Assembly (NCBI GenBank): GCA_946408105.1
Contig: CAMJQS010000001.1
Location: 4,077 to 68,076, forward strand
Source: an uncultured Selenomonadales bacterium
GTDB taxonomy: Bacteria; Bacillota; Negativicutes; Selenomonadales; Selenomonadaceae
Length of the DNA stretch: 64,000 nt
Reading direction: 5' to 3'
Shown here: positions 1 to 64,000 of the stretch, piece by piece
How positions within the stretch are numbered: the first letter of the stretch is position 1
Layout of the letters: every line of letters starts with the position of its first letter
Program-made: the position numbers and the translations under genes
Notes under the pieces: generated by a model
Database searches by the model: none
What the model saw: the letters and a program-made list of their open reading frames with translations, nothing else
Told to the model about the DNA's origin: nothing

Positions 1-1
1 C

Positions 2-220
2 TTGGGCGCGTATGTTAAGCGGATGAATTACGTCGACGAAAATATCATGACAAAAACCGAAAACCTTCAAGAGACCGATTCCACGATTCGCGACACCGAC
101 GTCCCCAAGGAAATGACAAAGTTCGTTAAGTACAACATTTTGACGCAAGCGGCGCAGTTCATGCTTGCGCAGATTAATCAAAACGGCGCGTCCGTCTTGA
201 ATTTGTTGCAGCCGGAATAA
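2..220 (+). CDS. Flagellin, C-terminal 72 residues only (gene begins upstream of the window)
   Basis: ORF ends ...TIRDTDVPKEMTKFVKYNILTQAAQFMLAQINQNGASVLNLLQPE, the conserved flagellin C-terminal helices; same motif order as the end of the next gene. Confidence 0.85.
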   Translation: MGAYVKRMNYVDENIMTKTENLQETDSTIRDTDVPKEMTKFVKYNILTQAAQFMLAQINQNGASVLNLLQPE

Positions 221-665
221 AGGAGATGTTTTAACTTAAAATAAATTTTGCGCCGACGGGAAAGTTTTTGCTTTCTTACACAGAGGTGGGTTTCATGGCT
301 ATAAGGCCGGAAAAGCTCTTGCAAAAGTTTCGAGCGGGATGAAAATAAATTTCGCGCAAGACGACGCGGCGAGTTTTTCAATCAGCGAGAGGATGCGCGG
401 ACAAATTCGCGCTCTTCTGCAGGACAATCAAAACGTTCAAAACGGCTCGTCCATGGTAAGGACTGCCGAACGCGGCATCGACCAAATTATTCAAAACATA
501 CGCACGCTAAAGGAAAAAGCTATAAACGCCGCCAACGACCACAACACCGACGAAGACCGCGCCACTATTCAAAAGGAATTCGACCAGCTCGTTTCGACGA
601 TTGACGATATCGCTGTCGGCACGCAGTTCAACGGCAAGCGGCTCCTCGACGGCACTTGGGCTAAT

Positions 666-674
666 AAAAAAAAA
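666..674. repeat. A9 homopolymer inside the flagellin gene (encodes NKKK)
   Basis: Read directly: ctaat-aaaaaaaaa-gtttta. Confidence 0.95.
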
Positions 675-726
675 GTTTTAACTATCAGCCAGAAAGACCC
701 CGCAAAGTTTGGTAAAATTGACAATA

Positions 727-735
727 CCCCCCCCC
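727..735. repeat. C9 homopolymer at the flagellin frameshift point
   Basis: Read directly: acaata-ccccccccc-gatg; one extra C would fuse the two ORFs as ...DNTPPPMSINSNG... Confidence 0.95.
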
Positions 736-2105
736 GATGTCAATTAATTCAAACGGCATCTTTGAATTGAAAAAGGGTGTGAACAACGTTACAATACCGA
801 TTGCCGACGGTGTGACGGACGTAAAAATAACGCAGGAAGACCCTAACGAAGTTCTTCACGGCATTTATATCGTTGGTCCCGCAGGCGGAGGCACGAACAT
901 TTGGATTGAAAACCTAAATATCGAAAATCAAGCGGACGGCTCGATAATAAAGTTTAGTGGCACCGATAATTTTTTGACGATAAAAGGCACCAACACAATA
1001 AATTACGGCAACAATTACGACTACAATGCCGCTGTTATCAACGTAGGCGAAGGATTGACGCTCGAAGGCGACGGCACCTTGACCGTCAAAAATACGGGAA
1101 CTTTAACTTGCGCGGCTATCGGCGTCGACCAAGAGCATTTTTCTTCGGCACCTAACATAACGATAAACAGTGGAACTTATGACCTTTGGGTAAATGACGA
1201 CGGCGCGGCTATTGGTTGCTCAGCCAGTAGCACAGTTGGCGACATTATCATCAACGGCGGCAACATAACCGTTCATTCCGTTAATGGCGCGGGCATAGGA
1301 TCCACAGGTGGCTCGCCAGGTGCTGGGCAATTAGACAGCGGTAACTCTAATAGCAGTGTAGGCAACATCATTATCGGCAAGAACGCAACGATTAATGCGA
1401 CGAGTGTTTGGGGCGCGGGTATAGGTACGGGCTCCGGGCACAGTCAAGCGAACAACATAAAAATTCACGCCGAAGCCAATGTAGTCGTAACCAGTCTTCA
1501 CGGTGAAAACATCGGTAGAGGTGTCACGGGAATTTTGATAAATGAAGTTGAATACTTCGACATTAACGTCGACAATACTCAAACACTTTACAACCCGCTG
1601 CAGATTCAGCATGGCACGCAGACCAATCAGCGAATCAACGTTTATATCAACAGCATGCAGACCAAAGATTTAAAAGGCTCCATTCCGAACGAGGCTGACA
1701 AAGCTCAAATGGCCGCGCTGTCGAATTCGCCCGAAAAACAAGCCGAACTTCAAGCAATACTCGACGCGGCAAAGGATATGACACTCGCCGACGCAAGAGT
1801 TACGACCGTCGACAATGCCAAAGTCGCAATCCGTGTCGTAGAAGGCGCGCTCGAATACGCCCTTAACGAGGCCACGAACATGGGCGCGTATCTTCAGCGG
1901 CTCGAATACACCGACGCGAACGTAACGACCATGGGCGAAAACGTCCAAAACTCCGAATCGACAATCCGCGACGCCGACATGGCCAAAGAGATGACCGAAT
2001 ACACCAAATTCAATATCTTGTCGCAAGCCTCGCAATCGATGCTCGCTCAAGCAAACCAAAATTCAAGCGCAGTGCTCGGCTTATTGCAATAAAGGAGATG
2101 ATGCC

Positions 2106-3560
2106 TTGGCTTATAAAGATTTGCGCGAATTCATCGACGCGCTGGAGAAAAAAAATTTGCTCAAGCGAATAAAAATTCCCGTCGACGCAGAGCTTGAGAT
2201 AACCGAGATAACCGACCGCGTTTCAAAGTTCAAAGACGGCCGCAACGTCGCCCTGCTGTTTGAAAATGTTCGCGGCTACGACATGCCCGTTTTAATGAAC
2301 GCATTCGGCAGTTACGAGAGGATGGCTCTTGCCCTCGGCGTGGAGAAACTCGACGACGCGGCAAATGACATTCGCGAAATTATGAAGTTGCCGTATCTGT
2401 CGTTCAAAAATCGCTCGAACATTTTTTCTATCGTGTCGACCGCGCACAAGGCGATTAACTTTCCAAAGTACGTGAAGAACGCGCCTTGCCAAGAAGTCGT
2501 CGAAGTCAATCCGTCGCTCGATAAAATTCCTATCCTCAAGTGCTGGCCTAAAGACGGCGGAGCTTTTATAACGTTGCCGCTCGTCTTCACGAAAAATCCC
2601 GCGACCGGCAAACGCAACGTCGGCATGTATCGCTTGCAAAAGTACGACGCGCGCACGACGGGAATGCATTGGCACATTCACAAGAACGGCGCAGAAAATT
2701 TCCGTGACGCAAAAACTCTCGGCTCAAATAAAATTGAAGCGGCCGTGGCAATCGGCACCGACCCCGTCGTAACCTACGCCGCGACCGCTCCTCTTCCGCG
2801 CGACGTGGACGAAATGGTTTTCGCGGGCTTCTTGAGGAAAAAATCTGTCGAACTGACGAAGTGCAAGACCGTCGATTTGGAAGTCCCCGCGACCGCCGAA
2901 ATTATTTTGGAAGGTTACGTTTCGACTGACGAGCTGCGCCGCGAAGGTCCTTTCGGCGACCACACCGGCTATTATTCTTTGGCGGACGATTATCCCGTCT
3001 TCCACGTCACTTGCATCACGCACAGAAAAAATCCGATTTACTTTGCGACCGTCGTCGGCAAGCCGCCCATGGAAGATTGCTACATGGCGAAGGCCACCGA
3101 AAGAATTTTTCTTCCTCTCCTTCAGCAGCTCTTGCCTGAAATTATCGATATCAACATGCCGCTCGAAGGCGTCTTTCACGATTGCGTTATCGTCTCGATA
3201 AAAAAACAATTCCCCATGCACGCCCGCAAAGTTATGCACGCGCTGTGGGGTCTCGGACAGATGATGAACGTTAAAATGATTGTCGTCGTCGATTCGCACG
3301 TTGACGTTCAAGACTTGAGCGAAGTGGCCTGGAGAGTTTTTAACAACATTGACGCCGAACATGATTTGGAAATTGTTCACGGGCCGCTCGACGTGCTCGA
3401 CCACTCGTCGCCGTATGCAAAGTGGGGCGCAAAGCTCGGAATCGACGCAACGAAAACTTGGGCGGAAGAAGGTCACGCGCGCGAATGGCCGGACGAAATC
3501 GAAATGTCGCCTCAAGTCAAAGCTCGCGTGGACAGCATTTGGAATTCGCTCGGATTATAA
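2106..3560 (+). CDS. ubiD: UbiD-family (prenylated-FMN dependent) decarboxylase
   Basis: 484-aa ORF starting MAYKDLREFIDALEKKNLLKRIKIPVD, typical UbiD N-terminus and length; TTG start 8 nt after AAGGAG. Confidence 0.85.
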   Translation: MAYKDLREFIDALEKKNLLKRIKIPVDAELEITEITDRVSKFKDGRNVALLFENVRGYDMPVLMNAFGSYERMALALGVEKLDDAANDIREIMKLPYLSFKNRSNIFSIVSTAHKAINFPKYVKNAPCQEVVEVNPSLDKIPILKCWPKDGGAFITLPLVFTKNPATGKRNVGMYRLQKYDARTTGMHWHIHKNGAENFRDAKTLGSNKIEAAVAIGTDPVVTYAATAPLPRDVDEMVFAGFLRKKSVELTKCKTVDLEVPATAEIILEGYVSTDELRREGPFGDHTGYYSLADDYPVFHVTCITHRKNPIYFATVVGKPPMEDCYMAKATERIFLPLLQQLLPEIIDINMPLEGVFHDCVIVSIKKQFPMHARKVMHALWGLGQMMNVKMIVVVDSHVDVQDLSEVAWRVFNNIDAEHDLEIVHGPLDVLDHSSPYAKWGAKLGIDATKTWAEEGHAREWPDEIEMSPQVKARVDSIWNSLGL

Positions 3561-3563
3561 AAT

Positions 3564-3593
3564 CTAACAGCTAACAGCTAGAAGCTAACAGCT
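3564..3593. repeat. Tandem heptanucleotide array (CTAACAG x4, one variant CTAGAAG)
   Basis: Read directly between ubiD stop and ychF RBS: ctaacag ctaacag ctagaag ctaacag ct. Confidence 0.9.
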
Positions 3594-3614
3594 AAAAAAA
3601 CCGGAGGTTTTTTT

Positions 3615-4712
3615 ATGAGCAGTCTTGAAGTCGGTATCGTCGGCCTGCCCAATGTCGGCAAGTCGACGCTTTTTAACGCGATAACGAAGGCGGGCGCGGA
3701 GGCCGCCAATTATCCTTTCTGCACGATTGAACCCAACGTCGGAGTCGTCGCCGTGCCCGACGCTCGCCTGGAGGTTTTGACGAAACTTTACAGCTCGAAG
3801 AAGACGACGCCCGCTTCCGTTCGTTTCGTCGACATCGCGGGGCTCGTCAAGGGCGCGTCGAAGGGCGAAGGCCTCGGCAACAAATTTCTTGAACACATTC
3901 GGCAGGTCGACGCAATCGCTCACGTCGTGCGTTGCTTCGAGGACGAAAACATTTCACACGTCGCCGACACGATTGATCCTCTGCGCGACATCGACACGAT
4001 TCAAACGGAGCTGTGCCTGGCCGATTTGGACGTCGTGGACAAACGCCTGGCCAAGGTCGCAAAACTTTTGAAGTCGGGTAGCAAAGAGGCAAAGCTTGAG
4101 GCGGAAATTTTGGAGCGCGTGAAAAATTCTTTAGACGAGGCAAAACCCGCGCGAAGTTTGAACTTGAACGACGACGAACTTTTTTTGATTCGCGACGCAA
4201 ATTTGTTGACGCTCAAGCCGACGCTCTACATTGCAAACGTCGCCGAAGATGATTTGGCGGAAGAAAATTCTTACGTCAAAAAAGTTCGTGCGCTCGCCGC
4301 GGCGGAGGATGCTCAAGTCGTCGTCATTTGCGCGAAGGTCGAATCGGAAATCGCCGAACTCGACGCGGACGAGGCCAAAGAATTTTTGGCGGACTTGGGG
4401 CTCGAAAGTTCCGGGCTCGACAGATTGATTCACGCGGCGTTCGATTTGCTCGGCTTGATGACTTTCTTGACGGCCGGCCCCGACGAGTGCCGCGCCTGGA
4501 CGATTAAAAAGGGAACGCCTGCGGTTAAGGCGGCGGGAAAAATTCACAGCGACATTGAGCGCGGCTTCATTCGCGCGGAGATTGTAAACTACGACGACTT
4601 GATTAAGCTCGGCTCGGTCACTGCCGCCCGCGACAAAGGTCTCGTTCGCCTCGAAGGAAAAGATTACATCATGCAGGACGGCGACGTCACTTACTTCCGC
4701 TTCAACGTCTAA
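3615..4712 (+). CDS. ychF: Ribosome-binding ATPase YchF
   Basis: [25 protein letters not shown]-loop N-terminus, 365 aa, C-terminal ...[18 protein letters not shown] typical of YchF/TGS. Confidence 0.95.
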
Positions 4713-4719
4713 GAAAATC

Positions 4720-4754
4720 AAAAAGCGGCCTCGAATGTGAGACCGCTTTTTTTT
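4720..4754. terminator. Bidirectional rho-independent terminator between ychF and a convergent small gene
   Basis: GCGGCCTC-GAATGT-GAGACCGC stem (7 of 8 pairs), preceded by A5 and followed by T8. Confidence 0.8.
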
Positions 4755-4757
4755 GTT

Positions 4758-4916
4758 TTAAGATTTGCGCCCCGACTCTTTGCTGCCGTCGGTCGATTGT
4801 TTTTTGCGAACTTCGCCTTGCTTGCCGTCGCTTTTTTTGACGCCGCCTTGAGAGCCTTCCTCTTTAAGTTCACGAGCCAGATTTTTCAGCTTGCCCGCAA
4901 TGTTCGGTTTTGCCAT
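4758..4916 (-). CDS. Small Lys/Glu/Gly-rich hypothetical protein (52 aa)
   Basis: Internal ATG of ORF 4758..5063 preceded by GAGGTG at 6 nt; product MAKPNIAGKLKNLARELKEEGSQGG...; ends at the shared terminator. Confidence 0.5.
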   Translation of the reverse strand: MAKPNIAGKLKNLARELKEEGSQGGVKKSDGKQGEVRKKQSTDGSKESGRKS

Positions 4917-4950
4917 GCCAATCACCTCGCCGCAAATGTAACAAATTTTC

Positions 4951-4979
4951 TTGACGCAGTCAATCGCATAAAATAAAAT
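4951..4979 (+). promoter_or_regulatory. Sigma-70-like promoter upstream of the csoR-like gene
   Basis: TTGACG - 17 nt - TAAAAT read directly, 27 nt upstream of the ATG at 5006. Confidence 0.5.
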
Positions 4980-5005
4980 TTCCAAAAACTTTTCGGAGGG
5001 CAACA

Positions 5006-5314
5006 ATGCACGAACACAAATTGGAAGACGGCACGACGATTTGTCACAGCCACACGCACACACAAACCAAGGCAGTTTTGAATCGCATGGCGCGGCTCAT
5101 CGGTCACCTCGAATCGACAAAGCGAATGATTGAAGACGGAAGAGACTGCGACGAAGTTTTGATTCAGCTGTCGGCCGTCGACGCCGCGATTAAAGCCGTC
5201 GGCCGAATCATTTTGAAAGACCACATCGAACATTGCATCGTTGAGGCCGTCAAGACCGGCGACACCGAAGCGATTGAACGACTCAACAAAGCCATAGAAA
5301 AATTTATCCGATAA
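5006..5314 (+). CDS. csoR: CsoR/RcnR-family metal-sensing transcriptional repressor
   Basis: 102 aa with His-rich N-terminus, ...RDCDEVLIQLSAV...KDHIEHC; Cys/His/Cys ligand pattern of copper-type CsoR. Confidence 0.8.
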   Translation: MHEHKLEDGTTICHSHTHTQTKAVLNRMARLIGHLESTKRMIEDGRDCDEVLIQLSAVDAAIKAVGRIILKDHIEHCIVEAVKTGDTEAIERLNKAIEKFIR

Positions 5315-5322
5315 AAAATTTT

Positions 5323-5348
5323 AACCGACAATCGTCGGTTATTTTTTT
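5323..5348 (+). terminator. Rho-independent terminator after csoR
   Basis: AACCGAC-AATC-GTCGGTT perfect 7-bp stem followed by ATTTTTTT. Confidence 0.8.
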
Positions 5349-5461
5349 GAGCAGGATTGATTAACTTTTAAACAGTTCGGCGAATTGTTGATAAGGCTCT
5401 TTTCCGTTAAGATTCGGTCATCAAAGTTATTCACGGTCTTGATTGAAAGGAGTTTTTCAAA

Positions 5462-6640
5462 ATGTTGATTGGCGAAAAGAAAATCGAACGTCCGCTCCGC
5501 TGGGGCATGATAGGCGGAGGCCGCACGGCTAACGTGGGACCGAAGCATCGTCGCGGTGCTCTCTACGACAACACGGCGTTCAAACTCGTCTGCGGTGCAT
5601 TTGACGTGGACGCCGCCCGCAACGTTGAATTCGGCGTAAATCTGGGCGTCGACAAAGATCGCCTCTACCCCGACTACAAAACGATGATTGCCGAGGAAGC
5701 CAAACGCGAAGACGGCGTCGAAGTCGTCGACATCGCCACGCCGAATTTCTTGCACTATGAAATGGTTAAAGCTGCTCTGGAAGCGGGCTTGCATGTCATT
5801 TGCGAAAAGCCGTTGTTCTTCGAAGTGGCACAGGGTGAAGAGATTATGAAGCTCGCCAAAGAGAAAAATCGTTTCGTCGGCGTGTGCTACGGTTTCTCCG
5901 GTCACCCGCTCCTCATGCAAATGCGCAAGATGGTTGAGAACGGCGACCTCGGCACGATTAACATGGTTGAGTTGGAGTATGCGCATGGATTCGGATGTGA
6001 CGCTCTTGCCGACGTTAAAGCTGAAGGACAGAAATGGCGCGTCGACCCGAAGAAGAGCGGCCCCTCGTTCGTGCTGGGCGACCTCTCCACGCACACCTTC
6101 TACATGTCCGAACTCGTTTGCCCGCAACTCAAACTCAAGCAACTCCTCTGCGATCGTCGGTCGTTCGTCAAAAGTCGTGCACCGCTCGAAGACAACGCTT
6201 ACGTTCTCATGCGTTACGAGGGCGGCGCAGTCGGGCGTATGTGGGCTTCCGCTGTCAACGCCGGCTGCATGGACGGAAACAGAATCAGAATCGTCGGTTC
6301 CAAAGCCTCTATCGAATGGAGCGATCATCAGCCGAACGAATTGCTTTATCAAGTTCAGGGCGAGCCGATTCGCAAAATGATTCGCGCAATGCCTTACCTC
6401 TACGACGAAGCCAACGCCTTTGAACGTCTCGGCGCACTCCATGCCGAGGGCTTGATTGAATCTTGGGCGAACATTTACACGCAATTCGCCGTTGCAATCG
6501 ACGCCATCAATCGCGGCGACAAAGAGACGCTCGACAAACTCGTTCTGCCCGATTTGGCGCACGGAGTCGACGGCATCCGCTGGGTCTGCAAATGTGTGGA
6601 GTCGGCTGACAAAGGCGGCGTTTGGGTCGACTTCAAATAA
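5462..6640 (+). CDS. Gfo/Idh/MocA-family NAD(P)-dependent oxidoreductase
   Basis: RWGMIGGGRTA Rossmann start, ...DIATPNFLHYEMVKAALEAGLHVICEKP motif; 392 aa; RBS AAAGGAG. Confidence 0.85.
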   Translation: MLIGEKKIERPLRWGMIGGGRTANVGPKHRRGALYDNTAFKLVCGAFDVDAARNVEFGVNLGVDKDRLYPDYKTMIAEEAKREDGVEVVDIATPNFLHYEMVKAALEAGLHVICEKPLFFEVAQGEEIMKLAKEKNRFVGVCYGFSGHPLLMQMRKMVENGDLGTINMVELEYAHGFGCDALADVKAEGQKWRVDPKKSGPSFVLGDLSTHTFYMSELVCPQLKLKQLLCDRRSFVKSRAPLEDNAYVLMRYEGGAVGRMWASAVNAGCMDGNRIRIVGSKASIEWSDHQPNELLYQVQGEPIRKMIRAMPYLYDEANAFERLGALHAEGLIESWANIYTQFAVAIDAINRGDKETLDKLVLPDLAHGVDGIRWVCKCVESADKGGVWVDFK

Positions 6641-6726
6641 TATAAAATTGTTGGATTAGGAGAAGGAGCAGGGAAGAATTTTTTCAACCTTGCTCCTTGT
6701 CTTGAATGTGAGGGGAGGTTAAACTA

Positions 6727-7092
6727 ATGGCGGAATCAGGTGAATATCGCTCGACTCTTACGCGAATCATGATTATCGCGACACTCGGCGGTCTGTTGTT
6801 CGGTTATGATACGGGCGTCGTCAACGGCGCGTTGCCTTTCATGGCGGCTCCCGACCAGCTCAATCTTGACCCGTTGCAAGAAGGCATGGTCGTTTCGGCT
6901 CTGCTCGTCGGCGCGGCCGTCGGTTCGTTCTGCGGCGGCAAACTCGCTGACTATCAGGGACGCAAAACGAATATTCTTTGGTTGTCGGTTATCTTTTTTG
7001 TATCGACGTTGGGTTATTCGCTCGCTCCGAGTTTCCACGTCATGTTGGTTTCAAGGTTTGTACTTGGACTTGCGGTCGGCGGCGCGTCAAAA
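6727..7092 (+). pseudogene. N-terminal remnant (~121 codons, TM1-4) of an MFS sugar-porter gene
   Basis: LGGLLFGYDTGVVNGALPF...GRKTNILWLSVIFF...SRFVLGLAVGGAS sugar-porter signatures, then the frame runs into unrelated sequence and stops at 7134. Confidence 0.8.
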
Positions 7093-8029
7093 GTACTGAT
7101 ATTTACTCGACGTTCTTGTAACCCTGTCTTGTGACGACTCTTTTAAGCGTTGTTATGCCAACATCAAATTTTCTGGAGAAGGCGGCGAGGCTGAACTCTT
7201 TGTCGCGAGGAATGTAATGCGCGCGAATGTAACGAACGTCATCTTCCGTCAACTTTGCTCGCGGATTGGCGCAACCGATTTTCTTCATGCCGTTTCTGAC
7301 TGCGTGTTTCTGATTCTCGCTGTTGGTCGCCCAATTCAAGTTCCAAACGCAGTTGTTTGAAGGGTCATTGTTCTCGTGGTTGACGAGAGGTTTTCCTTCG
7401 GTATTCGGCAAAAAACTTTTCGCGACGACGATGTGAAGACCGACGCACTTGCGCTCACCGTCTTTAGCCAAAGAAACTTGAATGTATCCATCCTTGATGA
7501 CGACGGGCTTTCGGATTATCTTCCTTACCGTTACTTTGTTGCAGTAAAAACTTTTGACTCTGCCGTAATTGCTGACTTGATAATGCTCTTCGTAGCCGGC
7601 AATGTCGCGCCACTCTTCATGAGGAAAGTCCTCAAGCTCGCACCAAACATTTAAATCCGCTCGCAAGGTGGCGACGGCGCAGTTGAGCTTAGAGATAAAA
7701 ATTTTGTCTTCGACGCGGGCATCGGTCGGCAACGCAGACAAACTCTGCAGAAAACTTTTCGCTTCGGCGACAGTGAACTCGAAGGGCTGAGGAGCCAAGG
7801 GAATGTTCTTCATCTCGTTCCAGTTCGCGAGGGTGAACTTTACCGCCTTTTTCACAGCGAGCGGCAAGTTCGAATAGAATTCCACAAAAATGTTTCTCGC
7901 TTCTTCTACGTTCATAAAAATCGCTCCTTTGTGCTTGACGCAACACGCCGAAACGTTTAGAATCAGAAAAAATTTTTGACTCGGTGTTTCGTGTGCAGTT
8001 AAGTTTTAGCAAACCTAATTTAGCACAAA
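7093..8029. mobile_element. HNH/NUMOD4 endonuclease cassette occupying the place of the missing MFS gene interior
   Basis: Lies exactly between the N- and C-terminal MFS remnants; bounded by similar GC-rich strings GCGGTCGGCGGCGCGTCAA (7072..7090) and GCGGGCGGCGGGTCAA (8030..8045). Confidence 0.55.
7103..7915 (-). CDS. Free-standing HNH homing-type endonuclease (NUMOD4 + HNH + C-terminal HTH-like region)
   Basis: EEWRDIAGYEEHYQVSNYGRVKS (NUMOD4-like), VNHENNDPSNNCVWNLNWATNSENQKHA (HNH), 270 aa, RBS AAAGGAG. Confidence 0.85.
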   Translation of the reverse strand: MNVEEARNIFVEFYSNLPLAVKKAVKFTLANWNEMKNIPLAPQPFEFTVAEAKSFLQSLSALPTDARVEDKIFISKLNCAVATLRADLNVWCELEDFPHEEWRDIAGYEEHYQVSNYGRVKSFYCNKVTVRKIIRKPVVIKDGYIQVSLAKDGERKCVGLHIVVAKSFLPNTEGKPLVNHENNDPSNNCVWNLNWATNSENQKHAVRNGMKKIGCANPRAKLTEDDVRYIRAHYIPRDKEFSLAAFSRKFDVGITTLKRVVTRQGYKNVE

Positions 8030-8045
8030 GCGGGCGGCGGGTCAA
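8014..8045 (-). promoter_or_regulatory. Possible sigma-70 promoter for the HNH gene
   Basis: Minus strand reads TTGACC - 17 nt - TAAATT; would give a ~95-nt leader. Confidence 0.35.
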
Positions 8046-8170
8046 TTTTATTTATGTGTCTTTTCGTTCCCGAAACAATGGGCAAGACGCTTGAGCAAAT
8101 CGAACATCAATTCCGCAACTACAACCGCGAAGAAATTCAATCGGTCGGCTCAACTCTTCAAGAACATTGA
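8024..8170 (+). pseudogene. C-terminal remnant (~48 codons) of the same MFS sugar-porter gene
   Basis: Frame reads ...AGGGSILFMCLFVPETMGKTLEQIEHQFRNYN...*; FVPET(K/M)GK(S/T)LE(E/Q)IE is the sugar-porter C-terminal signature. Confidence 0.75.
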
Positions 8171-8195
8171 TAAAAAATTTTTAGGAGGGCTCAAA

Positions 8196-9164
8196 ATGAA
8201 ACTTTCAATCTGCTCGGACGTATTCGGGAAAATTCCTTTCGGCGAAATGCTCGACAAAGTTAAAGCTTACGGCATCGGCGCGGTCGAAATCACGACGGGC
8301 GGCTGGGGCGGCTGCCATTACGTTCCCTCAGCGCGCGACCTGCTCGACAACCCCGGCAAGCTCCAAGCTTTCAAGGACGAACTCGACAAACGCAACATTG
8401 CAATTTCCGCGCTGAATTGTTCGGGCAATCCGCTCGTCAACAATCCTATGGGCAAAGCTCACAGCCAAACCATTCACGACACGGCGGAGTTCGCGGGCAA
8501 ACTCGGCGTCAAAACTATCGTCACGATGTCGGGACTTCCCGAAGCAAAAGCCGGTGATGTCACTCCGAACTGGATAACTTCGACAATTTCTTGGCCGGAA
8601 TATGACGGCGTGAATTACATGGTTGAGGCCGTGAAGTATCAGTGGGAAGTCGCCGCCAAATGGTGGAAAGAGTACGCGCAATTTGCAAAAGACAACGGCG
8701 TCGAAAAAATCGCGATTGAAGAATTCCCCTGCCAACTCGTTTACAACGTCCGCAGCCTTAATAAACTCGTGGAAGTCGTCGGCTCCGAACTCGGCAAGAT
8801 GATTGGTATGAACCTCGACCCGTCGCATTTGATGATTCAAGGCGCGGAACCGATTGCCGCGGCTCGTGCTCTCGGCGAAAAGATTTTCTACATTCACGGC
8901 AAGGACGCCCGAATCGAACGCTACAAAGCCGACGTGGACGGCTTGCTTGAAAATCTTCCCGTCGACAAATCTTCGGAGCGCACGTGGAATTATGTTGCAG
9001 TCGGTTGCGGCCGCGACTTGCAGTGGTGGAAAGAATTCTTTTCCGTCTGCCGCATGACGGGCTACAACGGTTACGTCTCGCTTGAAATGGAAGACCTGAC
9101 GATGAGCGTCGAGGCCGGCTTGAAAACTTCCATTGACGCTTTGAATCAAACTATCAGCCAATAA
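8196..9164 (+). CDS. Sugar phosphate isomerase/epimerase (xylose-isomerase-like TIM barrel)
   Basis: MKLSICSDVFGKIPFGEMLDKVKAYGIGAVEI..., 322 aa; ATG preceded by TAGGAGGG; the ORF-track start at 8091 is a read-through of the MFS remnant region. Confidence 0.75.
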   Translation: MKLSICSDVFGKIPFGEMLDKVKAYGIGAVEITTGGWGGCHYVPSARDLLDNPGKLQAFKDELDKRNIAISALNCSGNPLVNNPMGKAHSQTIHDTAEFAGKLGVKTIVTMSGLPEAKAGDVTPNWITSTISWPEYDGVNYMVEAVKYQWEVAAKWWKEYAQFAKDNGVEKIAIEEFPCQLVYNVRSLNKLVEVVGSELGKMIGMNLDPSHLMIQGAEPIAAARALGEKIFYIHGKDARIERYKADVDGLLENLPVDKSSERTWNYVAVGCGRDLQWWKEFFSVCRMTGYNGYVSLEMEDLTMSVEAGLKTSIDALNQTISQ

Positions 9165-9203
9165 AAATTTGCCTTACCTCTAATCTTTCGGATAAAAAAT
9201 TTT

Positions 9204-9241
9204 TTCCTGCAGGAAAAGTTCTTCACTGCAGGAATTTTTTT
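9204..9241 (+). terminator. Rho-independent terminator after the TIM-barrel gene
   Basis: TTCCTGCAG - 13-nt loop - CTGCAGGAA perfect 9-bp stem followed by T7. Confidence 0.8.
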
Positions 9242-9263
9242 CATTCAAAGGATACGAGCAGCT

Positions 9264-10112
9264 ATGAAGAGTGTCGACCCCGGCATATTGAGCCATTCGG
9301 AATGCTTTACCTTTCAACCTTCGGAAGTCGCCGCAAAGAGGATGAAATACCTCACATGGTGTGGCCATTATTTTTGCACGAACAGCTATTTTATGGAGCG
9401 CGATACTTATCCTTACGTGCTGGTCATCTTCGTGCGCGAAGGCAACATGGACGTTCGCTACTGCGGAAAAAATTATCTTATCGGCAAGGGCGACGTTCTT
9501 TTGATTGATTGCGTCTACCCGCATTATTATCGCGCTCACGACGGCCTGGAATTTTTGTACATGCACTTCGACGGCGTTTGCTCCCACGAAGTCACCGAGC
9601 TGATTATCCAAAACAACAACAGCCCCGTCTTCCGACGCTCGCACAATCTTAAAGTCGGGCAAGAAATTTTCGACTGTGTGAAATTTTTCAGCAAGGGCGG
9701 CATGACAAATATTTTCCTGGACGCTTTCCGCATTGAACGAATTTTATATTTGCTCTCGTGTGAAGCGGAAGAAAAAATTATCGAGACTTCGCCCATGGAA
9801 AAAATCATCACGCACATTCACGAAAATTTTACGCGGACGATCACGGTCGAGGAGCTGGCAAAAATTGCAAACGTCAGCACGAGTTATTTGGCTCACGCCT
9901 TCAAAAAACAAACCGGCTACGCGCCGGTTGAATATGTCATTAAAATGCGCATGGAACGCGCGATGATGTTGCTCACGCACTCAAGCAAGACCGTCGCCGA
10001 AATTTCGGAAGAGGTCGGCTATGATTCTTTGCCCGCGTTCATAAAAATTTTTAAGCGCAAGACCAATTACTCGCCGAGCGTCTATCGCAAACTTCAGAAG
10101 TCAAATCCTTGA
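9264..10112 (+). CDS. AraC-family transcriptional regulator (cupin sensor + HTH)
   Basis: C-terminal ...ITVEELAKIANVSTSYLAHAFKKQTGYAPVEYVIKMRMERAMMLLTHSSKTVAEISEEVGYDSLPAF AraC HTH pair. Confidence 0.9.
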   Translation: MKSVDPGILSHSECFTFQPSEVAAKRMKYLTWCGHYFCTNSYFMERDTYPYVLVIFVREGNMDVRYCGKNYLIGKGDVLLIDCVYPHYYRAHDGLEFLYMHFDGVCSHEVTELIIQNNNSPVFRRSHNLKVGQEIFDCVKFFSKGGMTNIFLDAFRIERILYLLSCEAEEKIIETSPMEKIITHIHENFTRTITVEELAKIANVSTSYLAHAFKKQTGYAPVEYVIKMRMERAMMLLTHSSKTVAEISEEVGYDSLPAFIKIFKRKTNYSPSVYRKLQKSNP

Positions 10113-10773
10113 CGACTTCGCCCGCCAAAATCAAACCGGCGACACTCGGCACGAAGGCAGCGGAGCCGATAAAATTTTTCACGGGGCGCGGCGTCTCGTC
10201 CGACCAAACGACTTTCAAATTTTTTATGCCGCGCTCTTTTAATTTTTTGCGCAAAATTTTTGCGACGGGGTCGACGGACGTTTGAAAAATATCCGCGACT
10301 TTAAATTTCGTCGGGTCAAGTTTGTTGCCCGCGCCCATGCTCGAAATAATTTTTATCTCGCGGCGCGCGCACTCCTCGACCAAAAAAATTTTCGCCGCCA
10401 ACGTGTCAATCGCGTCGACGACGTAATCGTATCGGCAAATAAAAAAATCCTCGACGTGTTCGTCGGGCAGAAAAAATTTTTGAATCGTATCGACTCGCGC
10501 GGCGGGGTTAATGTCAAAAATTCTCTCGCGCATGACTTCGACTTTTGACTTGTCGACCGTGGACGTGAGCGCGTGAAGTTGTCGGTTGATGTTCGTTTCG
10601 TCGATGTCGTCTTTGTCAATCAAAACCAAATGGCCGACGCCCGAACGAGCCAGAGCCTCGACCGCGAACGAGCCGACGCCGCCCACGCCGAACACCGCGA
10701 CCGTCGCCGCGTTGAGTTTGGAAAAATTTTCTTCGCCGATTAAAATTTTCAGCCGCTGAAATCTGTCGTTCAT
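10051..10773 (-). CDS. tcdA: tRNA threonylcarbamoyladenosine dehydratase (ThiF/E1-like, TcdA/CsdL)
   Basis: MNDRFQRLKILIGEENFSKLNAATVAVFGVGGVGSFAVEALARSGVGHLVLIDKDDIDETNINRQ; start at internal ATG with RBS AAGAGGAA. Confidence 0.8.
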   Translation of the reverse strand: MNDRFQRLKILIGEENFSKLNAATVAVFGVGGVGSFAVEALARSGVGHLVLIDKDDIDETNINRQLHALTSTVDKSKVEVMRERIFDINPAARVDTIQKFFLPDEHVEDFFICRYDYVVDAIDTLAAKIFLVEECARREIKIISSMGAGNKLDPTKFKVADIFQTSVDPVAKILRKKLKERGIKNLKVVWSDETPRPVKNFIGSAAFVPSVAGLILAGEVVKDLTSEVCDRRSASNWSCA

Positions 10774-10917
10774 GAATTCCTCTTTGCAAAAAATTTTTAA
10801 CAACAAACGAAATAATCTCGGCGCGGCGACTGACTAAAAATTTTTGAACACTCGAACGCGTCAGCTGTTCCGCCGCTTTCAAAGCGGCCGCCGATTAAAA
10901 TTTTCAGCCGCTGAAAT
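10734..10917. repeat. Gene-boundary cassette E: 126-bp insert (10763..10888) flanked by perfect 29-bp direct repeats (10734..10762 and 10889..10917)
   Basis: Both copies read cgccgattaaaattttcagccgctgaaat. The left copy is codons 5-14 of tcdA. The right copy follows an ATG that overlaps the ftsZ stop as ATGA. Confidence 0.9.
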
Positions 10918-10918
10918 T

Positions 10919-12100
10919 TCATTTGTCATTTCTCGGACGGAGAGTGAACGTCGGCAGCTGAAATTTATTTTCGGGCGGAGGCTGCGGCTTGGGTGCCTCG
11001 AAGTTGAAACCTTTCGACACTGTGATGTTCGATTGCGGGACTTCGATCGTCGGCGACTTGAGCGCGAGGCTGTCGGCAAAATCCGTGGCGATAATCGTCG
11101 CTTGAATCGTTCCGTTCATGCTCTTATCAATCACCGTGCCCAAAATTATATTCACGTCGTCTTCGGTCTGGCTGAAGATGTAACTTGCGGCGGCGTTCAC
11201 GTCGTGAATCGGTAAAGTTTCGTCGCCGGTGATGTTCAAAATAATTCCGCGCGCGCCCTTCAAAGATTTATCAATCAACGGACTTTGAATCGCTTCTTTG
11301 ACGGCCTGCACCGCGCTGATGTTGCTTCTGCCGATGCCGAGGAGCGCGTCGCTGGATTCGCTTTGACGGAAAATCGTCGTCATGTCCGCGAAGTCAACAT
11401 TAATCACGCCCGTCGTCAAAATCAATTCGGCCACGCAACGAATCGCCTGACGCAAAACAGAATCGGCCGCGTTGAAGGCGTCGACCATGTTCAGATTTTT
11501 ATTTTCGGGGAGCTTCATCAAGTTATCGTTCTTCACGACAATCAGCGCGTCCATGTAAGATTGCATGCGGACGATGCCTTCGTTGGCGATGCGTTGCTTG
11601 CGTCGACCTTCAAAGCCGAAAGGAAGCGTGACGACTCCGACAGTCAACATGCCGAGTTCTTTTGCCAGGCGAGCCACAATCGGAGCCGCGCCCGTGCCGG
11701 TGCCGCCGCCCATTGCCGCCGTGATAAAAATCATGTCCGCGCCGACCATCATTTCCTTCAGGCGTTCGGAATCGTTTTTGGCAGCCTGTTCGCCCAAAGC
11801 AACCGAACCGCCCGTGCCGCGTCCTTTGGTGAGCTGTTCGCCGATTTGCGCAATGCGAATCTTGTCCGTGTTTGAAAAGCTCAACGCGTGCGAGTCGGTG
11901 TTGACTGCGACCAATTCAATTTCCAAAAAATCACTCTCGGCAATTCGTTTCAAGACGCTGTTGCCGCCGCCGCCCACGCCGAAAACTTTTATCGTGACGA
12001 GGGCTCTTTTTATTGCCGCGTCGTCTTCGGCCTTCTGCCGGTCTTTATTTTGGCGAAGTTTTTTCAATGCTTCCTTGATTGCCGCATCGTTAGCCCCCAT
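10919..12100 (-). CDS. ftsZ: Cell-division GTPase FtsZ (about 25-aa N-terminal extension)
   Basis: KVFGVGGGGNS, AAMGGGTGTGAAP tubulin signature, C-terminal LPTFTLRPR peptide; ATG at 12100 preceded by GGAAGGGAAAG. Confidence 0.9.
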   Translation of the reverse strand: MGANDAAIKEALKKLRQNKDRQKAEDDAAIKRALVTIKVFGVGGGGNSVLKRIAESDFLEIELVAVNTDSHALSFSNTDKIRIAQIGEQLTKGRGTGGSVALGEQAAKNDSERLKEMMVGADMIFITAAMGGGTGTGAAPIVARLAKELGMLTVGVVTLPFGFEGRRKQRIANEGIVRMQSYMDALIVVKNDNLMKLPENKNLNMVDAFNAADSVLRQAIRCVAELILTTGVINVDFADMTTIFRQSESSDALLGIGRSNISAVQAVKEAIQSPLIDKSLKGARGIILNITGDETLPIHDVNAAASYIFSQTEDDVNIILGTVIDKSMNGTIQATIIATDFADSLALKSPTIEVPQSNITVSKGFNFEAPKPQPPPENKFQLPTFTLRPRNDK

Positions 12101-12224
12101 AAACTTTCTTTCCCTTCCAAAATTTTTCAATCAATCTTCGACGCGCAAAAAATTTTTCCTTCATTGCGCCCTACTATAAAAAAATCCTATTTATTTTACA
12201 AAATTTTTTCGCTAAACCTATCGG

Positions 12225-12233
12225 GGGGGGGTT
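12225..12233. repeat. G9 homopolymer in the ftsZ upstream intergenic region
   Basis: Read directly: ctatc-ggggggggg-ttgtttg. Confidence 0.95.
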
Positions 12234-12320
12234 GTTTGAATATAAAGGTTTGTTATAATACGCAGGTATCATGATACCATAAAACATCTCTTTTCTACGT
12301 GAAAGAAAAAGTTTGCGTTA

Positions 12321-12362
12321 AAAAGCTCACGTCAATTTATCTTTAACGGCGTGAGTTTTTTT
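12321..12362. terminator. Bidirectional terminator downstream of the EamA gene
   Basis: CTCACGTC - 14-nt loop - GGCGTGAG stem flanked by A5 and T7. Confidence 0.7.
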
Positions 12363-12372
12363 ATGCCAAAAT

Positions 12373-13251
12373 TCACAGAGATTTTTTTATCAGCGACCAC
12401 TGCGCCGCGAGCATTCCGATTAACATCAAAACGCAACCGAAAATTTCCCGCGAAGTCATAATTTCTCCGAGCAACAGCCAACCCGCCAACGCTCCGAAAA
12501 TTGCCTCAAAGCTCATCAAGATTGCGGCGGTCGCCGGCTCCGCGTATCGTTGCCCGTAATTTTGCAAAGTGAACGCCACGGCCGAACTCATCACGCCGCC
12601 GTAAAGAATCGGGAACCACGCGTTGAGCATTGCGGAAAATTTTGGAGCCTCAAGCGCAAACATCGCCGCGAAACTCAAAATCATCACGATAAAAATTTGC
12701 GCGGCGGACAGTTCGATTAAGTCGACCTTCGAGGCGAATCGGTCAATCAATAAAATTTGCGCCGTCCAAACAAATGCGCTTACAAAAAGTATCGCGTCGC
12801 CGAGTTGGATTGAAAAACTTTCGCCGATTGCCAAAAGATACAGCCCGACGAGCGCGAGACCCGCGCCCAACCAATTTTCCCGCCGAATTATTTTCCCGAA
12901 AAGTTTTGCGCCGAGCGGAACGAACACGATGTAAAGACACGTGATGAACGCAGCCTTGCCCGCCGTCGAATATTGCAGCGCGATTTGTTGCATGGAGCTT
13001 GCCGCGAACAACACGACGCCGATTAACAGCCCGATTAAAAATCCGCGCCGATAATTTTTTTTCCGCCGTTCGACCGCCCGTTGCTTGCGCGTGAAAATCA
13101 AAAGCGCGACCAACGACAAAAAGCCCGCCGAATATCTTGCCGCCGCGTAGGAGAAGGGGCCGAGGCCGTCCATGCCTTCGAGCTGTGCAACGAACGTCGT
13201 GCCCCAAAAAAACGCCGCGCCCAAAAGCATCAGCGTTCCTTTTATCTGCAT
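12373..13251 (-). CDS. EamA/DMT-family transporter
   Basis: 10-TM hydrophobic profile, MQIKGTLMLLGAAFFWGTTFVAQ start, RBS GAGGAGGAA; 292 aa. Confidence 0.8.
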   Translation of the reverse strand: MQIKGTLMLLGAAFFWGTTFVAQLEGMDGLGPFSYAAARYSAGFLSLVALLIFTRKQRAVERRKKNYRRGFLIGLLIGVVLFAASSMQQIALQYSTAGKAAFITCLYIVFVPLGAKLFGKIIRRENWLGAGLALVGLYLLAIGESFSIQLGDAILFVSAFVWTAQILLIDRFASKVDLIELSAAQIFIVMILSFAAMFALEAPKFSAMLNAWFPILYGGVMSSAVAFTLQNYGQRYAEPATAAILMSFEAIFGALAGWLLLGEIMTSREIFGCVLMLIGMLAAQWSLIKKSL

Positions 13252-13267
13252 GAAAAATTTTTCCTCC

Positions 13268-14236
13268 TCAACAGACGACCCGATTGCGTCCCGTTTCCTT
13301 CGCGCGATAAAGTCTCTCGTCCGCAACTTTTATATTTTCTTCAAGAGACAGAGCGCGATTAATTTCAGCGACGCCGAAACTCATCGTCACGGAAATTTTT
13401 TTGTCGTCGAAGAGGCAAACGGAATTCATTATCGCCCGACGAATTTTTTCGGCAAGGTCGGCCGCCTCGGAAGTGTTCGCGCCTTCGAGGACGATTAAAA
13501 ATTCTTCGCCGCCCCACCTGTAAACATTTCCGTGCGCCGACAAAATTTTTGCCGCATGTTTTAAAACCGCGTCGCCCGCGTTGTGCCCGAAGGTGTCGTT
13601 CACTTTTTTGAAAAAATCTATGTCGCAAATTATCAGTGCGCCTTGCCCGCCGCGATAATCGCTGTGAAGTCCGAAACGATTTTTCAGCCCTGTAAGTTTG
13701 TCGTGCTCGCTGTCCGCCAAAAAAATATCGCTCTCCAACACCAGCCCGCAAACGAACGCCGCGATTGAAAGTCGTTTCGTGTCTTCCGCCTCGTCGAAGC
13801 CGCCGCCGCCGAGTTTGTTTATCGCCTGATACGCGCCGATAATTTCTCCGCGACAATTCGCAACGGGCATAACCAAAATTGATTTCGTAACGTAGCCCGT
13901 CTTCTTGTCGACCTCCGCGTTGAACTTCGGGTGCTTGTACGGCTCGTTGGTTATTATCACTCGATTTTCCGCCAGGGCCTGACCGACCAGACCCGTCTTG
14001 TCGCTGATGATGATTTGCTGCGTGCCCGTGGCCGCCGTCGTCTTCAAAAGTCTCGCGCGTTTGTCCCAACGCCAAAAACTTGCTCTGTCCGCGTCGACAA
14101 GTGTCCGCCCCAGCTCCGCCAAAATCTCAAAAACTTTTTCGCGTCCTTTTCTGCGGCTCATTTCCGAATAAAGACTTTGCATGATAGAAAAAATTTTGTT
14201 CAGCATTTCTTCCGCCGAAATTTTTTCGTCCGCCAT
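13268..14236 (-). CDS. GAF-domain diguanylate cyclase (GGDEF)
   Basis: N-terminal GAF-like region (...LVDADRASFWRWD...VMPVANCRGEIIGAYQAINK), C-terminal DKLTGLKNRF...FFKKVNDTFGHNAGD...YRWGGEEFLIVL. Confidence 0.9.
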   Translation of the reverse strand: MADEKISAEEMLNKIFSIMQSLYSEMSRRKGREKVFEILAELGRTLVDADRASFWRWDKRARLLKTTAATGTQQIIISDKTGLVGQALAENRVIITNEPYKHPKFNAEVDKKTGYVTKSILVMPVANCRGEIIGAYQAINKLGGGGFDEAEDTKRLSIAAFVCGLVLESDIFLADSEHDKLTGLKNRFGLHSDYRGGQGALIICDIDFFKKVNDTFGHNAGDAVLKHAAKILSAHGNVYRWGGEEFLIVLEGANTSEAADLAEKIRRAIMNSVCLFDDKKISVTMSFGVAEINRALSLEENIKVADERLYRAKETGRNRVVC

Positions 14237-14249
14237 AATTTTTTTCTCC

Positions 14250-15032
14250 TTACAAAAAATATTCGTCGCCTGCCTTCGCGAAGGGTGCGCCCGCTTTCCG
14301 TTCCATTTCCGCAAGCTCGTCGTCCGTTCTCAGCGGCGCGTGGTGCACGAAAATAATTTTTTTCGCGCCGGCTCTTTCCGCAACTTTAATTCCTTCTTCC
14401 GCCGTGGAGTGCCCGTAACCTTTGTAGCGCGCGTACTCTTCCGCCGTGTATTGCGCGTCGTAAAGCAGCAAGTCACAATCTTTGGCGAAGGCAGCTAACG
14501 CCGCGCAAGCTTCGCGGTTGTGTTCAAAGTCCGTGGCGTGGACAATCGATTTGCCGTTGTAAGTCAGCCGATAAAGCGTCGAGCCTTTCGGGTGCGAACC
14601 TTCCAGCGTGTCGACTTCCACTTGGCCGATTGAAAATTTTTTCGGCAAGAGATGAAAGCTCACCTTCGCGGGATAATCTTCAATCTTGCACGGCCAGAAG
14701 GGATTGGAAATAATTTTGTCGATTGCCGCCTTTGGAGAGAGCCCGACTCTTTCTGCCGCGAAAATTTCAATCGGTCTGTCCTTTTGCGTCAGCGCGACGA
14801 AAAACGGCAGTCCGACCAAATGATCCAAGTGCATGTGCGTCAACAAAATTGTTATGTTTGAATTTTTTTCGGGAAGGGAACTTACGATGCCGGAGCCCGC
14901 GTCCAAATAAATTTCCTCGTCGCCGGCCTGCACTTTGTAGCTTGAAGTCGCGCCGCCATAAATCGAAAAGTTTTTTCCTTCCACGGGCACGGAGCCGCGT
15001 GTCCCCAAAACAGTCAATTTAAAATTGTCCAT
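14250..15032 (-). CDS. MBL-fold metallo-hydrolase, possible cyclic-nucleotide phosphodiesterase
   Basis: LTVLGTRGS start, LLTHMHLDHLVGLPFF (HxHxDH), ...GHSTAEEGIKVAERAGAKKIIFVHH; 260 aa. Confidence 0.75.
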   Translation of the reverse strand: MDNFKLTVLGTRGSVPVEGKNFSIYGGATSSYKVQAGDEEIYLDAGSGIVSSLPEKNSNITILLTHMHLDHLVGLPFFVALTQKDRPIEIFAAERVGLSPKAAIDKIISNPFWPCKIEDYPAKVSFHLLPKKFSIGQVEVDTLEGSHPKGSTLYRLTYNGKSIVHATDFEHNREACAALAAFAKDCDLLLYDAQYTAEEYARYKGYGHSTAEEGIKVAERAGAKKIIFVHHAPLRTDDELAEMERKAGAPFAKAGDEYFL

Positions 15033-15039
15033 AAAAAAA

Positions 15040-16806
15040 TTATTCCTCCTGCGTTTCGTTCAGCGAATTAAGAATCAAAACTTCAAAGTCGTCTCGTTTG
15101 CCTTTGAGCTTTACGGAATTTCCCAACGACGTGACGGAAGCTTGAGAGCCCAAAACATCTGCCACTGCGCGCGAGATAAAAATTTTTCCACCGGGCGCGT
15201 TGGCCTCCAGACGAGCCGCCGTGTTCACCGTGTCGCCGATTGCCGTGTAATCCATTCGATACGGGCTACCGATGTTGCCGACGACCGCCGCCCCCCAATG
15301 AACGCCGACACCGAAAGAAATTTCGCAGCCGCAACGATTTTTAATTTCCGCACGCAACTTCTCGGAACCTTTAATCATGTCCAGGGCGGCGCGGCAAGCA
15401 AGCTCGACGGGATTTTTTTGCGGCAAGGGCGCGTTCCAAAAAGCCATGGTACAATCGCCGACGAATTTATCCAGCGTGCCGTGGTGGCGGCGGATGCATT
15501 CCGTTGTAAGCGTCAAGTATTGGTTGAGAATTTCGACGACGACGGGCGCGCTCAACTTTTCGCTCAAGGTCGTGAAGCCGCGAATGTCCACGAACAGAAC
15601 GGCAATATCCTTCAACGCGCCGCCGACGTTCAAAGCTTCGGGGCGGCTCAAAAGTTGATTGATAATCGTCGGGTCAACGTATCGCCCGAAAGTTTCAGCG
15701 ATTGAAGACTTTTCGTCTCGTTCGCGAAAATAATTTGTCGTGACGGAACCGACAAACAAAATGCTCACGGCCAGCGGAATCCACACGACGTGAAAAATAA
15801 TTTCGTTGAGATAAAAAATTTTGCACAAGACGAGCCAGCCGAAAAAAATAATCAGCCAGACAGTCAAGACGCTTTGCATTTTGCCCGCGCGAAAAAAAAT
15901 TATCGACGCAAAACTCACGAGGAAAAGAATCGTCAGCTGAAAAATTTTTCCGACTTCACGCGGGAAAAAATTTTCTTGGAAAGCCTGAATCGCGTTGGCG
16001 TGAATGTCGACGCCGTACATGGGAAAAGAATGATCCAACGCCGTCGAAAAATCTTCGCCCGTGCCGGGAGCGACTGCGCCGATTAAAACAATTTTCCCGC
16101 GATAAAGTTCGGCGTCCGCTTTGTCTTCCAGCACGTCAAGGAAGCTGATGACGGGAAAATTTTTCGCGGCGAAGGGCAAATAAAAAAGCCCGTTGCTTTC
16201 CGTTGGCGGCGGCGGCGAAGGAGAAATTTTTTCGGCGCGGCACCACTTCTCGTAAATCACTCGCGCGAAAGAATAAATTCGCCCGCGTTCCTCGACGTTT
16301 ATAAAAAGAAGCTGTCGACGGACGATACCGTCGGCGTCGCAGGGAATGAAGATGTGCCCGTTGTCGGTCGCTTGAAGCAGCGCGGGGAACGGCGAATCCC
16401 ACGGCCAAATTTTATTCCACGGGTCGTCGTCGTTCTCGTCGACAGCGGCCGCCGAAGCCGTCACGACATTTTTATATTTTGCGGCGACGGCAGCGAAATT
16501 TTTATCGTCGTCAATCGTGTCTTGGTTTTCGCCGCTGAAAAGAAAATCAATTCCGATGACGGCGGGCGGCGCGGTTGAATTCATCTGTTCGATAACTTTT
16601 GAAATGTCACGCCTAATCCACGACGAGAGCGGGCCGAGCTTTGAAAGAGTTTTTGAATCGATACCGACGACGACGATGTTTGAACTTGCCGCGTGCGGCG
16701 ATTGATAAAGTCTGTCAGAAATTTTTGCGTCGAAATCGTCCAAGCAACCCGACGCGGCCGTTGCCGTCATAAGCGCGGCGAGCACGAAGGCGACAAAAAA
16801 TTTCAT
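15040..16806 (-). CDS. CHASE2-sensor class III adenylate/guanylate cyclase
   Basis: Signal/TM, ~330-aa periplasmic region, 3 TM helices, then FVDIRGFTTLSEKL...FVGDCTMAFWNAP...GDTVNTAARLEA cyclase core. Confidence 0.9.
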   Translation of the reverse strand: MKFFVAFVLAALMTATAASGCLDDFDAKISDRLYQSPHAASSNIVVVGIDSKTLSKLGPLSSWIRRDISKVIEQMNSTAPPAVIGIDFLFSGENQDTIDDDKNFAAVAAKYKNVVTASAAAVDENDDDPWNKIWPWDSPFPALLQATDNGHIFIPCDADGIVRRQLLFINVEERGRIYSFARVIYEKWCRAEKISPSPPPPTESNGLFYLPFAAKNFPVISFLDVLEDKADAELYRGKIVLIGAVAPGTGEDFSTALDHSFPMYGVDIHANAIQAFQENFFPREVGKIFQLTILFLVSFASIIFFRAGKMQSVLTVWLIIFFGWLVLCKIFYLNEIIFHVVWIPLAVSILFVGSVTTNYFRERDEKSSIAETFGRYVDPTIINQLLSRPEALNVGGALKDIAVLFVDIRGFTTLSEKLSAPVVVEILNQYLTLTTECIRRHHGTLDKFVGDCTMAFWNAPLPQKNPVELACRAALDMIKGSEKLRAEIKNRCGCEISFGVGVHWGAAVVGNIGSPYRMDYTAIGDTVNTAARLEANAPGGKIFISRAVADVLGSQASVTSLGNSVKLKGKRDDFEVLILNSLNETQEE

Positions 16807-16809
16807 CGT

Positions 16810-17667
16810 TCAAACTCTGATGCCGCCGACTCTGTAGCCCGTGAAGACGACCGAGCCGTTGTCCAAAAAGTGCGAGGAAAGATTTTCGGAAAGAATTTTA
16901 TCGGCGTCTTCGGCTGAAACGACGGGGCAAGAGTTGTCGTCGGAGAGAGCGGCGGCCTTCACGACGAGCGGATTGGAGCCGGCGCGCGACAAATTATTTT
17001 CCGCGACCGTCGACGTTAAGAGCAAAATTTTATTTTCAATCTGTGCGGAATAAGACAGCAGAGAAATTTTTTTCGCGACGGATTTATTTACGGTGAAACC
17101 GACCATGCCGCCCGCGACGAGTTTATCGTAGTCGAGATTGTCGGAAGAGTAGACGGTTTGATTGTCGGCGGAACGAACGACGGGAGCGAGGACGGGCTTC
17201 AAATTAAAATCGCCGCAATCGATGACAAGCCCCGTGTAATTTCCTTTGGCTGCGGAAAAATTTTTCGGCGCAGGAAAATTTTTTTTGGGCGCGGGCTTGA
17301 AAGCAATCGAGGCGACAGAATTTTTGCCGTAGACGGGAAGACCGACCGTGACGACGCACGAGCCGTCGTCTTTAAATTCTTCCGACAAAATTTCCGCGCC
17401 TCTGATGACGGCGTTGACTTTTGCTTGAACGATGTCGCCCGAAACGATTTGCGATTCGATTGTCGTTTCCGCAGTGATGTGCACGCCTTTGATTTGTTCG
17501 GCCAACGAGCGGTAAGCGTCCACGACAGCCGCGCGTCGAGCTTGCTCACCGAAGCCGCTGCCTTGAACGATTATCATATTTTTTTCCCACCAGTCTTGCG
17601 CGAAAGATTGAGCGGGCAAGAGGAGCAACACGAGGAGGATTAAAATTGAACGCAAAAAAATTTTCAT
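16810..17667 (-). CDS. LPP20-like secreted/lipoprotein
   Basis: Signal peptide MKIFLRSILILLVLLLLPAQSFA, then ...ARRAAVVDAYRSLAEQIKGVHITAETTIE... LPP20-type fold signature. Confidence 0.6.
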   Translation of the reverse strand: MKIFLRSILILLVLLLLPAQSFAQDWWEKNMIIVQGSGFGEQARRAAVVDAYRSLAEQIKGVHITAETTIESQIVSGDIVQAKVNAVIRGAEILSEEFKDDGSCVVTVGLPVYGKNSVASIAFKPAPKKNFPAPKNFSAAKGNYTGLVIDCGDFNLKPVLAPVVRSADNQTVYSSDNLDYDKLVAGGMVGFTVNKSVAKKISLLSYSAQIENKILLLTSTVAENNLSRAGSNPLVVKAAALSDDNSCPVVSAEDADKILSENLSSHFLDNGSVVFTGYRVGGIRV

Positions 17668-17680
17668 GACAGCGACCTCC

Positions 17681-18136
17681 TTAAAGGCGAGTGTTCCACA
17701 TAATCAGCGCGTCTTCTCCGTTGTCGAGGTAGTAGCCTTTGCGGCGGCCGACGCTCTTAAGCCCGAAGTTTTTGTAAAGTTTAATGGCGGCCTCGTTGCT
17801 CGGACGAACTTCCAAAGTTATGGCGGTTGCTCCGCGCGCTTTGACGGCTTTAATCAGTTCGCCGAAAAGAATCGTGCCGACGCCTTGCCCGCGAAGTTCG
17901 GGGACGACCGCAACGCTCATCACTTCCGCCTGATTGAACGAAACCCACGCGCCCGCGTAAGCCACAATTTTTCCGTCAAGTTCGCCGACGATGTAAGCAG
18001 CCAATTCGTTTTGTGCTTCGCGCCAAAAATCTTCACGCTTCCACGGCATGGCAAAACTTTTTTCTTCAATCGCGGCGACGGCGTCCGCGTCGTCGGTCGT
18101 CATTGCTCGGAAAGTGAGCCGTGTCGTTTCTCCCAA
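17681..18136 (-). CDS. rimI: Ribosomal-protein-alanine N-acetyltransferase RimI (GNAT)
   Basis: ...AVVPELRGQGVGTILFGELIKAVKARG... acetyl-CoA motif, position after tsaB; TTG start. Confidence 0.8.
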   Translation of the reverse strand: MGETTRLTFRAMTTDDADAVAAIEEKSFAMPWKREDFWREAQNELAAYIVGELDGKIVAYAGAWVSFNQAEVMSVAVVPELRGQGVGTILFGELIKAVKARGATAITLEVRPSNEAAIKLYKNFGLKSVGRRKGYYLDNGEDALIMWNTRL

Positions 18137-18780
18137 AGTTCTTCAGCCTCCGCCCGCCGAATGTACAGCGGCTCCAAATTCATCACGTTGTCAAAAGTTT
18201 TTAAATCCTCCGCGCAAAGTGCAACGCTTGAGGCTCGCGGCATTTTTAAATTTGGCGGGGCAAGTCTGACGTTCGGCGGCAGAGGAATTTTTATTTTGTG
18301 GAGGACGTCTCCGCACAAAAAAATTTCGCCGTCGAGTTCGCCCGCCTCTTTAACGACTTCATCAATCGGTTTGACTTCTAACTTCGACAGCGGCAAAAAA
18401 TTTTCAAACAGCTGACAGTACGCACGATTTTTTTGCGCGTCGATGAGCGGCAAAACTTTTGCGCACGGAAAATTATACGCCAAAGCTCGCAAAGTCGGCA
18501 CGCCGATGATTTTTATTTTCCACGCGTAAGCCAGAGCCTTCGCCGTCGCCAGTCCGATTCGCAAACCCGTGAACGAGCCCGGCCCGATTGAAACCGCGAC
18601 CGCATCCAAATTTTCAAACGCGCCCGAAATTTTTATGACTTCCTCGACTTGCGGCATGAGCGTTTCGGAAAAACTTTGCGGCGATTCGCGCAAACTTTCC
18701 GCAAAAATTTTTCCGTCGAAGACCGCCGCCACGCTCGCCGCCCGCGTCGAAGTTTCAATCGCCAAAATTTTCAAGCTCAA
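18100..18780 (-). CDS. tsaB: tRNA t6A biosynthesis protein TsaB (YeaZ)
   Basis: MSLKILAIETSTRAASVAAVFDGK..., GPGSFTGLRIGLATAKALA; TTG start overlapping tsaE stop (TTGA), RBS AAGGAGGA. Confidence 0.9.
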   Translation of the reverse strand: MSLKILAIETSTRAASVAAVFDGKIFAESLRESPQSFSETLMPQVEEVIKISGAFENLDAVAVSIGPGSFTGLRIGLATAKALAYAWKIKIIGVPTLRALAYNFPCAKVLPLIDAQKNRAYCQLFENFLPLSKLEVKPIDEVVKEAGELDGEIFLCGDVLHKIKIPLPPNVRLAPPNLKMPRASSVALCAEDLKTFDNVMNLEPLYIRRAEAEELWEKRHGSLSEQ

Positions 18781-19271
18781 TCCTCCTTGGTCACGAAGTC
18801 CTCAAGCTCTCTGATAAAATCTTCGTGCTCTTCGCCGACGCAAGAAAAAGTTATCCGCCGCATATTTTTTGCGTCCTTTATCCGTTCGATTTTTATCACG
18901 ACGTAATCTTCGGGCAAGGCCTGCGGAAATTTTTCAGCCCACTCGATGAAAACAATTCCGTCGGGAAAATCTATGTACTCGTAAAAGCCGATGTCTTCGA
19001 GCTCGTCCTCGTTGTGCAGGCGGTACAAATCGAAATGAACAATCGGGCAGAAGCCTTCGTAAACGCTCATCAAGTTAAAAGTCGGGCTGGTGACTTCGCC
19101 TTGAACGCCGAGCGTGCGAGCCATCGCCTGAACGAAAAGAGTTTTGCCCGCGCCCAAGCCGCCTTCCAAACAAATGACCGTGCCTTCGCGCACGCGCTGA
19201 GCAACCTTCGACGCCAATTTTACCGTCCCGTATGGGGACTGGGTTATGTGGGTAAACAAAATTTTATTCAC
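18777..19271 (-). CDS. tsaE: tRNA t6A biosynthesis ATPase TsaE (YjeE)
   Basis: ICLEGGLGAGKTLFVQAMARTLGV...SPTFNLMSVY; exact start uncertain (GTG 19271 abuts GAGGAG; in-frame TTG at 19259). Confidence 0.85.
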   Translation of the reverse strand: MNKILFTHITQSPYGTVKLASKVAQRVREGTVICLEGGLGAGKTLFVQAMARTLGVQGEVTSPTFNLMSVYEGFCPIVHFDLYRLHNEDELEDIGFYEYIDFPDGIVFIEWAEKFPQALPEDYVVIKIERIKDAKNMRRITFSCVGEEHEDFIRELEDFVTKED

Positions 19272-19435
19272 TCCTCAAAAAAATTTTCCGTCCGAAATTT
19301 TATTTTAAGCCCCTCCCGCGCCGGAAGGGGCAAAAATTTTTTAGCGATAAGCGCAGTTTATCAGACGCGAAAAATTTTTTCAACACAGAAACTTTTTTTG
19401 TTGCGCGCGTGTGATAGAATACGCGGAGAAATTTT

Positions 19436-20110
19436 TTGGAGATGATAATTTTGAAAGTCGAAGAAATTTTTTTCCGAGATATGTATCACCAAATTTGTTT
19501 GCTCACGGACGCGGCCTTGGCCGGAAAATTTATCGACATGCTGGAAATGGACGACGAGAAACCCGACGGACTTTTGGCTTACGGTTACATTGATAAGGAC
19601 GCGGGCTTCACGTTCAGCATTTTGGGCGGCGCGAAAACTTCGGGCGGCAAGCTGAAAATTTTTCCGATAAACTACAAAGCGGCGGCTGTCGTTCGGCGCG
19701 GCGCAACTGCCGAGGCCGACGTAAAAATTTTGACGGACGATTACGCGCTGGCCTTCCGCGACCGAATGCAAATGATTAACGACACGTACGCCGTCGACGA
19801 CGCAAGAGAGCAGACGCGCTTCATAAAAAATCTCGACGCCTTCCGCCACCCCGATTATCCCGACGATGTTGTCGTTTATTTTTTCCACGCGGAAGACAAG
19901 CCCGAACTTTTGTGGGTGCGCTGCTTGAGCGTCGACGAAAATATTTTGAAGGGCGAACTTTTGAATGAGCCGACGAAAAATTTTGGCTGTCATGCGGGCG
20001 ACAAAATTAAATTCGGCGTCGCGAAAATCGGCGAGCAAAATATTTTGCTCCACCTGCCGACAACGGCGGGCAACGTGACGTTGCATCCAACGGACGCGCT
20101 TGAGCAATAA
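19436..20110 (+). CDS. Hypothetical protein (224 aa)
   Basis: Ordinary amino-acid composition on the + strand, whereas the antisense ORF is Arg-rich; last ~13 codons lie in a repeat-family copy. Confidence 0.6.
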   Translation: MEMIILKVEEIFFRDMYHQICLLTDAALAGKFIDMLEMDDEKPDGLLAYGYIDKDAGFTFSILGGAKTSGGKLKIFPINYKAAAVVRRGATAEADVKILTDDYALAFRDRMQMINDTYAVDDAREQTRFIKNLDAFRHPDYPDDVVVYFFHAEDKPELLWVRCLSVDENILKGELLNEPTKNFGCHAGDKIKFGVAKIGEQNILLHLPTTAGNVTLHPTDALEQ

Positions 20111-20144
20111 AAAATTTTCAGCGAATTTGCCGCGCTCAAACGTT
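20070..20144. repeat. Repeat-family copy A (palindrome GCAACGTGACGTTGC plus ~60-bp tail), inverted relative to copies B and C
   Basis: Aligns by eye with reverse complements of 25263..25337 and 31230..31304. Confidence 0.85.
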
Positions 20145-20171
20145 ATAAAAATTTTTCACGGAGGTAATTTT

Positions 20172-21725
20172 TTGCATAAAAAGCACGCGATAATTATCGG
20201 CGCGGGTCCCGCAGGATTGACGGCCGCTTACTACCTGGCGAAGGACACGAACATCAAGCCGATTGTTTTGGAGAAAGAAAAATTTGTCGGCGGAATTTCT
20301 CGAACGATGAACTTCAACGGCAACCGCATGGACGTCGGCGGCCACAGATTTTTTTCCAAGAACGCCGAAGTCGTCAGGCTGTGGAACGAACTTTTGCCCG
20401 CGCAAGGTGCGCCCGCCCTCGACGATAAAATTTTGCAGCGCGAATCTGTTTTGACGGAAGGCGGCGCGAATCCCGAAGAGGTCGACGAAGTTTTTTTGAA
20501 TCGGCGGCGCGTGTCGAGAATTTTTTATCGGAAAAAATTTTTTTCCTATCCGATTTCGTTGAGCTTGGAGACGATTAAAAATCTCGGACTCGGCGAAATG
20601 TTTTCTATCGGCACGAGTTTTTTAAAAGCAAAATTTTCTCAGCGCGACGAAAAAACTTTGGAAGACTTCATGATTAATCGCTTCGGCCAAAAACTTTACG
20701 AAACTTTTTTCCGCGACTACACGACAAAAGTTTGGGGACGCACGCCAAAAGAAATCGGCGCGGACTGGGGCGCGCAACGAATCAAAGGACTTTCGCTCGG
20801 CAAAACCGTTTTGGATTTTTTCAAAAAAACTTTCGGCTCCAAAGACGGCGCGGGCGAAACTTCTCTGATTGAAAGATTTTTTTATCCGAAGTTCGGCCCC
20901 GGCCAGCTGTGGGAAAAAATGTCCGACGAGATAAAAAAAATGGGCGGCGAGGTTCTCACTTCCGCCAACGTAAAAAGTTTTCGCGTCGTCGACGGCGTTG
21001 TAAAGTTTGCGCGTGTCGAATCGCCCGCCGGTCTTTTGACTTTTCCCGCCGATTATTTTTTGTCGACCATGCCGCTTTCCGAATTGGCGGACGCTCTCGA
21101 CGACGGCTTGAATCTTCGACAGCTGACGATTGCTCGCGGCCTGCCCTATCGTGACTTCATAACCGTCGGGCTGCTCGTCGACAAACTTTTGCTCAAGAAT
21201 CAAACGAAAATTAAAACGCTCGGCAATATCGTTCCCGACTGTTGGATTTACATTCAAGAGCCGTCCGTTAAACTCGGCCGCCTGCAAATTTTTAACAACT
21301 GGTCGCCGTACATGGTTGCCGACCCGAAAAATTCTGTGTGGCTCGGTCTGGAATATTTTTGCAACGAAGGCGACGACCTCTGGCAGATGAGCGACGACGA
21401 TTTTATAAAATTCGCCGCGGACGAGCTCGCCTCGATTGGGATTATCGACGCGGCCGACGTTCGCTTGGGCGTGCGCGCGAAAGTTCCCAAAGCTTACCCC
21501 GCGTACTTCGACACCTACGAAAATATTTCCGAGTTGCGCGACGCGCTCGACGCGATAAAAAATCTTTACTGCATCGGGCGCAACGGTCAGCACCGCTACA
21601 ACAACATGGATCACAGCATGTTGACGGCGATTGCCGCGGTCTGCGCGATTGTCGGGAAATTTCCGAAGGCGGACGTCTGGAAAGTCAACGCGGAAAAAAT
21701 TTATCACGAGGAAAAAAATGACTAA
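20172..21725 (+). CDS. FAD/NAD(P)-binding oxidoreductase (amine-oxidase/UDP-galactopyranose-mutase-like)
   Basis: HAIIIGAGPAGLTAAYYLAK...VLEKEKFVGGISRT dinucleotide fold; TTG start 7 nt after GGAGG. Confidence 0.75.
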   Translation: MHKKHAIIIGAGPAGLTAAYYLAKDTNIKPIVLEKEKFVGGISRTMNFNGNRMDVGGHRFFSKNAEVVRLWNELLPAQGAPALDDKILQRESVLTEGGANPEEVDEVFLNRRRVSRIFYRKKFFSYPISLSLETIKNLGLGEMFSIGTSFLKAKFSQRDEKTLEDFMINRFGQKLYETFFRDYTTKVWGRTPKEIGADWGAQRIKGLSLGKTVLDFFKKTFGSKDGAGETSLIERFFYPKFGPGQLWEKMSDEIKKMGGEVLTSANVKSFRVVDGVVKFARVESPAGLLTFPADYFLSTMPLSELADALDDGLNLRQLTIARGLPYRDFITVGLLVDKLLLKNQTKIKTLGNIVPDCWIYIQEPSVKLGRLQIFNNWSPYMVADPKNSVWLGLEYFCNEGDDLWQMSDDDFIKFAADELASIGIIDAADVRLGVRAKVPKAYPAYFDTYENISELRDALDAIKNLYCIGRNGQHRYNNMDHSMLTAIAAVCAIVGKFPKADVWKVNAEKIYHEEKND

Positions 21726-23340
21726 AAAATTTTTGTTGCCTGTCCAAATAATTTTCTTGTCGGCCGGCGTGATTTATTGGCAAGTTTTTTTCAAGTTCGT
21801 CGAAGAGGCGGACGTGCGCTTCGTCATGAATTTGGGAAAATATATTTTGGAGCACGGCTTCCCGCACGTCGACCCGTTCACGATTCACGAAAATTTACAA
21901 CTCGTGGCGCAGCAGTGGTTAAGCGGAATTTTGTTTTGGGAGGCGTACAAAAATTTCGGCGTCAACGGACTTTTAATCGTCGATATGATTTTCGGGGCGG
22001 CGACGGTTTTAATTTTTTGGCGGCTGTGTCTTTTCGTCAGCAACGGAAATAAAATTTTGTCGTTCGTGTTGAGTTTCGCGGCGGGGCTCCTCTACTCGAT
22101 GATGGTCGTGCCGCGCCCGCACATCATTTCGGCGACGTTGCTTTTGACGGAAGTTTTTTTCTTGGAAAAGTTCACGCGCACCGAAGACGCAAAATTTTTA
22201 ATCCCGCTGCCCGTGTTGAGCGTCGCGCTGATAAATTTTCACGCGGCCATGTGGCTGATGTCGTTGGTCGTTTGCTTGCCGTTCCTTTTCGTGAAAAATT
22301 TTCGCCACATAAAATTTTTGCTCGCCGCCATGCTCGGAATTTTTTTCTGCGGATTTTTAAATCCTTACGGCCTCGACGCGATGACTTACGTTTTGCGCTC
22401 TTACGGTGTCGCTTCGATTAATGCGAACATTCCCGAAATGTTCACGCCGAGTGCACACGGCTTGCAGGGAAAATGTTTTTACGTCGTCGAAACGTTTTTG
22501 ATTTTTTCTTTGGCGCGCGCAAAAAAAATTCCGTGGCGATATATTTTTTTGAGCGGCGGAATAACTTTCATGACGATAATGCACGGGCGCAATTTGGTTC
22601 TGTTTTACTTCCTGGCGACGTTCCCGCTTGCTTACGTGTGGAGAGAATTCACCGCGGAAAAAATTAAACTCGACAAAAAATTTTTGACGGGAATATTTTT
22701 TCTGTTCGTCGCCGCGAATACTTTAATGGTCGTGACCGTCCTGCAAGAAGGTCTCGAAAAAATTTCTGCGCCGTTGGAAATTTTATTTTTTGCGGCGGTG
22801 CTCTTCATGCTGTATGTTTTGCTCGTGCTGAAGGCCGACGGAAGAATTTTTCACCCGACGATTCTCCCGCGAAAAATTTTGTCGTTGCTTGCCACGCTGT
22901 TTGTCGTCAGCGGAATTTTTTTGATGACGATTGCCGCCGACCAAACCAAGCCCGCTCACACCTACACCGACGCGATAAAATTTTTGCTCCGCACCGAACG
23001 CCCCGAAAATATTTCGCTTTACGCTCATCAAGGTATCGGCGGGCTGGCCGGCAGCTTCGGGATAAAATATTATATCGATTCGCGCTCCGAAGTTTTTATT
23101 AAAGAAAACAACGGCCGCAAAAATATTTTCCAAGAGTATTTGGACTTCAAGGACGGCAAAATAAACTACAAAGATTTTTTCGGCCGCTACAACTTCACGC
23201 ACATAATCTTGACGAACGAGGATCCGTTCCTTTTCGATGAGCTGTCGAACGACAAAAATTTTCGCGTGATTTACGAGAGCGAACGCGTCGACGGTTCAAA
23301 CGTTATCCGTTGCAAAGTTTTTGTTCCAAAGAAGGATTGA
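21718..23340 (+). CDS. Large polytopic membrane protein (GT-C/ArnT-like glycosyltransferase suspected)
   Basis: 540 aa, >10 hydrophobic segments; ATG overlaps upstream stop (ATGACTAA). Confidence 0.65.
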   Translation: MTKKFLLPVQIIFLSAGVIYWQVFFKFVEEADVRFVMNLGKYILEHGFPHVDPFTIHENLQLVAQQWLSGILFWEAYKNFGVNGLLIVDMIFGAATVLIFWRLCLFVSNGNKILSFVLSFAAGLLYSMMVVPRPHIISATLLLTEVFFLEKFTRTEDAKFLIPLPVLSVALINFHAAMWLMSLVVCLPFLFVKNFRHIKFLLAAMLGIFFCGFLNPYGLDAMTYVLRSYGVASINANIPEMFTPSAHGLQGKCFYVVETFLIFSLARAKKIPWRYIFLSGGITFMTIMHGRNLVLFYFLATFPLAYVWREFTAEKIKLDKKFLTGIFFLFVAANTLMVVTVLQEGLEKISAPLEILFFAAVLFMLYVLLVLKADGRIFHPTILPRKILSLLATLFVVSGIFLMTIAADQTKPAHTYTDAIKFLLRTERPENISLYAHQGIGGLAGSFGIKYYIDSRSEVFIKENNGRKNIFQEYLDFKDGKINYKDFFGRYNFTHIILTNEDPFLFDELSNDKNFRVIYESERVDGSNVIRCKVFVPKKD

Positions 23341-23341
23341 C

Positions 23342-24451
23342 ATGTTCAAAAAAATTTTGGTGCTGATGATTTTTTTTCTGATGAGCCGAGCCGAGGCGGG
23401 AACTTGGTCGCCCGAATTGCGCGTGGGTTTGATGAGCGACGTTAAGCAAGTCACGTTGGAAGTCTCTGCGCCTTGCGTGATGATTAACGCCGCAAAAGGC
23501 AACGTCGTGAAAAAAATTCCCGCGGGCGAAAAATTTATCGTCGCCTTCAACGAATTAAAATTCAACGCGATTGAAATTCGCCCCGAAAAAATTTCGCTGA
23601 ACGATTTGCGCACGACGATTGACGGCAAAGAATATTACGGCGGCGTGACCGCCAACAAAGAAAAAAATTCTTTGACAATTATAAATCTCGTGCCGATTGA
23701 AGAATATTTGCGCGGCGTGGTGTCGAAGGAAATGTCTCCGTCGTATCCTTTGGAGGCTTTGAAAGCTCAAACGGTGGCGGCTCGTTCGTTCGCGCTGAAA
23801 AATCGCGGGCGGCACGTCAAAGACGGCTACGACGTTTGCGCCTCGACTCACTGCCAAGTTTATATCGGCGTCGCGAAATTTGATTCGGTTGACAAAGCGG
23901 TCGACGAGACGCGCGGCGAAGTTTTGGTTTACAAAGAAAAATTAATCGACACGAACTTTCACGCGGACAGCGGCGGCATGACCGAGGACGTCGGAGACGT
24001 TTGGGGAACAGCCACGCCGTATCTTGTTGCCGTCCGAGAAATTGTTCAGCTTACCGCGCAGCCGTGGACAGTCAAAGTTACCGCGAAAGATTTTTCTTCA
24101 CGCTTCGGAGAAAATTTCGGCGACGTTAAAGAAATTAAGTTGAGCAAGCTGACCGTGGGCAAACCCGCCAACGACAGAACGTCTTCCGGCCGCGTGAAGT
24201 CCGCGCAACTCGTCGGCACGAAAAAAACCGTGACGATTACCGGTAATGACTTGCGCAGAAAATTTTCTTTGCCGAGCACGCTGTTTGATATGAGTTTCGA
24301 CGGCAACGAAATTATTTTTACGGGCTTCGGTCGCGGGCACGGCGTCGGCATGAGCCAAGTCGGCGCGAGAGATTACGCGGGCAGCGGCTGGTCTTACGAA
24401 AAAATTTTGGCGCACTACTACAACGGCTCGAAGCTAAAAAAACTTTACTGA
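23342..24451 (+). CDS. SpoIID/LytB-domain protein
   Basis: Signal peptide, EEYLRGVVSKEMSPSYPLEALKAQTVAARSFAL...CASTHCQVY...NFHADSGGMTEDV. Confidence 0.85.
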   Translation: MFKKILVLMIFFLMSRAEAGTWSPELRVGLMSDVKQVTLEVSAPCVMINAAKGNVVKKIPAGEKFIVAFNELKFNAIEIRPEKISLNDLRTTIDGKEYYGGVTANKEKNSLTIINLVPIEEYLRGVVSKEMSPSYPLEALKAQTVAARSFALKNRGRHVKDGYDVCASTHCQVYIGVAKFDSVDKAVDETRGEVLVYKEKLIDTNFHADSGGMTEDVGDVWGTATPYLVAVREIVQLTAQPWTVKVTAKDFSSRFGENFGDVKEIKLSKLTVGKPANDRTSSGRVKSAQLVGTKKTVTITGNDLRRKFSLPSTLFDMSFDGNEIIFTGFGRGHGVGMSQVGARDYAGSGWSYEKILAHYYNGSKLKKLY

Positions 24452-24461
24452 GGTGAGTGTC

Positions 24462-25259
24462 ATGAAAAAATTTTTCCTGATAATTTTCGTCGCGATTTTC
24501 TTTCTGCCGCTCGGAAAACTTGAGGCGGGACACTTGGAAGATATTTCTTCGCGCGGAACAATCCGAATCGGCACGACGGGCGATTATATCCCGATGTCTT
24601 ATCTCAACCCCGCGACGGGCGAGTACGAGGGAATCGACGCGGAACTTTCAAAAATTATCGCGGCGTCTTTGGGCGTGAAGATTGAATACGTTCCGACGAC
24701 GTGGCCGACGCTCTCCGCCGATTGTCAAGCCAACAAGTTCGACATTGCGCTTTGCGGTATCTCCAGAAATTTTGCGCGGGCGAAGACAATGGCGATGAGC
24801 GACGCTTACGGCGAAGGGCTCTTCGGCAAAACAATTCTCTGCCGCAAGACCGACGCAAAAAAATTTAAAAGCGTTGCCGACCTGAACAAGCCGACCGTCC
24901 GAATCATGATTAACCCCGGCGGCACGAACGAAAAATTTGCCCGCGCCAATCTTCCGAACGCAAAACTTATCGTCCACGAATCCAACGCAGACATCCCGAT
25001 TCAAATCGCCGAGGGCAACGCCGACATCATGATAACAGAGACCGTCGAGGCTGTCAGTTGGGTTAAGCGCGAACCGAGGCTTGCCGCGCCGCTCGTCGAC
25101 AAACCTTTCGAGGGCACGAAACATTCTTGCGGAATTTTGTTGCAGAAGGGCGACCAAGAATTTTTAAACTACGTGAATTTTGTTTTGGCGGAGCTGCGTA
25201 TGAACGGCACGCTTGAAAAGTTGGAAATAAAATATTTGGGACGCAAGCCGGCAAAATAA
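24462..25259 (+). CDS. Periplasmic substrate-binding protein, family 3 (amino-acid/cyclohexadienyl-dehydratase-like)
   Basis: Signal peptide, GTIRIGTTGDYIPMSYLN...GIDAELSKIIAASLGVKIEYVPTTW. Confidence 0.75.
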   Translation: MKKFFLIIFVAIFFLPLGKLEAGHLEDISSRGTIRIGTTGDYIPMSYLNPATGEYEGIDAELSKIIAASLGVKIEYVPTTWPTLSADCQANKFDIALCGISRNFARAKTMAMSDAYGEGLFGKTILCRKTDAKKFKSVADLNKPTVRIMINPGGTNEKFARANLPNAKLIVHESNADIPIQIAEGNADIMITETVEAVSWVKREPRLAAPLVDKPFEGTKHSCGILLQKGDQEFLNYVNFVLAELRMNGTLEKLEIKYLGRKPAK

Positions 25260-25383
25260 TCGACAACATTTAAACGCGGCGAGCGGCTGAAAATTTTTAC
25301 GGCTCAAGCGCGTTCATTGGATGCAACGTCACGTTGCCGGCACGCTTGAGAAATTGGAAACAAAATATTTGGGAAGGAAACCG
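25205..25383. repeat. Gene-boundary cassette B: 87-bp insert (25251..25337) flanked by a 46-bp direct repeat with 6 mismatches (25205..25250 and 25338..25383)
   Basis: cggcacgcttgaaaagttggaaataaaatatttgggacgcaagccg versus cggcacgcttgagaaattggaaacaaaatatttgggaaggaaaccg; insert ends in GCAACGTCACGTTGC (25323..25337). Confidence 0.9.
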
Positions 25384-25384
25384 A

Positions 25385-26413
25385 ATGCTTCTAAGCGACT
25401 TTGATTACGAATTGCCCGAAGAGTTAATCGCGCAACGACCGATTGAGCCGAGAAATTTTTCGCGGCTGATGGTGCTCGACCCTTCGCGGCGAACGATTCA
25501 ACACGAACACTTTTACGACTTGCAAAAATTTTTGACGGCGGGCGACACGCTCATCTTCAACGACACGCGAGTAATTCCCGCACGGCTAATCGGGCACAAG
25601 GCTACGGGCGCGCGCGCAGAAATTTTTTTGCTGCGACGCCTGGACGCCGTGACGTGGGAAACTTTAGTCAAGCCCGGCAGGAAAATCGCGGAAGGCGCAG
25701 AAATTTTTTTTGGCGACGAACTAAGCTGCAAAGTCGTCGGGCGTACAAATTTTGGCGGGCGCGTCGTGGAGTTTAAATTCAACGGCGTCTTTGAAGAAAT
25801 TCTCGACCTCCTCGGCGAAACTCCTTTGCCGCCCTACATCCACGAAAAGCTCGACGACAGCGAACGCTATCAAACCGTTTACAACCGCGAGAGAGGCTCG
25901 GCGGCCGCACCGACTGCGGGGCTTCACTTCACGGCGGAACAAATGCGCGAGCTAAAAAATTTCGGCGTGAACCTCGGCTTCGTGACGTTGCATGTCGGGC
26001 TGGGAACTTTCCGCCCCGTGCAAGTCGAAACGATTGAGCAACACGAAATGCATGAAGAATTTTTTTCCGTGCCGCAGGAGACCGCAGACTTGATTCGCGA
26101 GACAAAAGCGCGCGGGAAAAAAATTGTCGCGGTGGGTACGACTTCAGTCCGAACGCTGGAGGCAGCCGCGCTCGATAAAAAATCTGTGGCAGTCGGCTCA
26201 AGCTCGACGAAAATTTTTATTTATCCCGGCCGCGAATTTAAAATCGTCGACGCGCTGATAACAAACTTTCACCTGCCGAAGTCGACGTTGCTGATGTTGG
26301 TCAGCGCGTTCGCGGGACGAGAATTTATTTTGCAAGCTTATCGCGAGGCGGTCGAACAGCGTTATCGATTCTTTTCTTTCGGCGACGCAATGTTTATCAC
26401 ACACAAAGCTTGA
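25385..26413 (+). CDS. queA: S-adenosylmethionine:tRNA ribosyltransferase-isomerase
   Basis: MLLSDFDYELPEELIAQRPIEPR canonical QueA start, 342 aa. Confidence 0.95.
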   Translation: MLLSDFDYELPEELIAQRPIEPRNFSRLMVLDPSRRTIQHEHFYDLQKFLTAGDTLIFNDTRVIPARLIGHKATGARAEIFLLRRLDAVTWETLVKPGRKIAEGAEIFFGDELSCKVVGRTNFGGRVVEFKFNGVFEEILDLLGETPLPPYIHEKLDDSERYQTVYNRERGSAAAPTAGLHFTAEQMRELKNFGVNLGFVTLHVGLGTFRPVQVETIEQHEMHEEFFSVPQETADLIRETKARGKKIVAVGTTSVRTLEAAALDKKSVAVGSSSTKIFIYPGREFKIVDALITNFHLPKSTLLMLVSAFAGREFILQAYREAVEQRYRFFSFGDAMFITHKA

Positions 26414-26422
26414 AAATTTTAG

Positions 26423-27852
<1,430 letters not shown>

Positions 27853-27866
<14 letters not shown>

Positions 27867-28422
27867 AGCGCGGAAAAAAATTTTGCGTCGAGAATTTTTG
27901 CTCAAGCGTGCGGCGGTTCCTCACGACGAGCGCGACCGAATTTCTCACGCGCTGATAAAAAAATTTTTGGCGACGGAAATTTTTTGCGCGTCAAAAATTA
28001 TCATGGCGTACGCTTCGACGCCCGACGAACTTCAGCTGGAAAAATTTTTCGCCGCGTGCTTCGCCGAAGAAAAAATTTTGGCGATACCGTTCATCGTCGG
28101 CAAAGGCGAAATGCAAGCCGTGCAAGTTCCGAACTTCGACGCGCTGGAGGTCGGAGCGTTTAATATTTTGACAGTCAAGCCCGCGCACAGAAAATTTATT
28201 GCGCCGACGGAAATTGATTGCGTGATTGTTCCGGGCGCGGCCTTCGACGTGAGCGGCGGGCGATTGGGTTTGGGCGGCGGCTACTACGACAGATTTTTGC
28301 CGCTTGCCGTCAACGCAAAAAAAATCGCGCTCGCTTATGACTTTCAGCTCGTCGAAAGTTTGCCGCTTGAGCCGCACGACGCGAAAATCGATTTTGTTTT
28401 TTCGATTGAAGGGAGAATTTAA
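27853..28422 (+). CDS. 5-formyltetrahydrofolate cyclo-ligase
   Basis: ARKKILRREFLLKRAAV...VIVPGAAFDVSGGRLGLGGGYYDRFL; internal ATG, 14-nt overlap with yajC. Confidence 0.8.
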
Positions 28423-28423
28423 A

Positions 28424-29131
28424 ATGAAGTTCACAAAAATTTTTGTCGGCGCGTTGCTTGCGTTGGTTTTGTTCGTGACGCCCGCCGCCGCTCAAAAATC
28501 TGTCGCGCCCGATGACCCGTCGGGCTTCGTTGTTTTGGGCGAATTCATTCCCGACATTATCCAAGAGATTCGCTACTACTCGACTTATAATTTCGTCGGC
28601 GACAGGATTGACGGCTACGAAATGCCCTGCGCGCTCATGACACGCGAGGCCGCCGAGGCTTTGAAAAAAGTTTCCGACGACGTGATGAAGTTGGGCTATC
28701 GTCTAAAAGTTTACGACGCCTATCGTCCGCAAATGGCGGTTAATCATTTCGTGCGCTGGGCGAAGGACACAAAAGACGTTCGCATGAAAAAATATTTTTA
28801 TCCCGAAATCGGCAAGGAGCGTCTCTTTCCCGAAGATTACATCATGGAAAAATCCGGGCACTCGCGCGGCTCGACGATTGACTTGACGCTCTTCGACATG
28901 AAGACCGGCAAGGAAGTCGACATGGGCGGCACGTTCGATTACTTCGGCGAGCTGTCTCATCCCGACTACAAAAAAATTACAAAGCAACAATTCAAAAACA
29001 GAATGATTCTTCGCGACGCGATGGTTAAGCACGGCTTCAAGCCGCTTTACTCGGAGTGGTGGCACTTCACGCTGGAGAACGAGCCGTATCCCGACACGTA
29101 TTTTACTTTCCCCGTCAACGCGCTGAAATAA
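28424..29131 (+). CDS. D-alanyl-D-alanine dipeptidase (VanX/DdpX, peptidase M15D), secreted
   Basis: Signal peptide, EIRYYSTYNFVG...VYDAYRP...SGHSRGSTIDLTL...EWWHFTL. Confidence 0.85.
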   Translation: MKFTKIFVGALLALVLFVTPAAAQKSVAPDDPSGFVVLGEFIPDIIQEIRYYSTYNFVGDRIDGYEMPCALMTREAAEALKKVSDDVMKLGYRLKVYDAYRPQMAVNHFVRWAKDTKDVRMKKYFYPEIGKERLFPEDYIMEKSGHSRGSTIDLTLFDMKTGKEVDMGGTFDYFGELSHPDYKKITKQQFKNRMILRDAMVKHGFKPLYSEWWHFTLENEPYPDTYFTFPVNALK

Positions 29132-29162
29132 AAAAGTCCCGCGCCTTGCGAGACCGTGAAGT

Positions 29163-29522
29163 TTAATTTTTCTTTGCAAAAAGTTTTTCGTAGTTTTCAA
29201 TTTTGTAATCGAGCCGCTCAATCGTCGAACGCAAATGTTCTTCCTGCTTTTGGAGACGCGCCCGTTGCTCGATTAAAATATTTTTCCGACGCTCCACTCC
29301 GGTATTCGCTTGCAAGAGCGTGACGTATTCAATCAACGCTTCGATTTGAACGCCCGCGCTCCTCATGCATTTGACGAACGACACCCAACGGCAAGCCTCT
29401 TCGTCAAAGTTGCGAATGCCGTTTTTGTTGCGCGGCACCGGCGGAATCAATCCGATTCGTTCGTAGTATCTGAGCGTGTCCGCCGTTATCTCGTATTTTT
29501 CGCTGACTTCGCCAATCGTCAT
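29163..29522 (-). CDS. MerR-family regulator, AdhR-like (conserved Cys in KCMR)
   Basis: MTIGEVSEKYEITADTLRYYERIGLIPPVPRNKNGIRNFDEEACRWVSFVKCMRSAGVQIEALIEY; RBS GGAGTG. Confidence 0.85.
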   Translation of the reverse strand: MTIGEVSEKYEITADTLRYYERIGLIPPVPRNKNGIRNFDEEACRWVSFVKCMRSAGVQIEALIEYVTLLQANTGVERRKNILIEQRARLQKQEEHLRSTIERLDYKIENYEKLFAKKN

Positions 29523-29555
29523 AAACATCACTCCGAACAAAAAATTTCCACTGCA

Positions 29556-29586
29556 AGTTTATCAGCTTAAGCCCGCTTTAAGTCAA
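29556..29586 (-). promoter_or_regulatory. MerR-type promoter with 19-bp spacer and dyad
   Basis: Minus strand TTGACT - 19 nt (TAAAGCGGGCTTAAGCTGA) - TAAACT, 27 nt upstream of the merR-like ATG. Confidence 0.55.
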
Positions 29587-29596
29587 GTTCAAATTG

Positions 29597-29707
29597 TTTG
29601 GAAAAAATCTTGCCGCTTTAAAAGCGGCGGAACAGCGGACGCGTTTAACGTTAAAAAATTTTTAGCCGCTCGCCGCGCTCAAACGTTTTGGAAAAAATCT
29701 TGCCGCT
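29597..29707. repeat. Gene-boundary cassette D: 69-bp insert (29618..29686) flanked by perfect 21-bp direct repeats (29597..29617 and 29687..29707)
   Basis: Both copies read tttggaaaaaatcttgccgct; right copy encodes ...RQDFFQ of the nif3-like gene. Confidence 0.9.
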
Positions 29708-30467
29708 CGTCGTCTTCAAAAATTTTTACGTCAAAAGTTTTCAGCTCGTCTCTAAGATATTCGGCAAGCTCGTGAACAATCGGAAACTCCGTGGCGAAGT
29801 GCCCCGCGTCCACGACGTGAATTTCATTTTCGACGGCCGCTTGAGCCTCGTGATATTTTACGTCGCCCGTGACGAACGCCTGCGCTCCGAAAAATTTTGC
29901 GCGCTGAATAAAATCTGCGCCCGCGCCGCCGCACACGCCGACCTTGCCGATTAAAAAATTTCCCGCGTCGACCAGGCGGACGCTTTTGGCGTTCAAAGAT
30001 TTTTTCACGTGGCGGGCAAAATCTTCGGCGGTCATCGGCGTCTCCAAAGTTCCGAGGCGTGCCATCGAAAATTCTTCGTCGCCAAAATTTTTTACGTCGA
30101 CGAGCCCGATTTTTTTTGCAAGCACGTCGTTGACGCCGCCTTGAGCCGTGTCCAAATTCGTGTGCGCCGCGAAGACCGCCAAATTATTTTTTATCAGCCG
30201 CGAAATTTTTTTTCCGAGCGGCAAGTCGAAGCGGACATTTTTTATCGCGTGGAAAATCAGCGGGTGATGCGCGACGATTAGTTGTGCGTCGAGCTCAATC
30301 GCCTTTGAAATTTTTTCGTCGAGTACGTCGAGGCAGACGAAAATTTTTTTTACTTCGGCCGCCGGGTCGCCGAGCAAAAGTCCGGGGTTGTCCCAGTCTT
30401 CGGCAAGTTTTTTCGGAGCCAAACGGTTAATCGCGTCGGCAACAATTTGAACGGTGCATTTCTTCAT
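29679..30467 (-). CDS. Nif3-family dinuclear-metal protein (YbgI/YqfO-like)
   Basis: IADAINRLAPKKLAEDWDNPGLLLGD...LIVAHHPLIF...GHFATE. Confidence 0.85.
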   Translation of the reverse strand: MKKCTVQIVADAINRLAPKKLAEDWDNPGLLLGDPAAEVKKIFVCLDVLDEKISKAIELDAQLIVAHHPLIFHAIKNVRFDLPLGKKISRLIKNNLAVFAAHTNLDTAQGGVNDVLAKKIGLVDVKNFGDEEFSMARLGTLETPMTAEDFARHVKKSLNAKSVRLVDAGNFLIGKVGVCGGAGADFIQRAKFFGAQAFVTGDVKYHEAQAAVENEIHVVDAGHFATEFPIVHELAEYLRDELKTFDVKIFEDDERQDFFQNV

Positions 30468-31228
30468 AAAGTTTCCTCCAAAAATTTAAGCACGTCGTCG
30501 AAATTTTTTGCGAGCTGCGGATAAAAAATTTTCGGGCGGTCAATCATGACGACGGGCAAGTTTAAAATTTTCGCCGCCTCAAGTTTCGTATCCGCGCCGC
30601 CGATTTGCCCGCTGTTTTTCGTGACGACGACTTCGGCCTGTGCGTGTTTGAAAAGTTCGGCGTTGAGTTCGGTCGAGAAGGGTCCTTGCATGGCGACAAT
30701 TTGTTTCGGCAACAAGCCCAAAGCTTCGCACTGACTTAAAACGTCGGCGGTCGGCAAAACGCGCGCGGTCAAGTTGCAACCTTTGAGCAGGTCGACAAAA
30801 ATTTTCAAGCTGCGGCTGCCCGTCGTGAGATAAATATTTTTTCCGAGCTGCGACGCTTTGAGCGCGGCCGCCTCGTAGCTTTCGACGCGGAAAATTTTTT
30901 CGTAGTCAAAAATAATTTCCGCGCGTTCGTAGCGGACGTAAAAAATTTTTGCGGCTTGGGCGGCGGCGATTGCGTTGGCGGAAATATTTTTTGCGTAAGG
31001 GTGGCTGGCGTCGACGAGGAAATTAAATTTTTCTTCGCGCAAAATTTTTTCCAACTCGTCGCGGTCGAGCGGCTTGTCGTTAATCTTGACGGCCGCGCAA
31101 CTCTCCAAAAGTTTTCGTCCGTAATCGCTGACGACAGAGGCCGTCACGTCGAAATTTTTTCCCGACAAAAATTCTGCGAGCCGGCGTCCGTCTTCCGTTC
31201 CCGCGATTAAAAAAATTTTTTTGTTCAT
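30464..31228 (-). CDS. cbiJ: (Cobalt-)precorrin-6A reductase
   Basis: MNKKIFLIAGTEDGRRLAEFL..., 254 aa, ...VVVTKNSGQIGGADTKLEAAKILNLPVVMIDRP. Confidence 0.8.
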   Translation of the reverse strand: MNKKIFLIAGTEDGRRLAEFLSGKNFDVTASVVSDYGRKLLESCAAVKINDKPLDRDELEKILREEKFNFLVDASHPYAKNISANAIAAAQAAKIFYVRYERAEIIFDYEKIFRVESYEAAALKASQLGKNIYLTTGSRSLKIFVDLLKGCNLTARVLPTADVLSQCEALGLLPKQIVAMQGPFSTELNAELFKHAQAEVVVTKNSGQIGGADTKLEAAKILNLPVVMIDRPKIFYPQLAKNFDDVLKFLEETL

Positions 31229-31323
31229 GATAACTCCGAGCGCGGTGAGCGACCGAAAAATTTTTTCGACTCAAGCGCGACCATTGGATGCAACGTCACG
31301 TTGCAAAAATTTTTTTGTTCATG
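31211..31323. repeat. Gene-boundary cassette C: 75-bp insert (31230..31304) flanked by perfect 19-bp direct repeats (31211..31229 and 31305..31323)
   Basis: Both copies read aaaaatttttttgttcatg (reverse complement of the cbiJ start ATGAACAAAAAAATTTTT); insert ends in GCAACGTCACGTTGC (31290..31304). Confidence 0.9.
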
Positions 31324-31412
31324 CGGGCAATTTTAATTCGGCAGAAAAAATTTTTCAAGCGGCGATTTTTTTTTGCGTTTATAGTATAATCGTCGCGGAA
31401 AGGATGAACGCC

Positions 31413-31856
31413 ATGAAAATTTTAGCAAGACAACTGACTTTGGATTTGTACAACTGCGACACGAACCGTCTCGGCAACGTCGACGAGATAAAAAATATTT
31501 TGAGCGGCGTGGTCGGCAGCGAGCCGCGTTTGACTTCCGATTTTATCGACGCGAATCACTGTTCGATTATCGGCGCGTTCGCCGAAGGCCACATCGCCCT
31601 GCACGTCTACAAAGAGCTGCGATACGTTGCGGCGGATATTTTTACTTGCGTCGACTCCGAAGACTCGGAAGAACTTGCGAAGGCGATTAGAAAATTTTTC
31701 CGCCCCGACAAAATCAAATCGACTTTCCTCAAGCGCGGCGACTTCGGACTTGAGCGCGAGATAAAACCAAAAATAAAAGTTCGCGTCGCTCCTCTTCGCA
31801 AAGTGAAAAACGCGGGCGCGAAGGTCGTAAAAAAATTGGTGCGGAGGGGCAAGTAA
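31413..31856 (+). CDS. S-adenosylmethionine-decarboxylase-like protein (SpeD/SpeH family) lacking the self-cleavage serine
   Basis: LDLYNCDTNRL...IIGAFAEGHIALHVYKELRYVAADIFTC resembles ...LAESHISIHTWPE...DIFTCG; basic C-terminal tail. Confidence 0.6.
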   Translation: MKILARQLTLDLYNCDTNRLGNVDEIKNILSGVVGSEPRLTSDFIDANHCSIIGAFAEGHIALHVYKELRYVAADIFTCVDSEDSEELAKAIRKFFRPDKIKSTFLKRGDFGLEREIKPKIKVRVAPLRKVKNAGAKVVKKLVRRGK

Positions 31857-33890
31857 ATGACTTTTACTCACGCGGCGAACCTTTATCGTTCCGTCGGCAA
31901 ATCCAAAAAGTGCACGTTTATTTTTTGTTCAGACCACGGCGTCGCCAAAGAAAATGTCAGCGCATACCCGCAGGCCACGACAGCCGACATGGTTAAAAAT
32001 TATTTGGTCGACGGTGGAGCCGCCGCCAACGCTTTTGCGAAGTTCGCTTACTCCGAGCTTTACGTCGTGGACGTGGGCGTCGACGCGGACGTTTCAAATT
32101 TGCCCGGGCTCGTCGACAGAAAAATTTCGCGCGGCACGAAAAATATTTCCGAAGAACCCGCCATGACTTTTGAACAGGCAATGCAATCCGTTCGCGTCGG
32201 AAAAAAATTGGCGGAAGAAGCAATCGACGCGGGTTGCAACTGTTTTCTTATCGGCGAAATGGGAATCGGCAACACGACGACCGCCGCCGCAATGACCGCC
32301 GCTTATCTGAACTTGTCGCCCGAAGAAGTCACGGGGCGCGGCTCGAATGTCGACGACGAAAAATTTTTGCACAAGATTGAAATCGTTCGACGCGCTCTCG
32401 TACGCAACGGCCCCAATCGAAACAGTTTGCTCGACGTGCTCACGAAGGTCGGCGGCTACGAATTCGGAGCAATGGCAGGCGTGATTATCGCGGCTTATCA
32501 TCACGGCTGCGTTGTCATTCTCGACGGATTCAACACGGCGGTTGCCGCGCTCGTCGCCGAAGAAATTTTGCCGCAATCGATTGACTGCCTCATTGCCTCT
32601 CACGTCGGCCGCGAAGTCGGACACAAAAAAATTTTGGATTACCTCGACTTGCAACCGATTTTTAATCTTGACCTTGCGTTGGGCGAAGCTGTCGGTTCGT
32701 CAATCGCCGCGCGCGTCTTGGACAATCTGGTTTACATTTTTGTTTGCCCGCCCGACGCCGATTTTGAAGGCGACCTTTTCCAAGAGGACAGAGCGTTGGA
32801 AAATTTTAAAAAGCAGCTCGGCTTGGACGGCGTGGAAGGCCTCGACACGATTGAAGACGTTCAAGAATTTTTGGGCGACGAAATTCAGATTGAAGAAATT
32901 CCGCTCGACTTCCACGTCAGCGAACACCGTATGGAAAGCGTCGAAGTTCCCTTCAGCACGCACACTTCAAACATCCCGCGCGCCTACCCGATGAACGTCC
33001 GCATTATGGGCGAAGACAAAGAAGAACTTATCGCCGCGACGGACAGAACTTTTAATTTTTATTTGCAGACGATGCCGCGCCTCCACGACCGCCCGATGAA
33101 TAATTGCCGCGAACTTTTGGACAGCCTGACCAAACCCAAACGCAGTCTCGGTTACCTGGAGGAAATCGCCGTGCAAGTCGCGGGCATTGCCAACGAAGAC
33201 TGCCCGACGAATAAACTTCGACACGCCGCGTTGGCTTTTGCAAACTTTGAAAATTGTCCGTCGCTCGTCGACCCCGAACACTACGACCGCACAGCAGAGG
33301 GCGCACGCCGCGATTTGTCCACGGACTTCAGCGCGACGGTTCGCACGTTCGGCATGAAAGTTTTTTTGGGCGTCGTCGACCCCGAAGAAAATATTAACGT
33401 CGCGTTCAATTACGGGCGCAACATTGCCGAGGAAATTACTTTCGACACGCCGATACTTGCCGTCACGGATTTGGGGCATCTTTTGGAAGACAAGCTCGCC
33501 GAAAAATTTTCCGAAGCTCTGTTGACGGAAGACGGCGAATTAAAATTTCCGCCCGAAGAATTTTTGCGCCACGTCCCGAAAGATTGTCGGTGCATGGCGG
33601 GCGCGATTATCGGCGCGTTGGTGGCCGCCGCCCACAACTCAACTTTAATCGTCGTCGACACCGGCGCGATTGAAATCATCACGCGCTACTTGGAAAAAAT
33701 TTGTCCCGAAATTCGCCCGTTCATTCTCCATTCCGCCGCGCTGATTAAATACAAAAACGAAGACGGCACTCCACTCGGCCTGGACGGCGAGGCGGCTTGT
33801 ATCGGCGTCGAGATTGTCGAGGCGGCGTTGATTGCTTTGAACGAGATGAAAACTTTCGACGAGACGGGCGTGAAGAAAGCGATAAGATGA
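31857..33890 (+). CDS. cobT: Fused double CobT-like protein (nicotinate-nucleotide:base phosphoribosyltransferase family, ArsAB-like)
   Basis: First half: FCSDHGV, GEMGIGNTTTAAAM, VILDGFNTAVAAL, LALGEAVGSS. Second half: LTKPKRSLGYLEEIAVQVAGI ... LGLDGEAACIG ... NEMKTF. Confidence 0.7.
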   Translation: MTFTHAANLYRSVGKSKKCTFIFCSDHGVAKENVSAYPQATTADMVKNYLVDGGAAANAFAKFAYSELYVVDVGVDADVSNLPGLVDRKISRGTKNISEEPAMTFEQAMQSVRVGKKLAEEAIDAGCNCFLIGEMGIGNTTTAAAMTAAYLNLSPEEVTGRGSNVDDEKFLHKIEIVRRALVRNGPNRNSLLDVLTKVGGYEFGAMAGVIIAAYHHGCVVILDGFNTAVAALVAEEILPQSIDCLIASHVGREVGHKKILDYLDLQPIFNLDLALGEAVGSSIAARVLDNLVYIFVCPPDADFEGDLFQEDRALENFKKQLGLDGVEGLDTIEDVQEFLGDEIQIEEIPLDFHVSEHRMESVEVPFSTHTSNIPRAYPMNVRIMGEDKEELIAATDRTFNFYLQTMPRLHDRPMNNCRELLDSLTKPKRSLGYLEEIAVQVAGIANEDCPTNKLRHAALAFANFENCPSLVDPEHYDRTAEGARRDLSTDFSATVRTFGMKVFLGVVDPEENINVAFNYGRNIAEEITFDTPILAVTDLGHLLEDKLAEKFSEALLTEDGELKFPPEEFLRHVPKDCRCMAGAIIGALVAAAHNSTLIVVDTGAIEIITRYLEKICPEIRPFILHSAALIKYKNEDGTPLGLDGEAACIGVEIVEAALIALNEMKTFDETGVKKAIR

Positions 33891-35338
33891 ATCGATTGGA
33901 GCAACGTTTGGAAAATTTCGGCGCGGAAAAAATTTTCGTCGCGATATTTTTTTTCTTCGGCGTGATGATTTTGTTCATGCGCCCGCCCTTTCAGCTCATG
34001 GACGAGATAAATCATTTCCCGCGCGCCTGGCAAATCTCGGAGGGAATTTTTTTGAGCCCGACGATGACCATCAGAGAATTTGAAGGCGGCGGAGACTTTC
34101 AATCCAAAAAAATTTTCGACTTGAACAGAGCACCCGCCGACGCTTGGGACGACAAAATTTATATCGCGGAAGTGCCAGTGTCCTTCTTGCCCGACGCTTT
34201 TATCGTTGACGCGAATCACAGACATTACGTCCACGCCTTCGCGGCCGACGACGTGAAAAAATTTTTATCGACGCCGCTCGACGCTGACGAACGCGAACCG
34301 GTTTTGATTCCGAACACGGGCGTTTATTCTCCGCTGACGTATTTTCCGCAAGCAGTCGTCGCGTTCCTCGGACGAGCTTTGAACTTGGACGCGGGAAAAA
34401 TTTTTTATCTCATGGGCTTGGGCGGATTAATTTTCGTGGCGGCGTGCGTCTTCCTGTCGATGAAATTTTTGCCCGAAGCCAAGCAGTTAATTTTTTTGTC
34501 GGCAATGCTGCCGATGTTTTTGGTCGAGGCGGCGTCAACTTCTGCGGACGCGGTGACTTTCGGCGTGTGCTTTTTGGGAACGGCGTGGCTTTTGTCGTTG
34601 CGGCGTTCGACGGAAAAATTTTCGCGCGCAGAAATTTTCGGGCTGATAATTTTATCAATCATGCTGGCGTGCGCGAAGTCAGTTTACGGAACGATTTTGC
34701 TTTTGTATTTTTTGATTCCGCGTGAACGTTTCAAAAATTTTTGGACACTCGGCGCGGCGATTTTGTTTTTGAATTTGTTCGTGTCCGCAGCGTGGAGTTG
34801 GCTGTCGATAAAATTTTTGGGAGTCGAACTCTACACGAATTATCATTTGGGCTTCACGGAGACGAACGCGGCCGCGCAAAAAATTTTCCTCGCGGAGCAC
34901 CCGACAAAATTTTTCGTGGCGATGATAAATTCGTTCGTCGAGATGCCCGAATGGTATTGGATGAATTTTATCGGTTCGTGGGGCTTCCTGTGGAACGTGA
35001 CCTTGCCGATGATGTTTTACGTTTTGTATTCGATACTTCTAATTTTTTTTGCGCTGACGAACGAATTAAATTTCAAGCTCGGCGAACGCGGACTTTTAAT
35101 TTTCGCGGCGGCCGTCTCGACGCTCGGATTTTTTTTCGTACATTATCTCAAGTGGTCACCCGTTGGTGGAGAATTTGTTATCGGCGTGCAAGGAAGATAT
35201 TTTGTCCCGCTCGCCCCGATGATTTTTTTCGCGCTGACATTTTTGCCGCCGATGAGACACAAAAATTTAATCGCGACGGCGGCGGGCGTCTTCAGCGGCG
35301 CGACGATGTTGCTTGCAAATTTTTTTGCGTTCTATTGA
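33887..35338 (+). CDS. Polytopic membrane protein, DUF2142-like (tentative)
   Basis: 483 aa, many TM segments, N-terminal ...MRPPFQLMDEINHFPRAWQISEG; ATGA overlap with upstream gene. Confidence 0.6.
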   Translation: MNRLEQRLENFGAEKIFVAIFFFFGVMILFMRPPFQLMDEINHFPRAWQISEGIFLSPTMTIREFEGGGDFQSKKIFDLNRAPADAWDDKIYIAEVPVSFLPDAFIVDANHRHYVHAFAADDVKKFLSTPLDADEREPVLIPNTGVYSPLTYFPQAVVAFLGRALNLDAGKIFYLMGLGGLIFVAACVFLSMKFLPEAKQLIFLSAMLPMFLVEAASTSADAVTFGVCFLGTAWLLSLRRSTEKFSRAEIFGLIILSIMLACAKSVYGTILLLYFLIPRERFKNFWTLGAAILFLNLFVSAAWSWLSIKFLGVELYTNYHLGFTETNAAAQKIFLAEHPTKFFVAMINSFVEMPEWYWMNFIGSWGFLWNVTLPMMFYVLYSILLIFFALTNELNFKLGERGLLIFAAAVSTLGFFFVHYLKWSPVGGEFVIGVQGRYFVPLAPMIFFALTFLPPMRHKNLIATAAGVFSGATMLLANFFAFY

Positions 35339-35386
35339 ATAATTTTTTTCGGCAGTGTATAAATTAAACTCAAGGAGGTTTTTGAA

Positions 35387-36352
35387 ATGAAAATTGTTGT
35401 GCTGGACGGCTACACTCTCAACCCCGGTGACTTGAGCTGGGACGCGCTGAAAACTTTGGGCGACTGCAAAATTTTTGACCGCACGAGCCTGACTGACGAC
35501 GCGGAAATTATTTCTCGAATCGGCGACGCGGAAATTGTCATCACGAACAAGACGCCGCTCACGAAAAAAATTCTCGACGCTTGCAACATAAAATATATCG
35601 GCGTGCTTGCCACGGGCTACAACGTCGTGGACGTTGCGGCCGCCAAAGAAAAAAATATTCCCGTCACGAACATTCCCACTTACGGCACGCAATCGGTTGC
35701 GCAATTTGCTTTTGCTTTGCTCTTGGAAATTTGTCATCACGTCGCTCATCACAGCCGCGCCGTTCACGAAGGCCGCTGGGAAAGTTGCGAAGACTTTTGC
35801 TTCTGGGATTATCCGCTGATTGAACTTGCCGGCAAGACCATGGGCATTATCGGCTACGGAAGAATCGGTCAGGCCACGGGCAAGCTTGCGGCGGCGTTCG
35901 GCATGAAAGTTATCGCGTTCGACGCAATGCGCGAAGTCGGCACGAAGCTCGGCGATTGTTCCTTCGTTGCGCTCGATGAACTTTTTAAAACTTCGGACGT
36001 TATCGCTTTGCATTGTCCGCTGTTCCCCTCGACGCAAGGAATCATCTGCAAAGAAAATATCGCCAAGATGAAAGACGGCGTTATAATTTTGAACAACAGC
36101 CGCGGCGGCCTCGTCGTCGAAGAAGATTTGCGCGCGGCTCTCGACAGCGGAAAAGTTTTGGCGGCGGGCGTCGACGTGGTGTCGACCGAACCGATTAAAG
36201 GCGACAATCCTCTGCTCGGCGCGAAAAATTGTTTCATCACTCCGCACATCAGCTGGGCACCGAAAGAATCGCGCGCGCGGCTCATGAACATTGCCGCAGA
36301 AAATCTCAAGGCGTGGCTCGCGGGCAAGCCCGTCAACGTCGTCAACAAATGA
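35387..36352 (+). CDS. D-2-hydroxyacid (glycerate) dehydrogenase
   Basis: MGIIGYGRIGQATGKLAAAFGMKVIAFD, ...ILNNSRGGLVVEEDLRAALDSGKVLAAGVDV...TPHISWA. Confidence 0.85.
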   Translation: MKIVVLDGYTLNPGDLSWDALKTLGDCKIFDRTSLTDDAEIISRIGDAEIVITNKTPLTKKILDACNIKYIGVLATGYNVVDVAAAKEKNIPVTNIPTYGTQSVAQFAFALLLEICHHVAHHSRAVHEGRWESCEDFCFWDYPLIELAGKTMGIIGYGRIGQATGKLAAAFGMKVIAFDAMREVGTKLGDCSFVALDELFKTSDVIALHCPLFPSTQGIICKENIAKMKDGVIILNNSRGGLVVEEDLRAALDSGKVLAAGVDVVSTEPIKGDNPLLGAKNCFITPHISWAPKESRARLMNIAAENLKAWLAGKPVNVVNK

Positions 36353-37533
36353 AGCAAATATTTTTTCTCTTCGTGCTCGACGCTTTGATAAGCGGAACGG
36401 TGGCGGCGTGGCTCTTCTTCACGCGGGGCGAAGACGCGGCGTTGATGACGGGGCTTTCAATTTTTATCGCGCTGTCGCCCGTCTGTTTAATTTTTGCGTC
36501 GCCGTTCACGCTCTTCTTGGCGAAAAGAAAAATCGCGAACCTCGGCGTAAAGTGCAACAACTTCAACGCGCTGAAAATTTTAAAGGACGTGAACGTCGTC
36601 GCGCTGTCTTACAATCGAGTTTTGACGGGCGGAGAATTTTACATCACGGACTTGGTGCCCGAAGGTTTGAACAAGCCGACGCTGTTGGCGATGGCGGCGG
36701 GCGCGGAAACCGACGCCGAAAATGTTTTGGGAAAATTGATTTACGACACGGCCAAGTTGCGCAAGTTAAGATTGCAGCCGTCGACGAACTTTAAAGAACT
36801 TCCGGGGCGCGGCGTCGAAGCAATGGTCAGCGGCACGGCCATTCGCGTCGGGAATTTGTCGTGGCTGGAAAGTTTGAACGTTTCAATCAGCGCGAACCTG
36901 CGCACGAAAGTCGACCAGCTCCTCGTCAAAGGCAAGACGGTTTTAATCGTGGCGACGGGCAGAGCGGCTCGCGGGCTTGTTGCGATTAAAGACGACATCA
37001 ACGACGCCGCGATAAAATTTTTGGGCGACCTCAAGCAAAACAAAATTGAATCGCTCGTCCTCACCGCGCAACCGAAAAAGATGACGAGTTGGATTACAAA
37101 AAATTTTGCGCCCGACCACGTCCGCACGAACTTGACGCCCGACGGCAAAGCTCGCGAAGTTCAAATCTTCCGCGCCAAAGGAAAAATCGTCGCGGTTCTC
37201 GGCAACGACGCTCACGACTTGCCCGCGCTGAAAAATTCCGACGTTGCATTTTTGTTGGAGGGCGGCTCGCTGAATTCGTCGGACGAAAACAAATTTGATT
37301 TTGAAATTTCGACGCCCGAAAATTTTTTGGCAGTCAGAGAAGTCGCGTTTAAAGTCGACAAAACTTTAAAGTTCAATCGATTAATCGCGTCGGCCTCGTG
37401 GATAATTTTGGTGCCGCCCGCGATTATGTCCGCGCTTGAAAATCCGCCGATACCGTGGCACCCGTTGGCGTCGGCGGTCGGCGTCATAATTTTCAGCGCG
37501 ATAATTTTGGCGAACTCTTTGCGCTCAAAATAA
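36349..37533 (+). CDS. Truncated, catalytically degenerate P1B-type ATPase homologue
   Basis: Collinear with CopA from TM6 to the C-terminus, but CPC reads SPVC, DKTGTLT reads SYNRVLT, GDGINDAPAL reads LGNDAHDLPAL; ATGA overlap with hprA-like gene. Confidence 0.7.
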   Translation: MKQIFFLFVLDALISGTVAAWLFFTRGEDAALMTGLSIFIALSPVCLIFASPFTLFLAKRKIANLGVKCNNFNALKILKDVNVVALSYNRVLTGGEFYITDLVPEGLNKPTLLAMAAGAETDAENVLGKLIYDTAKLRKLRLQPSTNFKELPGRGVEAMVSGTAIRVGNLSWLESLNVSISANLRTKVDQLLVKGKTVLIVATGRAARGLVAIKDDINDAAIKFLGDLKQNKIESLVLTAQPKKMTSWITKNFAPDHVRTNLTPDGKAREVQIFRAKGKIVAVLGNDAHDLPALKNSDVAFLLEGGSLNSSDENKFDFEISTPENFLAVREVAFKVDKTLKFNRLIASASWIILVPPAIMSALENPPIPWHPLASAVGVIIFSAIILANSLRSK

Positions 37534-37550
37534 GGAAGGAGATTTTAATT

Positions 37551-39059
37551 TTGAAATATATCAGCACGCGCTCAAAAATCAAACCGATAAACTCGTCCGA
37601 AGCAATTCTCCAAGGTCTTGCGTCGGACGGCGGGCTTTTCGTCCCGGAAAAAATTCCCAAGGTTAAGCTCGAAGAAATCGGCGAACTTGTAAACAAAACT
37701 TATGAGCAACGAGCCGCGTGGCTCCTCGGAAAATATTTGACGGACTACACGCCCGACGAACTCGGCGAATGTTCGGAGCTGGCTTACAACTGGTTCGACG
37801 TTCCGTCGCGCGTGCCCGTCGCCATTTTGATTCAAGACCCGAAGAATCCTCAAGCACCCGTCGGCAACATGGAACTTTGGCACGGCCCCACGTCCGCCTT
37901 CAAAGACGTTGCGCTGCAAATGTTGCCGCACCTCATGCGCATGGCTTTAAAGAAAGTCGGCGAGACGAAAAAAATTTTAATCCTCGTTGCGACTTCGGGC
38001 GACACGGGCAAGGCGGCGTTGGCGGGCTTCGCGAACGTGCCGCAAACAAAAATCATGGTCTTCTATCCCGAAGACGGCGTGAGCAAAATTCAAAAGCTGC
38101 AGATGATTACACAGCGCGGCGACAATGTAAACGTCACGGCGGTCAGAGGAAATTTTGACGACGCACAGTCGGGCGTGAAAAAAATTTTCGGCGACAAAAA
38201 AATCCGCGACGAACTCGACAAGCTCGACGTCAAGCTCAGCTCCGCGAACTCGATTAATTGGGGGCGGCTCGTCCCGCAAATCGCTTACTACTTCAGCGGC
38301 TACGTCGAACTCATCAAGACCAATCAAATCAAACTCGGCGACAAAATTAATATCAGCGTGCCCACCGGAAATTTCGGAAACATTTTGGCGGCGTACTACG
38401 CGCTGCGCATGGGCTTGCCCGTCAAAAAATTAATTTGCGCCTCGAACATGAACAACGTCCTCACAGAATTTTTCGCGACGGGCACTTACAATCGCAAGCG
38501 CGAATTTTTCAAGACGATTACTCCGTCGATGGACATTTTAATTTCCAGCAACTTGGAGCGACTGCTTTATCACGAGAGCGGCGGCGACTTCAAACAGGTC
38601 AGCCGCTACATGAACGACTTGAACACGCGCGGCAAATACACCGTCGAAAAATCTTTGAAGGCGCGCCTCGATAAAATTTTCCACGCCGAATTCGTGACGG
38701 AAGACGAGACAAAAAATTTCATCAAGCGCATGTTCGATTCGTTCAAGTATTTGGTCGACACGCACACCGCCGTTTCAATCGCCGCCTTGAGCAAATATCG
38801 CGGGCGCACGAAAGACTTCACGCCCGTTTTGAACGCCTCGACTGCCAGCCCGTACAAATTCACGAGCGCGGTGCTCACGGCTCTGGAGCAAAAGATTGAA
38901 GGCGTCGACGACTTCGCGCAACTCAAGCAGCTGAACTATCTGACGAACTTTAAAGTTCCGCGAAATCTTTCCGAACTTGCAGACGCTGAAATTTTGCACG
39001 ACGGCGTTTGCGACAAAGACGACATGGCGGACAGAGTTTTGAAGTTCGCGGCAGAGTAA
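37551..39059 (+). CDS. thrC: Threonine synthase (long form)
   Basis: (M)KYISTRSKIKPINSSEAILQGLASDGGLFVPE..., ...GPTSAFKDVALQ PLP-lysine motif; TTG start 9 nt after AAGGAAGGAG. Confidence 0.85.
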   Translation: MKYISTRSKIKPINSSEAILQGLASDGGLFVPEKIPKVKLEEIGELVNKTYEQRAAWLLGKYLTDYTPDELGECSELAYNWFDVPSRVPVAILIQDPKNPQAPVGNMELWHGPTSAFKDVALQMLPHLMRMALKKVGETKKILILVATSGDTGKAALAGFANVPQTKIMVFYPEDGVSKIQKLQMITQRGDNVNVTAVRGNFDDAQSGVKKIFGDKKIRDELDKLDVKLSSANSINWGRLVPQIAYYFSGYVELIKTNQIKLGDKINISVPTGNFGNILAAYYALRMGLPVKKLICASNMNNVLTEFFATGTYNRKREFFKTITPSMDILISSNLERLLYHESGGDFKQVSRYMNDLNTRGKYTVEKSLKARLDKIFHAEFVTEDETKNFIKRMFDSFKYLVDTHTAVSIAALSKYRGRTKDFTPVLNASTASPYKFTSAVLTALEQKIEGVDDFAQLKQLNYLTNFKVPRNLSELADAEILHDGVCDKDDMADRVLKFAAE

Positions 39060-39070
39060 AAAAAAATTTT

Positions 39071-39105
39071 CCCCGGCACTCGATTGAGCGTCGGGGATTT
39101 TTTTT
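39071..39105. terminator. Terminator hairpin between convergent thrC and glycosyltransferase genes
   Basis: CCCCGGC - loop - GCGTCGGGG stem followed by T8; overlaps the minus-strand stop codon. Confidence 0.65.
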
Positions 39106-42100
39106 ATAAGTTTAAACTTTGTTGATAGAAGTCCAGTGCGTTGCCGTGAAGAGCGTTGCAATAAACGTCGTCGAAGTCAAAAATTTTTCGTAACTTTTTC
39201 GGGAGAATGAAACCGTCGCGGACGAACGAATCAACCCACGCGTCGACGAAATCTTTATCAATCGGGACGCGCAAAATTATTTCGCCGAAATTTTCCAGCA
39301 CGTCGCAACAAAAATCTTTGACGCCCTCGTTAATCTCCAAAAGTTCCGCGAAATTAATTTGCCCGGCCTCCGGCTCGCCGAAAACAGGTTTGCCCGCCGC
39401 GTCGAAGTATTGAAGTTGAGCGTCGGGCGCAGTCAAAATGCTCTCGAACAGCAGATGATATTTGTAGACGGCGGACGTGGTCGTTTGATAGTCGGCGTCC
39501 TCCGCGAAGCAGCCGCGCATTCTTTCAGACGCCTCCGAGCCGAAACGATTGGTCGCGTTCGTCGCGAAGTAGTAGCCCGTGAAAATTTTTTTCGTCAGCC
39601 GCTGCAAATGAAATTGAATCGTGCCGGAATAGCCCATGTCAGCCAAACCGATTTTGTCGAACGAGCCGCCCAGCCCGTCGATATATTTTTTGTAGTTCGT
39701 CTGCTCGGTCGTCACGTGCGCCATAATTTCTTCGGCGTGTTGTTTAATAATTTTTTTGACGAGCGCGAAAGATTCGTTGGGCAAAGAAATTTTCGTGTCG
39801 TCGCCCAAGTCCAAACCGAACCGCGCGGCGAAAAATTGTTTGAGCGTGCCGTTGAAGTTCAGCTTAATGATGTCTTCCGTTTGCGAAAGATTGTTGACGG
39901 CGGCCACGGTCACGGCTCTGCGCGAGGCGTAAAAATAATCGGAAGGTAGCGGCTCGACGTTTAAAAGTTTCGTCACGAGTTTGTACAGCGGCTGAAGAAA
40001 ATATCCGTCGCGAGCGAGGAAAAAAATTCTTTGGATTTTATCTTCGCGCGTCTTTTGAATCAGCCACAAAATATAAGTCAGCAGCGGCGTGCCGAAAAAC
40101 CAGTAGCCGAATTCGCGGAAATTTTTCATGACGAGTTTGCCGGGGCGTTCGCTCATGTCGGCGTTGAGGGCGAACGGGCTTTGAAATTTTTTCGCGAGCA
40201 CGGTGCCCAAAAAAATTCCCGCGTAAAGTGATTTCCTTCCGCCGAGACGTTGAGCAAACATTTTTCCGAACGGCGTCAGCGTAAAAAGATTTATCGCGCT
40301 CATCAAATGATACGTCGCAAATTTTCTGTCGCTTGGAATTTGTATATCGCTCGTTTCGTTGTCGCCCAAGTGAATCAACTTGCCGGGCGCGTTCAGTCCG
40401 TCGCGCACGAAGCGTTCCCAAATGGCGGCGGTGTCCTTCCTCAAGCCCGTCTCGCAAGAAATAAAAAGTTTGTCGTAGCCTTCGACGCCGCACTTTTTTA
40501 AAAGGCGTTCGAGGTCGGGCGTTTGCATGTACATATCGGAGACGAGCCAAATTTTTTTCTTGTGTCGGTCGCGAAGTTCTTTAAACCAGCCGACGATTTC
40601 TTTGCGCGGCAAAATCATTTCGACTTCCGTGGCAACTTCAAGCTCGCGAATTTTTTTGCAGGTCGCCTCGTCGAGTTTGGCAAGCTTGGAAAAACTTTTA
40701 TAAATTTCGTCGAGGGTCACGTCGCCGCCTTTGACTTGTCGCGCATCATTTTCCGCCGCGATTCGCAGCTTCGGGAAGTCAAAACTTTTTCCGAGCAAGT
40801 CTTCAACCTTGAGCCGAATGATTTCGTTCACGTGATACGGTTCGGCAACTTTGCGCATAAGCAGCGTGTCGAAGATGTCGAACGTCACGACTTGTCCGTT
40901 GTTGGCCACGTAGGAAACGTCCTTGACGCTGTGGCCGAGGTATTGCCAAAGATTTTTCATGCCGACGTTCACGGAATAAGTTTCGGCGGCGGGATTGTAT
41001 TCGTAAAAATCCATTTCCTCCGCGGCGGCCGCGAGTGCAACCGAACGCTCGAAGGCGTGAGCAATCGTCCCGTCGTTTTGTTTTCGTTCGGGCGGGAAGT
41101 CTTCAAACGTCAGGCCGAGCTCCAAAAATTTTTTCAACGCTTTGCTCCGCGCCCAAAACATCGTGCCCATCGGGAAATCAAAATAAGTTGTCGGCGGCGG
41201 CGAAATTTTTAATCGTTGCAAAAGAATTTGTCCGACTTCACGATTCGACAGCCACGTAAACGCGATGTACGGCATGTTCGGCGGCGGCTGCGGATAAACG
41301 AGTCCGAGGCGTTTGTTGTCGTCGAACGCTTTAAAAATTTTCCGCAAAAGTTTCGGCTTGCCCAACAGCGCGTCGAAAAGATAATTGCGCCAGCTGTTTT
41401 GCTCCGCGCCCGTGTACAAAGATTTTTTCGAGTGAATGTGAGCGACGAAATCATAATCGGACAGCAGGTCGCCGAAGCCGACGAGGAACGGCGCAACGTC
41501 CCGCCCGCGATTGGGCACGACGCGCACGATACACTTTTCCATGTTGGAAATTTTTTCAAAGGCGGCACGAACTTTTTCTTCGGCGGCGGCGTCGACGATT
41601 GAAATCAGCGCGTCGAATTTATACGGCATGTTCGAGCAGTAAGTTGCAATTTCGTCGAGCAGGTCGAGATAAAAAATGTGTGCTTGAATTGCAATCTTGC
41701 CGGGCTGTGTGTCCAGCTCTTCGCCGAAAGGATTTTCCTCGCTCTGAATAAAATTCATTCTGCCCGCCGTCGTCACGCCTCTCAACAGACAAGACATCTG
41801 CCAATTTTTGTAACGCTGCGTGTTCTTCAGCACGGGCGCGAACGTCGTGTAAAATTTATCTTTGAGAGCCTCTTTGCGTTCGCCGCCGAGCGGCAGGACA
41901 CGATAAAAAAGATGCGCCGCCGAAAGAATTTTTTCCTTGTTGTCGAAGTGCAACCAATTTTTTAATGACTGAAATTTTTCGCCGACGTTCCACGAATTCA
42001 AATTTAAAATCGAGTCGTTCAACTTCGTGAGCCGTTGATTTTCTTCCAAAAGTTCTTCGTTGCGCTCGGCCAGCTCTTTTACGTTGCGGGTTAAGGTGTC

Positions 42101-43474
42101 GACGAAAATTTTTTCCGTCTCGCCGAAAATTTCAAACGTCACGTGCCCCGAAAGATTTTCGACTTGGAAAATAATTTGCGGGTCGCTCGTCCAAAATCTG
42201 CGGAAGCCGACGACGACTTCGCTTGAGTTGTCGCCGTAAATTTCCTGCTCCGTGCCGTTTATGAGCGCGCGATTTATCTTGAGCGAAATAAAATTTTCGT
42301 CGGGGTCGAAGCGCAAAATTTTTATCGGGCGTTCCAAATCGAAATCGATTCGCCCGTAAAATTTTCTCGCGCCGTCGACGTTGATAATTTTTTTCGCGGC
42401 CAAAAAATATTCGTCGTCTTCCATGACAAAAATTTTCGCGTGGAGCATGGAATTTTTTTCCGCAAGATTGAACACGTCGAAGGAGCCGCCGTCGCGAAGA
42501 AAAGTTTTATCGTCGTAGCCGTAAAGTTTTTTTATTTGCGCGGCGTCGGCGGGATTGCTCAACAAATTTTTTAAAAGCTCCAAGCCCGCCAAACGGAACG
42601 CGGAAGAGGCAACGCCTTCGCGCTCCAAATAAAGTTTTGCCAGGGCGAAGCGTCGATTAATTTTTCCGTCGACCAAAAATTTTTTCGCTTCGGGGAAGAC
42701 CTGCAAAAAAAATTCGTCGTCCGTGAAATGTTCGACGACTTCTTGCGCCAAGAAAAAATGTTCCAGCTCGCCGCGAACAATTTTATCGAACGTCGTCGCC
42801 GAAAAATTTTCTTGACGCAAACGACGCAAACGAAATTTCGTCAAACGTTCGGGCAAAATAAAAATTTCCTCGCGGAAGCACAGCCGAATCCACATCAAAT
42901 AATCGGGCAGCTGCCAAAAGCCGTGCGCCTCAAGCAAATTGTATTTCGCGTAGACTTCGCGGCGGAGCATGGCCGAAGGGTGGCACAGGCAGTTCGTGTT
43001 GTAAAAAAAATAATTCAGCCACTCGGTGCGCGAACGATTCGGTTGCTCAAAAACTTTTTTGTAAAAGTCGTCGTCGTCCGGCTCGTAAGAATCTCCGCGC
43101 TCGTCTATAAATTCAACCCACGTGAAACACGCCGCAAATTTTTCGTTCGCGTCGAGGAAGGCAACTTGCTTCTCCAATTTTTCGGGCGTCCACAGGTCGT
43201 CGGAGTGGTGCACGGCGATATATTTTCCGCGCGCGAATTTCATGGCCTCGGCAACGGCAACGCCCGCCCCGCGATTTTCCTCGTAAAAAAAATTTTTTAT
43301 GCGCGGGTCGTCGAAATTTTTTATAACGTCGCGGCTGTTGTCGCGTGAGCCGTCGTCGACGATTAAAAGTTCAAAGTCCACGAACGTTTGATTGAGGACG
43401 CTCTCAATCGCCGCCGCCACATAAGCCGCGTGGTTGTAGCTCGTTAAAATCACACTGACTTTAGGTTTTGTCAT
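39104..43474 (-). CDS. 1456-aa multidomain glycan-synthesis protein: GT2 + coiled-coil + RgpF (rhamnan synthesis F)-like + HAD-like + unknown C-terminal region
   Basis: KVSVILTSYNHAAYVAAAIESVLNQTF..LLIVDDGSRD (GT2); IAIQAHIFYLDLLDEI...VPNRGRDVAPFLVGF...FVAHIHSKKS (RgpF-like); VVTFDIFDTLLMRKV (HAD DxD). Confidence 0.8.
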   Translation of the reverse strand: MTKPKVSVILTSYNHAAYVAAAIESVLNQTFVDFELLIVDDGSRDNSRDVIKNFDDPRIKNFFYEENRGAGVAVAEAMKFARGKYIAVHHSDDLWTPEKLEKQVAFLDANEKFAACFTWVEFIDERGDSYEPDDDDFYKKVFEQPNRSRTEWLNYFFYNTNCLCHPSAMLRREVYAKYNLLEAHGFWQLPDYLMWIRLCFREEIFILPERLTKFRLRRLRQENFSATTFDKIVRGELEHFFLAQEVVEHFTDDEFFLQVFPEAKKFLVDGKINRRFALAKLYLEREGVASSAFRLAGLELLKNLLSNPADAAQIKKLYGYDDKTFLRDGGSFDVFNLAEKNSMLHAKIFVMEDDEYFLAAKKIINVDGARKFYGRIDFDLERPIKILRFDPDENFISLKINRALINGTEQEIYGDNSSEVVVGFRRFWTSDPQIIFQVENLSGHVTFEIFGETEKIFVDTLTRNVKELAERNEELLEENQRLTKLNDSILNLNSWNVGEKFQSLKNWLHFDNKEKILSAAHLFYRVLPLGGERKEALKDKFYTTFAPVLKNTQRYKNWQMSCLLRGVTTAGRMNFIQSEENPFGEELDTQPGKIAIQAHIFYLDLLDEIATYCSNMPYKFDALISIVDAAAEEKVRAAFEKISNMEKCIVRVVPNRGRDVAPFLVGFGDLLSDYDFVAHIHSKKSLYTGAEQNSWRNYLFDALLGKPKLLRKIFKAFDDNKRLGLVYPQPPPNMPYIAFTWLSNREVGQILLQRLKISPPPTTYFDFPMGTMFWARSKALKKFLELGLTFEDFPPERKQNDGTIAHAFERSVALAAAAEEMDFYEYNPAAETYSVNVGMKNLWQYLGHSVKDVSYVANNGQVVTFDIFDTLLMRKVAEPYHVNEIIRLKVEDLLGKSFDFPKLRIAAENDARQVKGGDVTLDEIYKSFSKLAKLDEATCKKIRELEVATEVEMILPRKEIVGWFKELRDRHKKKIWLVSDMYMQTPDLERLLKKCGVEGYDKLFISCETGLRKDTAAIWERFVRDGLNAPGKLIHLGDNETSDIQIPSDRKFATYHLMSAINLFTLTPFGKMFAQRLGGRKSLYAGIFLGTVLAKKFQSPFALNADMSERPGKLVMKNFREFGYWFFGTPLLTYILWLIQKTREDKIQRIFFLARDGYFLQPLYKLVTKLLNVEPLPSDYFYASRRAVTVAAVNNLSQTEDIIKLNFNGTLKQFFAARFGLDLGDDTKISLPNESFALVKKIIKQHAEEIMAHVTTEQTNYKKYIDGLGGSFDKIGLADMGYSGTIQFHLQRLTKKIFTGYYFATNATNRFGSEASERMRGCFAEDADYQTTTSAVYKYHLLFESILTAPDAQLQYFDAAGKPVFGEPEAGQINFAELLEINEGVKDFCCDVLENFGEIILRVPIDKDFVDAWVDSFVRDGFILPKKLRKIFDFDDVYCNALHGNALDFYQQSLNL

Positions 43475-44480
43475 TTACAGTCTCCTTAATGCTCGACAAG
43501 TCCGCAATGCAACCCGCCCAACTCAAGCCGACGCCGAAGCCCGCGAGCATGACGCATTTTAATTTTTCCGCGCCGAAATTTTTTACGACTTGCTCAATCG
43601 CCAGCGGCACGCTGCCCGAAACAAGATTGCCCGTCTCCGAAATGTCGTTGTGGAAGGGCACGTCGTTCAAGCCGGCCTTGTCGCGAAGGTAAGTCATCAT
43701 GAATTTGTTCGCCTGATGAAAAATGCAATAATCCAAATCGGCGCGCGTGAGGTTTGCGGCGTTCAAAACTTTTTCGACGAGCGGCGGAACTTCTCGGAGC
43801 GTGAAATAAGTTATCGCCATGCCGTCCATAAAAATTTCGTAGTTCGAGCGATAGTTTCCGTTCTCGTCCGTCGAAAAAATTTCGGGATTGTCGCGGGACA
43901 TGAAACGACTGCCGCCGACGGGAATAATCAATTTGTCGAAGCGCGAACCGTCCGAACCGAAGACGAACGCCCGAAGATTTTCTTTGTCGCCGCCGTCAAT
44001 CCAAGTGGCCGTGGCTCCGTCGCCGAAAAGCGGCCGCGTCGATTTATCTTTGGCGTTGATGTATTTCGTGTAGACGCTCGACGTGATGAACAAAATTTTT
44101 TTCGCCAGGCCGGTTTCGATTAAACCTTTGGCGACGGCCAGCCCGTAAACGTAGCCCGAACAGCCCAGCGCGATGTCCATTGTGCCGACAGATTTTTTCA
44201 GGCCGAGGCGGTGTTGAAGATGAGCGGAAGTGTGCGGGCCCAAGTGGTCGGGGTGCTGCGTGCAGAGCAAAATAAAATCAATCTCGTGGCGGTCGAGGTC
44301 GTGTTCGGCAAAAAGTTTTTCCGCCGCGTTGAAAGCCAAATCGCCTGCGGCCTCGTCCTTGCCGCAGAGGTGTCGACACTTAACGCCAATTTTTTTTATA
44401 AAGCGGGCGTCGACGAGTTCCGAATTATTTTCAATCGTCGCGGGCAAATAAGTTGAAATCGCTCGTATCGTCGCAAACAT
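43461..44480 (-). CDS. 3-oxoacyl-ACP synthase III (FabH-like)
   Basis: ...MDIALGCSGYVYGLAVAKGLIETG..., ...FHQANKFMMTYL..., ...MLAGFGVGLSWAGC. Confidence 0.85.
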   Translation of the reverse strand: MFATIRAISTYLPATIENNSELVDARFIKKIGVKCRHLCGKDEAAGDLAFNAAEKLFAEHDLDRHEIDFILLCTQHPDHLGPHTSAHLQHRLGLKKSVGTMDIALGCSGYVYGLAVAKGLIETGLAKKILFITSSVYTKYINAKDKSTRPLFGDGATATWIDGGDKENLRAFVFGSDGSRFDKLIIPVGGSRFMSRDNPEIFSTDENGNYRSNYEIFMDGMAITYFTLREVPPLVEKVLNAANLTRADLDYCIFHQANKFMMTYLRDKAGLNDVPFHNDISETGNLVSGSVPLAIEQVVKNFGAEKLKCVMLAGFGVGLSWAGCIADLSSIKETVNDKT

Positions 44481-44484
44481 TTTT

Positions 44485-45621
44485 TCATCTCCCGAAGCTT
44501 TTTAGAATCGCGCAAATTTTTCTCACGTCGTCCTCGGCAAGTTCGCCGTACATGGGCAAGCTTAAAACTTGTCGGCCGATAAGATTTGCGGCGGGAAGAT
44601 TGTCGGAGCTCGACGAATTCAGCTGACGATAGCAAGTGTACTCGCTGCACAGCGGATGAAAATATTTTCGCGTGTAGACGTTGAAATTTTTAAAAGCCTC
44701 GTGAACAAAATCCCTCGACCGCCCGAAAATTTTTTCGTCGACGCGCACGACGTAATATTGATAATTGAGCTTGACGTCGGCTGCGCATTTCGGCAAGAGT
44801 TTCAAGCCTTCGACCTCGGAAAGTTCTTCGTTATAAATTTCGTGCAGACGAATTCTTTTTTGCCGTTCGCCTTCGACGTAGTTGAGCATGATTCGACCAA
44901 TCGCCGCGCGCACTTCGTCGAGCTTGCCGTTTATGCCGGGCATGACGACTTCTTCCTCGTTCTTGATTCCGAAATTTTTCAGCAGGTCAATTCGTTGCTT
45001 AACGTGTTCGTTCTTCATGACGAGCGCGCCGCCTTCGACGGTGTGATAAAGTTTCGTCGCGTGAAAACTCAGCATGGAAATGTCGCCGAAGTTCCCGATG
45101 CCTTGCCCGCCGATTTCCACGCCGAACGCGTGAGCCGCGTCGTAGACAACGCGCAAGCCGTAACGGTCGGCAACCTCTTGAATTTTTTCAACGGCGCAGG
45201 GCGTGCCGAAAACGTGAACCGCCAAAATTGCCGTTGTGCGCGGCGTTATCATCGATTCGATTTTGTCCGCGTCGATGTTCATGGTCTCGGCGTCCACGTC
45301 GCAAAAAATCGGCGTGATGTTATTCCAACTCAAAACGTGGGGCGTGGCCGCGAACGTGAAAGGCGTCGTGATGACTTCGCCGCTCAACCTTAGACTTTGG
45401 CACGCAACCATTAGCGCGATTGTTCCGTTGTTGAACAGCGACAGGTGCGGAACCTTCAAAAAATTTTTCAGCTCGCGCTCAAGCATCGTGTGTTGCGGGC
45501 CGTTGTTCGTCAGCCACTTTGAATTCCAGATGTCGCGCAATTTTTCCGTGACTTCCTCAATCGTCGGGAAAACCGGCCGCGTCACGAAAATTACTTTTTC
45601 AAACGGCTCAAGATTTTTCAT
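44485..45621 (-). CDS. DegT/DnrJ/EryC1-family PLP-dependent sugar aminotransferase
   Basis: ...NGPQHTMLERELKNFLKVPHLSLFNNGTIALMVA..., ...SMLSFHATKLYHTVEGGAL (PLP lysine). Confidence 0.9.
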   Translation of the reverse strand: MKNLEPFEKVIFVTRPVFPTIEEVTEKLRDIWNSKWLTNNGPQHTMLERELKNFLKVPHLSLFNNGTIALMVACQSLRLSGEVITTPFTFAATPHVLSWNNITPIFCDVDAETMNIDADKIESMITPRTTAILAVHVFGTPCAVEKIQEVADRYGLRVVYDAAHAFGVEIGGQGIGNFGDISMLSFHATKLYHTVEGGALVMKNEHVKQRIDLLKNFGIKNEEEVVMPGINGKLDEVRAAIGRIMLNYVEGERQKRIRLHEIYNEELSEVEGLKLLPKCAADVKLNYQYYVVRVDEKIFGRSRDFVHEAFKNFNVYTRKYFHPLCSEYTCYRQLNSSSSDNLPAANLIGRQVLSLPMYGELAEDDVRKICAILKSFGR

Positions 45622-45800
45622 CGGTCGTCTCCTTTTTATGTGTTTGTATTCTACTTTTTCTTTGCGCGCCCTTTTTAGCTGTTAGCTGTCAGCTGTTAGT
45701 AATTAGAAAATCGAACAGCTTTAAACTAACAGCTATCAGCTAAACATGACGGCCTCTGATTACGCGGCGCGGTCTTCTTCATCGGTCGTCTCCTTTTTAT
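45617..45800. repeat. Gene-boundary cassette F: 138-bp insert (45640..45777) flanked by perfect 23-bp direct repeats (45617..45639 and 45778..45800)
   Basis: Both copies read ttcatcggtcgtctcctttttat. The left copy is the RBS plus ATG of the DegT gene. The right copy encodes ...KKETTDEE of the M48 gene. Confidence 0.9.
45677..45746. repeat. Hairpin built from heptanucleotide repeats: (AGCTGTT/AGCTGTC)x3 facing (CTAACAG/CTATCAG)x2-3
   Basis: Read directly; the arms are reverse complements of each other and of the array at 3564..3593. Confidence 0.85.
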
Positions 45801-47529
45801 TTTTTTTCTTGCGAATTTTTTCGGCCGTCTTCGGGTCAATTTTTTCCAAATAATTCAGCGGGACGACGCGCGGATTTTTTTTCGTCAGCTCGTAAAGTCT
45901 TTTGTAACTTTCCAAGGCCTTGTCGGTTTGCTTTGTCTCGTCGAAAATTTCTGCGCGCAACTTGTAAGCAATCGGATTTTTTTCGTCGAGAGCAACGGCG
46001 CGTTCAATGTCCTCAAGCGCAAGTTCCAACTCGCCGCGCATGTGTCGAACGTCCGCGCGATTTAAAAAATTATACAAATTCTTCGGGTCTTTATCAACAG
46101 CCGCGTTCGCGTCGACAAGTGCGCCGTCGTAGTCTCCGCAAATCGCCTTCGCCCGTCCGCGAATGCCGAGACACTCCGCCACGTCGTCCTGGTTTTTTGC
46201 GCGAAGGGCGCGTTCAATTTGTTTAAGCGCAAGTTCGCCCTGGCCGTGGTCGTTGTAGATGTCCGCGTTGATTCGCAGCTGCGTGGCGGCCTTGGCTTTG
46301 GCGGCGTCGGCTTCGTCACGTACCTTCGCCCAAAAAATTTTCCTCTTTTCGTCCGCCTCAAAAATTCTTTCACGCGTCCGAGGACTTTCGTATTTGTAAG
46401 CAAGCTCGACGAGCGTCTGAACTTTTTCGCCGAGGTTGTACAGATTCGACAGGGCGCGCAGCTCACGATAAGCAAGTTCGTCGTTCAAAAAATCTGTCGT
46501 GTTCCCGACGCGCCGAAAGTTCCAGCCGTCAATCGAATCGTAATCGTGGAAAGCCTTCGACAGGCCGCCCGCGAAGTAGTAAGCGTTAATCGCCGCGCTC
46601 GTGGGGTCGTCGCCCGTGTTCATCGAGTAAAAAATTTCGCGGCCGTCAATCAAAACTTTATAGGCGCGGTCGACTTTGCGAACGATGACATGGCCGCCGC
46701 CGTATTCGCTCATCATCTGCGACAATTTTGCTTCGCGCTTGTCGGTGTCGGGGTGGTCGCTGAAAGTTTGCTCGTCGGGTTTGTCGTGCGCGTCGAACTC
46801 CAAAAAGTCGCGTGTCTCGTATCGAACGTAATAGCCCAGGCGATTCATCGAGGCCGCGCCGCCGCCGGGATTAAATCCCGCGCTCGTCATCAGATAAAAA
46901 CCGCCCTCGTCGGCCTCGTATTCGGCGGGCACGTTAATATTTTTGGCGATTGAGTAATCGACCATCGCGGAAAATTTATTCCAGTCAATGTTCCTGCCGT
47001 TGTCGGCGTGCAATCCGACGATCATCGCGCCGAGCTGTTGAGCGACGGCTTGCGCGTAACTTTTAGCGGAGTGTTGCTCAAGGCCGTGAGTCATCTCGTG
47101 GGCAAGGACTGCGGCAATTTGATTTTCGTCGCCGTTCAAATTTCTGACGAGCCCGCGATTAATGCTGATGTAGTTCATCGGGTAACACGCGGCGTTAAAT
47201 TTTTCGTCGTCGTTTACGCTCCACACGAACGGCAGAGAGTTTGCTTTGAGTTCGTATTGGCCGTTGTTTACGAGACGAGTCATCACCGAGTCGACGAGTT
47301 CAACGTCGCGTTTGTTTTTGTCGACGCCGTTTTTTTCCATGTCCTGTCTGCGAACGGCCATTTGCGCGTCGACGTTGTTGCCGAGCGCGAGCATTTCCCT
47401 AAGCGTCGACTGATACGCCGCCAAAACTCCGAGAGCCTCCGCCGCGATTGCCCAGCCGTCTGCCGCGAAAACTTTCACGGGATTTAAAAGCGTCGCGACC
47501 GTCACGAGCACGATTAAAAATTTTTTCAT
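45760..47529 (-). CDS. Secreted M48-family Zn metallopeptidase with C-terminal TPR repeats
   Basis: Signal peptide MKKFLIVLVTVATLLNPVKVFA, AAVLAHEMTHGLEQH (HExxH), TPR-like C-terminal half. Confidence 0.85.
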   Translation of the reverse strand: MKKFLIVLVTVATLLNPVKVFAADGWAIAAEALGVLAAYQSTLREMLALGNNVDAQMAVRRQDMEKNGVDKNKRDVELVDSVMTRLVNNGQYELKANSLPFVWSVNDDEKFNAACYPMNYISINRGLVRNLNGDENQIAAVLAHEMTHGLEQHSAKSYAQAVAQQLGAMIVGLHADNGRNIDWNKFSAMVDYSIAKNINVPAEYEADEGGFYLMTSAGFNPGGGAASMNRLGYYVRYETRDFLEFDAHDKPDEQTFSDHPDTDKREAKLSQMMSEYGGGHVIVRKVDRAYKVLIDGREIFYSMNTGDDPTSAAINAYYFAGGLSKAFHDYDSIDGWNFRRVGNTTDFLNDELAYRELRALSNLYNLGEKVQTLVELAYKYESPRTRERIFEADEKRKIFWAKVRDEADAAKAKAATQLRINADIYNDHGQGELALKQIERALRAKNQDDVAECLGIRGRAKAICGDYDGALVDANAAVDKDPKNLYNFLNRADVRHMRGELELALEDIERAVALDEKNPIAYKLRAEIFDETKQTDKALESYKRLYELTKKNPRVVPLNYLEKIDPKTAEKIRKKKNKKETTDEEDRAA

Positions 47530-47547
47530 CTCAAAAACTCCCAACAC

Positions 47548-48792
47548 TTAACTGCTTTCCAAAGCTTGCGCCGCCGCCAAAATTCCAATCGCCGCGTGTT
47601 CGAACGTCAGCCCGCCCTGCAGATAAACCGCGAAAGGTTTTCTCAACGGTCCGTCCGCAGAAAGTTCAATCGACGCGCCCTGAACGAACGTGCCCGCCGC
47701 CATGATTACTTGGTCTTCGTAGCCGGGCATGTCCCACGGCTCCGGCGACGCGAACGAATCGACGGGCGAAAATTTTTGTATCGTTTGACAAAATTTTATC
47801 AATCGTTCGGCCGAGCCGAGTTCAATCGCTTGAATTATATCGCCGCGAATTTCTTCGGGCAACGGGCTTGTTTTGTATCCGAGCTTTGAAAAAATTCCCG
47901 CCGCGAAAATTGCGCCCTTGAGTGCTTGAGCCGTGACGTGCGGAGCCAAAAACAATCCTTGATACAAAAGACGCGGCGTCCCCAAACTCGCGCCGAGTTC
48001 GTCGCCCATGCCCGGTGCCGTCAATCGATACGACGCAAGCTCGACCAAATTTTTTTTGCCGACGATGTAGCCGCCCGTCGGAGCCAAACCGCCGCCGATA
48101 TTTTTTATCAAGCTGCCCGCCGCCAAATCCGCGCCGACCTCGACGGGCTCGCGCGTCTCGACGAATTCGCCGTAGCAATTGTCGACGAACGTTACGCAAT
48201 TTTTGTTGACGGCTTTGACCGCCGCGCAAATTTTTTCGATGTCGCAAGTCGTGAGCGGCGCACGCAAGGAGTAGCCTCGACTGCGCTGAATCAAAGCAAG
48301 TTTTGTTTTAGGCGTGACGAAATTTTTTATCGCGTCCACGTCAACTTTCCCGCCGACTAAATTTAATTCGCGGTAGCCGATGCCGAATTCTTTCAGCGAA
48401 CCTTTTGCCGCGTGCGCGTGCCCGATGACCGTCTGCAACGTGTCGTAGGGTGCGCCCGTCAAAGAAACCATTTCGTCGCCGGGGCGAAGGATTCCAAATA
48501 AGACAGTCGCCAGCGCGTGAGTGCCCGAAACAAATTGCGTGCGAACGAGTGCCGCCTCCGCTGAAAAAATTTCCGCAAAAAGTTCGTCCAATTTTTCGCG
48601 GCCGATGTCGCCGTAAGCGTAGCCCGTCGACGTTTTAAAGTGCGCGTCAGAAATTTTCAGCCGCCGCATTGCCTCCAAAACTTTCAGCGTGTTGTGCTCG
48701 GAAATTTCTTCGACGCGGGAAAAATTTTCTGCCGCCTCCGTGAGCACAATTTTTTTTAAATCAATCAGTCGTTGTGAAAAAATTTTAATCAC
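47548..48792 (-). CDS. Methionine-gamma-lyase-family PLP protein (YnbB / aluminium-resistance family)
   Basis: ...HFKTSTGYAYGDIGREKLDELFAEIFSAEAALVRTQFVSGTHAL...; GTG start overlapping radA stop (GTGA). Confidence 0.75.
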   Translation of the reverse strand: MIKIFSQRLIDLKKIVLTEAAENFSRVEEISEHNTLKVLEAMRRLKISDAHFKTSTGYAYGDIGREKLDELFAEIFSAEAALVRTQFVSGTHALATVLFGILRPGDEMVSLTGAPYDTLQTVIGHAHAAKGSLKEFGIGYRELNLVGGKVDVDAIKNFVTPKTKLALIQRSRGYSLRAPLTTCDIEKICAAVKAVNKNCVTFVDNCYGEFVETREPVEVGADLAAGSLIKNIGGGLAPTGGYIVGKKNLVELASYRLTAPGMGDELGASLGTPRLLYQGLFLAPHVTAQALKGAIFAAGIFSKLGYKTSPLPEEIRGDIIQAIELGSAERLIKFCQTIQKFSPVDSFASPEPWDMPGYEDQVIMAAGTFVQGASIELSADGPLRKPFAVYLQGGLTFEHAAIGILAAAQALESS

Positions 48793-50156
48793 TCCCTCGG
48801 CATGGAAATTTTCAGGGCGTCGCGCAGGTTGTCGACGGAAAAAATTTTCGCTCTGTCCGTCGCCTTCGACACCTCCGAAAAATTTTTCTTCGGCAAAATA
48901 ATATTCGTGAAGCCCATGCGCAAAGATTCGTCGACGCGTTGCCTGGCTTTGCTTACCGCGCGAACCTCGCCGCTCAAGCCGACCTCGCCGAAGATGACGC
49001 ATTGCGGCAAAATTTTTCTGTTCGCGAAACTCGACGCAAGAGCAATGGCCAGCGGCAAGTCCGTCGCGGGCTCGTCGATTTTTATTCCGCCCGCCGTCTT
49101 AACGTAAACGTCGCAAGCCCCGATGCTCAAATGCAAACGCTTTTCCAAAACCGCCAGCAAAAGTTGAATTCGTTTTATGTCCACGGCGTCTGAAGTTCTT
49201 CGCGGCGGCATGAAAGGCGTCGGCGCAACCAACGCTTGAACTTCGACGAGGAGCGGGCGCGTGCCTTCGACCGTCGGGACGATGACGCTGCCGATGTCGT
49301 CGGCTCGTTCGGGCAAAAATAATTTCGACGCGTCGGGCACGTCCTCCAAGCCCGTGTCGCGCATTTCAAACAATCCGATTTCACTCGTCGCGCCGAATCG
49401 ATTTTTTATCGCCCGCAAAACTCTGAAGTCGGCATTTCGTTCGCCTTCAAAAAATAAAACCGTGTCGACGATGTGTTCCAAAACTCTCGGCCCGGCCAAG
49501 CTGCCGTCCTTCGTCACGTGCCCGATTATAAAAGTTGTCACGCCCAAACTTTTCGACAGCTGCATCAAGCCCGCCGAACACTCGCGCACCTGTGAAACGC
49601 TGCCCGGTGCGCTCTCGATTTCCGAACGATAAATTGTTTGAATCGAATCGACGATTAAAAGTTCCGGCTGAAGTTTTTCGACGTGATGAGTGATTCGCTC
49701 GAAATTATTTTCCGCGCAAATGTAAAGCTCGTCGGCCAACGCGTTCAAGCGTTCGGCTCGCATTCTGATTTGCCTGGAGCTTTCCTCGCCCGTCACGTAC
49801 AAAACTTTTTTTCCGCCGCGTGCCACATTCGCGCACACCGCCAAAGTCAAACTCGATTTGCCGACGCCGGGGTCGCCCGCGATTAAAATTATTGAGCCGG
49901 GAATCAATCCGCCGCCCAACACTCTGTCCAGCTCGCCCGAACCCGTCATGAAACGCGGCAACTCTTCCATGTCGACTTCGGCAATTCTCCTCGGCGTCTC
50001 GAAGGTCGGCAGCGCGTGAGAATTTTTTTCCGCGGAAGAAATTTCTTCCTCCTCAACGAGCGTGTTCCACCTGCCGCACGTCGGACACTTGCCCAACCAT
50101 TTGACGGACTCCGCGCCGCACTCTTGGCAAACGTATTTTGTTTTTTTCTTCGCCAT
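48789..50156 (-). CDS. radA: DNA repair protein RadA/Sms
   Basis: MAKKKTKYVCQECGAESVKWLGKCPTCGRWNT zinc finger, GDPGVGKSSL Walker A, KNRFG motif, Lon-like C-terminus. Confidence 0.95.
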   Translation of the reverse strand: MAKKKTKYVCQECGAESVKWLGKCPTCGRWNTLVEEEEISSAEKNSHALPTFETPRRIAEVDMEELPRFMTGSGELDRVLGGGLIPGSIILIAGDPGVGKSSLTLAVCANVARGGKKVLYVTGEESSRQIRMRAERLNALADELYICAENNFERITHHVEKLQPELLIVDSIQTIYRSEIESAPGSVSQVRECSAGLMQLSKSLGVTTFIIGHVTKDGSLAGPRVLEHIVDTVLFFEGERNADFRVLRAIKNRFGATSEIGLFEMRDTGLEDVPDASKLFLPERADDIGSVIVPTVEGTRPLLVEVQALVAPTPFMPPRRTSDAVDIKRIQLLLAVLEKRLHLSIGACDVYVKTAGGIKIDEPATDLPLAIALASSFANRKILPQCVIFGEVGLSGEVRAVSKARQRVDESLRMGFTNIILPKKNFSEVSKATDRAKIFSVDNLRDALKISMPRE

Positions 50157-50253
50157 AAATTTCAACTCTTCAAAAAAATTTTTCGTCATTATATCACACG
50201 CGGAAAAAATTTTTTTGCAAAAGTTCTCGTCGTCGACGAACAGATTTTCGCGC

Positions 50254-50282
50254 TTGATTCGCCGCGAGCTTTGTCATAAAAT
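50254..50282 (+). promoter_or_regulatory. Sigma-70-like promoter for the SIMPL-domain gene
   Basis: TTGATT - 17 nt - TAAAAT read directly. Confidence 0.5.
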
Positions 50283-50300
50283 ATTTTTGAGGTGATGGAC

Positions 50301-51011
50301 GTGAAAAAAATTTTTACTCTGACATTTTTAATCGCGATGATTTTTTGCGCGACGACGTTCGCCGAAGAAATTCCGCCGCCGATAATTTCCGTGAGCGGTG
50401 AAGGCGTCGTCGAAGCTCAACCCGACCGCGCGACAATTTCCGTGGGCGTCGTCACTCGCGAAAAAAATCCTTCCGCCGTTCAAGCCGCCAACGCTCGCGC
50501 CGCCTCGAACGTCATCAACTCGATTGTCGCGCTGGGTGTCGAACGCAAAAATATTTCGACGGGCAATTACAGTTTCAATCCCGTCTATCGGCACCACGAC
50601 AACGGCAAGAGGACGCTCGACGGCTACGAGGCGACAAATTCCGTGACGGTCATCGTCGACGATTTAAATCTTGTCGGAAAAATTATCGACGCGGCTTTGA
50701 ATCACGGAGCAAATCGTGTCGACAGTTTGAACTTCGGCCTGCGCAACAAAGCAGCTTATCAAGACGAAGCGTTGAGGCTGGCCGTCCTGGACGCGAAGAG
50801 AAAAGCTCAAGTGGCGGCCGCCGCCCTCGGCAAAAATATTTTGAGCGTCCGCAGCGTTTCGATTAATTCAAGCCACGTTTCCGCCCCGCGAAATTATAAA
50901 ATGGCGCGCGCCTCGGCAATGGAAGACGCCGCCGAATTTGAAACGCCGATTGAAAGCGGAACGTTGACTTGCGCGGCGTCCGTTCACGTCGAATTTGAAA
51001 TCAGCCGGTGA
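50301..51011 (+). CDS. SIMPL/DUF541-domain periplasmic protein (YggE-like)
   Basis: Signal peptide (M)KKIFTLTFLIAMIFCATTFA, ISVSGEGVVEAQPDRATISVGV...; start uncertain (GTG 50301 with GAGG 8 nt upstream, or ATG 50295). Confidence 0.75.
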   Translation: MKKIFTLTFLIAMIFCATTFAEEIPPPIISVSGEGVVEAQPDRATISVGVVTREKNPSAVQAANARAASNVINSIVALGVERKNISTGNYSFNPVYRHHDNGKRTLDGYEATNSVTVIVDDLNLVGKIIDAALNHGANRVDSLNFGLRNKAAYQDEALRLAVLDAKRKAQVAAAALGKNILSVRSVSINSSHVSAPRNYKMARASAMEDAAEFETPIESGTLTCAASVHVEFEISR

Positions 51012-51013
51012 TA

Positions 51014-51073
51014 GGTGTCGGGTGTCAGGGGTCAGGAGGTTTTAGCTGAAACCTGAAACCTGAAACCTAAAAA
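51014..51073. repeat. Two facing heptanucleotide arrays: GGTGTCG GGTGTCA GGGGTCA and CTGAAAC x3
   Basis: Read directly; the arms can pair imperfectly (7 of 8 positions per unit). Confidence 0.85.
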
Positions 51074-51077
51074 AATC

Positions 51078-51106
51078 TTGCAAGTGCTCGGCAAATATTG
51101 TAAAAT
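51078..51106 (+). promoter_or_regulatory. Sigma-70-like promoter for the FliD-like gene
   Basis: TTGCAA - 17 nt - TAAAAT read directly. Confidence 0.5.
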
Positions 51107-51153
51107 CAAAAAAAGTTTTAAGGACAGTTTTCAATTCAGGGAAGGTGATTAAC

Positions 51154-51960
51154 ATGGCAGGAATAAATTCTTTGGGCGGCCTCGCGAATTCTGCCTGGCT
51201 CTTTAACTCGAACAATCAAAAACAAAATTCAATCAATCAGCTGTGGAGTGCTTACGGAAATTTTCAATCGAACGCGACGAGCGCACTTGCCGGGCTGACT
51301 GAAGTAAACGCCGGCCTCAAAAATGTTTTGGCCAGCTACGACGACGCGAAGAATGCTTTCCAATCCGAATTCTCGGAGGCAATGGAAAACTTGAGCGCGT
51401 CCGCCGACAAACTCAAAACTTACAACTTCAACGTGGAAAAGGAAGGCGCGATAACCAATACGACCTCCACCGACGACAAAGGCGTAACGACCACGACGAC
51501 AACTTACAGCAAAGACATGCAGGCGGCTCTCGACACCGTGAAAAATTTCGTCGACGATTACAACAGCGCGGTAAAATTTTTCGGCGAACACTCCACCGTT
51601 TCCAAACGCATTGAGCAAATGGCGACGACCTTCGGCGACACAAGCTATCGTTCTTCGCTCTATTCGTCAATCGGTTTGATGACGGGCGCGGACGGTTCGT
51701 TGACAATCGACGAGACAAAACTTGCCGACACGATTTTGAACAATCCCGATAAAGTTTCTTCAATCCTCGGCAAGGACGGCCTGGCGGGCAAAGCGGAAAG
51801 TCATATCAGTTTCGCCAACAGCCAAGCCGATAAACTTTTCCCGACCGCCAAAGAAATGCTCGGCGACCAACTCGACACAGCCTCGCTTTACACCGGCAAG
51901 GCCTATCGAAACATGACGGCTTACAGCAACATGGGCAACTTGATTAACATGATGTTCTGA
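51154..51960 (+). CDS. Short FliD-like flagellar filament cap protein (268 aa)
   Basis: ALDTVKNFVDDYNSAVKFF...SSIGLMTGADGSLTIDETKLADTILNNPDKVSSIL matches the FliD C-terminal domain pattern; the central domains of canonical FliD are absent. Confidence 0.55.
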   Translation: MAGINSLGGLANSAWLFNSNNQKQNSINQLWSAYGNFQSNATSALAGLTEVNAGLKNVLASYDDAKNAFQSEFSEAMENLSASADKLKTYNFNVEKEGAITNTTSTDDKGVTTTTTTYSKDMQAALDTVKNFVDDYNSAVKFFGEHSTVSKRIEQMATTFGDTSYRSSLYSSIGLMTGADGSLTIDETKLADTILNNPDKVSSILGKDGLAGKAESHISFANSQADKLFPTAKEMLGDQLDTASLYTGKAYRNMTAYSNMGNLINMMF

Positions 51961-52027
51961 AAAATTTTTGCTCGAAATAAAAAGTGCTCGTCGAAAAGTG
52001 ACGGGCATTTTTTTTGGAGTGAGGAAG

Positions 52028-52528
52028 ATGATAAGAGAGCTTGCAAAAAAATTGGCGGCGTTCACGGAGCTCGTCGGCTGCGTGATAATCGAATTAAAAT
52101 TTCGGCGCGGCAAGTTTGAATCAAGCGCGGAAATTTTAAAAAATCATTCGGCGATGGCTCTGGTTCGCGTGCGTTCGTCGGAGGCGGAACTTTTGCTCAA
52201 GCTGATTCGTCCGCGCGAAGAAATTCAATCGGCACTGGGCAACAGAATTCAATCGACGGAAAAAGTTTGGAGAATTTTTACGGCGTCGGAAATTTTTGCC
52301 TTCGCGGACGAGGCCGGCGACGAAAATAAAATTTTCCGTTTCAACCCGCCGATTGTCCCCGCGCTTTTGATTTTGGAAACGCTCTGCTCGGAATTCGCCG
52401 CGAACTTCATCAAGCTCAAGTTCAAAAATTTTATCACGGCGGGCGAGCCGCTCTCCTTGTCGGTCGTCGGCAATCGTTTTGAAATTAAAAGTGCGGGCGT
52501 CAAAAAAATTTCGGGCGAATTTTATTAA
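52028..52528 (+). CDS. Hypothetical protein with degenerate MaoC/hotdog-like C-terminal half
   Basis: FAFADEAGDENKIFRFNPPIVPALLILETL resembles the MaoC FAxxSGDxNPIH...HG segment; RBS GGAGTGAGGAAG. Confidence 0.45.
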   Translation: MIRELAKKLAAFTELVGCVIIELKFRRGKFESSAEILKNHSAMALVRVRSSEAELLLKLIRPREEIQSALGNRIQSTEKVWRIFTASEIFAFADEAGDENKIFRFNPPIVPALLILETLCSEFAANFIKLKFKNFITAGEPLSLSVVGNRFEIKSAGVKKISGEFY

Positions 52529-52530
52529 AC

Positions 52531-52567
52531 AAAAAAACCTCGGACGATTTGTTCCGAGATTTTTTTT
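52531..52567. terminator. Bidirectional terminator between convergent genes
   Basis: A7 - CTCGGA-CGATTTGT-TCCGAG - AT8. Confidence 0.8.
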
Positions 52568-52580
52568 CGGAGGAGGGTTT

Positions 52581-52907
52581 TTAGCAGATGAAGTCTCTGT
52601 TCCTGTAGTTGTGAATCGCGGTGTTCATGGCTTCGGTTTCGGTGAGGGTGCGAATCTTTTGCCCTTGGCGGTCGAGGAGGAAGTACTCGTTGTCGTTGAA
52701 GCCGCCGTGGTCTTTAATCTTCACGCCGCAACGGAAGAGGATGTCGCGGAACTGTTCGCGCTGCTGGCCGGCGTTGCCGTCGAAGCGGAAGCCTGTTTCT
52801 CTGGTGAACCTGTTCATGTCGTCGTAGGTCTGTGCGAGGGTGCCGCCCGCCACATTGTCGAGTTCTTCGTCTTTGAGGATTTCGTCTTTGAGAATTTCTT
52901 TTGCCAT
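52581..52907 (-). CDS. Double-glycine-leader polypeptide precursor (108 aa; predicted 86-aa hydrophilic mature part)
   Basis: MAKEILKDEILKDEELDNVAGG|TLAQTYDD...; leader matches the LxxxELxxVxGG export-leader pattern; strong RBS AAAGGAGAC and TATAAT promoter. Confidence 0.7.
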   Translation of the reverse strand: MAKEILKDEILKDEELDNVAGGTLAQTYDDMNRFTRETGFRFDGNAGQQREQFRDILFRCGVKIKDHGGFNDNEYFLLDRQGQKIRTLTETEAMNTAIHNYRNRDFIC

Positions 52908-52953
52908 TTTAATCTGTCTCCTTTTGTAAGGTGTTGAAATTTTTTTCCTGTTT

Positions 52954-52982
52954 ATTATACGTCAGCCGGAGGATTTTGTTAC
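52954..52982 (-). promoter_or_regulatory. Promoter P1 of the GG-leader gene
   Basis: Minus strand GTAACA - 17 nt - TATAAT. Confidence 0.55.
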
Positions 52983-53047
52983 AGCTTTGAAAAAAATTTT
53001 TTCGGCTCGCGGCGTCGGAAGATGTCTTTTAAAATTTTGTTCGTCAT
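52979..53047 (-). other. 22-codon relic ORF MTNKILKDIFRRREPKKFFSKL, a duplicated and truncated 5' end of the GG-leader gene
   Basis: Preceded by AAAGGAGGC and a second promoter copy; first 8 codons parallel MAKEILKD; stop codon lies in the -35 of P1. Confidence 0.5.
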
Positions 53048-53092
53048 TTTAATTTGCCTCCTTTGTCTTTGCTTGAATTTTTCTTTCTGCGT

Positions 53093-53121
53093 CTTATACG
53101 TTCGCCGAAGAATTTTGTTAC
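53093..53121 (-). promoter_or_regulatory. Promoter P2, a duplicate of P1
   Basis: Minus strand GTAACA - 17 nt - TATAAG, same spacing and flanks as P1, 140 bp upstream. Confidence 0.5.
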
Positions 53122-53166
53122 ACGCTGGAAAAAAATTTTCCTCCGACTTTTGCCGAAGGAAATTTT

Positions 53167-54486
53167 TTAATCGACGACCGAGCCAAACACTCCGTCCTTG
53201 TGCAGGCGTTCGATTTTTATTTTGACGACCGAGCCGAGGCGAATATTTTTTTCGGGCGAATAGACGCGGACATAATTTTTCGTCAGGCCGTCGACGATTC
53301 CGTCCGTCGAAGTTTCCGCGATTATTTCGACCGTCTTGCCGATTAATCGTTCAGAAAAAATTTTTGTCTTCGCCCGCGAAATTTCCAAGACTTGAGCCGC
53401 GCGGGATTTTTTTGTCTGCGGAGAAATTTGATTGGGCATCGTCGCCGCCAAAGTTCCCGCCCGCGCCGAAAACGGGAAGACGTGAATTTTGCTGAACGGT
53501 TGCGCTTGAAGAAATTTCAGCGTCTCGAAAAAATTTTCGTCGGTCTCGCCGGGGAAGCCGACAATTAAATCCGTGCCGATTGAAATTTGCGGAACCTCTT
53601 CGACAAGGCGCGCAGTCAGCTCCGAAAAATTTTTCGTCATGTACGGGCGACGCATCGCCTTTAAAATTTCGTCGCTGCCCGACTGCAACGGCAAGTGAAC
53701 GTGATTGCAAATGCGGCCGTCGTTTTTTATCAAGTCAATCAGCGCGTCGGTCATCTCCGCCGATTCAATCGAACCGAGCCGCAAGCGCAGAGGATTGGCC
53801 GCGTCGAGAACAATTTTAATCGCGTCGACGAGAGAAATTCCCTGCCCCCTGAACCCTGACACCTGACCCCTTAAATCCCGCCCGTAAGCTCCGATGTGAA
53901 TTCCCGTCAAAACAATTTCTTTGAAGCCCGCCGCTTTTAATTCCAAACACTCCGCGCGAATGCTTTCAAGGGGGCGGCTCCTCACGCGACCGCGAACGTA
54001 AGGAATTATGCAGTAGGAACAAAAATTGTTGCAACCGTCTTCAATCTTCAAAAAAGCTCGCGTGCGGTGCGGGCTGTGCGGAAGCTCTTCAAACTCGCGG
54101 ATGTCTTCGACGCTGCCGACTTGAAAAATTTTTTCGCGACGATTAATCGCGGCCTCGACAAGTTCGACAATTTTTGTCCTGTCTTTCGTGCCGATTATCA
54201 CGTCCACGCCGTCAATCTTTGAAATTTCTTCGGGCTCGCTTTGCGCGTAGCAGCCGACGACGACCACCACGCAATTTTTTTTTGCCGCGCGACGAATCAT
54301 CTGCCGCGACTTTTGCGAACTTACTGCCGTGACTGTGCACGTGTTCACGACGACGACTTGAGCCTCCGAAATTTTTTCCGCGATTGTCCAGCCCGCCGCC
54401 TCGAAAAGTTTTTGCATGGCCTCCGTCTCGTATTGATTGACTTTGCAGCCCAGCGTTTGGAAAAAAATTTTTTTAACTCCGTTCAT
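53167..54486 (-). CDS. mtaB: tRNA methylthiotransferase (radical SAM, MtaB/MiaB family)
   Basis: IFFQTLGCKVNQYETEAM..., CNNFCSYCIIPYVRG radical-SAM cluster, TRAM-like C-terminus. Confidence 0.85.
   Translation of the reverse strand: MNGVKKIFFQTLGCKVNQYETEAMQKLFEAAGWTIAEKISEAQVVVVNTCTVTAVSSQKSRQMIRRAAKKNCVVVVVGCYAQSEPEEISKIDGVDVIIGTKDRTKIVELVEAAINRREKIFQVGSVEDIREFEELPHSPHRTRAFLKIEDGCNNFCSYCIIPYVRGRVRSRPLESIRAECLELKAAGFKEIVLTGIHIGAYGRDLRGQVSGFRGQGISLVDAIKIVLDAANPLRLRLGSIESAEMTDALIDLIKNDGRICNHVHLPLQSGSDEILKAMRRPYMTKNFSELTARLVEEVPQISIGTDLIVGFPGETDENFFETLKFLQAQPFSKIHVFPFSARAGTLAATMPNQISPQTKKSRAAQVLEISRAKTKIFSERLIGKTVEIIAETSTDGIVDGLTKNYVRVYSPEKNIRLGSVVKIKIERLHKDGVFGSVVD
53841..53868. repeat. Four tandem heptads (CCTGCCC CCTGAAC CCTGACA CCTGACC) inside the mtaB coding sequence
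   Basis: Read directly; the minus strand encodes GQVSGFRGQG; related to the GGTGTCA array at 51014. Confidence 0.85.
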
Positions 54487-55201
54487 AATTTATCATCGCC
54501 AAAACAGAAATTGCGGCCGTGTCCGTCTTCAAAATTCTTTTGCCCAAAGAAACACTCACGCCGCCCGCAGATTTTATCGCGCCGACTTCGCGCTCACTGA
54601 AGCCGCCTTCGGGGCCGACGAGCACGACGATATTTTTTTCTCTGTTCACGCTCAAGACTTCGCGGGCGGTCGTCTCCTTTTCCAGCTCCCAACAGAAAAG
54701 CAACAGCGTATCATCATCGAGCGGCGAAATTTTTTTCAGCCAATCGTCAAGCGAAAAAATTTCTTCGACTTCGGGGATTGTGTCGCGGGCGCATTGTTCG
54801 GCGGCCTCTTTTGCAATTCGTCTCCAGCGTTCAAGTTTGTTTTGAGTGCGTGCGCCGCCCGGCCGAGCGATTGTCCTTTCCGAGATGAGCGGAAAAATTT
54901 TTTCGACGCCCAGCTCCGTCGCCTTCTCGATTATGTTGTCGAAACGATTTTGTTTGGGCAGGCAGTCCGCCAAAATAATTTTTTTCTCGACGGAAATTTT
55001 TTGAACTTTGCTGACGCGCCGAGCTTTAATCGTTTCCTTGTCGAAGTCAATCAGCTCCATGACAGCACAGTTGCCCGCGCCGTCGACCGCCGTGATTTTG
55101 TCGCCGCGTCTGGCTCTCAACGACCGCGCAAGATGATTCGCCTCGCCGCCGCTTATCGTGACGACTTCGCCCGTCACGTCTCTCAAAAAAATTCTCTTCA
55201 T
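54473..55201 (-). CDS. rsmE: 16S rRNA (uracil1498-N3)-methyltransferase
   Basis: MKRIFLRDVTGEVVTISGGEANHLARSLRARRGDKI..., ...VLVGPEGGFSEREV. Confidence 0.85.
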   Translation of the reverse strand: MKRIFLRDVTGEVVTISGGEANHLARSLRARRGDKITAVDGAGNCAVMELIDFDKETIKARRVSKVQKISVEKKIILADCLPKQNRFDNIIEKATELGVEKIFPLISERTIARPGGARTQNKLERWRRIAKEAAEQCARDTIPEVEEIFSLDDWLKKISPLDDDTLLLFCWELEKETTAREVLSVNREKNIVVLVGPEGGFSEREVGAIKSAGGVSVSLGKRILKTDTAAISVLAMINYERS

Positions 55202-55230
55202 GCTTTCACCTCTCAAAAAAATTTTTCCGC

Positions 55231-56511
55231 TCACATTCCGTAAATCAAAGCCTTCATCATCAGTTCGGGGTCGCGCTCGCGAATTATTTCGGCTTCGGGT
55301 ATCCACTCTTCGGAAAACAGCGGCAGGTTTTCTATCGTGTCTTTCACGACTTTGCTGACGTTCTTCACGTCTTGAGAATCTTGTCGCGATTGCAAAAATT
55401 TTCCGAGCGTCAAACCGACCGTGAACATTTCTTTTTTGTCGACGCCGCGCGTCGTCGGATCCAAGCTTGAAAGACGCAGCACGGGATAAGTTATTTTTTT
55501 GTCCGTCGTCATGAGTTTTTCCGCCTTGACGAGCAGGCCGCTTTGCGCGAGTTTTTCTTCAAGCTCTTTGCCGTCTTGATTTATTTTGACGAGCACCAAA
55601 TGATTTTCCGTCGGCGTGATTAAAACTTCCGCGCCCGATTTTTTTAAGCCGTCCTCCAAAGCGCGCGCGTTAATCAAAATTTGTTCGGCGTAGTCTTTGT
55701 ACTCTTCGCAGGCGACTTCGCGGAAAGTTATCGCCAAAGACGCCAGCACATTTTTTTTCAACGAGACGTGCCCCGTGTCGATGAGTTTTTGTTCCATTTG
55801 CGCCGCAAATTTTTTCCGCGACAAAATTATTCCGCTCTGCGGCCCGTGAAGTGCGTCGCTTGCCGAAAAAGTTGCAACGTCCGCGTAAGGCACGGGCGAC
55901 GGAATTTTTTTTGCGGCAATCAAGCCGGCGTTCTGTCCGAGGTCGACCCAAAGCTTTGCGCCGACTGCGTCGGCAATCGCGCGCATTTTTTGATAATCGA
56001 TGTTGTGCGGATAATTGACGGGCGAATAAATTATCATCACGGGCTTGTGACGAAACGCCAGATAACGGACGGTCTCGTAGTTCATGCGAAAATTTTTCGG
56101 CTCCACCGCAAACTTTATGAAGTCGTATTTCATTTGTTCGCCGGTGCAGTGTTCCTTCTTGCGCAGATTGAACGACAAAATTTTATCGCCCGCCTTCGCG
56201 AAAGTCATCAGCACGACACGCGAGGCCGCCGCCGCGTTCCCCGTGCGAACAATGGCATGCTCCGCGCCGAAAAGTTCGCGGCACCGTTTGACGGCGAGCT
56301 GTTCGATTTGGCTGTAGTGTTGTGCGGAATATTGCCCGATGAAGTCGTTGCCGATTGCGCTGCCTTTTATGTATTGCGACAAGGGCGAGGCGGCACTGTC
56401 CGTCGGAATTAAAGAGAGCGTGTAAAGTTGTCGGTCGAGGGAAATTTTCAGCAGGTCGCAAAGTTCGCGGTCGAATCTCTGCAGACGCTCAAATAATTTT
56501 TTGTTCACCAT
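55231..56511 (-). CDS. Divergent serine-hydroxymethyltransferase-like protein lacking the PLP lysine
   Basis: Collinear with GlyA (...RCRELFGAEHAIVRTGNAAAASRVV..., ...AIADAVGAKLWVDLGQNAGLIAA...), but TTTTHKTLRGPRGG reads TFSASDALHGPQSG. Confidence 0.65.
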   Translation of the reverse strand: MVNKKLFERLQRFDRELCDLLKISLDRQLYTLSLIPTDSAASPLSQYIKGSAIGNDFIGQYSAQHYSQIEQLAVKRCRELFGAEHAIVRTGNAAAASRVVLMTFAKAGDKILSFNLRKKEHCTGEQMKYDFIKFAVEPKNFRMNYETVRYLAFRHKPVMIIYSPVNYPHNIDYQKMRAIADAVGAKLWVDLGQNAGLIAAKKIPSPVPYADVATFSASDALHGPQSGIILSRKKFAAQMEQKLIDTGHVSLKKNVLASLAITFREVACEEYKDYAEQILINARALEDGLKKSGAEVLITPTENHLVLVKINQDGKELEEKLAQSGLLVKAEKLMTTDKKITYPVLRLSSLDPTTRGVDKKEMFTVGLTLGKFLQSRQDSQDVKNVSKVVKDTIENLPLFSEEWIPEAEIIRERDPELMMKALIYGM

Positions 56512-56525
56512 AAAAAATTCTCCTC

Positions 56526-57950
56526 TCAAGCAATGCCCGTGAGCATGTAAAACAAAATGCAAAGGAACGGCACGAAAAATTTCAGCCCCATTAAAATTAC
56601 GATGTCATAATACGCCTCCTTGTGAGTGAGTCCGCAAATGGCAAGCAACGTGACGAGCGCGCCGCAGTGTGGCACGGGGTCGATGCCGACGGAAGCTATC
56701 GCAACGATTCTGTGGAGTGCTTCAAGCGGAATGTTTTGCGCGGCTGCCATTTGCGCCCACGTGTCGCCGAGCATGGAAAGCGCGATTGTCAAACCGCCCG
56801 ACGCCGAGCCCGTTATCCCGCCCATGATGTTCGTCGTGACGACCGCCGAAACCAAAGGCCCCGCACTTTCTCCGAGGCCGACGAGAATTTCTTTTATCGG
56901 CAAGAAGCCCGGCATGCTTACCATGACCGAGCCGAACGCAAAACCCGACGCCACGTTCAAGACCGCCGCGCACGAAGACACTGCCCCGTAATTTATTGTC
57001 GACAAAAAATTTTCTCCGCCGCGCATAAATTTTCTGCGCCCGATGTAAGCCGCCGCGATTGAACTCAAAATCAACGCGACGCTGATTGACCAAATGGCTT
57101 GAACTTTTCCGACGGACGCCGCCAGCAAACTCAAATTAAGCGGCAAAAATTTTTCCAAGCTTGCCTCGTCCCAATGAAAGCCCCACGCCCAATGAAACGG
57201 GTTGCTCAAAATCACGTTGAGGACGATGACCATTAAAAGCGGCACGAGCGCAAATTTCCAATCGGGCAAGCGTCTGTCTCTGCGCTGTTTCTTCTCGACT
57301 TCTTCGCCGTAACCTTCGCCCGCCGCCTGAAGTTTTTTCGCGCGGAAAGCCAACCAGCCCATGCTTATCGCCAAAAAAATTATCGACGCGAAAAGTCCGA
57401 GGCCGACGCCCGCCCATGTCGACGTTCCGAAATACGACGACGGAATAATATTTTGGATTTGCGGCGTGCCGGGCATGGCCACCATCGCGAAAGAAAAAAT
57501 TCCCATCCACAGCGTGGCCGGCAAAAGTTTTTTCGGGATGTCCGCCTTGCGAAAAATTTCCGCGCCGAAAGGATACATGACGAACGCCACGACGAACACG
57601 CTTAGCCCGCCGTATGTCAAAGCCGCGCAACCCAAAATCACTGCCAAAATCGCCCGCTGTTCGCCGAGCAAAGAAATTATTTTTCCCGCAATGGCCGAGG
57701 CAAGTCCGCCCTTTTCCATGAGCCGAGCGAAGACCGCCCCGAACAAAAACACGGGGTAATATGTTTTCGTGTACTCCGCCAGCCGCGTCATGTAAAGTTC
57801 GCTGTAAGTCGGCATGATTCCGAATTCGCTTAAAAGTGCCGCCACGATTGCGAAGAACGGCGCGATTAAAATTATCGACCAGCCGCGATAAGCGAACATC
57901 ATCAGCCCGCCGATAGCCAACGCTATGCAAAAGGTTTCCAAAAAAATCAT
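56526..57950 (-). CDS. GntP-family (gluconate/organic-anion:H+) permease
   Basis: 474 aa, ~12 TM, GntP-like segments ...FGAVFARLMEKGGLASAIAGKII... and ...GIDPVPHCGALVTLLAICGLTHKEAY. Confidence 0.7.
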   Translation of the reverse strand: MIFLETFCIALAIGGLMMFAYRGWSIILIAPFFAIVAALLSEFGIMPTYSELYMTRLAEYTKTYYPVFLFGAVFARLMEKGGLASAIAGKIISLLGEQRAILAVILGCAALTYGGLSVFVVAFVMYPFGAEIFRKADIPKKLLPATLWMGIFSFAMVAMPGTPQIQNIIPSSYFGTSTWAGVGLGLFASIIFLAISMGWLAFRAKKLQAAGEGYGEEVEKKQRRDRRLPDWKFALVPLLMVIVLNVILSNPFHWAWGFHWDEASLEKFLPLNLSLLAASVGKVQAIWSISVALILSSIAAAYIGRRKFMRGGENFLSTINYGAVSSCAAVLNVASGFAFGSVMVSMPGFLPIKEILVGLGESAGPLVSAVVTTNIMGGITGSASGGLTIALSMLGDTWAQMAAAQNIPLEALHRIVAIASVGIDPVPHCGALVTLLAICGLTHKEAYYDIVILMGLKFFVPFLCILFYMLTGIA

Positions 57951-58037
57951 CTCCGAAAATTTTTGATTCGATTCTTTTTGAGTTTAAACCGCGCAAAAAA
58001 AACCGTCAAGCAAAAAAATTTTCTTCGGCGCGGGCGA

Positions 58038-58066
58038 TTGACAGAGTTAAGCCGCTGTGATAAACT
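58038..58066 (+). promoter_or_regulatory. Sigma-70 promoter of the infC-rpmI-rplT operon
   Basis: TTGACA - 17 nt - TAAACT read directly. Confidence 0.65.
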
Positions 58067-58069
58067 TTG

Positions 58070-58190
58070 GCGCGTTAAGCAGGAGCCTGCGCTTCTCACC
58101 CGCCGACCTTGAATGTGTTGGCGCGGTTGCAAGAAAATTTTTCTGTGGGAATCGCGGGTGGCTTACAAGCCGCCTTTAATTTTTTTCTAC
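58070..58190 (+). promoter_or_regulatory. Structured leader with intrinsic attenuator upstream of infC (L20-leader-like)
   Basis: GGTGGCT-TACA-AGCCGCC hairpin (58157..58174) followed by TTTAATTTTTTT, located between promoter and infC RBS. Confidence 0.45.
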
Positions 58191-58212
58191 GCGCCGCAGG
58201 AGGTGTATTTCA

Positions 58213-58809
58213 ATTAGTAGGGACACTTTGAGAATCAATGAGGAGATTCGTATCCGCGAGGTCAGAGTGACCGACGCGAACGGCGAACAGCTCGGCGTTA
58301 TGCTCACGCGCGACGCGCTGCGCTTGGCCGAAGAAAAACATCTTGATTTGGTGGAAGTCGCGCCCAAAGCCAGGCCGCCCGTCTGCCGCATTATGGACTT
58401 CGGCAAATATCGTTATGAGCAACAGAAACGCGAAAAGGAAGTTCGCAAGAAGCAAAAAATCATCACGGTCAAGGAAGTCAAACTCCGCCCGAACATCGAA
58501 CAGCACGACTTTGAAGTCAAACTCAAAAACGCGCAACGCTTTATCGAAGAAGGCAACAAAGTCAAAGTGACGATTATGTTTCGCGGGCGGGAGCTGTCGC
58601 ATCCCGAATTGGGCGGGGAAGTCCTCAACAAGCTTGCAAAGGCTCTGGAGGAAGTCGTGAACGTCGAGCGTGCCGCCAAACTTGAGGGCAAAAACATGAC
58701 GATGATTCTCTCTCCTAAGGCACAAAAGGCGCAAAAGACAAAGAAGACTACTCAGACAAAAGGAGGGGACAAAGTTGCCCAAAATCAAGACACACCGCGC
58801 AGCAGCTAA
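58213..58809 (+). CDS. infC: Translation initiation factor IF-3, probable ATT start
   Basis: (I)[28 protein letters not shown]...; ATT at 58213 lies 9 nt after GGAGG, while the TTG of the ORF track (58228) is 24 nt away. Confidence 0.85.
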
Positions 58810-58972
58810 GCGTTTTCACGTGACCGGCAGCGGCGAATTCAAACGCAATAAAGCATACAAGAGCCATATCTTGGAAAAGAAGACCCGCAAACGCAAGAGA
58901 AATCTCCGCAAGGCGACGCTTGCTTCGGCAGCGGACAAAGCGCGCGTGAGGAAAATGCTTCCCTACGCTTGA
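58775..58972 (+). CDS. rpmI: 50S ribosomal protein L35
   Basis: (M)[32 protein letters not shown]; TTG start 6 nt after AAAGGAGGGG. Confidence 0.9.
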
Positions 58973-58998
58973 AAATTTTTTGAACGGAGGAGATTATC

Positions 58999-59349
58999 TT
59001 GAGAATAAAGACGGGCGTCACGGCGCACAGACGCCATAAAAAAATCCTCAAGCTCGCCAAAGGTTATCGCGGCGCGAGGAGCAAACAATTTAAAAAAGCA
59101 AACGAATCAATCATGAAGGCCGGCCAATACGCGCACCGCGACCGCCGAGTTAAAAAGCGCGAATTCCGCCGCCTGTGGATTGCCAGAATCAACGCGGCCG
59201 CTCGCATTAACGGAATTTCTTACAGCAAATTGATTTGCGGCCTGACAAAAGCGGGCGTCGCCGTCGACAGAAAAATGATGGCCGAACTTGCCGTCAACGA
59301 CGCGGCGGCCTTTGCAAAACTCGTCGCCGTCGCCAAAGAAAATATTTAA
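58999..59349 (+). CDS. rplT: 50S ribosomal protein L20
   Basis: (M)[31 protein letters not shown]...; TTG start 6 nt after GGAGGAG. Confidence 0.9.
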
Positions 59350-59352
59350 GTC

Positions 59353-59547
59353 ATGAACAAGAAAGGCGAACCCCGGCACGGCGGAATGCAAAAAGGTTGG
59401 CGCAAACCCGAAGGAACACGCGAGCAACATCAAATGCGCGCTTACCCCGACGAGTGGGAATTGATTCAACGTTTCGCCAAGCTCGTAAAATACGGCGACA
59501 AAGAAGCGTGCATAAAATTTCTTGAGGAACATGACAAAACGGAATAA
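59353..59547 (+). CDS. Small hypothetical protein (64 aa)
   Basis: ATG 4 nt after the rplT stop and followed by a strong terminator; MNKKGEPRHGGMQKGWRKPEGTREQHQMRAYPDEWELIQRFAKLVKYG... Confidence 0.45.
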   Translation: MNKKGEPRHGGMQKGWRKPEGTREQHQMRAYPDEWELIQRFAKLVKYGDKEACIKFLEEHDKTE

Positions 59548-59555
59548 AAAAAATC

Positions 59556-59592
59556 AGCCTCTCCAATTTTCGGAGAGGCTTTAAAATTTTTT
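59556..59592. terminator. Bidirectional terminator
   Basis: AGCCTCTCC-AATTTTC-GGAGAGGCT perfect 9-bp stem, A-run before, TTAAAATTTTTT after. Confidence 0.85.
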
Positions 59593-59601
59593 CGCGCAAA
59601 A

Positions 59602-60624
59602 TTATTTGAACAGGTTGGAAAATTTTTTTACAATGTCGTCCTTTTGTTCGAGGACTTCGGAATAGTTGATTTTGATTCCGTTGTTGAGCGCGTCTTCGGG
59701 CGCGGGCAAGTTGTAGCGTTCGGGCATTTTAATATCGCGGCGAACGGGAACGGTTCCCGCCTCGGCGACTTTTTGTTGCGCTTCTTGCGTCATGAGATAA
59801 TCGAGAAATTTTTTGGCGTTGTCTTTGTGGTCGGCGTCTTTGAAAATGGCAACGGGGCTGGGCACCATCAACAGTTCGTGAGGATAAACCATTTTGAGCG
59901 GCGCGCCCTTGTCGATTTTCCCGGCGGTTATGTAGTCGACGCCCAAGCAAGCGTTAAGTGCGCCGTCGGCTGTGTCGTCAATAACGCGGCCGGAGCCTTT
60001 GCTTTTGGTCGCGCCGTTGTCGTGCAGGCGAATGATATAATCCCAGCCGAATTGTTTTTCGAGAAGGGCAATGCTCATGAACGCCGTGCCGCTGAGTGCG
60101 GGGTCTGCAATGCCGAAAGAATTTTTATAAAGCGGGTCGGTGGCAATCGTCTCCCAACCTGCGGGCTCCGTCGTGACTTTGTTGGTGTTGATGACTATGC
60201 CGAGCGTGCCGAGTCGCGCGGCGGTGAACGAGCCGTCGTAGTCGTCGAAGGGATTCAACAGCTCCTCAAAACCTGCGGGCTGATATTTTTCCAGCAAGCC
60301 GTCGTTCTTCATTTGATAAAAGTCGGGGACTTCGCTCGTCCAAATTATGTCCGCCATGAGGTGGCCGCTTTGGCGTTCGGCTTCGAGTTTGGCCATGATT
60401 TTTCCCGCGCCCGCCGATTGCCAGTCAACATCAATTTCGGGGTGCTTGGCCTTGAAGCCTTCGACGATTCCGCCGATAAGCGACTCCTTCATCGAAGTGT
60501 AAATGACGAGCTTGTTTGCGGAATTTTTATCGTCCGCTTTTTTGTCGGGAGCTTTGTCGCCGCCGCAACCCGTCACGAGCAACGTTGCCAAAAGCAACGC
60601 CGCCATAAAAATTTTTTTGAACAT
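59602..60624 (-). CDS. Lipoprotein, ABC-type substrate-binding protein (Fe3+/polyamine family 1 type)
   Basis: Lipobox LLVTGC, ...KLVIYTSMKESLIGGIVEGFKAKHPEIDVDWQSAGAGKIMAKLEAE...; no permease or ATPase gene adjacent. Confidence 0.75.
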   Translation of the reverse strand: MFKKIFMAALLLATLLVTGCGGDKAPDKKADDKNSANKLVIYTSMKESLIGGIVEGFKAKHPEIDVDWQSAGAGKIMAKLEAERQSGHLMADIIWTSEVPDFYQMKNDGLLEKYQPAGFEELLNPFDDYDGSFTAARLGTLGIVINTNKVTTEPAGWETIATDPLYKNSFGIADPALSGTAFMSIALLEKQFGWDYIIRLHDNGATKSKGSGRVIDDTADGALNACLGVDYITAGKIDKGAPLKMVYPHELLMVPSPVAIFKDADHKDNAKKFLDYLMTQEAQQKVAEAGTVPVRRDIKMPERYNLPAPEDALNNGIKINYSEVLEQKDDIVKKFSNLFK

Positions 60625-60666
60625 AAACAACCCTCCGTAAAAAACGTTTTAAATTTTATTTAACGC

Positions 60667-63102
60667 TCAACCTTTGGGCGTGTACTTCATCAAAATATTT
60701 TTTCCCGAATCGTAAATCGGAATGAATTTATCCGCGCCGCCTTTGACGACAATTTCTCCGTCGCCGACAGTGAAAGTGACATCGCCCGCCGCAGAAATCG
60801 GCATTCCCACTTCGCCCGACAGCACTCTGATTTTGTCGTCGGAATTAAAATCTTCGATAACGTCGCAGCCGTCGCCGTCCTTGTAAACGAAAATATCTTT
60901 GCCGTCGCCGCCGAAGAGTGTATCGTCGCCCGCGCCGCCCCAAAGTGAATCATTGCCCGCGCCGCCGTTCAAGCTGTCGTTGCCTGCGCCGCCCGTGAGC
61001 GTGTCTTTTCCGTCGCCGCCAAGGATTGTGTCTTTGCCGGCCGCGCCGTCAATCAGGTCGTCGTCTTCCGTGCCGATGATTTTGTTGGCTTTTTTGTTGC
61101 CGACGATTTTTAAAGAATAATCGACAGCCGCCGCGTTAATCGTCTTGAGTGTGTCGACGTAATCGGCGTACTCGCTCGGCGTGAATTCGTCCGCCGTGTA
61201 GTTCGTCGTGAGTGTCGCGCCCGTGCCCGCCGAATTGTATTTCACGCCGTCCGCAGATTTTTTATAAACGTGTTCGCCGCCCGCGTCAACGTAAGTGACA
61301 ACTTTATCGGCTCCGCCCGCCACGGAAATTTTTCCTTTGCCGACAGTCAAAATCAAATCGTCGCCGCTGGTCGAAGTTACCGCCGTTCCCGAAGCGATAG
61401 AAATTTTATCTTCCTCTGCGTAGTCGGTGATGACGTTCGCGCCGCTCGATTTGTAATAAAACGTGTCGGAACCTGCGCCGCCCGTCACGCTTCCCGCGCC
61501 CAAAATTTTAATCGTGTCGTCACCTTTGCCTGCTTTGACCAAAATATTTTTTCCGCGCGCAACAATCGTATCGTTGGAACTGCTGCCGGTTATCGTCGCC
61601 TTAGAATAGTCCGCCGCGAAGTCGTAAATATAACTTCCGCTGACCGTAACTTTTTTTGACAGCGCACTTGCCGCCGCCGTAATCGTTTTGCTTTTGAGCT
61701 TAAGACCGTCGAGAGAAGTCACGCCCTTCATCGTCGCCAAAGTTTTTGCGGCCGTTGACTTCGAATAAGTTATCTCGTTGTTTGAAAGTTTGTAGCCGGC
61801 CGTCGTCGCCGCGCTCTTATAAGTTGCAGTCGTCCCGTCGAGTGTCCAGCCCGCCGCCGTCGTCTTCGATTTGGTTACGTTTGAGCCGAGCTTTAAAGTA
61901 TAACCGTCGCTGATTGTGACTTTGCCGGTGCCGAGTGAGGCCTTCGAGACCGTCACAACTTTTTTGCTCAAGCTCAAGCCGTCCAAACTTTTCACGCCGC
62001 TGACCGTCACAAGCGTCGTTGTAGATTTTTTCGAGTAAGTTATAGCGTTGTCGGCGAGAGTGTAGCCCGCGCTTTTCGTTTGCTTGTAAGCGGCCGTCGT
62101 CCCGCTCAAGCTCCAAGCTTTTGTCGTCTTCGGTGCCGTGACATCATCGGCAAGCGCAAGAGTATAACCGTCGCTGATTGTGACTTTGCTCGTGCCGAGT
62201 GACGCTTTGGCAATGGTGACGGTCGTGCCGTCCAACGAAATGCCGTCGAGACTTTTAACGCCTTTGACGACGAGCGAACCGTAAGTGGCGGTCGTGCCGG
62301 AGAGCGTCCAAGAAGTTTCTTCACCGTCGATGTTGACAGCCGACAAACTCGCCGCGCCCGCCAAAGTTATCTTGCCGTCGCCGACCGTAACGATTACATC
62401 GTTTCCGCTTGTCGTCGTCGAGAATGTCGCACCCGAAACGTTCAGCGTCGAAGTTTCATTGAAGCCGATTACTGAATCGTTGCCGTCGCCTGATTTATAT
62501 TGAATTAAATTGTACTTGTTACTGGAATGTAAACTGATTAAATCGTTACCCGCGCCCGCGTCGATTTTCGCGTGCCAGTTACGAATGTTAATGTAATCGT
62601 TGCCCGCACCTGCATTAATTGTAACGTAATCAGCGAAGCTGTAAATAGAATCGTTACCCGCGCCTGCGTCAATTGTTGCTGAATTGCTGTAGCTGTAAAT
62701 AGAATCATCACCCACGCCCGCGTCAATTTTCACGTACTGGTCAATGATGTCAATTGAATCGTTGCCCGCGCCGCCGTAAATTGTTGCATTTTTGCCGCTA
62801 CTTTCAATGTAATCGTTACCGTCACCGCCGTTTATTGAAACATTACCGCCCCAGTTTTTGATTGAATCGTTGCCCGCACCGCCATAGATTGTAGGTTGGT
62901 AGCCGTCGTTGAAAATCGTATCGTTGCCTTTTCCCGCGTTGATTGAAACGTTCGAGCCGTTGTTGAGAATGAAATCGTTGCCCGCGCCCGCGTTAATTGT
63001 CACATTATCGCCGCTGTAGTGCCAGCCGCCGTTTTGAATTGAATCTGCGCCGCTCGTGCCGCTGACCAAAGTGTTGTTCTTTCCGTTGTAAATGTCTGCC
63101 AT
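60667..63102 (-). CDS. 811-aa RTX-type calcium-binding repeat protein (probable type I secretion substrate)
   Basis: ~11 N-terminal units of xVxIxAGAGNDxI, three ~65-aa S/T/K-rich modules, C-terminal GGAGNDSLNGGAGNDSLWGGAGDDTLFGGDGKD; no signal peptide. Confidence 0.85.
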   Translation of the reverse strand: MADIYNGKNNTLVSGTSGADSIQNGGWHYSGDNVTINAGAGNDFILNNGSNVSINAGKGNDTIFNDGYQPTIYGGAGNDSIKNWGGNVSINGGDGNDYIESSGKNATIYGGAGNDSIDIIDQYVKIDAGVGDDSIYSYSNSATIDAGAGNDSIYSFADYVTINAGAGNDYINIRNWHAKIDAGAGNDLISLHSSNKYNLIQYKSGDGNDSVIGFNETSTLNVSGATFSTTTSGNDVIVTVGDGKITLAGAASLSAVNIDGEETSWTLSGTTATYGSLVVKGVKSLDGISLDGTTVTIAKASLGTSKVTISDGYTLALADDVTAPKTTKAWSLSGTTAAYKQTKSAGYTLADNAITYSKKSTTTLVTVSGVKSLDGLSLSKKVVTVSKASLGTGKVTISDGYTLKLGSNVTKSKTTAAGWTLDGTTATYKSAATTAGYKLSNNEITYSKSTAAKTLATMKGVTSLDGLKLKSKTITAAASALSKKVTVSGSYIYDFAADYSKATITGSSSNDTIVARGKNILVKAGKGDDTIKILGAGSVTGGAGSDTFYYKSSGANVITDYAEEDKISIASGTAVTSTSGDDLILTVGKGKISVAGGADKVVTYVDAGGEHVYKKSADGVKYNSAGTGATLTTNYTADEFTPSEYADYVDTLKTINAAAVDYSLKIVGNKKANKIIGTEDDDLIDGAAGKDTILGGDGKDTLTGGAGNDSLNGGAGNDSLWGGAGDDTLFGGDGKDIFVYKDGDGCDVIEDFNSDDKIRVLSGEVGMPISAAGDVTFTVGDGEIVVKGGADKFIPIYDSGKNILMKYTPKG

Positions 63103-63116
63103 GAAAATCATCTCCT

Positions 63117-63893
63117 CTACAAATTTTTAATCGCGTCTTTCATTTCGCGGACGTATTGGCCGACAAAGGACGGAGCCGCCTCGCCGCGCGCCGCAAGAAT
63201 TTTTATAATCGCGGAACCGACAATCGCGCCGTCGGAAATTTTTGCCATTTGCTTTGCTTGCGCGGGCGTGGAAATTCCAAAACCAATCGCGCACGGAATT
63301 TTTGTGTTGGCTCTGACGGCCGCGACGATTGAAGCCAAATCGGTTTTAATTTCGCTGCGCACGCCCGTCACGCCCAAGCTCGACACGATGTAAACGAAAC
63401 CTTCGGCCTCGCGGGCAATCATGGCGATTCGGTCTTCGGAAGTCGGAGCAATCATTGAAATTAAATCGACGCCGAACTTTTTGCACGTCGACAAAAATTC
63501 TTCCTTCTCCTCGAAGGGCACGTCGGGCAAAATCAATCCGTCGACGCCGACTGCCGCGCACGTCGAAATAAATTTTTCCGCGCCGTAAGAAAATACGACG
63601 TTGGCATAAGTCATGAAGACGAACGGAACTTTGACATCGCGGCGCAGGTCGCGAACCAAATCAAAAATTTTATCGGTCGTGACGCCGGCCTTGAGCGCGC
63701 GAATGTTTGCTTCTTGAATGACGACGCCCTCGGCGGTCGGGTCGGAAAAGGGAATGCCCAATTCGACGAGGTCTGCGCCGTTCGCGACGGCGGCTCGGAC
63801 AACGGCGGCGGTCGTCGCCAAGTTCGGGTCTCCGCAAGTGATGAACGGAATGAACGCTTTGCCGCGGGCGAACGCCTCTTTAATCTTGCTCAT
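63117..63893 (-). CDS. trpA: Tryptophan synthase alpha chain
   Basis: FIPFITCGDPNLATT...VELGIPFSDPTAEGVVIQ...GFGISTPAQA. Confidence 0.9.
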   Translation of the reverse strand: MSKIKEAFARGKAFIPFITCGDPNLATTAAVVRAAVANGADLVELGIPFSDPTAEGVVIQEANIRALKAGVTTDKIFDLVRDLRRDVKVPFVFMTYANVVFSYGAEKFISTCAAVGVDGLILPDVPFEEKEEFLSTCKKFGVDLISMIAPTSEDRIAMIAREAEGFVYIVSSLGVTGVRSEIKTDLASIVAAVRANTKIPCAIGFGISTPAQAKQMAKISDGAIVGSAIIKILAARGEAAPSFVGQYVREMKDAIKNL

Positions 63894-63923
63894 AAAAAAT
63901 TCTCCTCCGTCGTTTTGAAAAAT

Positions 63924-63952
63924 ATTTTACCGTGAAAAAATTTTTGCGTCAA
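63924..63952 (-). promoter_or_regulatory. Possible sigma-70 promoter directly upstream of trpA
   Basis: Minus strand TTGACG - 17 nt - TAAAAT, ~30 nt upstream of the trpA ATG. Confidence 0.4.
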
Positions 63953-64000
63953 TTCGTGCGTCTTGCCCAAAATAAAAATCTCTTGTAGAATTGTCAGGGT

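Follow-up and report, generated by a model that had tools for sequence, protein, structure and literature searches.

A probable copy of a small non-coding repeat family separating ftsZ from tcdA in a rumen Selenomonadaceae bacterium

MITEs carry terminal inverted repeats and produce a short target duplication of fixed length, as in the Neisseria Correia elements, which duplicate TA. The repeat family described here shares with MITEs such as Correia a small size, a non-coding and multi-copy nature and polymorphism between strains, as well as insertion at gene boundaries, where such elements can separate co-transcribed genes, supply expression signals and create small ORFs. However, it has no inverted repeats and no short duplication of fixed length: one end is a hairpin, the 3' end is variable and the duplications are long and of variable length. 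REP elements make no target duplication, bear GTAG as a conserved 5' motif and are associated with a RAYT gene encoding an IS200/IS605-like Y1 transposase. Like the present family, REP/REPIN sequences are short extragenic palindromic hairpins with covarying stems, found in many copies, in either orientation and often directly after stop codons. Here, in contrast, the 5' GTAG is missing, long duplications abut the hairpin and ~45-110 nt of conserved non-palindromic sequence follow it.

Long direct repeats of variable length (8-514 bp; PMC2266710) are reported to be generated upon insertion by IS1549 and IS1634 of the IS1634 family, for which no mechanistic model is known. These are the only bacterial elements with this property that we could document. 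The present family resembles them in its long variable repeats, but IS1549 and IS1634 are autonomous elements of 1.5-2 kb with a DDE transposase and inverted repeats, whereas the present elements are non-coding, measure ~100 nt and have neither a DDE ORF nor inverted repeats.

The target-primed reverse transcription of eukaryotic SINEs and LINEs is comparable in its variable duplications, the absence of inverted repeats, the combination of one defined and one variable end, and insertion in both orientations. Nevertheless, LINEs and SINEs are fixed at the 3' end and truncated at the 5' end, whereas here the 5' end is the fixed one, and a crude motif test found no ORF with a reverse-transcriptase motif in 0.97 Mb. 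To our knowledge, nothing like this target-primed process is known in bacteria. Rickettsia palindromic elements are, as here, small palindrome-containing repeats that can land inside the start of a coding sequence without destroying the gene. They are translated in frame within the host protein, whereas in the present case a second copy of the 5' end preserves the gene, and the element lies outside the live ORF.

The window, i.e. the whole stretch of 64,000 nt that was analysed, includes the ftsZ-tcdA junction of an uncultured Selenomonadales bacterium, with the following features:

10919..12130, minus strand: ftsZ, with its stop TGA at 10919-10921 (Pfam Tubulin 1.7e-39, FtsZ_C 3.3e-22)
10889..10922, minus strand: relic copy of the tcdA 5' end, 34 nt (ATGAAA + TTTCAGCGGCTGAAAATTTTAATCGGCG), containing the upstream 29-nt repeat (10889-10917)
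10797..10922, minus strand: relic small ORF of 41 codons, from the old coupled ATG through the element to a stop at 10797-10799
10774..10888, minus strand: inserted repeat element of 115 nt, with the duplicated 40-mer on its borders
10872..10888, minus strand: head hairpin GCCGCTTTGAAAGCGGC with a 7-bp stem and a 3-nt loop, forming the sharp 5' end (folding energy -12.3 kcal/mol)
10857..10871, minus strand: conserved box 1, GGAACAGCTGACGCG (family consensus [SR]AACAGCGGACGCG)
10821..10829, minus strand: conserved box 2, TCGCCGCGC, whose CCGCG core is invariant in a 15-copy alignment
10774..10820, minus strand: variable 3' tail, with the second A5T6 tract at 10788-10798 and the Shine-Dalgarno sequence AAGAGGAA at 10777-10784
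10734..10773, minus strand: live copy of the duplicated 40-mer, made of ATGAACGACAGA and the 29-nt repeat minus its first, shared base (tcdA codons 1-13)
10051..10773, minus strand: tcdA, encoding a ThiF-family protein of 240 aa, predicted to be a tRNA threonylcarbamoyladenosine dehydratase (Pfam ThiF 5.4e-39)

Membership of the downstream product in the TcdA/ThiF family is indicated by its ThiF domain and by orthology to proteins that NCBI names tRNA threonylcarbamoyladenosine dehydratase (80-95% identity). The N-termini of 120 TcdA homologues start with M-x-D-x-[RK]-FQRL or M-[KR]-FQRL, and the live tcdA reads MNDRFQRLKILIGEE from the ATG at 10771-10773. No other contig carrying the TcdA protein of the window was found by exact look-up.

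The sequence separating the two genes, hereafter element E, is probably one copy of a small non-coding repeat family of rumen Quinella-like Selenomonadaceae. A probability of about 0.8 is given to this explanation, including family membership, a 40-nt duplication and a compact ancestor. The window holds four further copies (20070-20164, 25242-25337, 29612-29678 and 31229-31304), and a profile search returned 75 matches in 0.97 Mb of related DNA, including the five of the window; about 65 homologous copies lie in related loci. Copies occupy unrelated loci, namely the start of cbiJ, the end of NIF3, the region upstream of queA and the start of ychF. Filled and empty orthologous sites coexist among relatives, revealing insertion polymorphism. 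In metagenomes, the exact head sequence was found in 42 rumen contigs. Viral contigs, searched with the exact head pattern, and plasmids, searched by blastn, gave no match. No description of these repeats was found in the literature on Quinella or Selenomonadaceae.

Copies are generally about 60-135 nt long, the shortest being about 47-55 nt (L061 and L066). The 5' terminus is sharp and formed by a 7-bp palindromic hairpin, followed by two GC-rich boxes, AACAGCGGACGCG and, ~25-30 nt further, CGCCGCG. The 3' extent is variable, the tail being A/T-rich and often ending in a Shine-Dalgarno-like GGAGG. No ORF and no terminal inverted repeats were found in the family copies; in element E as in other copies, the head GCCGCTTTGAAAGCGGCGGAACAGC does not resemble the tail when the latter is reverse-complemented. 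The only ORF of the 115-nt element is the relic reading through it, and its tail aligns with the tails of the inserts found at the same ftsZ-tcdA junction in L076, L007, L020 and L025.

The head hairpin covaries through compensatory changes. When the 17 distinct variants are lined up by their loop, 101 of the 102 pairs at stem positions 2-7 are Watson-Crick, with two to four pair types per position, and pairing ends at the element boundary. The first-pass annotation had credited the insert with a hairpin, an AnTn tract and a new Shine-Dalgarno sequence, all of which were found (GCCGCTTTGAAAGCGGC, two A5T5-6 tracts, and AAGAGGAA ending 3 nt ahead of the tcdA ATG). Its suggestion of termination after ftsZ and re-initiation before tcdA is, however, unsupported, though conceivable. 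The hairpin is followed by GGAACAGC instead of a U-tract and is not a canonical intrinsic (Rho-independent) terminator; no terminator-like site was predicted in 10500-11200 and no sigma-70 promoter within the insert. Rfam 15 gave no match in the window at the gathering threshold and none at E<=1 in 10700-10960. A reading as an overall structured RNA was dropped and the head hairpin alone kept, because the whole insert folds no better than shuffled sequences (z = -0.36) and the consensus fold of 15 copies consists only of a 4-bp CGCG/CGCG stem devoid of compensatory changes.

The state of the junction before insertion can be read from relatives. In 35 related loci, ftsZ lies upstream of tcdA, and 28 of these junctions are compact: the genes overlap in 22 cases (21 as ATGA and one by 8 nt) and are separated by a spacer of 1-11 nt in the other six. 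Compact junctions also occur in L037 and L038, the relatives at the greatest distance, and in contigs L046 and L047, the latter with an overlap. The proposal that an insertion split a formerly compact, ATGA-coupled pair is thus supported by the orthologous junctions of related genomes, which the first-pass annotation had advised inspecting. Comparison of filled with empty alleles, on which insertion at this locus is based, demonstrates at the sequence level a compact ancestral junction with the tcdA ATG overlapping the ftsZ TGA, and a 115-nt element now placed 40 nt inside tcdA, with a copy of these 40 nt on each side. The ftsZ stop is retained in the left copy and the complete tcdA in the right one. 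As had also been noticed, the relic ATG (10920-10922) shares bases with the ftsZ TGA as ATGA. Since a deletion between the flanking repeats would exactly restore the compact site, the relatives without an insert could have lost one, and the direction of change cannot be read from presence or absence alone. The elements at the tcdA junction differ in head subtype (L025) and junction position (L020 and L025), and they represent either one old insertion or repeated insertions at a hot spot.

The relic of the window starts with ATGAAA-TTTCAG, which is also how tcdA starts in the nearest relatives L002, L004 and L015, whose compact alleles are of the short 'MK' type. This match would be a coincidence if the relic had simply suffered a deletion; recombination with MK alleles, or excision into them, may have occurred instead. 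A spread of the filled allele between Quinella strains or species by homologous recombination, or a recombinant allele in the window, with a compact MK-type left part and a filled L076-like right part joined by a crossover within the 29-nt repeat, would account for the identity of the relic with the MK allele. It would also agree with the head junction, where AATCGGCG meets GCCGCTTT, being the same in L007 (83% nucleotide identity) while the nearer L002 (88%) is compact. The last 20 nt of the window ftsZ plus ATGAAA likewise show one mismatch to L002 against about seven to the conspecific L076, the L076 contig covering only 40 nt of ftsZ. No breakpoint is seen against any species-level relative, however, L002 being 88% identical on either side of the junction, and recombination explains the spread of the structure but neither its origin nor the same architecture at many unrelated loci. 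It is possible but rather unlikely as an account of the locus, for which insertion of a family copy remains the preferred reading.

Across the family, the flanking duplications measure 9-90 nt, or about 5-90 nt at the widest, and always abut the hairpin. A significant repeat ending <=3 nt from the hairpin accompanies 27 of 70 heads, with duplication lengths of 12-90 nt in 23 distinct contexts. These repeats are real target duplications, since empty orthologous sites have a single copy of the sequence, as at L021:573 (about 20 nt), at 25.3k in the window (37 nt) and at L036:10758 (about 11 nt). About half of the copies have no flanking repeat, and the duplication is therefore either not obligatory or quickly erased. 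Relics erode with time: their lengths at the tcdA site are 40, 40, 34 and about 24 or 0 nt. At the 3' end of NIF3, the tail junction is common to L089 and the window, the relic of the window being about 25 nt shorter. The unit of duplication plus element also forms tandem arrays, in L076, L080 and L018. Apart from a purine at position -1, no target motif is conserved in the 12 nt that precede the head. A diversity-generating retroelement was considered and discarded, the mismatches between repeat copies not being adenine-specific when inspected by eye. As a separate observation, AATCGGCG recurs at three to four sites.

Such long, variable duplications recall IS1549 and IS1634, with their direct repeats of 8-514 bp (PMC2266710), and the family could consist of miniature derivatives of a DDE insertion sequence making long variable staggered cuts, the repeats then being classical target-site duplications. 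This origin is unlikely: terminal inverted repeats are absent, the head bears no relation to the tail, the 3' end varies and no transposase was found near the 70 copies. More generally, neither an autonomous IS with matching ends, near the 70 copies or in the window, nor a RAYT gene around the 70 heads was seen in the genome fragments. Clustering of ORFs within 2.5 kb of the 70 heads returned orthologous housekeeping genes only, with no recurrent ORF of another kind. A Pfam search on 30 ORFs of the window detected one HNH/NUMOD4 endonuclease gene, unlinked to any element copy.

The fixed 5' end at a hairpin, the variable 3' end, the variable duplications abutting the hairpin and the lack of inverted repeats are all pointers to the mechanism. 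The most likely one, proposed tentatively, is a copy-and-paste process via a single-stranded copy. An RNA or DNA copy would be copied up to the 5' end defined by the hairpin, at a staggered break rather than through cut-and-paste by a DDE transposase, and later deletions beside the hairpin would shorten the relic. It is more doubtful that the family stands for an undescribed type of bacterial mobile element, SINE-like or based on one-ended single-strand copying at staggered chromosomal breaks. If this were true, one-ended copying would yield long variable target duplications and routinely duplicate gene starts; it would also bring in new Shine-Dalgarno sequences, separate genes that overlap and create small ORFs as relics.

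The bounds of the insertion at the ftsZ-tcdA junction differ from those first given. A perfect 29-bp direct repeat had been reported in the tcdA start and after ftsZ, and CGCCGATTAAAATTTTCAGCCGCTGAAAT is indeed present at 10734-10762 and 10889-10917, with a spacing of 155 nt and 100% identity, whereas about 1e-10 such pairs would arise by chance in a stretch of 64 kb. The upstream copy, read on the minus strand, begins 1 nt past the ftsZ TGA. In L076 and L007, both flanking copies are the full 40-mer ATGA[A/G]CGACA..TTTCA.CGG...AATCGGCG, which begins at the ATG once overlapping the stop of ftsZ; the two copies of L007 differ by one mismatch and its junction is as in the window. This puts the duplication at 40 nt and the insert at 115 nt instead of the 126 bp of the first-pass annotation. 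The relic of the window is 6 nt shorter than the 40-mer of L076 and L007, and this shortening accounts for a perfect repeat of only 29 nt. L076, which is 95.7% identical to the window, contains the 155-nt unit in tandem, with three 40-mers and two elements, and its middle 40-mer does not differ from the live one of the window.

The original reading was that of a 126-bp cassette which entered a compact 'MK' junction with a 29-bp duplication and brought along a start codon with three further codons, a terminator hairpin and a ribosome-binding site. It agrees with the 29-nt length of the perfect repeat and with the relic ATGAAA plus repeat being the MK allele of L002, L004 and L015. Nevertheless, ATGAACGACAGA+TTTCAG is the native tcdA start, the identical 12 nt overlapping the ftsZ stop in the compact L003 and L045, so that the start and three codons were not supplied by the insert. 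Moreover, ATGAACGACAGA is part of the 40-nt repeat in both flanks of L076 and L007, element copies at other loci do not end in it, and it is implausible that a mobile insert should happen to end in the very 12 nt with which the ancestral gene began; nor does the hairpin, without a U-tract and not predicted as a terminator, fit its assigned role. This version of the insertion is very improbable.

Tandem duplication confined to the junction, or replication slippage there, followed by divergence into the 155-nt period without any mobile element, would be in keeping with the tandem amplification of the unit in L076 and L080. The near-palindrome inside the 29-nt repeat could promote slippage; this TTTCAGCGGCTGAAA, pointed out in the first-pass annotation, is present, but relatives vary there (TTTCAACGACTTAAA and similar) and it looks incidental. 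Such a local origin is extremely improbable and at odds with the census of the family: the stretch of 115 nt that separates the repeats is unrelated to the ftsZ 3' end or tcdA and homologous to copies at unrelated loci. Finally, an assembly artefact joining two strain variants via a shared k-mer might be suspected from a perfect repeat of exactly 29 nt, a common de Bruijn k, in a window apparently from an uncultured rumen organism, but its likelihood is next to nil, as the same head junction recurs in L007 and L076, assembled independently from other data, and as imperfect repeats of many lengths elsewhere are not obtainable from k-mer joining.

With insertion of a family copy as the preferred explanation, the tcdA translation start would have moved from the overlapping ATGA to dependence on the AAGAGGAA that the element carries. 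After ftsZ, ribosomes may still initiate at the relic ATG and translate 41 codons through the hairpin, this putative product reading MKFQRLKILIGGRFESGG..., before stopping 23 nt ahead of the live tcdA ATG; the hairpin itself may protect the ftsZ transcript or cause pausing. A function of the relic as a relay uORF is a possibility for element E. A general rule placing every relic stop directly ahead of the live start was rejected, the distances from stop to live ATG being inconsistent (23, 115, -34, 67, 27, 26, 87 and 104 nt).

This locus illustrates how a translationally coupled housekeeping pair can be uncoupled without loss of either gene: the duplicated 5' end keeps both the ftsZ stop and a complete tcdA, and the element brings a ribosome-binding site. 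The single ftsZ-tcdA case is ordinary; what is unusual is the family, with its long target duplications of very variable length. It belongs to an uncultured and ecologically important rumen genus and does not fit the standard MITE, REP or IS schemes. Should its mobility mechanism be new, it would be another route by which bacteria remodel their translation-initiation regions and acquire small ORFs. Metagenome assemblers and gene callers will be misled by the relic starts and tandem units, gene callers choosing the wrong start or calling spurious small ORFs here.

In the window, ftsZ and the ThiF-family gene tcdA follow each other on the minus strand, with ftsZ upstream, and are separated by a hairpin-headed element lying between two copies of the tcdA 5' end, namely a relic beside the ftsZ stop and the live copy at the start of tcdA.

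10919-12130, minus strand: ftsZ (Pfam Tubulin and FtsZ_C)
10051-10773, minus strand: tcdA, whose homologues are named tRNA threonylcarbamoyladenosine dehydratase (TcdA)
10774-10888: inserted element of 115 nt, bounded by a 40-nt duplication seen in the related loci L007 and L076
10889-10922: relic, 6 nt short of the full 40-mer

The two copies share an exact 29-nt repeat (10734-10762 and 10889-10917). On the coding strand, the relic side reads ...AAATGA, the ftsZ stop with an overlapping ATG, and then AA-TTTCAGCGGCTGAAAATTTTAATCGGCG; the insert follows with, in order, GCCGCTTTGAAAGCGGC GGAACAGCTGACGCG ... TCGCCGCGC ... AAGAGGAATTC, and the live tcdA side reads ATGAACGACAGA-TTTCAGCGGCTGAAAATTTTAATCGGCG-AAGAAAAT.... 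All the features listed here by the first-pass annotation are present in the sequence. The hairpin of the insert (-12.3 kcal/mol) has no U-tract, neither a terminator-like site nor a sigma-70 promoter is predicted within the insert, and no Rfam family matches it.

Rumen metagenomes contain hundreds of TcdA homologues at 80-95% identity; those with a name come from metagenome-assembled Selenomonadaceae or Quinella genomes. A scan of species-representative genomes yielded 45 loci, in 35 of which ftsZ immediately precedes tcdA. Of these 35 junctions, 28 are compact, with the tcdA start overlapping the ftsZ stop in 22 and a 1-11-nt spacer in 6; those of the two most distant relatives (~70% nucleotide identity) are compact too. 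Three further contigs carry the closest TcdA proteins; two are compact and the third ends too near the start to judge. The proposal that a compact, coupled pair was split is therefore supported by these relatives, distant ones included. The same annotation had the insert bringing tcdA a new start and codons, which is refuted by the compact relatives. Their tcdA has either a long N-terminus (M-x-D-x-[RK]-FQRL; ...AAATGAACGACAGATTTCAG in L003 and L045, with ATGA over the stop) or a short one (M-[KR]-FQRL, ATGAAATTT or ATGAGATTT; the MK allele), the two forms being 6 nt apart and the long one being that of the most distant relatives. Thus, the live start ATGAACGACAGA is ordinary tcdA sequence, native to the gene and not derived from the insert.

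Two filled alleles confirm this native origin and show the extent of the duplication. In L007, the element head enters at the identical point, between ..AATCGGCG and GCCGCTTTAAAAGCGGCGGAACAGC.., and the flanking 40-nt repeat begins at the ATG. L076 is a contig from a rumen metagenome that matches the window at 95.7% identity over 818 nt, and its order is ftsZ-ATGAGCGACAGA plus 28 nt, element, ATGAACGACAGA plus 28 nt, element, ATGGACGACAGA plus 28 nt-tcdA. By these alleles, the original duplication was 40 nt and the element is 115 nt, which leaves the window relic 6 nt short. Homologue N-termini and the position of the Shine-Dalgarno sequence show ATG 10771-10773 to be the real tcdA start, and initiation now presumably relies on AAGAGGAA, carried by the element. 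Coupling to ftsZ may keep the old ATG in use, in which case a 41-codon peptide would be made, with its stop 23 nt before the new ATG. The mechanically called tcdA ORF (10051-10806, minus strand) begins at TTG 10806 within the element, adding MLLKIFCKEEF, so that automatic callers may mis-annotate starts beside such elements.

The relic start, ATGAAA-TTTCAG, is that of the MK compact alleles in the nearest relatives (L002, L004 and L015), and the last 20 nt of the window ftsZ are closer to L002 than to the conspecific L076. The relic may independently have lost the identical 6 nt, the window allele may combine a compact MK allele with a filled one by recombination, or the MK compact alleles may derive from a filled ancestor by deletion between the flanking repeats. 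Identity to the closest genome at species level is no more than 88% and equal on both sides of the junction, so that no recombination breakpoint is visible. With 29/29 identity, the copy pair, or its last homogenisation, is young, since even the nearest relatives (L004 and L002) have 1-3 mismatches in this stretch.

Sequence homologous to the insert occurs at four other sites of the window.

29612-29678, plus strand: 3' end of a NIF3-family gene, opposite to the gene orientation
31229-31304, minus strand: start of cbiJ (precorrin-6x reductase)
25242-25337, minus strand: upstream of queA
20070-20164, plus strand: directly upstream of a TTG-start gene

A 17-copy profile finds 75 matches in 0.97 Mb (the window and 90 fetched loci), and the exact head sequence is present in 42 metagenomic contigs, whereas viral contigs and plasmids gave no match to the family, which is classed among small non-autonomous bacterial repeats. 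Its consensus starts with a 7-bp stem and a 3-nt loop, followed by [SR]AACAGCGGACGCG or, in a second subtype, ATCCAAYGNNCGCGC, then by ~25-30 variable nt, frequently with A5T5, then (T)CGCCGCG and a variable tail, frequently ..CTCAAACGTT..A5T5..GGAGG. Stem positions 2-7 are Watson-Crick in 101/102 cases over 17 distinct hairpins, with 2-4 pair types per position, and pairing ends exactly at the element boundary, which is good evidence for conservation of a hairpin in the nucleic acid rather than of a sequence motif. Beyond this head, no supported secondary structure was found. The 5' end is constant, the 3' extent ranges from ~47 to ~135 nt, and the elements have no terminal inverted repeats.

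A statistically clear direct repeat ends at most 3 nt from the hairpin foot at 27 of the 70 heads examined, with lengths of 12-90 nt over 23 distinct contexts; shorter ones of 5-11 nt are visible by eye at several copies. These repeats are true target duplications, as orthologous empty sites hold a single copy: ~20 nt for L021:573 (six empty sites), ~11 nt for L036:10758 and, at L023:410-446, one copy of the imperfect 37-nt repeat (25205-25241 and 25338-25374) flanking the 25242-25337 element. The 20070-20164 copy and L025:7626 have only GGAGG in common with their empty sites, the relic GGAGG of the former now being GGCGG. Heads lie exactly at a stop codon (after TGA or TAA, or between TA and G) in ~10/64 cases and follow a purine at position -1 in 51/64. 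The octamer AATCGGCG (or AATCGGTG, AATCGGGCG) directly precedes a GCCGC-type hairpin at 3-4 unrelated targets, far above chance (tcdA in the window, L007 and L076; L061; L007:8079; L067).

In many cases, the duplication begins at the start codon of the host gene or no more than 1 nt from it, as for tcdA, cbiJ, L018, L007:8.08k, L058 and ychF in L031, and the native ribosome-binding site lies inside the duplication in L049, L073, L077, L009 and L080. In all these start-codon cases, element and gene have the same orientation, and the element carries a Shine-Dalgarno-like sequence at its 3' end; this pattern may reflect survivorship, only insertions leaving a working initiation region being able to persist. 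At cbiJ, the repeats (31211-31229 and 31305-31323) duplicate the gene start CATGAACAAAAAAATTTTT. The original gene may have been leaderless, as the relic start lacks a Shine-Dalgarno sequence and comes ~7 nt after a promoter-like TTGAAA-N17-TTAAAA; GGAG is now contributed by the tail of the element. At the NIF3 site, the duplication (29589-29617 and 29679-29707) takes in the stop codon; before the stop, the live copy reads ...QNV and the relic ...QTI, so that the last codons of the gene now match the consensus tail (CTCAAACGTT). Another overlapping gene pair is split by the same family in L082 (~700-860) and L084 (~500-650), where an 8-nt duplication seen by eye, TTGCTTGA, reaches exactly from the TTG start of the downstream gene to the TGA stop of the upstream one.

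Relics decay. At the tcdA site, the relic measures 40 nt in L007 and L076, 34 in the window and ~24 in L020, and is absent from L025, with element tails still alignable. At the NIF3 site, L089 is filled with a perfect 35-nt repeat and shares the tail-side junction with the window, whose relic is ~25 nt shorter beside the hairpin, with GCCGCT microhomology at the deletion point. Erosion after insertion thus accounts for some of the spread in duplication length; the original length varies too, as there are short perfect repeats of 18-20 nt beside long repeats of 60-90 nt. Duplication and element also form tandem arrays: two elements in a 155-nt unit in L076 (1-400); two elements with three copies of a ~72-nt duplication in L080 (minus strand, ~4490-5020; 133-nt unit), at a gmhB-like gene start; and, partly, L018 (minus strand, ~12250-12520), where a unit of tail, ATG and 5' codons is repeated without the hairpin.

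That a small repeat should insert between two genes is nothing unusual. Anatomy, target duplication, family membership, filled/empty polymorphism, relic erosion and tandem amplification are established here by observation. Near the family copies, neither a transposase nor a reverse transcriptase nor any other recurrent gene was found. The fixed hairpin 5' end, variable 3' end, variable duplications and lack of inverted repeats fit best with a copying process that would follow a single-stranded template up to its end, at a staggered break. Among bacteria, long duplications of variable length are documented only for IS1549 and IS1634, DDE insertion sequences with inverted repeats, for which there is no mechanistic model (PMC2266710). 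For MITE or REP elements, no description of long variable duplications, a single hairpin terminus or habitual gene-start duplication was found in the literature; it is improbable that the mobility mechanism itself is new.

A second, unrelated hairpin repeat family (AGCTAACAGCT-type long palindrome) is present at 45640-45777 (minus strand) and 3564-3600 (plus strand), one fragment lying just upstream of ychF. At 45.7 kb, direct repeats of 23-46 nt (45614-45659 and 45775-45820, 80%) lie on either side of the copy and contain the stop codon of the upstream gene together with the ribosome-binding site and ATG of the downstream one; this genome thus has long flanking duplications in more than one element family.

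The most frequent 8-mer in the window, AAAATTTT, is a genome-wide signature to which the AnTn tracts of the cassette belong. It has 169 copies (26 per 10 kb), versus 9 copies of TTTTAAAA; ~1 is expected by base composition and 51 by a third-order Markov model. The 8-mer is found inside genes in all frames, at 6-26 per 10 kb in Quinella-like relatives (L002, L007, L020, L025, L035, L037, L038) versus 0.5-1 in Clostridia outgroups (L040-L043), even at lower G+C.

Three further ORFs of the window are the following.

7103-7915, minus strand: 270-aa ORF with NUMOD4 (4.8e-12) and HNH_3 (4e-5)
6727-7134, plus strand: apparently only the N-terminal 135 aa of an MFS sugar transporter, adjoining the 270-aa ORF
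60667-63111, minus strand: large ORF with coding repeats at 60900-63020 (54-nt period, AATCGTTNCCCGCNCC...)

The first looks like a free-standing homing endonuclease and is flanked by no copy of the repeat element; the apparently truncated transporter beside it suggests an interrupted gene. The large ORF, with at least 7 repeat units at 63-87% identity, probably encodes a repeat-containing surface protein.

Follow-up and report, generated by a model that had tools for sequence, protein, structure and literature searches.

The window analysed here is a stretch of 64,000 nucleotides of DNA from a genome (G000) that is represented by a MAG of 1.85 Mb, rated 61% complete and divided into 232 contigs. 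At the locus under study, which is referred to as cassette B, a gene for a substrate-binding protein (SBP) is followed by queA and tgt, and the junction between SBP and queA contains a short insert flanked by two copies of a 46-nt sequence. The features are as follows, in window coordinates, with SD denoting a Shine-Dalgarno-like motif:

24453–25259, + strand: SBP gene (SBP_bac_3, 268 aa; Pfam PF00497, E 8.8e-29)
25205–25250, + strand: left 46-nt copy of the probable target duplication, still the coding 3′ end of SBP, with the SD motif gone (GGGACGCAAGCCG)
25251–25259, + strand: the last two codons of SBP and its stop (GCA AAA TAA), past the left repeat
25251–25273, + strand: variable 5′ leader of the insert, 23 nt (GCAAAATAATCGACAACATTTAA), which provides the new SBP stop codon
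25274–25318, + strand: scaffold of the repeat family (invariant ACGCGG at 25274–25279, ~30 variable nt, invariant CGCG at 25309–25312 and a 6-nt linker)
25319–25337, + strand: terminal 19-mer GGATGCAACGTCACGTTGC (GGAT tag, then a 6-bp stem closed by a 3-nt loop), the exact 3′ terminus of the element
25338–25383, + strand: right copy of the duplication, now non-coding, which keeps the queA SD GGAAGGAA (25372–25379), 6 nt ahead of the ATG
25385–26413, + strand: queA (S-adenosylmethionine:tRNA ribosyltransferase-isomerase; Pfam PF02547, E 2.9e-139)
25402–25404, + strand: relic stop of the ancestral overlapping SBP frame (…KPNASKRL, then stop), with the same frame and stop used in the relatives G018 and G014
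Directly after queA: tgt (on the basis of PF01702)

A repeat search of the window recovered the direct repeat that the initial annotation had described, with copies at 25205–25250 and 25338–25383 that are 87% identical (six mismatches over 46 nt) and are spaced by 133 nt. The left and right flanks outside the 46 nt have no significant similarity, as 274 of 2000 shuffles reached an equal score, and a longer duplication was therefore rejected. The 87 nt between the two copies (25251–25337) end, as had been noted, in the palindrome GCAACGTCACGTTGC (25323–25337) that adjoins the right copy, and this arrangement turned out to hold as a rule across the repeat family described below. The same 15-mer is also found at 20070 (in minus orientation) and 31290, and eight matches with up to two mismatches were counted, compared with 0.29 expected from shuffles. 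When the SBP frame is followed across the right copy, positions 25339–25404 translate as GTLEKLETKYLGRKPNASKRL and terminate at the TGA at 25402–25404, 20 nt into queA. The queA start at 25385 is in agreement with the alignments of QueA from 10 relatives, all of which begin at residue 1, and GGAAGGAA at 25372–25379 is the sole SD-like motif ahead of this ATG. Contigs from independent public assemblies hold the whole structure (25213–25559 in RNA run X1 and 25227–25391 in run X2). Because it is present in single contigs of independent assemblies, the structure is no artefact of the G000 assembly. Cassette B by itself is an ordinary, well-resolved insertion scar.

SBP loci were taken from 19 related genomes (18 genus mates and G040), and the SBP–queA junction was inspected in 10. 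The SBP orthologues in genus mates are 84–90% identical over residues 3–266. In nine insert-free relatives (G018, G014, G012, G016, G023, G020, G001, G017 and G015), the 46-nt stretch is present as a single copy, which identifies the duplication as derived and places the insert inside a once-continuous, dual-purpose sequence. An empty site was also found in a metagenome contig of run X4, in which 25207 is joined to 25363 via 22 nt, so that one 46-nt copy is left; it represents an empty-site allele from a relative. The insert-free junctions differ in how far SBP extends. In G018 and G014, the SBP C-terminus reads ...KYLGRKPNATKRL and its stop lies 20 nt within queA; the junction letters are ...GGAAGGAAACCTAATGC(T/G)ACTAAGCGA(C/T)TTTGA, and the protein ends in KPNATKRL. 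An ancestral overlap of exactly this kind had been reconstructed in the initial annotation, and when insert-free relatives were inspected for junctions inconsistent with it, those of G018 and G014 matched the reconstruction. SBP also overlaps queA in G023, G020 and G001, over a shorter stretch, and in G012, G016, G017 and G015 it has a short tail (...AAATAA/AGTAA) that ends just ahead of the ATG or overlaps it. The SD GGAAGGAAA that is kept in the right copy is conserved in G018, G014, G012, G016 and G023. In line with the earlier proposal, the right copy provides the putative ribosome-binding motif of queA, which is also conserved at empty sites. In the insert-free G016, the SBP tail matches the opening 9 nt of the insert (GCAAAATAA) exactly, which leaves some doubt over the precise left boundary and over the type of the ancestral allele; this allele may have differed, or recombination may have replaced the right copy.

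One relative, G010, also has an insert, whose left junction coincides with that in G000 (…CCG|CGCAAATAATCGG… in G010 and …CCG|GCAAAATAATCGA… in G000). Its junction is composed of a 58-nt repeat plus a 104-nt element, present twice and followed by a further repeat, the right repeat begins 12 nt further upstream, and the interior is of the G010 type. In a local tree based on 3.8 kb, G010 clusters with the insert-free G020, G023 and G017, apart from G000. With the right junction displaced by 12 nt and the two genomes not being sisters, a single origin of the two inserts is not established. The shared position fits three readings: an old allele that was lost repeatedly and left its footprint in G016, an allele passed between species by homologous recombination, or a hot spot at this junction that received two separate hits.

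In the SBP frame, five of the six mismatches between the copies in cassette B are synonymous (GAA/GAG, AAG/AAA, CGC/AGG with two changes, and AAG/AAA), and the sixth is ATA/ACA. Polarised with the insert-free relatives, the changes fall on both copies. AGG to CGC and AAA to AAG occurred in the left, coding copy, where they removed the SD, and are derived compared with six of the nine relatives; ATA to ACA is assigned to the right, non-coding copy. AGG was likewise replaced in the left copies of G010, by CGA. We read this division as subfunctionalisation, in which the coding copy shed its internal SD and rare AGG codon because it no longer served queA, and the right copy retained the SD. A bias towards the third codon position was also evident family-wide: across 28 duplications that lie over gene 3′ ends, 63 mismatches comprised 50 at the third, 7 at the first and 6 at the second position. 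The third-position share of 79% compares with ~46% estimated for a non-coding copy that drifted freely, and mismatch counts are therefore unusable as a neutral clock. This bears on the suggestion of the initial annotation that the mismatches make this event older than the others: an older age is plausible, given the G010 insert at the same left junction, but the mismatches themselves do not date it. The most economical explanations of the bias would be that either copy recombined with empty-site alleles from co-resident strains, or that gene conversion took place between the two copies while selection acted on the coding one. Two further ideas about the copies were rejected. A start of right-copy translation at the ATG within GGATGC would be in frame here, but family-wide it is in frame in 8 of 28 cases, which is the chance level; and a template/variable repeat pair of a DGR was ruled out by mismatches that lack adenine specificity.

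SBP lost seven codons (NASKRL and the stop inside queA) and gained AK and a new stop; as the tail beyond ...YLGRKP differs between relatives, this change is probably neutral. Translational coupling between SBP and queA is broken, but queA still has its SD at a 6-nt spacing. The insert (87 nt, non-coding, with no gene unit) contained no promoter-like or terminator-like site. A metatranscriptome contig runs continuously from the SBP end via the insert into queA, which is compatible with co-transcription of SBP and queA, DNA carry-over being an alternative.

The insert of cassette B is one member of a dispersed repeat family, whose terminal 19-mer GGATGCAACGTCACGTTGC occurs 25 times in G000. Across 24 genomes of the same genus the 19-mer copy number ranges from 0 to 120, with none in 11 of the 24, and the 19-mer was not found in 16 other families of the class. 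The family copies are dispersed, extragenic and located at gene ends (13–120 per genome), with a weak bias in their own orientation relative to the genes. In Selenomonadaceae, they share a core of 64–67 nt that consists of RCGCGG, ~30 variable nt, CGCG, a 6-nt linker and the 19-mer; in cassette B this core spans 25274–25337 (64 nt) and is preceded by the 23-nt leader, which in other copies is 1–50 nt long. Alignment of 42 copies (A1) showed CGCGG and CGCG to be invariant and the interior to be variable in sequence and constrained in length. The predicted fold pairs the CGCGG and CGCG elements of the scaffold; no covariation was measurable for this first hairpin, which contains invariant pairs only. 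A stem that ends just ahead of the 19-mer is weakly enriched (89 of 172, compared with 63 of 159 controls). The GGAT tag is present in every family copy. The RCGCGG 5′ end and the CGTTGC 3′ end are not mutual inverted repeats, and the element has no terminal inverted repeats. G000 also contains a second subfamily with the same scaffold and another terminal hairpin, GCCGCTTT(C/T)AAAGCGGC, which is found in the window at 10763–10888 and 29618–29686, and on contig C169 (1–500) the two hairpin types alternate in a tandem array. Similar long, variable duplications accompany several unrelated hairpin families in this genome. The genus belongs to the Quinella-like rumen Selenomonadaceae, and Quinella MAGs contain the same repeat scaffold. 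With Rfam 15 covariance models, no overlap with any copy was obtained at E ≤ 1 in window positions 19000–32500, and no match at E ≤ 0.1 at seven loci from four phyla; the hairpin sequence is also absent from the searchable literature. The family is unusual and, as far as could be found, undescribed, and is REP/MITE-like in kind.

The exact 19-mer was found in at least 119 reference-genome stretches in at least six phyla. Among the matches listed, there are Firmicutes, Fusobacteriota, Verrucomicrobiota and Planctomycetota as well as phage contigs, and the hosts among them include Selenomonadaceae, Oscillospiraceae, Christensenellaceae, other Clostridia, Fusobacteriaceae, Chthoniobacterales/Verrucomicrobiota, Methylacidiphilaceae, Planctomycetota and one alphaproteobacterial MAG. 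Records from cultured or single organisms include those of Propionigenium maris DSM 9537, Lachnoclostridium MSJ-17, Oscillospiraceae 42-9 and Verrucomicrobia LW23. With up to two mismatches allowed, copies number 92 in P. maris, 94 in an Oscillospiraceae MAG, 66 in a Selenomonadales MAG and 38 in a Methylacidiphilaceae MAG, and reversed-pattern controls gave zero. The 19-mer is also present in 42 IMG/VR phage contigs, mostly as part of a ~20–25-nt insert at gene junctions. Sequence outside the 19-mer is not conserved between lineages.

The arrangement seen in cassette B, with a duplicated stretch that begins exactly after the hairpin, recurs throughout the family. In ~55 of 152 copies (~40%) from many taxa, the sequence that starts at base +1 after the 19-mer is repeated 0–350 nt upstream, and in G010 this applies to roughly half of 30 sampled copies. 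In G000, a repeat with a score of at least 14 lies exactly at +1 in 7 of 22 scorable copies, compared with 0.8% of 3000 random positions, which excludes chance as the source of the +1 repeats. Once redundancy and array-internal units were dropped, 52 repeat pairs were kept, with duplications of 15–150 nt (median near 38). In these 52 pairs the duplication opens with C in 46, has G or C as its second base in 41 and C as its fourth in 29, and its other boundary displays no base preference. The base ahead of the left copy equals the last base of the hairpin in 10 of 52 pairs, so there is no microhomology at the joint between hairpin and target. Long repeats occur in Selenomonadales, Clostridia and one Planctomycete, and every long-duplication case in this set comes from a short-read MAG. 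Flanking repeats are short or absent in the cultured isolates P. maris and Lachnoclostridium MSJ-17; fusobacterial copies are located within T-runs and have ~6–8-nt repeats, and phage copies have repeats of 0–5 nt, as read from the flanks. Tandem arrays of the duplicated stretch (X) plus the element are frequent, which is what unequal exchange between long repeats would produce.

Candidate mobilising enzymes were profiled against 19-mer copy number for six families (RVT_1, Y1_Tnp, DDE_Tnp_1, rve, DEDD_Tnp_IS110 and TnpB) in up to 25 genomes, and none of the six classes (RT, Y1/RAYT, IS4-type DDE, rve, IS110 and TnpB) follows copy number. Reverse transcriptase (PF00078) is absent from G000, G010, G014, G015, G017, G022, G044 and G049, which contain 20–120 copies each, and from six of the seven copy-richest genomes of the genus. 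Y1_Tnp (PF01797) is absent from G000, G010, G015, G017, G020, G022, G045, G047 and G049, and the Y1 loci of P. maris (within 1.5 kb), G046 and G042 are devoid of the 19-mer; the Y1 genes of P. maris belong to ordinary IS200-like units. For DDE_Tnp_1 and rve, there is no match to either in G020 (36 copies) and none above the cut-off in G015 (32 copies), and G013 has eight DDE genes, yet no 19-mer. IS110 DEDD and TnpB are both absent from P. maris, G044, G045, G047 and G049. MAG incompleteness weakens single absences, but completeness is rated at 100% for G015, and the P. maris genome comes from an isolate. An autonomous parent element was likewise rejected: when ORFs of at least 120 aa in the 3.5 kb around 152 copies were clustered, no ORF family recurred at a fixed position. 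An apparent 4.7-kb 'long' pair (L086) proved to be two separate copies, each located before the same sequence.

Taken together, cassette B is probably a gene-less, hairpin-headed repeat that was inserted in the formerly overlapping SBP/queA junction with a 46-bp target duplication, and we infer that the stretch was duplicated in the same event that brought in the repeat. In the mechanism that we propose, a repeat consisting of the 64-nt core (RCGCGG-N~30-CGCG-N6-GGATGCAACGTCACGTTGC) and its 23-nt leader would have entered the SBP/queA overlap. The 3′ end of the hairpin would have been joined exactly 5′ of a target C (CGGCAC...) and the other joint made 46 bp downstream, so that the stretch between the joints came to be placed on both sides of the insert. 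This would require that one strand is joined with a sequence preference at the hairpin 3′ end and another without specificity at a variable, host-set distance, followed by fill-in, and the joining could be carried out by a trans-acting enzyme or by host replication and repair. SBP and queA would both have survived because the duplicated stretch held the SBP 3′ end together with the queA ribosome-binding site. The copies would afterwards have split their tasks, the left one coding without an SD (through synonymous changes) and the right one bearing the SD without a reading-frame context. More tentatively, the 19-mer may serve in cis as the head of a DNA-insertion pathway, not described so far, that is common to distant phyla and phages, in which the 3′ end is joined 5′ of a pyrimidine (C in 88%), the second joint depends on the host and duplications range from 0 to ~150 bp, and in which RT, Y1/RAYT, IS4-type DDE, rve, IS110 and TnpB play no part; we consider this broader proposal possible, with the odds somewhat against it.

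An insertion could also have arisen with no element enzyme, if in the course of replication or break repair a nascent strand moved onto another copy of the repeat as template, was extended as far as the hairpin, at which synthesis aborts, and then went back to a point upstream on its original template and re-copied the 46 nt (copy-choice, FoSTeS-like). The enzyme profiles, in which no transposase or RT class follows copy number, are in keeping with such template switching, as are the variable 5′ ends and leaders, the occurrence of the same long, variable duplications in several unrelated hairpin families of G000, and a duplication length that follows host lineage (long in Selenomonadales and Clostridia; in Fusobacteria and phage contigs, ~6–8 nt or absent). 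However, the joint between hairpin and target lacks microhomology (10 of 52), its exactness and the strong preference for C at +1 (46 of 52) look enzymatic, and it is difficult to see how the exact 19-mer could be conserved across phyla if it had no sequence-specific partner. Template switching is in our view an unlikely origin of the insert, though one to be taken seriously.

The presence of the sole SD in the right copy makes a two-step history conceivable, in which an insertion without duplication severed queA from its ribosome-binding site and a later duplication of the SBP end was selected for restoring translation. Against this stands the +1 geometry of dozens of copies, including sites with nothing to restore and perfect, young repeats; an independent second duplication would not stop exactly at the hairpin every time, and two separate events are very improbable. 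The 46-nt repeats would be expected to differ mostly at synonymous positions, as they do, if they were the attL and attR of a site-specific integrating element that brought its own SBP 3′ end, one copy having evolved as a coding end in another lineage, and that was later deleted to 87 nt. There is, however, no integrase near this 87-nt insert, tandem arrays of X plus element exist, and the family sits between unrelated repeats of 15–150 nt at dozens of loci, which is impossible for a site-specific recombinase; we give this origin next to no credence. The joining of strain variants of the SBP end around a repeated k-mer during assembly, for which the 61% completeness and 232 contigs of the MAG and the resemblance of the copy differences to allelic synonymous variation could be cited, is just as implausible, since the two copies differ in every 31-mer-sized stretch and contigs from independent runs and a different assembler carry the left variants, insert, right variants and queA start in one piece, so that reads must contain both the hairpin/X and the X/leader junction.

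With the target-duplicating insertion of a hairpin-headed repeat as the preferred reading, the locus is a clean natural experiment, in which a dual-use stretch (SBP C-terminus and queA ribosome-binding site) was duplicated and its uses were divided between the copies. It would also illustrate a way for mobile DNA to invade two genes that overlap and are translationally coupled, with both of them surviving. The spread of REP-like hairpin repeats is a long-standing question. The present family combines one exact end, a preferred target base and long, variable duplications with no known enzyme class, and its hairpin is the same from Fusobacteria to Verrucomicrobia and is also present in phage contigs. 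If an enzyme or repair pathway were tied to the hairpin, it would represent a new mode of DNA insertion and would explain many gene-end duplications in compact genomes.

Several known systems share parts of this anatomy. Target-primed reverse transcription of LINEs and SINEs yields an exact 3′ end, a variable 5′ end, duplications of variable length and a preferred motif at the start of the duplication beside the 3′ end, and the hairpin family has these same features of ends, duplication and motif; it differs in that copy-rich hosts lack PF00078 and the joint has neither poly(A) nor microhomology. Classical MITEs (Correia/NEMIS, RUP and ERIC) possess terminal inverted repeats and a parent IS, and their duplications are short and of fixed length. 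Like them, the hairpin family is small, non-coding, dispersed and gene-adjacent, and can supply or separate expression signals, but it has no terminal inverted repeats and no parent IS, and its duplications are 15–150 nt instead of short and fixed.

REP, BIME and REPIN sequences are palindromes tagged with GTAG or CGTC that are associated with RAYT Y1 transposases (PMC3733652). The hairpin family resembles REPs in having a GC-rich palindrome after an unpaired tetranucleotide tag, in its high copy number, its location at gene ends, its mosaic arrays and its presence in several phyla. In contrast, its tag is GGAT, no RAYT follows its copies, and the 19-mer GGATGCAACGTCACGTTGC is identical across phyla, whereas REP sequences are species-specific; the REP survey makes no mention of target duplications (PMC3733652). 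Unusually long, variable duplications are also produced by bona fide transposition of two Mycoplasma insertion sequences, IS1630, with target duplications of 19–26 bp as cited in PMC2853133, and IS1634, for which the title of the cited paper gives 'long, variable-length direct repeats'. Both are autonomous IS with a DDE transposase and inverted terminal repeats, neither of which the hairpin family has.

The insertions with long target duplications described by Nobusato (2000) and by Furuta, Abe and Kobayashi (2010) are flanked by variable direct repeats of more than 30 bp that are present once at the empty site (PMC2853133). These repeats often span start or stop codons and leave the target gene intact, no mobility gene is linked to the insertions, and tandem amplification via the repeats is known (PMC2853133). 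In cassette B, too, the flanking repeats exceed 30 bp and have a single counterpart at the empty site; across the family, the repeat length varies and no mobility gene is linked. The published cases are single events with kilobase-sized restriction-modification gene cargo (PMC2853133), whereas the cargo of the present family is a non-coding hairpin of 45–110 nt that occurs in tens to ~100 copies, with one exact end and a preferred target base.

The 19-mer, the terminal hairpin of the element with its GGAT tag, was found directly at the ends of tRNA genes, both in the source genome and at further loci. The sites are as follows.

Contig C5, 22958-22976: 19-mer at a tRNA-Leu-like gene
Contig C232, 2204-2222: 19-mer at a tRNA-Phe-like gene
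Locus L067: 19-mer at a tRNA-Phe-like gene
Loci L043 and L111: 19-mer at tRNA genes

In C5 and L067, the first base of the tRNA gene directly adjoins the 3′ end of the 19-mer, and in C232 the two are separated by one extra base. In the opposite orientation, the 19-mer adjoins the CCA end of the tRNA. The element therefore inserts exactly at RNA-gene boundaries, in addition to stop and start codons. In many phage contigs the 19-mer lies between a stop codon and the next start, with the stop codon read on the opposite strand as TCA/TTA at positions +1 to +3; in two other phage contigs (L184 and L211) it is located within an open frame (…AAFGQRDVASNCEADG…).

GGATG is the recognition sequence of the type IIS enzymes FokI (9/13) and StsI (10/14). 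In cassette B, the insert at the SBP-queA junction, where the 19-mer lies at 25319-25337, a reach of 14 nt from GGATG would stop exactly at the joint between element and target, which may be a coincidence. The second hairpin subfamily of the source genome is devoid of GGATG.

In another species, G010, the SBP-queA junction (locus L006, ∼1180-1560 on the minus strand) is composed of two units, each a 58-nt repeat followed by a 104-nt element, and a third repeat. Its left junction is identical to that of cassette B, but on the right side the junction is displaced upstream by 12 nt. In the insert-free G016 (L005, 2280-2300), the SBP gene ends with CCTGCAAAATAA, identical to the first 9 nt of the 'insert' in the source genome, and similar tails (...AAATAATG/AGTAATG) are present in G012, G017 and G015 (loci L003, L011 and L007). 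These four tails may be traces that lost elements left behind, or they may reflect a different ancestral allele. A cassette B variant in a public sequencing run (X2) carries a 7-nt insertion, GGCTGAA, at 25289, within the variable region of its repeat element.

A fusobacterial version of the element, ∼95 nt long, occurs at the following loci.

Propionigenium maris: loci L050, L065 and L123
Fusobacteriaceae: loci L102 and L104

It contains a −35/−10-like pair (TTGTTA, 16 nt, TATAAA/TATTAA), an internal hairpin, and the 19-mer with a T-run behind it. The whole resembles a small RNA unit, running from promoter to terminator, that was placed in terminator T-tracts, with repeats of ∼6-8 nt.

Elsewhere in the window, diverged direct-repeat pairs (46-nt and 67-nt) surround other hairpin-bearing inserts at 45614-45820 and 52934-53139. 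The end of the former reads ...CGGCCTCTGATTACGCGGCGCGGTC, and this motif (CGGCCTCAAAGTTCGCGGCG) also follows many 19-mer copies in the source genome. Upstream of the fumarate hydratase genes, the GCAACGTCACGTTGC hairpin alternates with the GCCGCTTTCAAAGCGGC hairpin in a tandem array (contig C169, 1-500) with a period of 190 nt, an arrangement that resembles a BIME-like mosaic.

Follow-up and report, generated by a model that had tools for sequence, protein, structure and literature searches.

MITEs carry terminal inverted repeats and are flanked by short duplications of fixed length, which is set by the parent insertion sequence (IS). REP elements are not known to have target duplications at their flanks. 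For IS1549 and IS1634, direct target repeats that vary from 8 to 514 bp have been described, with no accepted mechanism (PMC2266710). In Chlamydomonas, the HUH/Rep transposon Replitron-1 combines an exact left end, a fuzzy and variable right end, variable target duplications and a terminal hairpin (PMC10288648). We found no mention of repeats or mobile elements in the Quinella genome paper (PMC9585023) nor, in the literature on small bacterial repeats with long variable duplications, anything matching the family described below.

The locus compared here with these systems lies in a 64-kb stretch of DNA that was analysed as a whole (the window) and belongs to a fragmented MAG that was 61% complete. 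On the minus strand, the ORF list contained a nif3-like (DUF34/NIF3) gene at 29679–30467, in which residues 6–251 of 262 matched PF01784 (E = 1.4e-82). The gene cbiJ is located upstream of it. Downstream, on the same strand, follows a gene for a MerR-family regulator (29163–29522; Pfam MerR_1 and MerR) with a likely ATG start at 29522 (MTIGE...), in agreement with the orthologues, which begin ATGACGATTGG. A MerR-type promoter was predicted from the sequence at 29556–29586 (minus strand), with a −35 element TTGACT (29586–29581), a 19-nt spacer and a −10 element TAAACT (29561–29556), and the same layout was found in orthologous loci. We conclude, with a probability of about 0.87, that a non-autonomous mobile element of approximately 75 nt recently landed in the final codons of this nif3-like gene.

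The sequence TTTGGAAAAAATCTTGCCGCT occurred exactly twice in the window, at 29597–29617 and 29687–29707 (pattern search; 0.01 matches expected by chance). The two copies are spaced 90 bp and enclose 69 bp (29618–29686), which is the perfect 21-bp repeat around a 69-bp insert that the initial annotation had described. In a repeat search, the similarity reached leftwards to 29589 and 29679, giving 29 nt of 90% identity; the extension starts with TCAAATTGTTTGG... at 29589 and TCAAACGTTTTGG... at 29679, has three adjacent mismatches (TTG vs. CGT) and keeps the in-frame TGA in both copies. When translated on the minus strand, the right copy is the live coding copy (...RQDFFQ), and the gene ends in FEDDERQDFFQNV and a stop (...RQDFFQNV-stop). 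It is followed by ARRAAKNFLTLNASAVPPLLKRQDFFQTI and a second stop (...KRQDFFQTI-stop), a relic of the nif3 end to which the left copy belongs. The relic coding remnant RQDFFQTI-stop (29589–29615, minus strand) corresponds to the ancestral C-terminus and stop, as judged from translation, empty-site alleles and orthologues.

The live stop (TCA at 29679–29681, read on the minus strand) is situated within the tail of the insert. The ORF runs 8 nt into this tail, and the last two sense codons and the stop (29679–29686) derive from the insert. This origin, already claimed in the initial annotation, follows from the recurrence of the insert tail elsewhere: copy A, another family member in the window, has exactly the same final 16 nt, GCCGCGCTCAAACGTT (approximately 20129–20144), and these fit the family tail Y-N-A-W-ACG. 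The insert and one repeat copy together make up exactly 30 codons, and the TGA of the insert is the sole stop in the nif3 frame before the relic stop. Judging from the reading frame, a family-consensus tail (TTGAAC) in place of the insert tail would lengthen the protein by 30 residues, to an end at the relic QTI. Upstream of the duplication, the native octamer TCAAATTG is similar to the final 8 nt of the insert (TCAAACGT), and the stop occupies the same register in both. Over 29655–29689 (AAAATTTTTAGCCGCTCGCCGCGCTCAAACGTTTT), the 3' portion of the insert was 71% identical to the native nif3 end at 29692–29726, with GCCGCTCG common to both; this likeness may be due to chance or to homology that aided insertion.

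The insert is oriented antisense to nif3, on the plus strand, and belongs to a family of hairpin-headed repeats (H1), as determined with an nhmmer search against the family profile (E = 3e-21). Its head hairpin, GCCGCTTTAAAAGCGGC (29612–29628), straddles the boundary between the left repeat and the insert. A palindrome had been noticed at this position before, as something created by the junction; it is present, and it is the conserved 5' hairpin of the family rather than a chance creation. The head is followed by a conserved core, GGAACAGCGGACGCG (29629–29643), delimited by the alignment of family copies, and the insert ends in the tail CGCCGCGC plus TCAAACGT (29671–29686). A window search found the core AAAGCGGCGGAACAGCGGACGCG again at 10857–10879 on the minus strand with one mismatch. 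Sequence comparison and the family profile likewise bore out the claimed homology of the insert to the core of another copy in the window (copy E) and the tail that it has in common with copies A and B. In the case of the present insert (copy D), the target itself carries GCCGCT, the first 6 nt of the head, and the first hairpin arm coincides with native target bases. The element proper is therefore better read as approximately 75 nt starting from GCCGC, with a 6-nt overlap with the left copy of the duplication.

The polarity of the event could be read from natural alleles in public sheep and goat gut runs (numbered X). Contigs from four independent runs (X6, X8, X9 and X13) carried an empty site: they join 29596 directly to 29687 and skip exactly 90 bp, namely the insert and one repeat copy, and the 21 letters of the repeat fit on either side. 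The empty contig from X6 (1638 nt) matched 28886–29596 and 29687–30600 with 35 mismatches in 1625 aligned bases. This identity of 97.8% to the window indicates that it is from the same species. Since the empty contigs lack 29597–29686, nif3 encodes ...QTI-stop in them, which is the ancestral gene end that the initial annotation had predicted from the left copy and its native flank. The filled form was spanned by contigs of X3, X4, X5, X9 and X11; X3 additionally contained a relative of approximately 93% identity with an empty site and the ending FQTI-stop. The insertion is recent, since it is still polymorphic within the species.

Orthologous loci pointed in the same direction. The merR–nif3 junction was empty in eight of ten sister-species loci (G018, G016, G012, G015, G001, G019, G020 and G023). 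The empty site of G018 reads ...AAATTGTTTGGAAGAAATC..., that is, ...KDFFQTI-stop. A wider survey covered 54 loci from records named Selenomonadaceae or Quinella sp. MAGs, which originated from sheep, goat, deer and buffalo. Orthologues ending in QNV without the repeat would have made the left copy the secondary one, as had been pointed out beforehand, and this ending was found in none of the 54 loci. Among the closer relatives, the C-termini were almost always x-T-I/V/L-stop. The distance from the nif3 stop to the merR ATG was 54–77 nt at empty sites, and the relic stop in the window is 66 nt from the ATG.

The original length of the duplication is blurred by variation among strains. In the public runs, most strains carried T and T/G variants at 29699, 29702 and 29704 of the live copy (...EPKDFF, not ERQDFF). 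The target alleles GCCGCT and TCGGCT (29702/29704) were each seen in both filled and empty sites, meaning that recombination has blurred the original junction at least once and that the target may originally have been duplicated over 15 or over 21 bp. The distribution of these alleles implies recombination among strains or, alternatively, between the two copies of the repeat. We considered a 15-bp duplication with strain-specific conversion, based on TCGGCT in the live copy of most filled strains, but did not retain it as the sole solution, since 21 bp is just as possible in view of an empty allele that has native GCCGCT.

A search of the MAG for relatives of the insert, as suggested in the initial annotation, yielded 12 full-length and approximately 15 partial copies (BLAST and nhmmer profile). 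The head and core motif was detected in 28 of 61 genomes of one Quinella-like genus, with 1–191 copies per genome (G010: 191, G023: 62, G015: 26, G020: 17), compared with 0–1 matches for reversed-pattern controls. In 178 genomes of 39 other genera of the family Selenomonadaceae, only three single hits with two mismatches were obtained, approximately the level of the reversed-pattern control. Within these searches, the family was confined to the Quinella-like genus.

The anatomy of the repeats was deduced from 44–47 aligned copies. The head is a perfect 17-nt palindrome, composed of GCCGC, GTCGC, CCCGC or GTTAC, then TTTNAAA and the complement of the first arm. In 44 copies, the stem covaried at pair 1–17 and pair 2–16 (GC 34/CG 8 and CG 31/UA 9, respectively). 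After the head follow the core GGAACAG...CGCG and approximately 30 variable, A/T-rich nucleotides, often with AAAAATTTTT. The tail consists of CGCCGCGC and then Y-N-A-W-ACG; in longer copies, another small hairpin (ACGAAATGCNTGCGCATTTCTAG) follows. In copies A, B and C (approximately 20070–20144, 25251–25337 and 31230–31304), exactly the same 5' position is taken by a different perfect palindrome, GCAACGTGACGTTGC, and the body and tail are of the D/E type. Because the head palindrome differs in these copies, the conserved feature is a hairpin at the very 5' end and not its sequence. Two head types on one chassis are thus found in the window, GCAACGTGACGTTGC heads (A, B and C) vs. those of the D/E type. 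Terminal inverted repeats were not found: the sole inverted repeat in 29450–29850 was AAAAATTTTT, and the ends of the 44 aligned copies were not mutually complementary, save for an invariant CGCG/CGCG pairing. Motifs similar to AAAAATTTTT are very abundant across the window and dominate its generic repeat families.

Copies with a CCCGC head (G010 loci L059, L066–L069, L072 and L074; contigs C10 and C28 of the MAG itself) often had a further conserved hairpin module, TCTACTTTCTTTG-N7-CAAAGA, in front of them and extended into a longer body (GGATGCAAACCTCATGCC...GCGCATTCGCC), constituting a larger composite subfamily. Among 51 copies from the MAG and from loci L002–L079, the head-to-tail strand ran against the majority of the local genes (antisense) in 30 cases and with it (sense) in 14. 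The gene contexts were convergent in 10 cases and divergent in 2. This excess of antisense and convergent positions is a weak hint at a strand or selection bias.

Target duplications were found around other copies as well. Flank alignments at random genome positions served as the null distribution (mean 8.9, 99th percentile 17.5). In the MAG, 10 of approximately 25 dispersed copies exceeded the 99th percentile, with direct repeats of 19–81 bp. Clear duplications in other genomes measured 14–64 bp; a perfect case of 98 bp was a tandem unit. The left duplicate abutted the first hairpin base exactly in 11 of 18 clear cases and lay within 8 nt of it in the remainder. The right end of the insert varied, from 6 to 67 nt past CGCCGCGC, with or without the second hairpin; copy D is among the shortest and ends right after ...ACG(T). 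The family thus follows a rule: the head end is exact, the tail end is ragged and the duplications are 14–98 bp long. Microhomology, as seen in copy D, was examined as a general rule and discarded, as most clear junctions of the other copies were blunt.

Tandem units and arrays of alternating head types were present too. At C2:12698/12836 of G010, units followed each other with a period of 138 bp, the single new joint being that of flank to head. This perfect tandem duplication (C2:12698–12975, L056/L057) comprises one element, a ribosome-binding site and the first 15 codons of a hydrogenase-maturation-protease-like gene. On contig C169 of the MAG (positions 1–700), an array with a period of 190 bp alternates two head types over at least 3.5 units and resembles a BIME-like mosaic.

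An exact end at the foot of the hairpin, a ragged opposite end and long, variable duplications suggest a process that sets out from the head and continues over a distance that is only loosely fixed. We infer that copying or cutting would begin at the head and end loosely. The product may enter a target opened by nicks that are a variable distance apart, and gap filling would then yield the duplication. The event at nif3 duplicated 21 bp of target, or else 15 bp plus 6 bp matching the first arm of the head by chance. One copy of the gene end stayed joined to the ORF and the other beside the MerR promoter as a relic, with the element tail supplying Asn-Val-stop in place of Thr-Ile-stop.

The consequences for the locus appear to be slight. 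The change from TI to NV at the C-terminus lies 11 residues past the NIF3 domain and is probably near-neutral. The −35 element of merR is only 2 nt from the relic stop, and the relic copy preserves the native A/T-rich flank beside it. Side effects of the insertion are 90 bp of added spacing and a hairpin with a T-run between nif3 and the merR promoter. The insertion was a clean single event with a modest functional effect, and probably near-neutral overall. In other species, the nif3–merR junction contained family members (G010 and G017) or other repeats (L086, L094, L107 and L109). It is evidently permissive, given that small inserts of other kinds are found there. The unrelated inserts (L086, L094, L107, L109 and L087) included a hairpin element CTACTTTCTTTG...CAAAGAAAGTAG, a CCACTTTTTAAAAGTGG hairpin and heptad-like repeats of GGAATCAGG. 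In L087, approximately 22 nt of the nif3 end were duplicated, with only approximately 15 nt between the copies.

Explanations other than a recent insertion were weighed against these data. The possibility of an assembly artefact would be raised by the fragmented state of the MAG and by the tendency of repeats to break assemblies. It is ruled out, with a negligible residual probability, by the independent assemblies of five runs, whose filled-form contigs (X3, X4, X5, X9 and X11) extend across both junctions. The site might instead have been occupied since ancient times, with the empty alleles representing loss rather than recent gain: slippage or recombination between the 21-bp repeats would later have excised the element precisely. 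Direct repeats of this length can mediate precise deletion, G010 and G017 have other family members at this gene end, and both target alleles exist in filled and empty form. We nevertheless hold such a history to be improbable: no family member was present at this position in eight of ten sister species and approximately 50 of the 54 wider orthologues, the inserts of G017 and G010 are of different subtypes with different junctions, and the repeat copies in the window are identical at 21 of 21 positions, which argues for a young event. It is also very unlikely that the insert is primarily a signal under selection that acts in cis as RNA or DNA, for instance a nif3–merR terminator or insulator, or a small RNA, instead of selfish DNA. 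A consensus scan did place a terminator-like structure on the transcribed strand, formed by the head hairpin and the relic T-run (GCCGCTTTTAAAGCGGC AAGATTTTTT; 29602–29628, minus strand; hairpin fold z = −2.5), and family sequences occurred in metatranscriptome contigs. However, the terminator scan yielded no more sites than shuffled sequences, and the whole element folded no better than shuffles on either strand (z approximately −0.1), the head hairpin alone being robust. An Rfam scan of 29400–29900 returned nothing above noise, its sole hit scoring 12 bits against a gathering score of 97. Furthermore, the copies lie in both orientations relative to genes, and the site is polymorphic in the species.

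How a recently inserted element of this kind could be mobilized was addressed by searching candidate enzyme families in 11 element-bearing and 11 element-free genomes. Single-stranded DNA movement by an HUH-type enzyme (REP/RAYT, IS200/IS605 or a rolling-circle Rep) that recognizes the foot of the hairpin, with readthrough or early termination at the 3' side causing the ragged tail, would account for a boundary exactly at the foot of a covarying hairpin and for the single flank-to-head joint common to the tandem units. The exact 5' end, ragged 3' end and variable duplications also parallel those of the eukaryotic Replitron-1 (PMC10288648). We consider this route unlikely, given that none of the 11 element-bearing genomes, not even G010 or the 100% complete G015, gave a match to the Y1 transposase (PF01797, Y1_Tnp), although positive controls were detected. 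In addition, no copy of the element was found in IMG/VR viral contigs, and bacterial HUH transposons are, to our knowledge, not known to make target duplications. The Y2/IS91 family (PF04986) gave no matches anywhere, with the controls likewise silent. A derivation of the family as MITEs from an IS with a DDE transposase that produces long duplications of varying length, as in IS1634/IS1549, is quite improbable as well. G010 combines 191 copies with 21 DDE_Tnp_1 (PF01609) matches, which speaks for such a link, but DDE_Tnp_1 did not track element counts: it was missing in G023 (62 copies) and G020 (17 copies), weak in the 100% complete G015 (26 copies; only one sub-threshold match) and represented by 4–8 matches in several element-free genomes. 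Many of the matches in G010 have a single in-frame TGA; two repeat kinds are expanded in this one genome. The lack of terminal inverted repeats and the ragged 3' end are further arguments against a DDE-dependent MITE, as is the failure to find a long element with the same ends. Every perfect head in the MAG, itself incomplete, led into a short body, and the two examined pairs of heads approximately 1 kb apart in G010 enclosed an ABC ATPase gene and a 3D-domain protein gene and no transposase. Target-primed reverse transcription of a small RNA with a hairpin at its 3' end, in the manner of a SINE, would be expected to give one exact and one variable end and duplications of varying length, and there is the 6-nt microhomology at the exact end of copy D. 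It is highly improbable in light of the many junctions, the majority, that have no microhomology, and of the absence of reverse transcriptase (PF00078, RVT_1) from eight of the 11 element-bearing genomes (G000, G010, G015, which is 100% complete, G017, G023, G043, G060 and G064). The same search does detect RVT_1 in other genomes of the genus. Finally, the family may, tentatively, be an undescribed kind of mobile DNA: gene-less, defined by nothing more than the hairpin at its 5' end, copied head-first up to a loose 3' end and inserted between nicks 14–98 bp apart. It would be moved either by host functions for replication or repair or by a class of enzyme with no previous link to transposition. 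An element of this sort could colonize tight gene junctions without killing the neighbours, because the duplication would rebuild the gene end, gene start or promoter flank that is hit.

Whatever moves the repeat, the filled and empty alleles constitute a natural before/after pair. They are approximately 98% identical elsewhere and coexist in sheep and goat rumen populations, and the exact product of one insertion is known (+69 bp, 21 bp duplicated, two codons and the stop replaced). This pair makes an odd family experimentally approachable. The mechanism could show how mobile DNA harmlessly invades compact operons. For annotation, the locus is a warning that gene termini in these genomes can be element-derived, with relic gene ends alongside.

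By its behaviour, the family is a small non-autonomous mobile repeat. It shares with REP, BIME and REPIN sequences the short, non-coding hairpins with GC stems, compensatory stem changes, positions at gene boundaries, mosaic and tandem arrangements and restriction to a lineage. Those repeats depend on RAYT (Y1 HUH) proteins, whereas the element-rich genomes studied here have no RAYT/Y1 gene, and for this reason the family is not of the REP/RAYT kind; it also differs in having one exact hairpin end, one ragged end and duplications of 14–98 bp. The absence of reverse transcriptase from eight of the 11 element-bearing genomes likewise sets it apart from retroelements. Like the MITEs represented by the Neisseria Correia elements, RUP and ERIC, it is small, non-autonomous, located at gene junctions and able to supply stops, starts, promoters or terminators. 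It is nevertheless not a MITE, as there are no terminal inverted repeats and no short duplication of fixed length, the duplications varying from 14 to 98 bp. No parent was found in the incomplete MAGs. Long, variable direct target repeats are a feature in common with the IS1634 family, but IS1634 and IS1549 are elements of 1.5–2 kb with defined inverted ends and a DDE transposase, and DDE_Tnp_1 does not track the present family. With Replitron-1 it has in common the exact and fuzzy ends, the variable duplications and the terminal hairpin. In contrast, Replitron-1 is an autonomous element of eukaryotes that codes for its own Rep and is inserted after RG, whereas no Rep/Y1 gene and no evident target motif were found for the family. 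The family looks undescribed and mechanistically unusual, in that small bacterial repeats with long variable duplications, one exact hairpin end, a ragged opposite end and no recognizable transposase do not fit the textbook classes (MITE, REP/RAYT, IS200/IS605 and retroelements). Its mechanism, once worked out, could explain the long duplications of IS1634-type elements.

Follow-up and report, generated by a model that had tools for sequence, protein, structure and literature searches.

MITEs and the REP/BIME, RUP and Correia-type sequences are short, non-coding and strongly hairpin-forming, properties that are shared by the insert described here (138–190 nt). The insert also resembles MITE-type elements in its location at a gene end, in being present or absent between close strains, and in being flanked by a direct repeat of its target. 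Elements of the IS1634/IS1549 type make flanking duplications whose length ranges from tens to hundreds of bp from one insertion to the next. Duplicated gene junctions also occur in the engineered refactoring of recoded genomes, in which an overlap and the upstream ribosome-binding region are duplicated to give one copy per gene. In the bacteria in which it has been described, homology-facilitated illegitimate recombination mostly leads to the loss of recipient DNA and not to its duplication. In this process, non-homologous DNA is inserted through one homologous anchor and one illegitimate joint, and imported DNA can also make duplications in transformation-generated merodiploidy (PMC3240628; PMC3784515).

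The hairpin within the insert is built from heptad repeats. Cyanobacterial STRR/heptamer repeats (Nostoc, Calothrix) are likewise tandem heptanucleotide arrays, of 3–8 units. Like the arrays described below, they comprise several unit families per genome and lie in non-coding DNA beside gene starts and ends; their function is not known. Contiguous heptamer repeats have been reported for Beggiatoaceae too.

The M48/DegT junction and its alleles

The window, the 64-kb stretch of DNA analysed here, contains a gene for an M48 metallopeptidase with C-terminal TPR repeats (45760..47529; Pfam PF01435, 2.4e-15) and, downstream of it, one for a DegT/DnrJ/EryC1-family aminotransferase (44485..45621; PF01041, 1.9e-95); all features of this junction are on the minus strand. 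The DegT gene opens a glycan-type cluster and is followed by a FabH-like gene and then by the gene of a 1456-aa protein. The 23-mer TTCATCGGTCGTCTCCTTTTTAT occurs exactly twice (45617–45639 and 45778–45800), spaced 161 nt apart, and shuffles gave a chance expectation of 0 matches even with 3 mismatches. Extension by 3 bases, with one mismatch, takes the copies to 45614–45639 and 45775–45800 with 25/26 identity; the minus-strand reading of the extended repeat is ATAAAAAGGAGACGACCGATGAA[A/G]AA.

Copy 1 (45778..45800, extending to 45775) lies inside the 3′ end of the M48 gene, where it encodes ..KKETTDEE and aligns to the single copy of the related strain L022; a redundant Shine-Dalgarno sequence and ATG are still present in it. 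Copy 2 (45617..45639, an exact 23-mer extending to 45614) is the DegT start and contains the AGGAG Shine-Dalgarno sequence (45629–45633), the ATG (45619–45621) and the second codon of DegT. The insert between the copies (45640..45777) measures 138 nt, or 135 nt with the 26-nt repeat, and supplies a new M48 C-terminus, DRAA followed by a stop codon (45760..45774; GAC CGC GCC GCG TAA). An initial annotation of the window had described this arrangement, with a 23-bp duplication of which one copy is the DegT ribosome-binding site and ATG and the other encodes KKETTDEE inside the M48 gene, and with DRAA* supplied by the insert; each part of the description was confirmed.

Joining the copies had been proposed to restore a compact M48 gene ending in ...TTDEKS* and overlapping DegT by 14 nt, and this allele was found as such in L022. 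In that strain, whose DNA is 97.7% identical over 4.1 kb, the site is empty, M48 ends in ...KKETTDEKS* and the DegT overlap is 14 nt. Orthologous junctions in relatives agree: a compact M48/DegT overlap of 8–14 nt is present in 15 of 17 related Quinella/Selenomonadaceae genomes, and the insert is absent from L022 and from 15 of the 17 relatives. The same insertion with the same flanks, around a full-length form of the inserted element, is found in a 95.7% identical strain (L023), whose M48 protein also has the DRAA tail (..TTEDEDRAA*). Set against the empty site of L022, the filled sites of the window and L023 contain the element plus one repeat copy. Since the DRAA C-terminus is confined to the two insert-bearing proteins among the 120 M48 homologues listed, and compact junctions exist, neither a DRAA ending in an insert-free orthologue nor a lack of compact relatives speaks against the proposed insertion. 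The junction is thus a strain-polymorphic insertion scar at a normally compact gene boundary.

A single G/A difference lies beside the exact 23-mer. The M48 copy has G at the repeat edge (DEE, as in L005 and L015), and the DegT copy and the empty-site strain have A (DEK); both states are known alleles. Informative sites flanking the insertion in the window, L022 and L023 showed no block structure indicative of a recombination mosaic. No donor haplotype, with M48 ending in ..DRAA* and the element but without DegT, was found among the 120 homologues listed; an M48-element parent haplotype is present in L003, and a same-species one was not found. The M48/DegT boundary is a rearrangement hotspot, because L019 (93% M48 identity) shows a third type of junction. 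In other lineages the junction carries a different element, belonging to a second family that struck it independently.

Composition of the insert and related repeats

The full-length element at the L023 junction consists of four consecutive hairpins over roughly 190 nt. Sequence comparison identified a remnant of its 5′ end in the window as TCAGA GGCCGTCATG (45745..45759); GGCCGTCATG makes up the first arm of hairpin 1 where the element is full-length, in L023 and L007, and the L001 variant is GGCCGCCCATG. The remnant of the 3′ end, GGGCGCGCAAAGAAAAAGTAGAATACAAACAC (45640..45671; nhmmer match 45605–45671, E = 0.002), comprises the tail and the 3′ strand of hairpin 4 and is homologous in L023, L007, L001 and L003. 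Alignment and folding delineate a 71-nt heptad-repeat hairpin between the two (45674..45744). The window copy therefore retains the two ends of the element only, its 128-nt interior having been replaced by the 71-nt heptad hairpin. The junction had initially been thought to differ in cargo from similar sites in the window; the heptad hairpin is real, but the insert is a decayed four-hairpin element and not a distinct kind of cargo.

An nhmmer census across more than 20 genomes found 5 copies of the element in about 300 kb of Quinella DNA. Four of the five are directly 3′ of an M48 stop codon, in lineages that are not monophyletic; in L003 the neighbour beyond the element is not DegT. The fifth (L001:598-802) is 3′ of an ADP-ribosylglycohydrolase gene, at a locus where relatives have groES as the downstream neighbour instead. 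An M48-linked element carried in one haplotype fits better than repeated transposition, because copies are few and four of the five are at M48. The many dispersed copies typical of MITEs were not seen in these 300 kb, and no second copy was found within the 64-kb window. By alignment, the element has no terminal inverted repeats, its ends TTGAGGCCGYCATG.. and ..GCAAAGAAAGTAGA not being inverted copies. Its joints differ slightly between the window/L023 and L007, and the flanking repeat is 23 nt exact (25/26) in the former and about 29–30 nt, now diverged, in the latter. If the in-frame 15-nt piece GACCGCGCCGCGTAA is a later addition, the original duplication would have been ~32 nt and would have reached the old TTGA stop. 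Viral contigs scanned for three motifs of the four-hairpin element yielded either nothing or 5 chance matches, all in coding DNA of high GC content; judged by these motifs, the element is not phage-borne. Small ORFs in the element were considered and rejected, being not conserved between copies.

The sense RNA of 45622–45762 folds at −38.2 kcal/mol (z = −4.3), and the heptad hairpin alone is more stable in the sense (−34.7 kcal/mol) than in the antisense direction (−28.6 kcal/mol). Its arms read 5′ UUUAG CUGAUAG CUGUUAG.. and 3′ CUAACAG CUGACAG CUAACAG CUAAA, which bears out the earlier description of AGCTGTT/CTAACAG arms and of a unit recurring at 3564–3596. The region 45400–46000 contains 0 terminator-like sites and no sigma-70-like promoter consensus, and the sense strand after the hairpin is AAAAAGGG rather than a U-tract. 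M48–DegT co-transcription therefore probably continues across the insert. Rfam 15 gave no match at gathering score across the window and none at E ≤ 1 in the fuller element copies of L001, L003 and L007; the phage loci also lack a match at E-value thresholds, and a tRNA scan was negative. The insertion would uncouple M48 and DegT translationally and place a stable RNA hairpin in their spacer, where it may serve in 3′ protection or in processing. The heptads were also considered as HutP-like UAG-N4 motifs, a reading that fails because UAG is missing from other heptad hairpins.

The heptad pattern has 9 matches in the window versus 0.15 expected. In 307 kb of Quinella DNA, 5 period-7 arrays of at least 3 contiguous copies were observed versus 0.05 expected, and no arrays have periods of 8–12. 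The units identified by TRF are CTAACAG, TTAGGAG, GGTGTCA, AGGAATC and CATTACG; the CTAACAG/AGCTGTT unit is common to the array at 3564, the M48/DegT junction and L083. The first of these, found by repeat search (3564..3596, plus strand), is single-armed, with CTAACAG ×4 followed by CTAAAAAAA, and sits between the stop of the gene 2106..3560 and the ychF ribosome-binding site; an identical YchF protein was found in one other strain only, whose upstream region is unrelated. The second heptad hairpin in the window (51013..51072, plus strand), GGTGTCR ×3 facing CTGAAAC ×3 and then A7, begins 2 nt past the stop of the gene 50292..51011. Such arrays are found repeatedly behind stop codons and ahead of ribosome-binding sites, and they constitute a genus-wide repeat class in Quinella.

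The second element family, with the head GCAACGTGACGTTGC..., is found at many loci and in both orientations, also in phage contigs, many of which share the 19-nt head GCAACGTGACGTTGCATCC. In the window, two of its copies are flanked by exact repeats of 19 and 29 nt, and an insertion in L025 has a flanking repeat of zero. This family shows that mobile hairpin elements exist in Quinella. The palindrome sequence was not found in the literature searched.

Origin of the flanking duplication

In the ancestral state, the last 14 nt of M48 are the first 14 nt of DegT, and the tail of M48 contains the DegT ribosome-binding site. The window and L023 share a lineage in which the element stands between the genes, with a copy of the junction on either side. 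M48 retains its tail in the upstream copy, and DegT retains its Shine-Dalgarno sequence and ATG in the downstream one, so both genes survive. Replacement of the element interior by the heptad hairpin came later, in the window strain.

Another tight junction, SBP/queA, has duplications of 46 and 176 nt, with or without cargo. The copies of the 46-nt repeat differ at 6 bases, 5 of which are synonymous in the frame of the upstream gene (p about 0.016 by our own estimate), and the repeat joins a ‘TAATG-overlap’ type tail to the relic of a ‘20-nt-overlap’ type tail; both tails are found as compact alleles in relatives. The 176-nt duplication, in L085, has no cargo at all. The first 70 nt of its second copy show 6 synonymous differences and 4 codons with conservative replacements, which looks like the pattern expected between functional alleles. 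SBP/queA thus combines allele-like repeat copies with the presence of both parental junction types in the population. Across junctions the direct repeats measure 19, 23, 29, 46 and 176 nt, with a whole range of 0–176. The proposal that duplication is independent of cargo is supported by the different element at the M48/DegT junction and by the cargo-free SBP/queA duplication. The word ‘cassette’, used in the initial annotation, implies a dedicated mechanism of insertion and so goes beyond what the sequences show.

A recombinational origin filtered by selection, in which the junction was illegitimately joined or tandemly duplicated, is favoured over transposase-type target duplication and has, in our judgement, an even chance of being correct. 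It is favoured because the element is low-copy, the second family struck the junction independently, and the SBP/queA duplications, which occur with or without cargo, have copies with mostly synonymous differences. The duplication is most likely not the product of a transposase-type staggered cut. A rare illegitimate recombination event would make the duplication as a by-product, and selection would let it through. By one route, two coexisting haplotypes (M48 plus element, and compact M48/DegT) would be joined, one side by homology and the other illegitimately. By a second route, a short tandem duplication of the junction would create a spacer that then accepts a hairpin element. At an overlapping junction both genes would remain functional only in products that duplicate the shared segment, and selection for such products would explain why repeat length depends on the junction and not on the cargo. 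The flanking repeats and internal hairpin would ease precise loss by slippage, giving a compact allele as in L022. We know of no natural transformation or other DNA-import route in uncultured Quinella, which counts against the recombinational reading, as do the missing donor haplotype, the lack of a mosaic signal around the insertion and the loss of recipient DNA that is usual in homology-facilitated illegitimate recombination.

Conceivable, though doubtful, is a miniature non-autonomous mobile element whose long, variable staggered cuts, once repaired, would leave a target-site duplication of 23–26 nt. Such an element would produce the clean empty/filled pair with an exact flanking repeat, as well as related copies with slightly different joints at the same junction in non-monophyletic lineages and at the unrelated L001 locus. 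The second family does behave as mobile, being present at several loci and in both orientations with exact repeats of 19 and 29 nt in the window, and the IS1634/IS1549 group is known for long variable direct repeats. However, the four-hairpin element lacks terminal inverted repeats and an identified transposase, and four of its 5 copies in about 300 kb (more than 20 genomes) are at one junction. Repeats of 19–176 nt, and of zero in L025, do not fit the stagger of one enzyme; the L085 duplication is free of cargo; and repeat differences that are mainly synonymous cannot come from fresh target duplication. The exactness of the M48/DegT repeat counts against recombination, as a recent target-site duplication gives the same result, and so does the mobility of the second family, including its presence in phage contigs.

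A replication template switch, in which a stalled 3′ end copies an element elsewhere and returns ~25 nt behind its point of departure, is unlikely. It would make the insertion and flanking duplication in one step, would explain why repeats vary in length regardless of the cargo, why cargo lies in either orientation and why it tends to form hairpins, and has a possible template copy in a related genome (L001:598-802). Against this, the 64-kb window contains no source copy, which an analysis of joint microhomology needs, and the homeologous SBP/queA repeats, with copies from diverged alleles, stay unexplained. It is also improbable that Quinella, and perhaps its phages, possess a dedicated process other than a classical transposase that delivers hairpin DNA into tight post-stop junctions and duplicates 19–176 nt; the heptad hairpins, the four-hairpin element and the head GCAACGTGACGTTGCATCC would be its footprints. 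If a specific mechanism does make variable-length duplications, DNA would be inserted in a new way, and a dedicated process, if real, would amount to a system that uncouples or ‘refactors’ genes in nature.

There is little likelihood that the insert is primarily a selected regulatory module, whether one that terminates or insulates M48 or one that serves the DegT glycan cluster as its promoter or leader. A very stable hairpin sits right behind the stop codon, heptad arrays recur at comparable positions, and a regulatory role has been proposed for heptamer repeats close to gene starts in Nostoc (10.1101/2022.06.06.494920). Yet the hairpin is not followed by a U-tract, no sigma-70-like promoter or Rfam family was matched, and the interior has been swapped wholesale between close strains; since a 97.7% identical strain lacks the element entirely, any function of the insert is dispensable. 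A metagenome assembly artefact, such as two stitched strain variants, is highly improbable, even though the window was taken from a metagenome-assembled genome, mixed strains of Quinella live together in the rumen and searches for exact records of its M48 and DegT proteins came back empty, as L023, an independent MEGAHIT-style k141 contig from another sample with its own substitutions, has the same two joints, DRAA and both repeats, the insert is no variant of the flanking sequence on either side, and the DRAA-ending M48 proteins are in two separate collection entries.

Comparison with known systems

The scar at the M48/DegT junction is genuine, but as a trace of genome shuffling it is fairly ordinary. 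Represented by empty, full-length and decayed alleles within a single species, it provides a cleanly documented natural case in which overlapping, coupled genes were separated undamaged, and it identifies a recombination hotspot beside a variable glycan gene cluster. Three undescribed repeat classes are recognised in uncultured rumen Quinella, namely the four-hairpin 3′ element, the heptad hairpins and the element with the phage-shared head.

The insert differs from MITE-type elements in having no terminal inverted repeats, no GTAG-type REP signature and no identified partner transposase; its flanking repeat is 23–26 nt rather than the usual fixed 2–10 bp, and its copy number is very low. Elements of the IS1634/IS1549 type are 1.5–2 kb and autonomous, with a transposase and inverted ends, none of which is seen here. 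The heptad arrays differ from STRR in phylum, Quinella belonging to the Negativicutes, and in their units (CTAACAG, TTAGGAG, GGTGTCA, AGGAATC), none of which, like CATTACG, is known among the units of STRR1–3; inverted arrays in Quinella also commonly face each other to form 60–90-nt hairpins right after stop codons. Homology-facilitated illegitimate recombination accounts for repeat copies that differ like the alleles of diverged strains, but it has been described experimentally in competent model species and its classic products are usually deletions. Described merodiploids are large, whereas the duplications here are 20–180 nt. The geometry of the M48/DegT junction is identical to that of engineered refactoring, with the difference that its origin is natural and that filler DNA separates the two copies.

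The M48/DegT junction and its counterparts in relatives

The 23-mer TTCATCGGTCGTCTCCTTTTTAT is duplicated, with exactly two copies in the 64-kb window, at 45617–45639 and 45778–45800; no third match was found there with up to three mismatches allowed, and shuffled sequences are expected to contain none. The repeat extends by 3 bases on one side with a single mismatch (25/26) and reads ATAAAAAGGAGACGACCGATGAA[A/G]AA on the minus (coding) strand. It links two minus-strand genes, an upstream M48 metallopeptidase with TPR repeats (45760..47529, 589 residues) and a downstream DegT/DnrJ/EryC1 aminotransferase (44485..45621, 378 residues). The downstream copy comprises the AGGAG, ATG, and second codon of DegT, whereas the upstream copy lies inside M48 and encodes ..KKETTDEE, in keeping with the initial annotation; the following 15 nt, within the insert, provide DRAA and a stop codon. 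The spacer of 138 nt (45640–45777) is indeed a long hairpin with arms of tandem AGCTGTT/CTAACAG heptads (predicted fold -38.2 kcal/mol, z = -4.3). The heptad also recurs at 3564–3596, there as a one-armed array; its pattern is matched 9 times across the window, where 0.15 matches would be expected.

With the M48 protein as query, 18 loci were retrieved, 75–87% identical and from rumen genomes of Quinella/Selenomonadaceae. Seventeen of them extend to the end of the gene, and in 15 of these the M48 stop falls within the first DegT codons, with an overlap of 8–14 nt (for example ..AAAAAGGAGACGACTGATGAAGAATCTTGA in L005/L015, M48 tail ..KKETTDEES*); the compact junction is therefore ancestral. Two closer relatives, P0002 and P0003, came from a protein search. 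The M48 end that had been reconstructed by joining the repeat copies exists in P0002 (98% identical), which ends ..KKETTDEKS*. Its contig, L022, is 97.7% identical to the window DNA across 4.1 kb on the upstream side and 96.8% on the downstream side, and bears the predicted compact junction, in which M48 (2359–4119) and DegT (4106–5242) overlap by 14 nt with no insert. P0003 (95% identical) has the tail ..TTEDEDRAA*, and its contig, L023 (95.7% DNA identity), carries an insertion at the same position as the window with both repeat copies present. The left flank, GAAGA[C/T]CGCGCCGCGTAATCAGA GGCCGTCATG, is common to L023 and the window; the right flank is homologous (GTAAGAACACAAAAAC in L023, GTAGAATACAAACAC in the window), and the spacer measures 188 nt in L023 versus 138 nt in the window. 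The insertion is real, found in independent assemblies, and polymorphic inside a species-level cluster.

Hairpin elements and heptad arrays

L023 contains a full-length element of ∼190 nt in which four hairpins follow one another (predicted fold -77.6 kcal/mol, z = -4.8). Alignment and nhmmer identified related full or partial copies between M48 and DegT in L007, between M48 and a cobT-like gene in L003, where DegT is absent, and 3' of an unrelated ADP-ribosylglycohydrolase gene at L001:598–802. The element has a conserved 5' end, TTGAGGCCGYCATG, which is the first hairpin arm, and a conserved 3' module, ACGCCCCCGCGAGGTGCCCTTTCTTTGC..CTTTCTTTGGGCAYGCAAAGAAAGTAGA. It matches no Rfam family and has no terminal inverted repeats, and three of its motifs were not found in the viral contigs searched. 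A few stem positions are altered on both sides between copies; with three or four sequences, this does not prove selection on the structure. The window copy retains only the element ends (45745–45759 and 45640–45671), the 128-nt interior being replaced by a 78-nt stretch (45672–45744 plus adjacent bases) that holds a 71-nt heptad hairpin. A like replacement in L003 begins at the identical point, 3' of GGCCGTCATG, and uses TTAGGAG heptads instead.

Heptad hairpins form a repeat class found across the genus. Five arrays of at least three near-perfect heptads occur in 307 kb of Quinella DNA against 0.05 expected, no such arrays with periods of 8–12 were found in the same DNA, and TRF reports ∼15 looser arrays in 225 kb. 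Units are shared within and between genomes: AGCTGTT/CTAACAG at the M48/DegT junction, at window position 3564, and in L083; GGTGTCA/GTCAGGG in the window, L019, and L021; and TTAGGAG at three L003 loci. Many of the arrays lie immediately 3' of stop codons, and facing inverted arrays form hairpins of 60–90 nt. At L003:8006–8025, a 16-nt TTAGGAG run splits a gene pair that overlaps by ATGA in the window (33880–33890) and provides a TAG stop as well as a ribosome-binding site (the Shine-Dalgarno sequence AGGAG). The sense RNA is predicted to be stabler than the antisense in 3/5 hairpins, a comparison that does not decide between an RNA and a DNA role of the structure. A GGTGTCA-type array at 53840–53871 (minus strand) lies within an ORF (53167..54486) resembling, by eye, an MtaB-type radical-SAM enzyme; it reads ..GRDL[RGQVSGFRGQG]ISLVD.., and heptads are therefore able to sit in frame inside a gene.

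Other lineages carry a second type of hairpin element, with the 19-nt head GCAACGTGACGTTGCATCC, inserted at varied points of the Lys/Glu-rich M48 tail, where it gives M48 a stop (..KEKAT*) in L025–L027 and a new tail (..QRDVASSGRD*) in L024. This Lys/Glu-rich tail is dispensable. The head occurs in the window at 20070–20088 (plus strand), 25319–25337 (minus), and 31286–31304 (minus), and elsewhere in L024–L027, L033–L078, and L089. Exact copies occupy 53 distinct contexts, including 46 IMG/VR viral-contig stretches that come from many biomes and have unrelated flanks; we roughly estimate fewer than one by chance. The head is preceded by a purine in 48/53 contexts and followed by A in 38/53; in 8/53 it comes immediately after a stop codon, and it is in frame (QRDVAS) within the terminase genes of L048 and L065. 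No Rfam family and no publication with this sequence were found.

Origin of the duplication

We give about an even chance to illegitimate recombination, rare and filtered by selection; several lines of observation speak for it and against a classical transposase stagger. The four-hairpin element is low-copy in the ∼300 kb of Quinella DNA scanned, with 4/5 copies immediately 3' of the M48 stop, and these M48-linked lineages, among them L003, where DegT is not the neighbour, are not monophyletic on the M48 tree. This favours an M48-element haplotype that spreads and recombines over repeated site-specific transposition. L019 (93% M48 identity) shows yet another type of junction, the third, with a terminator and a convergent gene, which together with the second element's insertions in other lineages marks the M48/DegT boundary as a rearrangement hotspot. 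Where two genes overlap, both stay intact only in products in which the shared segment is duplicated; selection alone would therefore explain why each repeat spans the upstream gene end and the downstream ribosome-binding site or start.

The second tight junction examined, SBP/queA (SBP, 24453..25259; junction, 25205–25383), appears to be cassette C of the initial annotation. Two compact forms exist in relatives: one overlaps by 20 nt and has the tail ..GRKPNASKRL*, the other has a TAATG overlap and the tail ..GRKPxK*. In the window, a TAATG-type tail precedes a hairpin element, after which comes a 46-nt relic of the form with the 20-nt overlap. The 46-nt copies have 6 base differences, 5 of them synonymous in the upstream gene frame (p ∼0.016 by our estimate), as would be expected of two diverged alleles and not of a fresh target duplication. 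L085 contains a cargo-free 176-nt duplication of the SBP 3' end, its joint likewise after TAAT. Relative to the first copy, the second opens with 70 nt that contain 6 synonymous changes and 4 codons with conservative replacements and goes on with 106 identical nt, which suggests partial derivation from a diverged allele. Over the junctions, repeat lengths are 19, 23, 29, 46, and 176 nt; L025 apparently lacks a repeat.

Evidence for recombination at the M48/DegT junction itself is thinner. The repeat copies are exact, and the single G/A difference next to them matches a pair of known alleles, DEE (L005/L015) and DEK (L022). Comparison of the window, L022, and L023 revealed no mosaic block around the insertion, and no same-species donor haplotype is present among the M48 homologues listed. 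Palindromes between direct repeats are easily and precisely deleted by slippage; with its flanking repeats and internal hairpin, this insert should likewise be easy to lose precisely, one possible source of the empty allele of L022, which is the nearest strain to the window. Compared with recombination, transposition with a long, variable target duplication is rather unlikely, and a one-step replication template switch is more doubtful still. An assembly artefact is nearly excluded, L023 counting against it.

Three more short-range duplications, at 10734–10917 (29 nt, exact), 29589–29707 (29 nt at 90%), and 31211–31323 (19 nt, exact), bracket hairpin inserts that lie at the start or end of a gene. 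These inserts have a common CGCG..AAAATTTT..CGCG module, and 2/3 provide a new ribosome-binding site/ATG or stop codon. The palindromic motif AAAATTTT, mostly as GAAAAATTTTTC-like runs, is by eye very frequent in coding and non-coding DNA of the genome. At 52912–53139 (minus strand), a ∼139-nt tandem duplication (79% identical) spans a promoter-like region, the ribosome-binding site, and the gene's first codons, resulting in two alternative 5' ends, MAKEILKD.. and MTNKILKD... Repeats with 54-nt and 27-nt periods (62537–63017 and 60894–61028) lie in an 814-residue ORF (60667..63111, minus strand), and their pattern suggests a repetitive secreted or surface protein. The L089 strain encodes a YchF protein identical to that of the window, but its sequence 5' of the ATG (L089:1–203, compared with window 3430–3614) is wholly unrelated, and L089 has no heptad array upstream of ychF and a different neighbouring gene. 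Recombination breakpoints at gene boundaries seem common in these populations.

Present effect and relation to known repeats

M48 now has a new four-residue tail, the DegT ribosome-binding site is its own and outside the translated region, and the spacer between them holds a very stable predicted hairpin. No terminator-like or sigma-70-like site was found at the junction (45400–46000 scanned), and the two genes are therefore probably still co-transcribed. Their translation would be uncoupled, and the hairpin possibly serves in mRNA protection or processing. Any function of the insert is dispensable, because its interior has been swapped and a sister strain lacks it entirely.

The case is well supported and instructive, and would be field-changing only if a dedicated duplicating insertion mechanism were demonstrated. 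By occurrence count, the term 'repeat' appears just once in the Quinella genome paper (PMC9585023), and no publication was found to contain the palindrome sequence. Neither for Quinella nor for other Negativicutes do there appear to be descriptions of these specific elements, of long duplications of variable length at overlapping junctions, or of inverted-heptad hairpins. The phenomenon itself falls within known kinds, namely intergenic repeats that are small and structured, insertion scars flanked by repeats, and arrays of heptamers. The nearest described analogue of the Quinella heptads is the heptamer (STRR-type) repeats that occur in filamentous cyanobacteria. Heptamer repeats have also been reported for Beggiatoaceae (10.1101/2022.06.06.494920).
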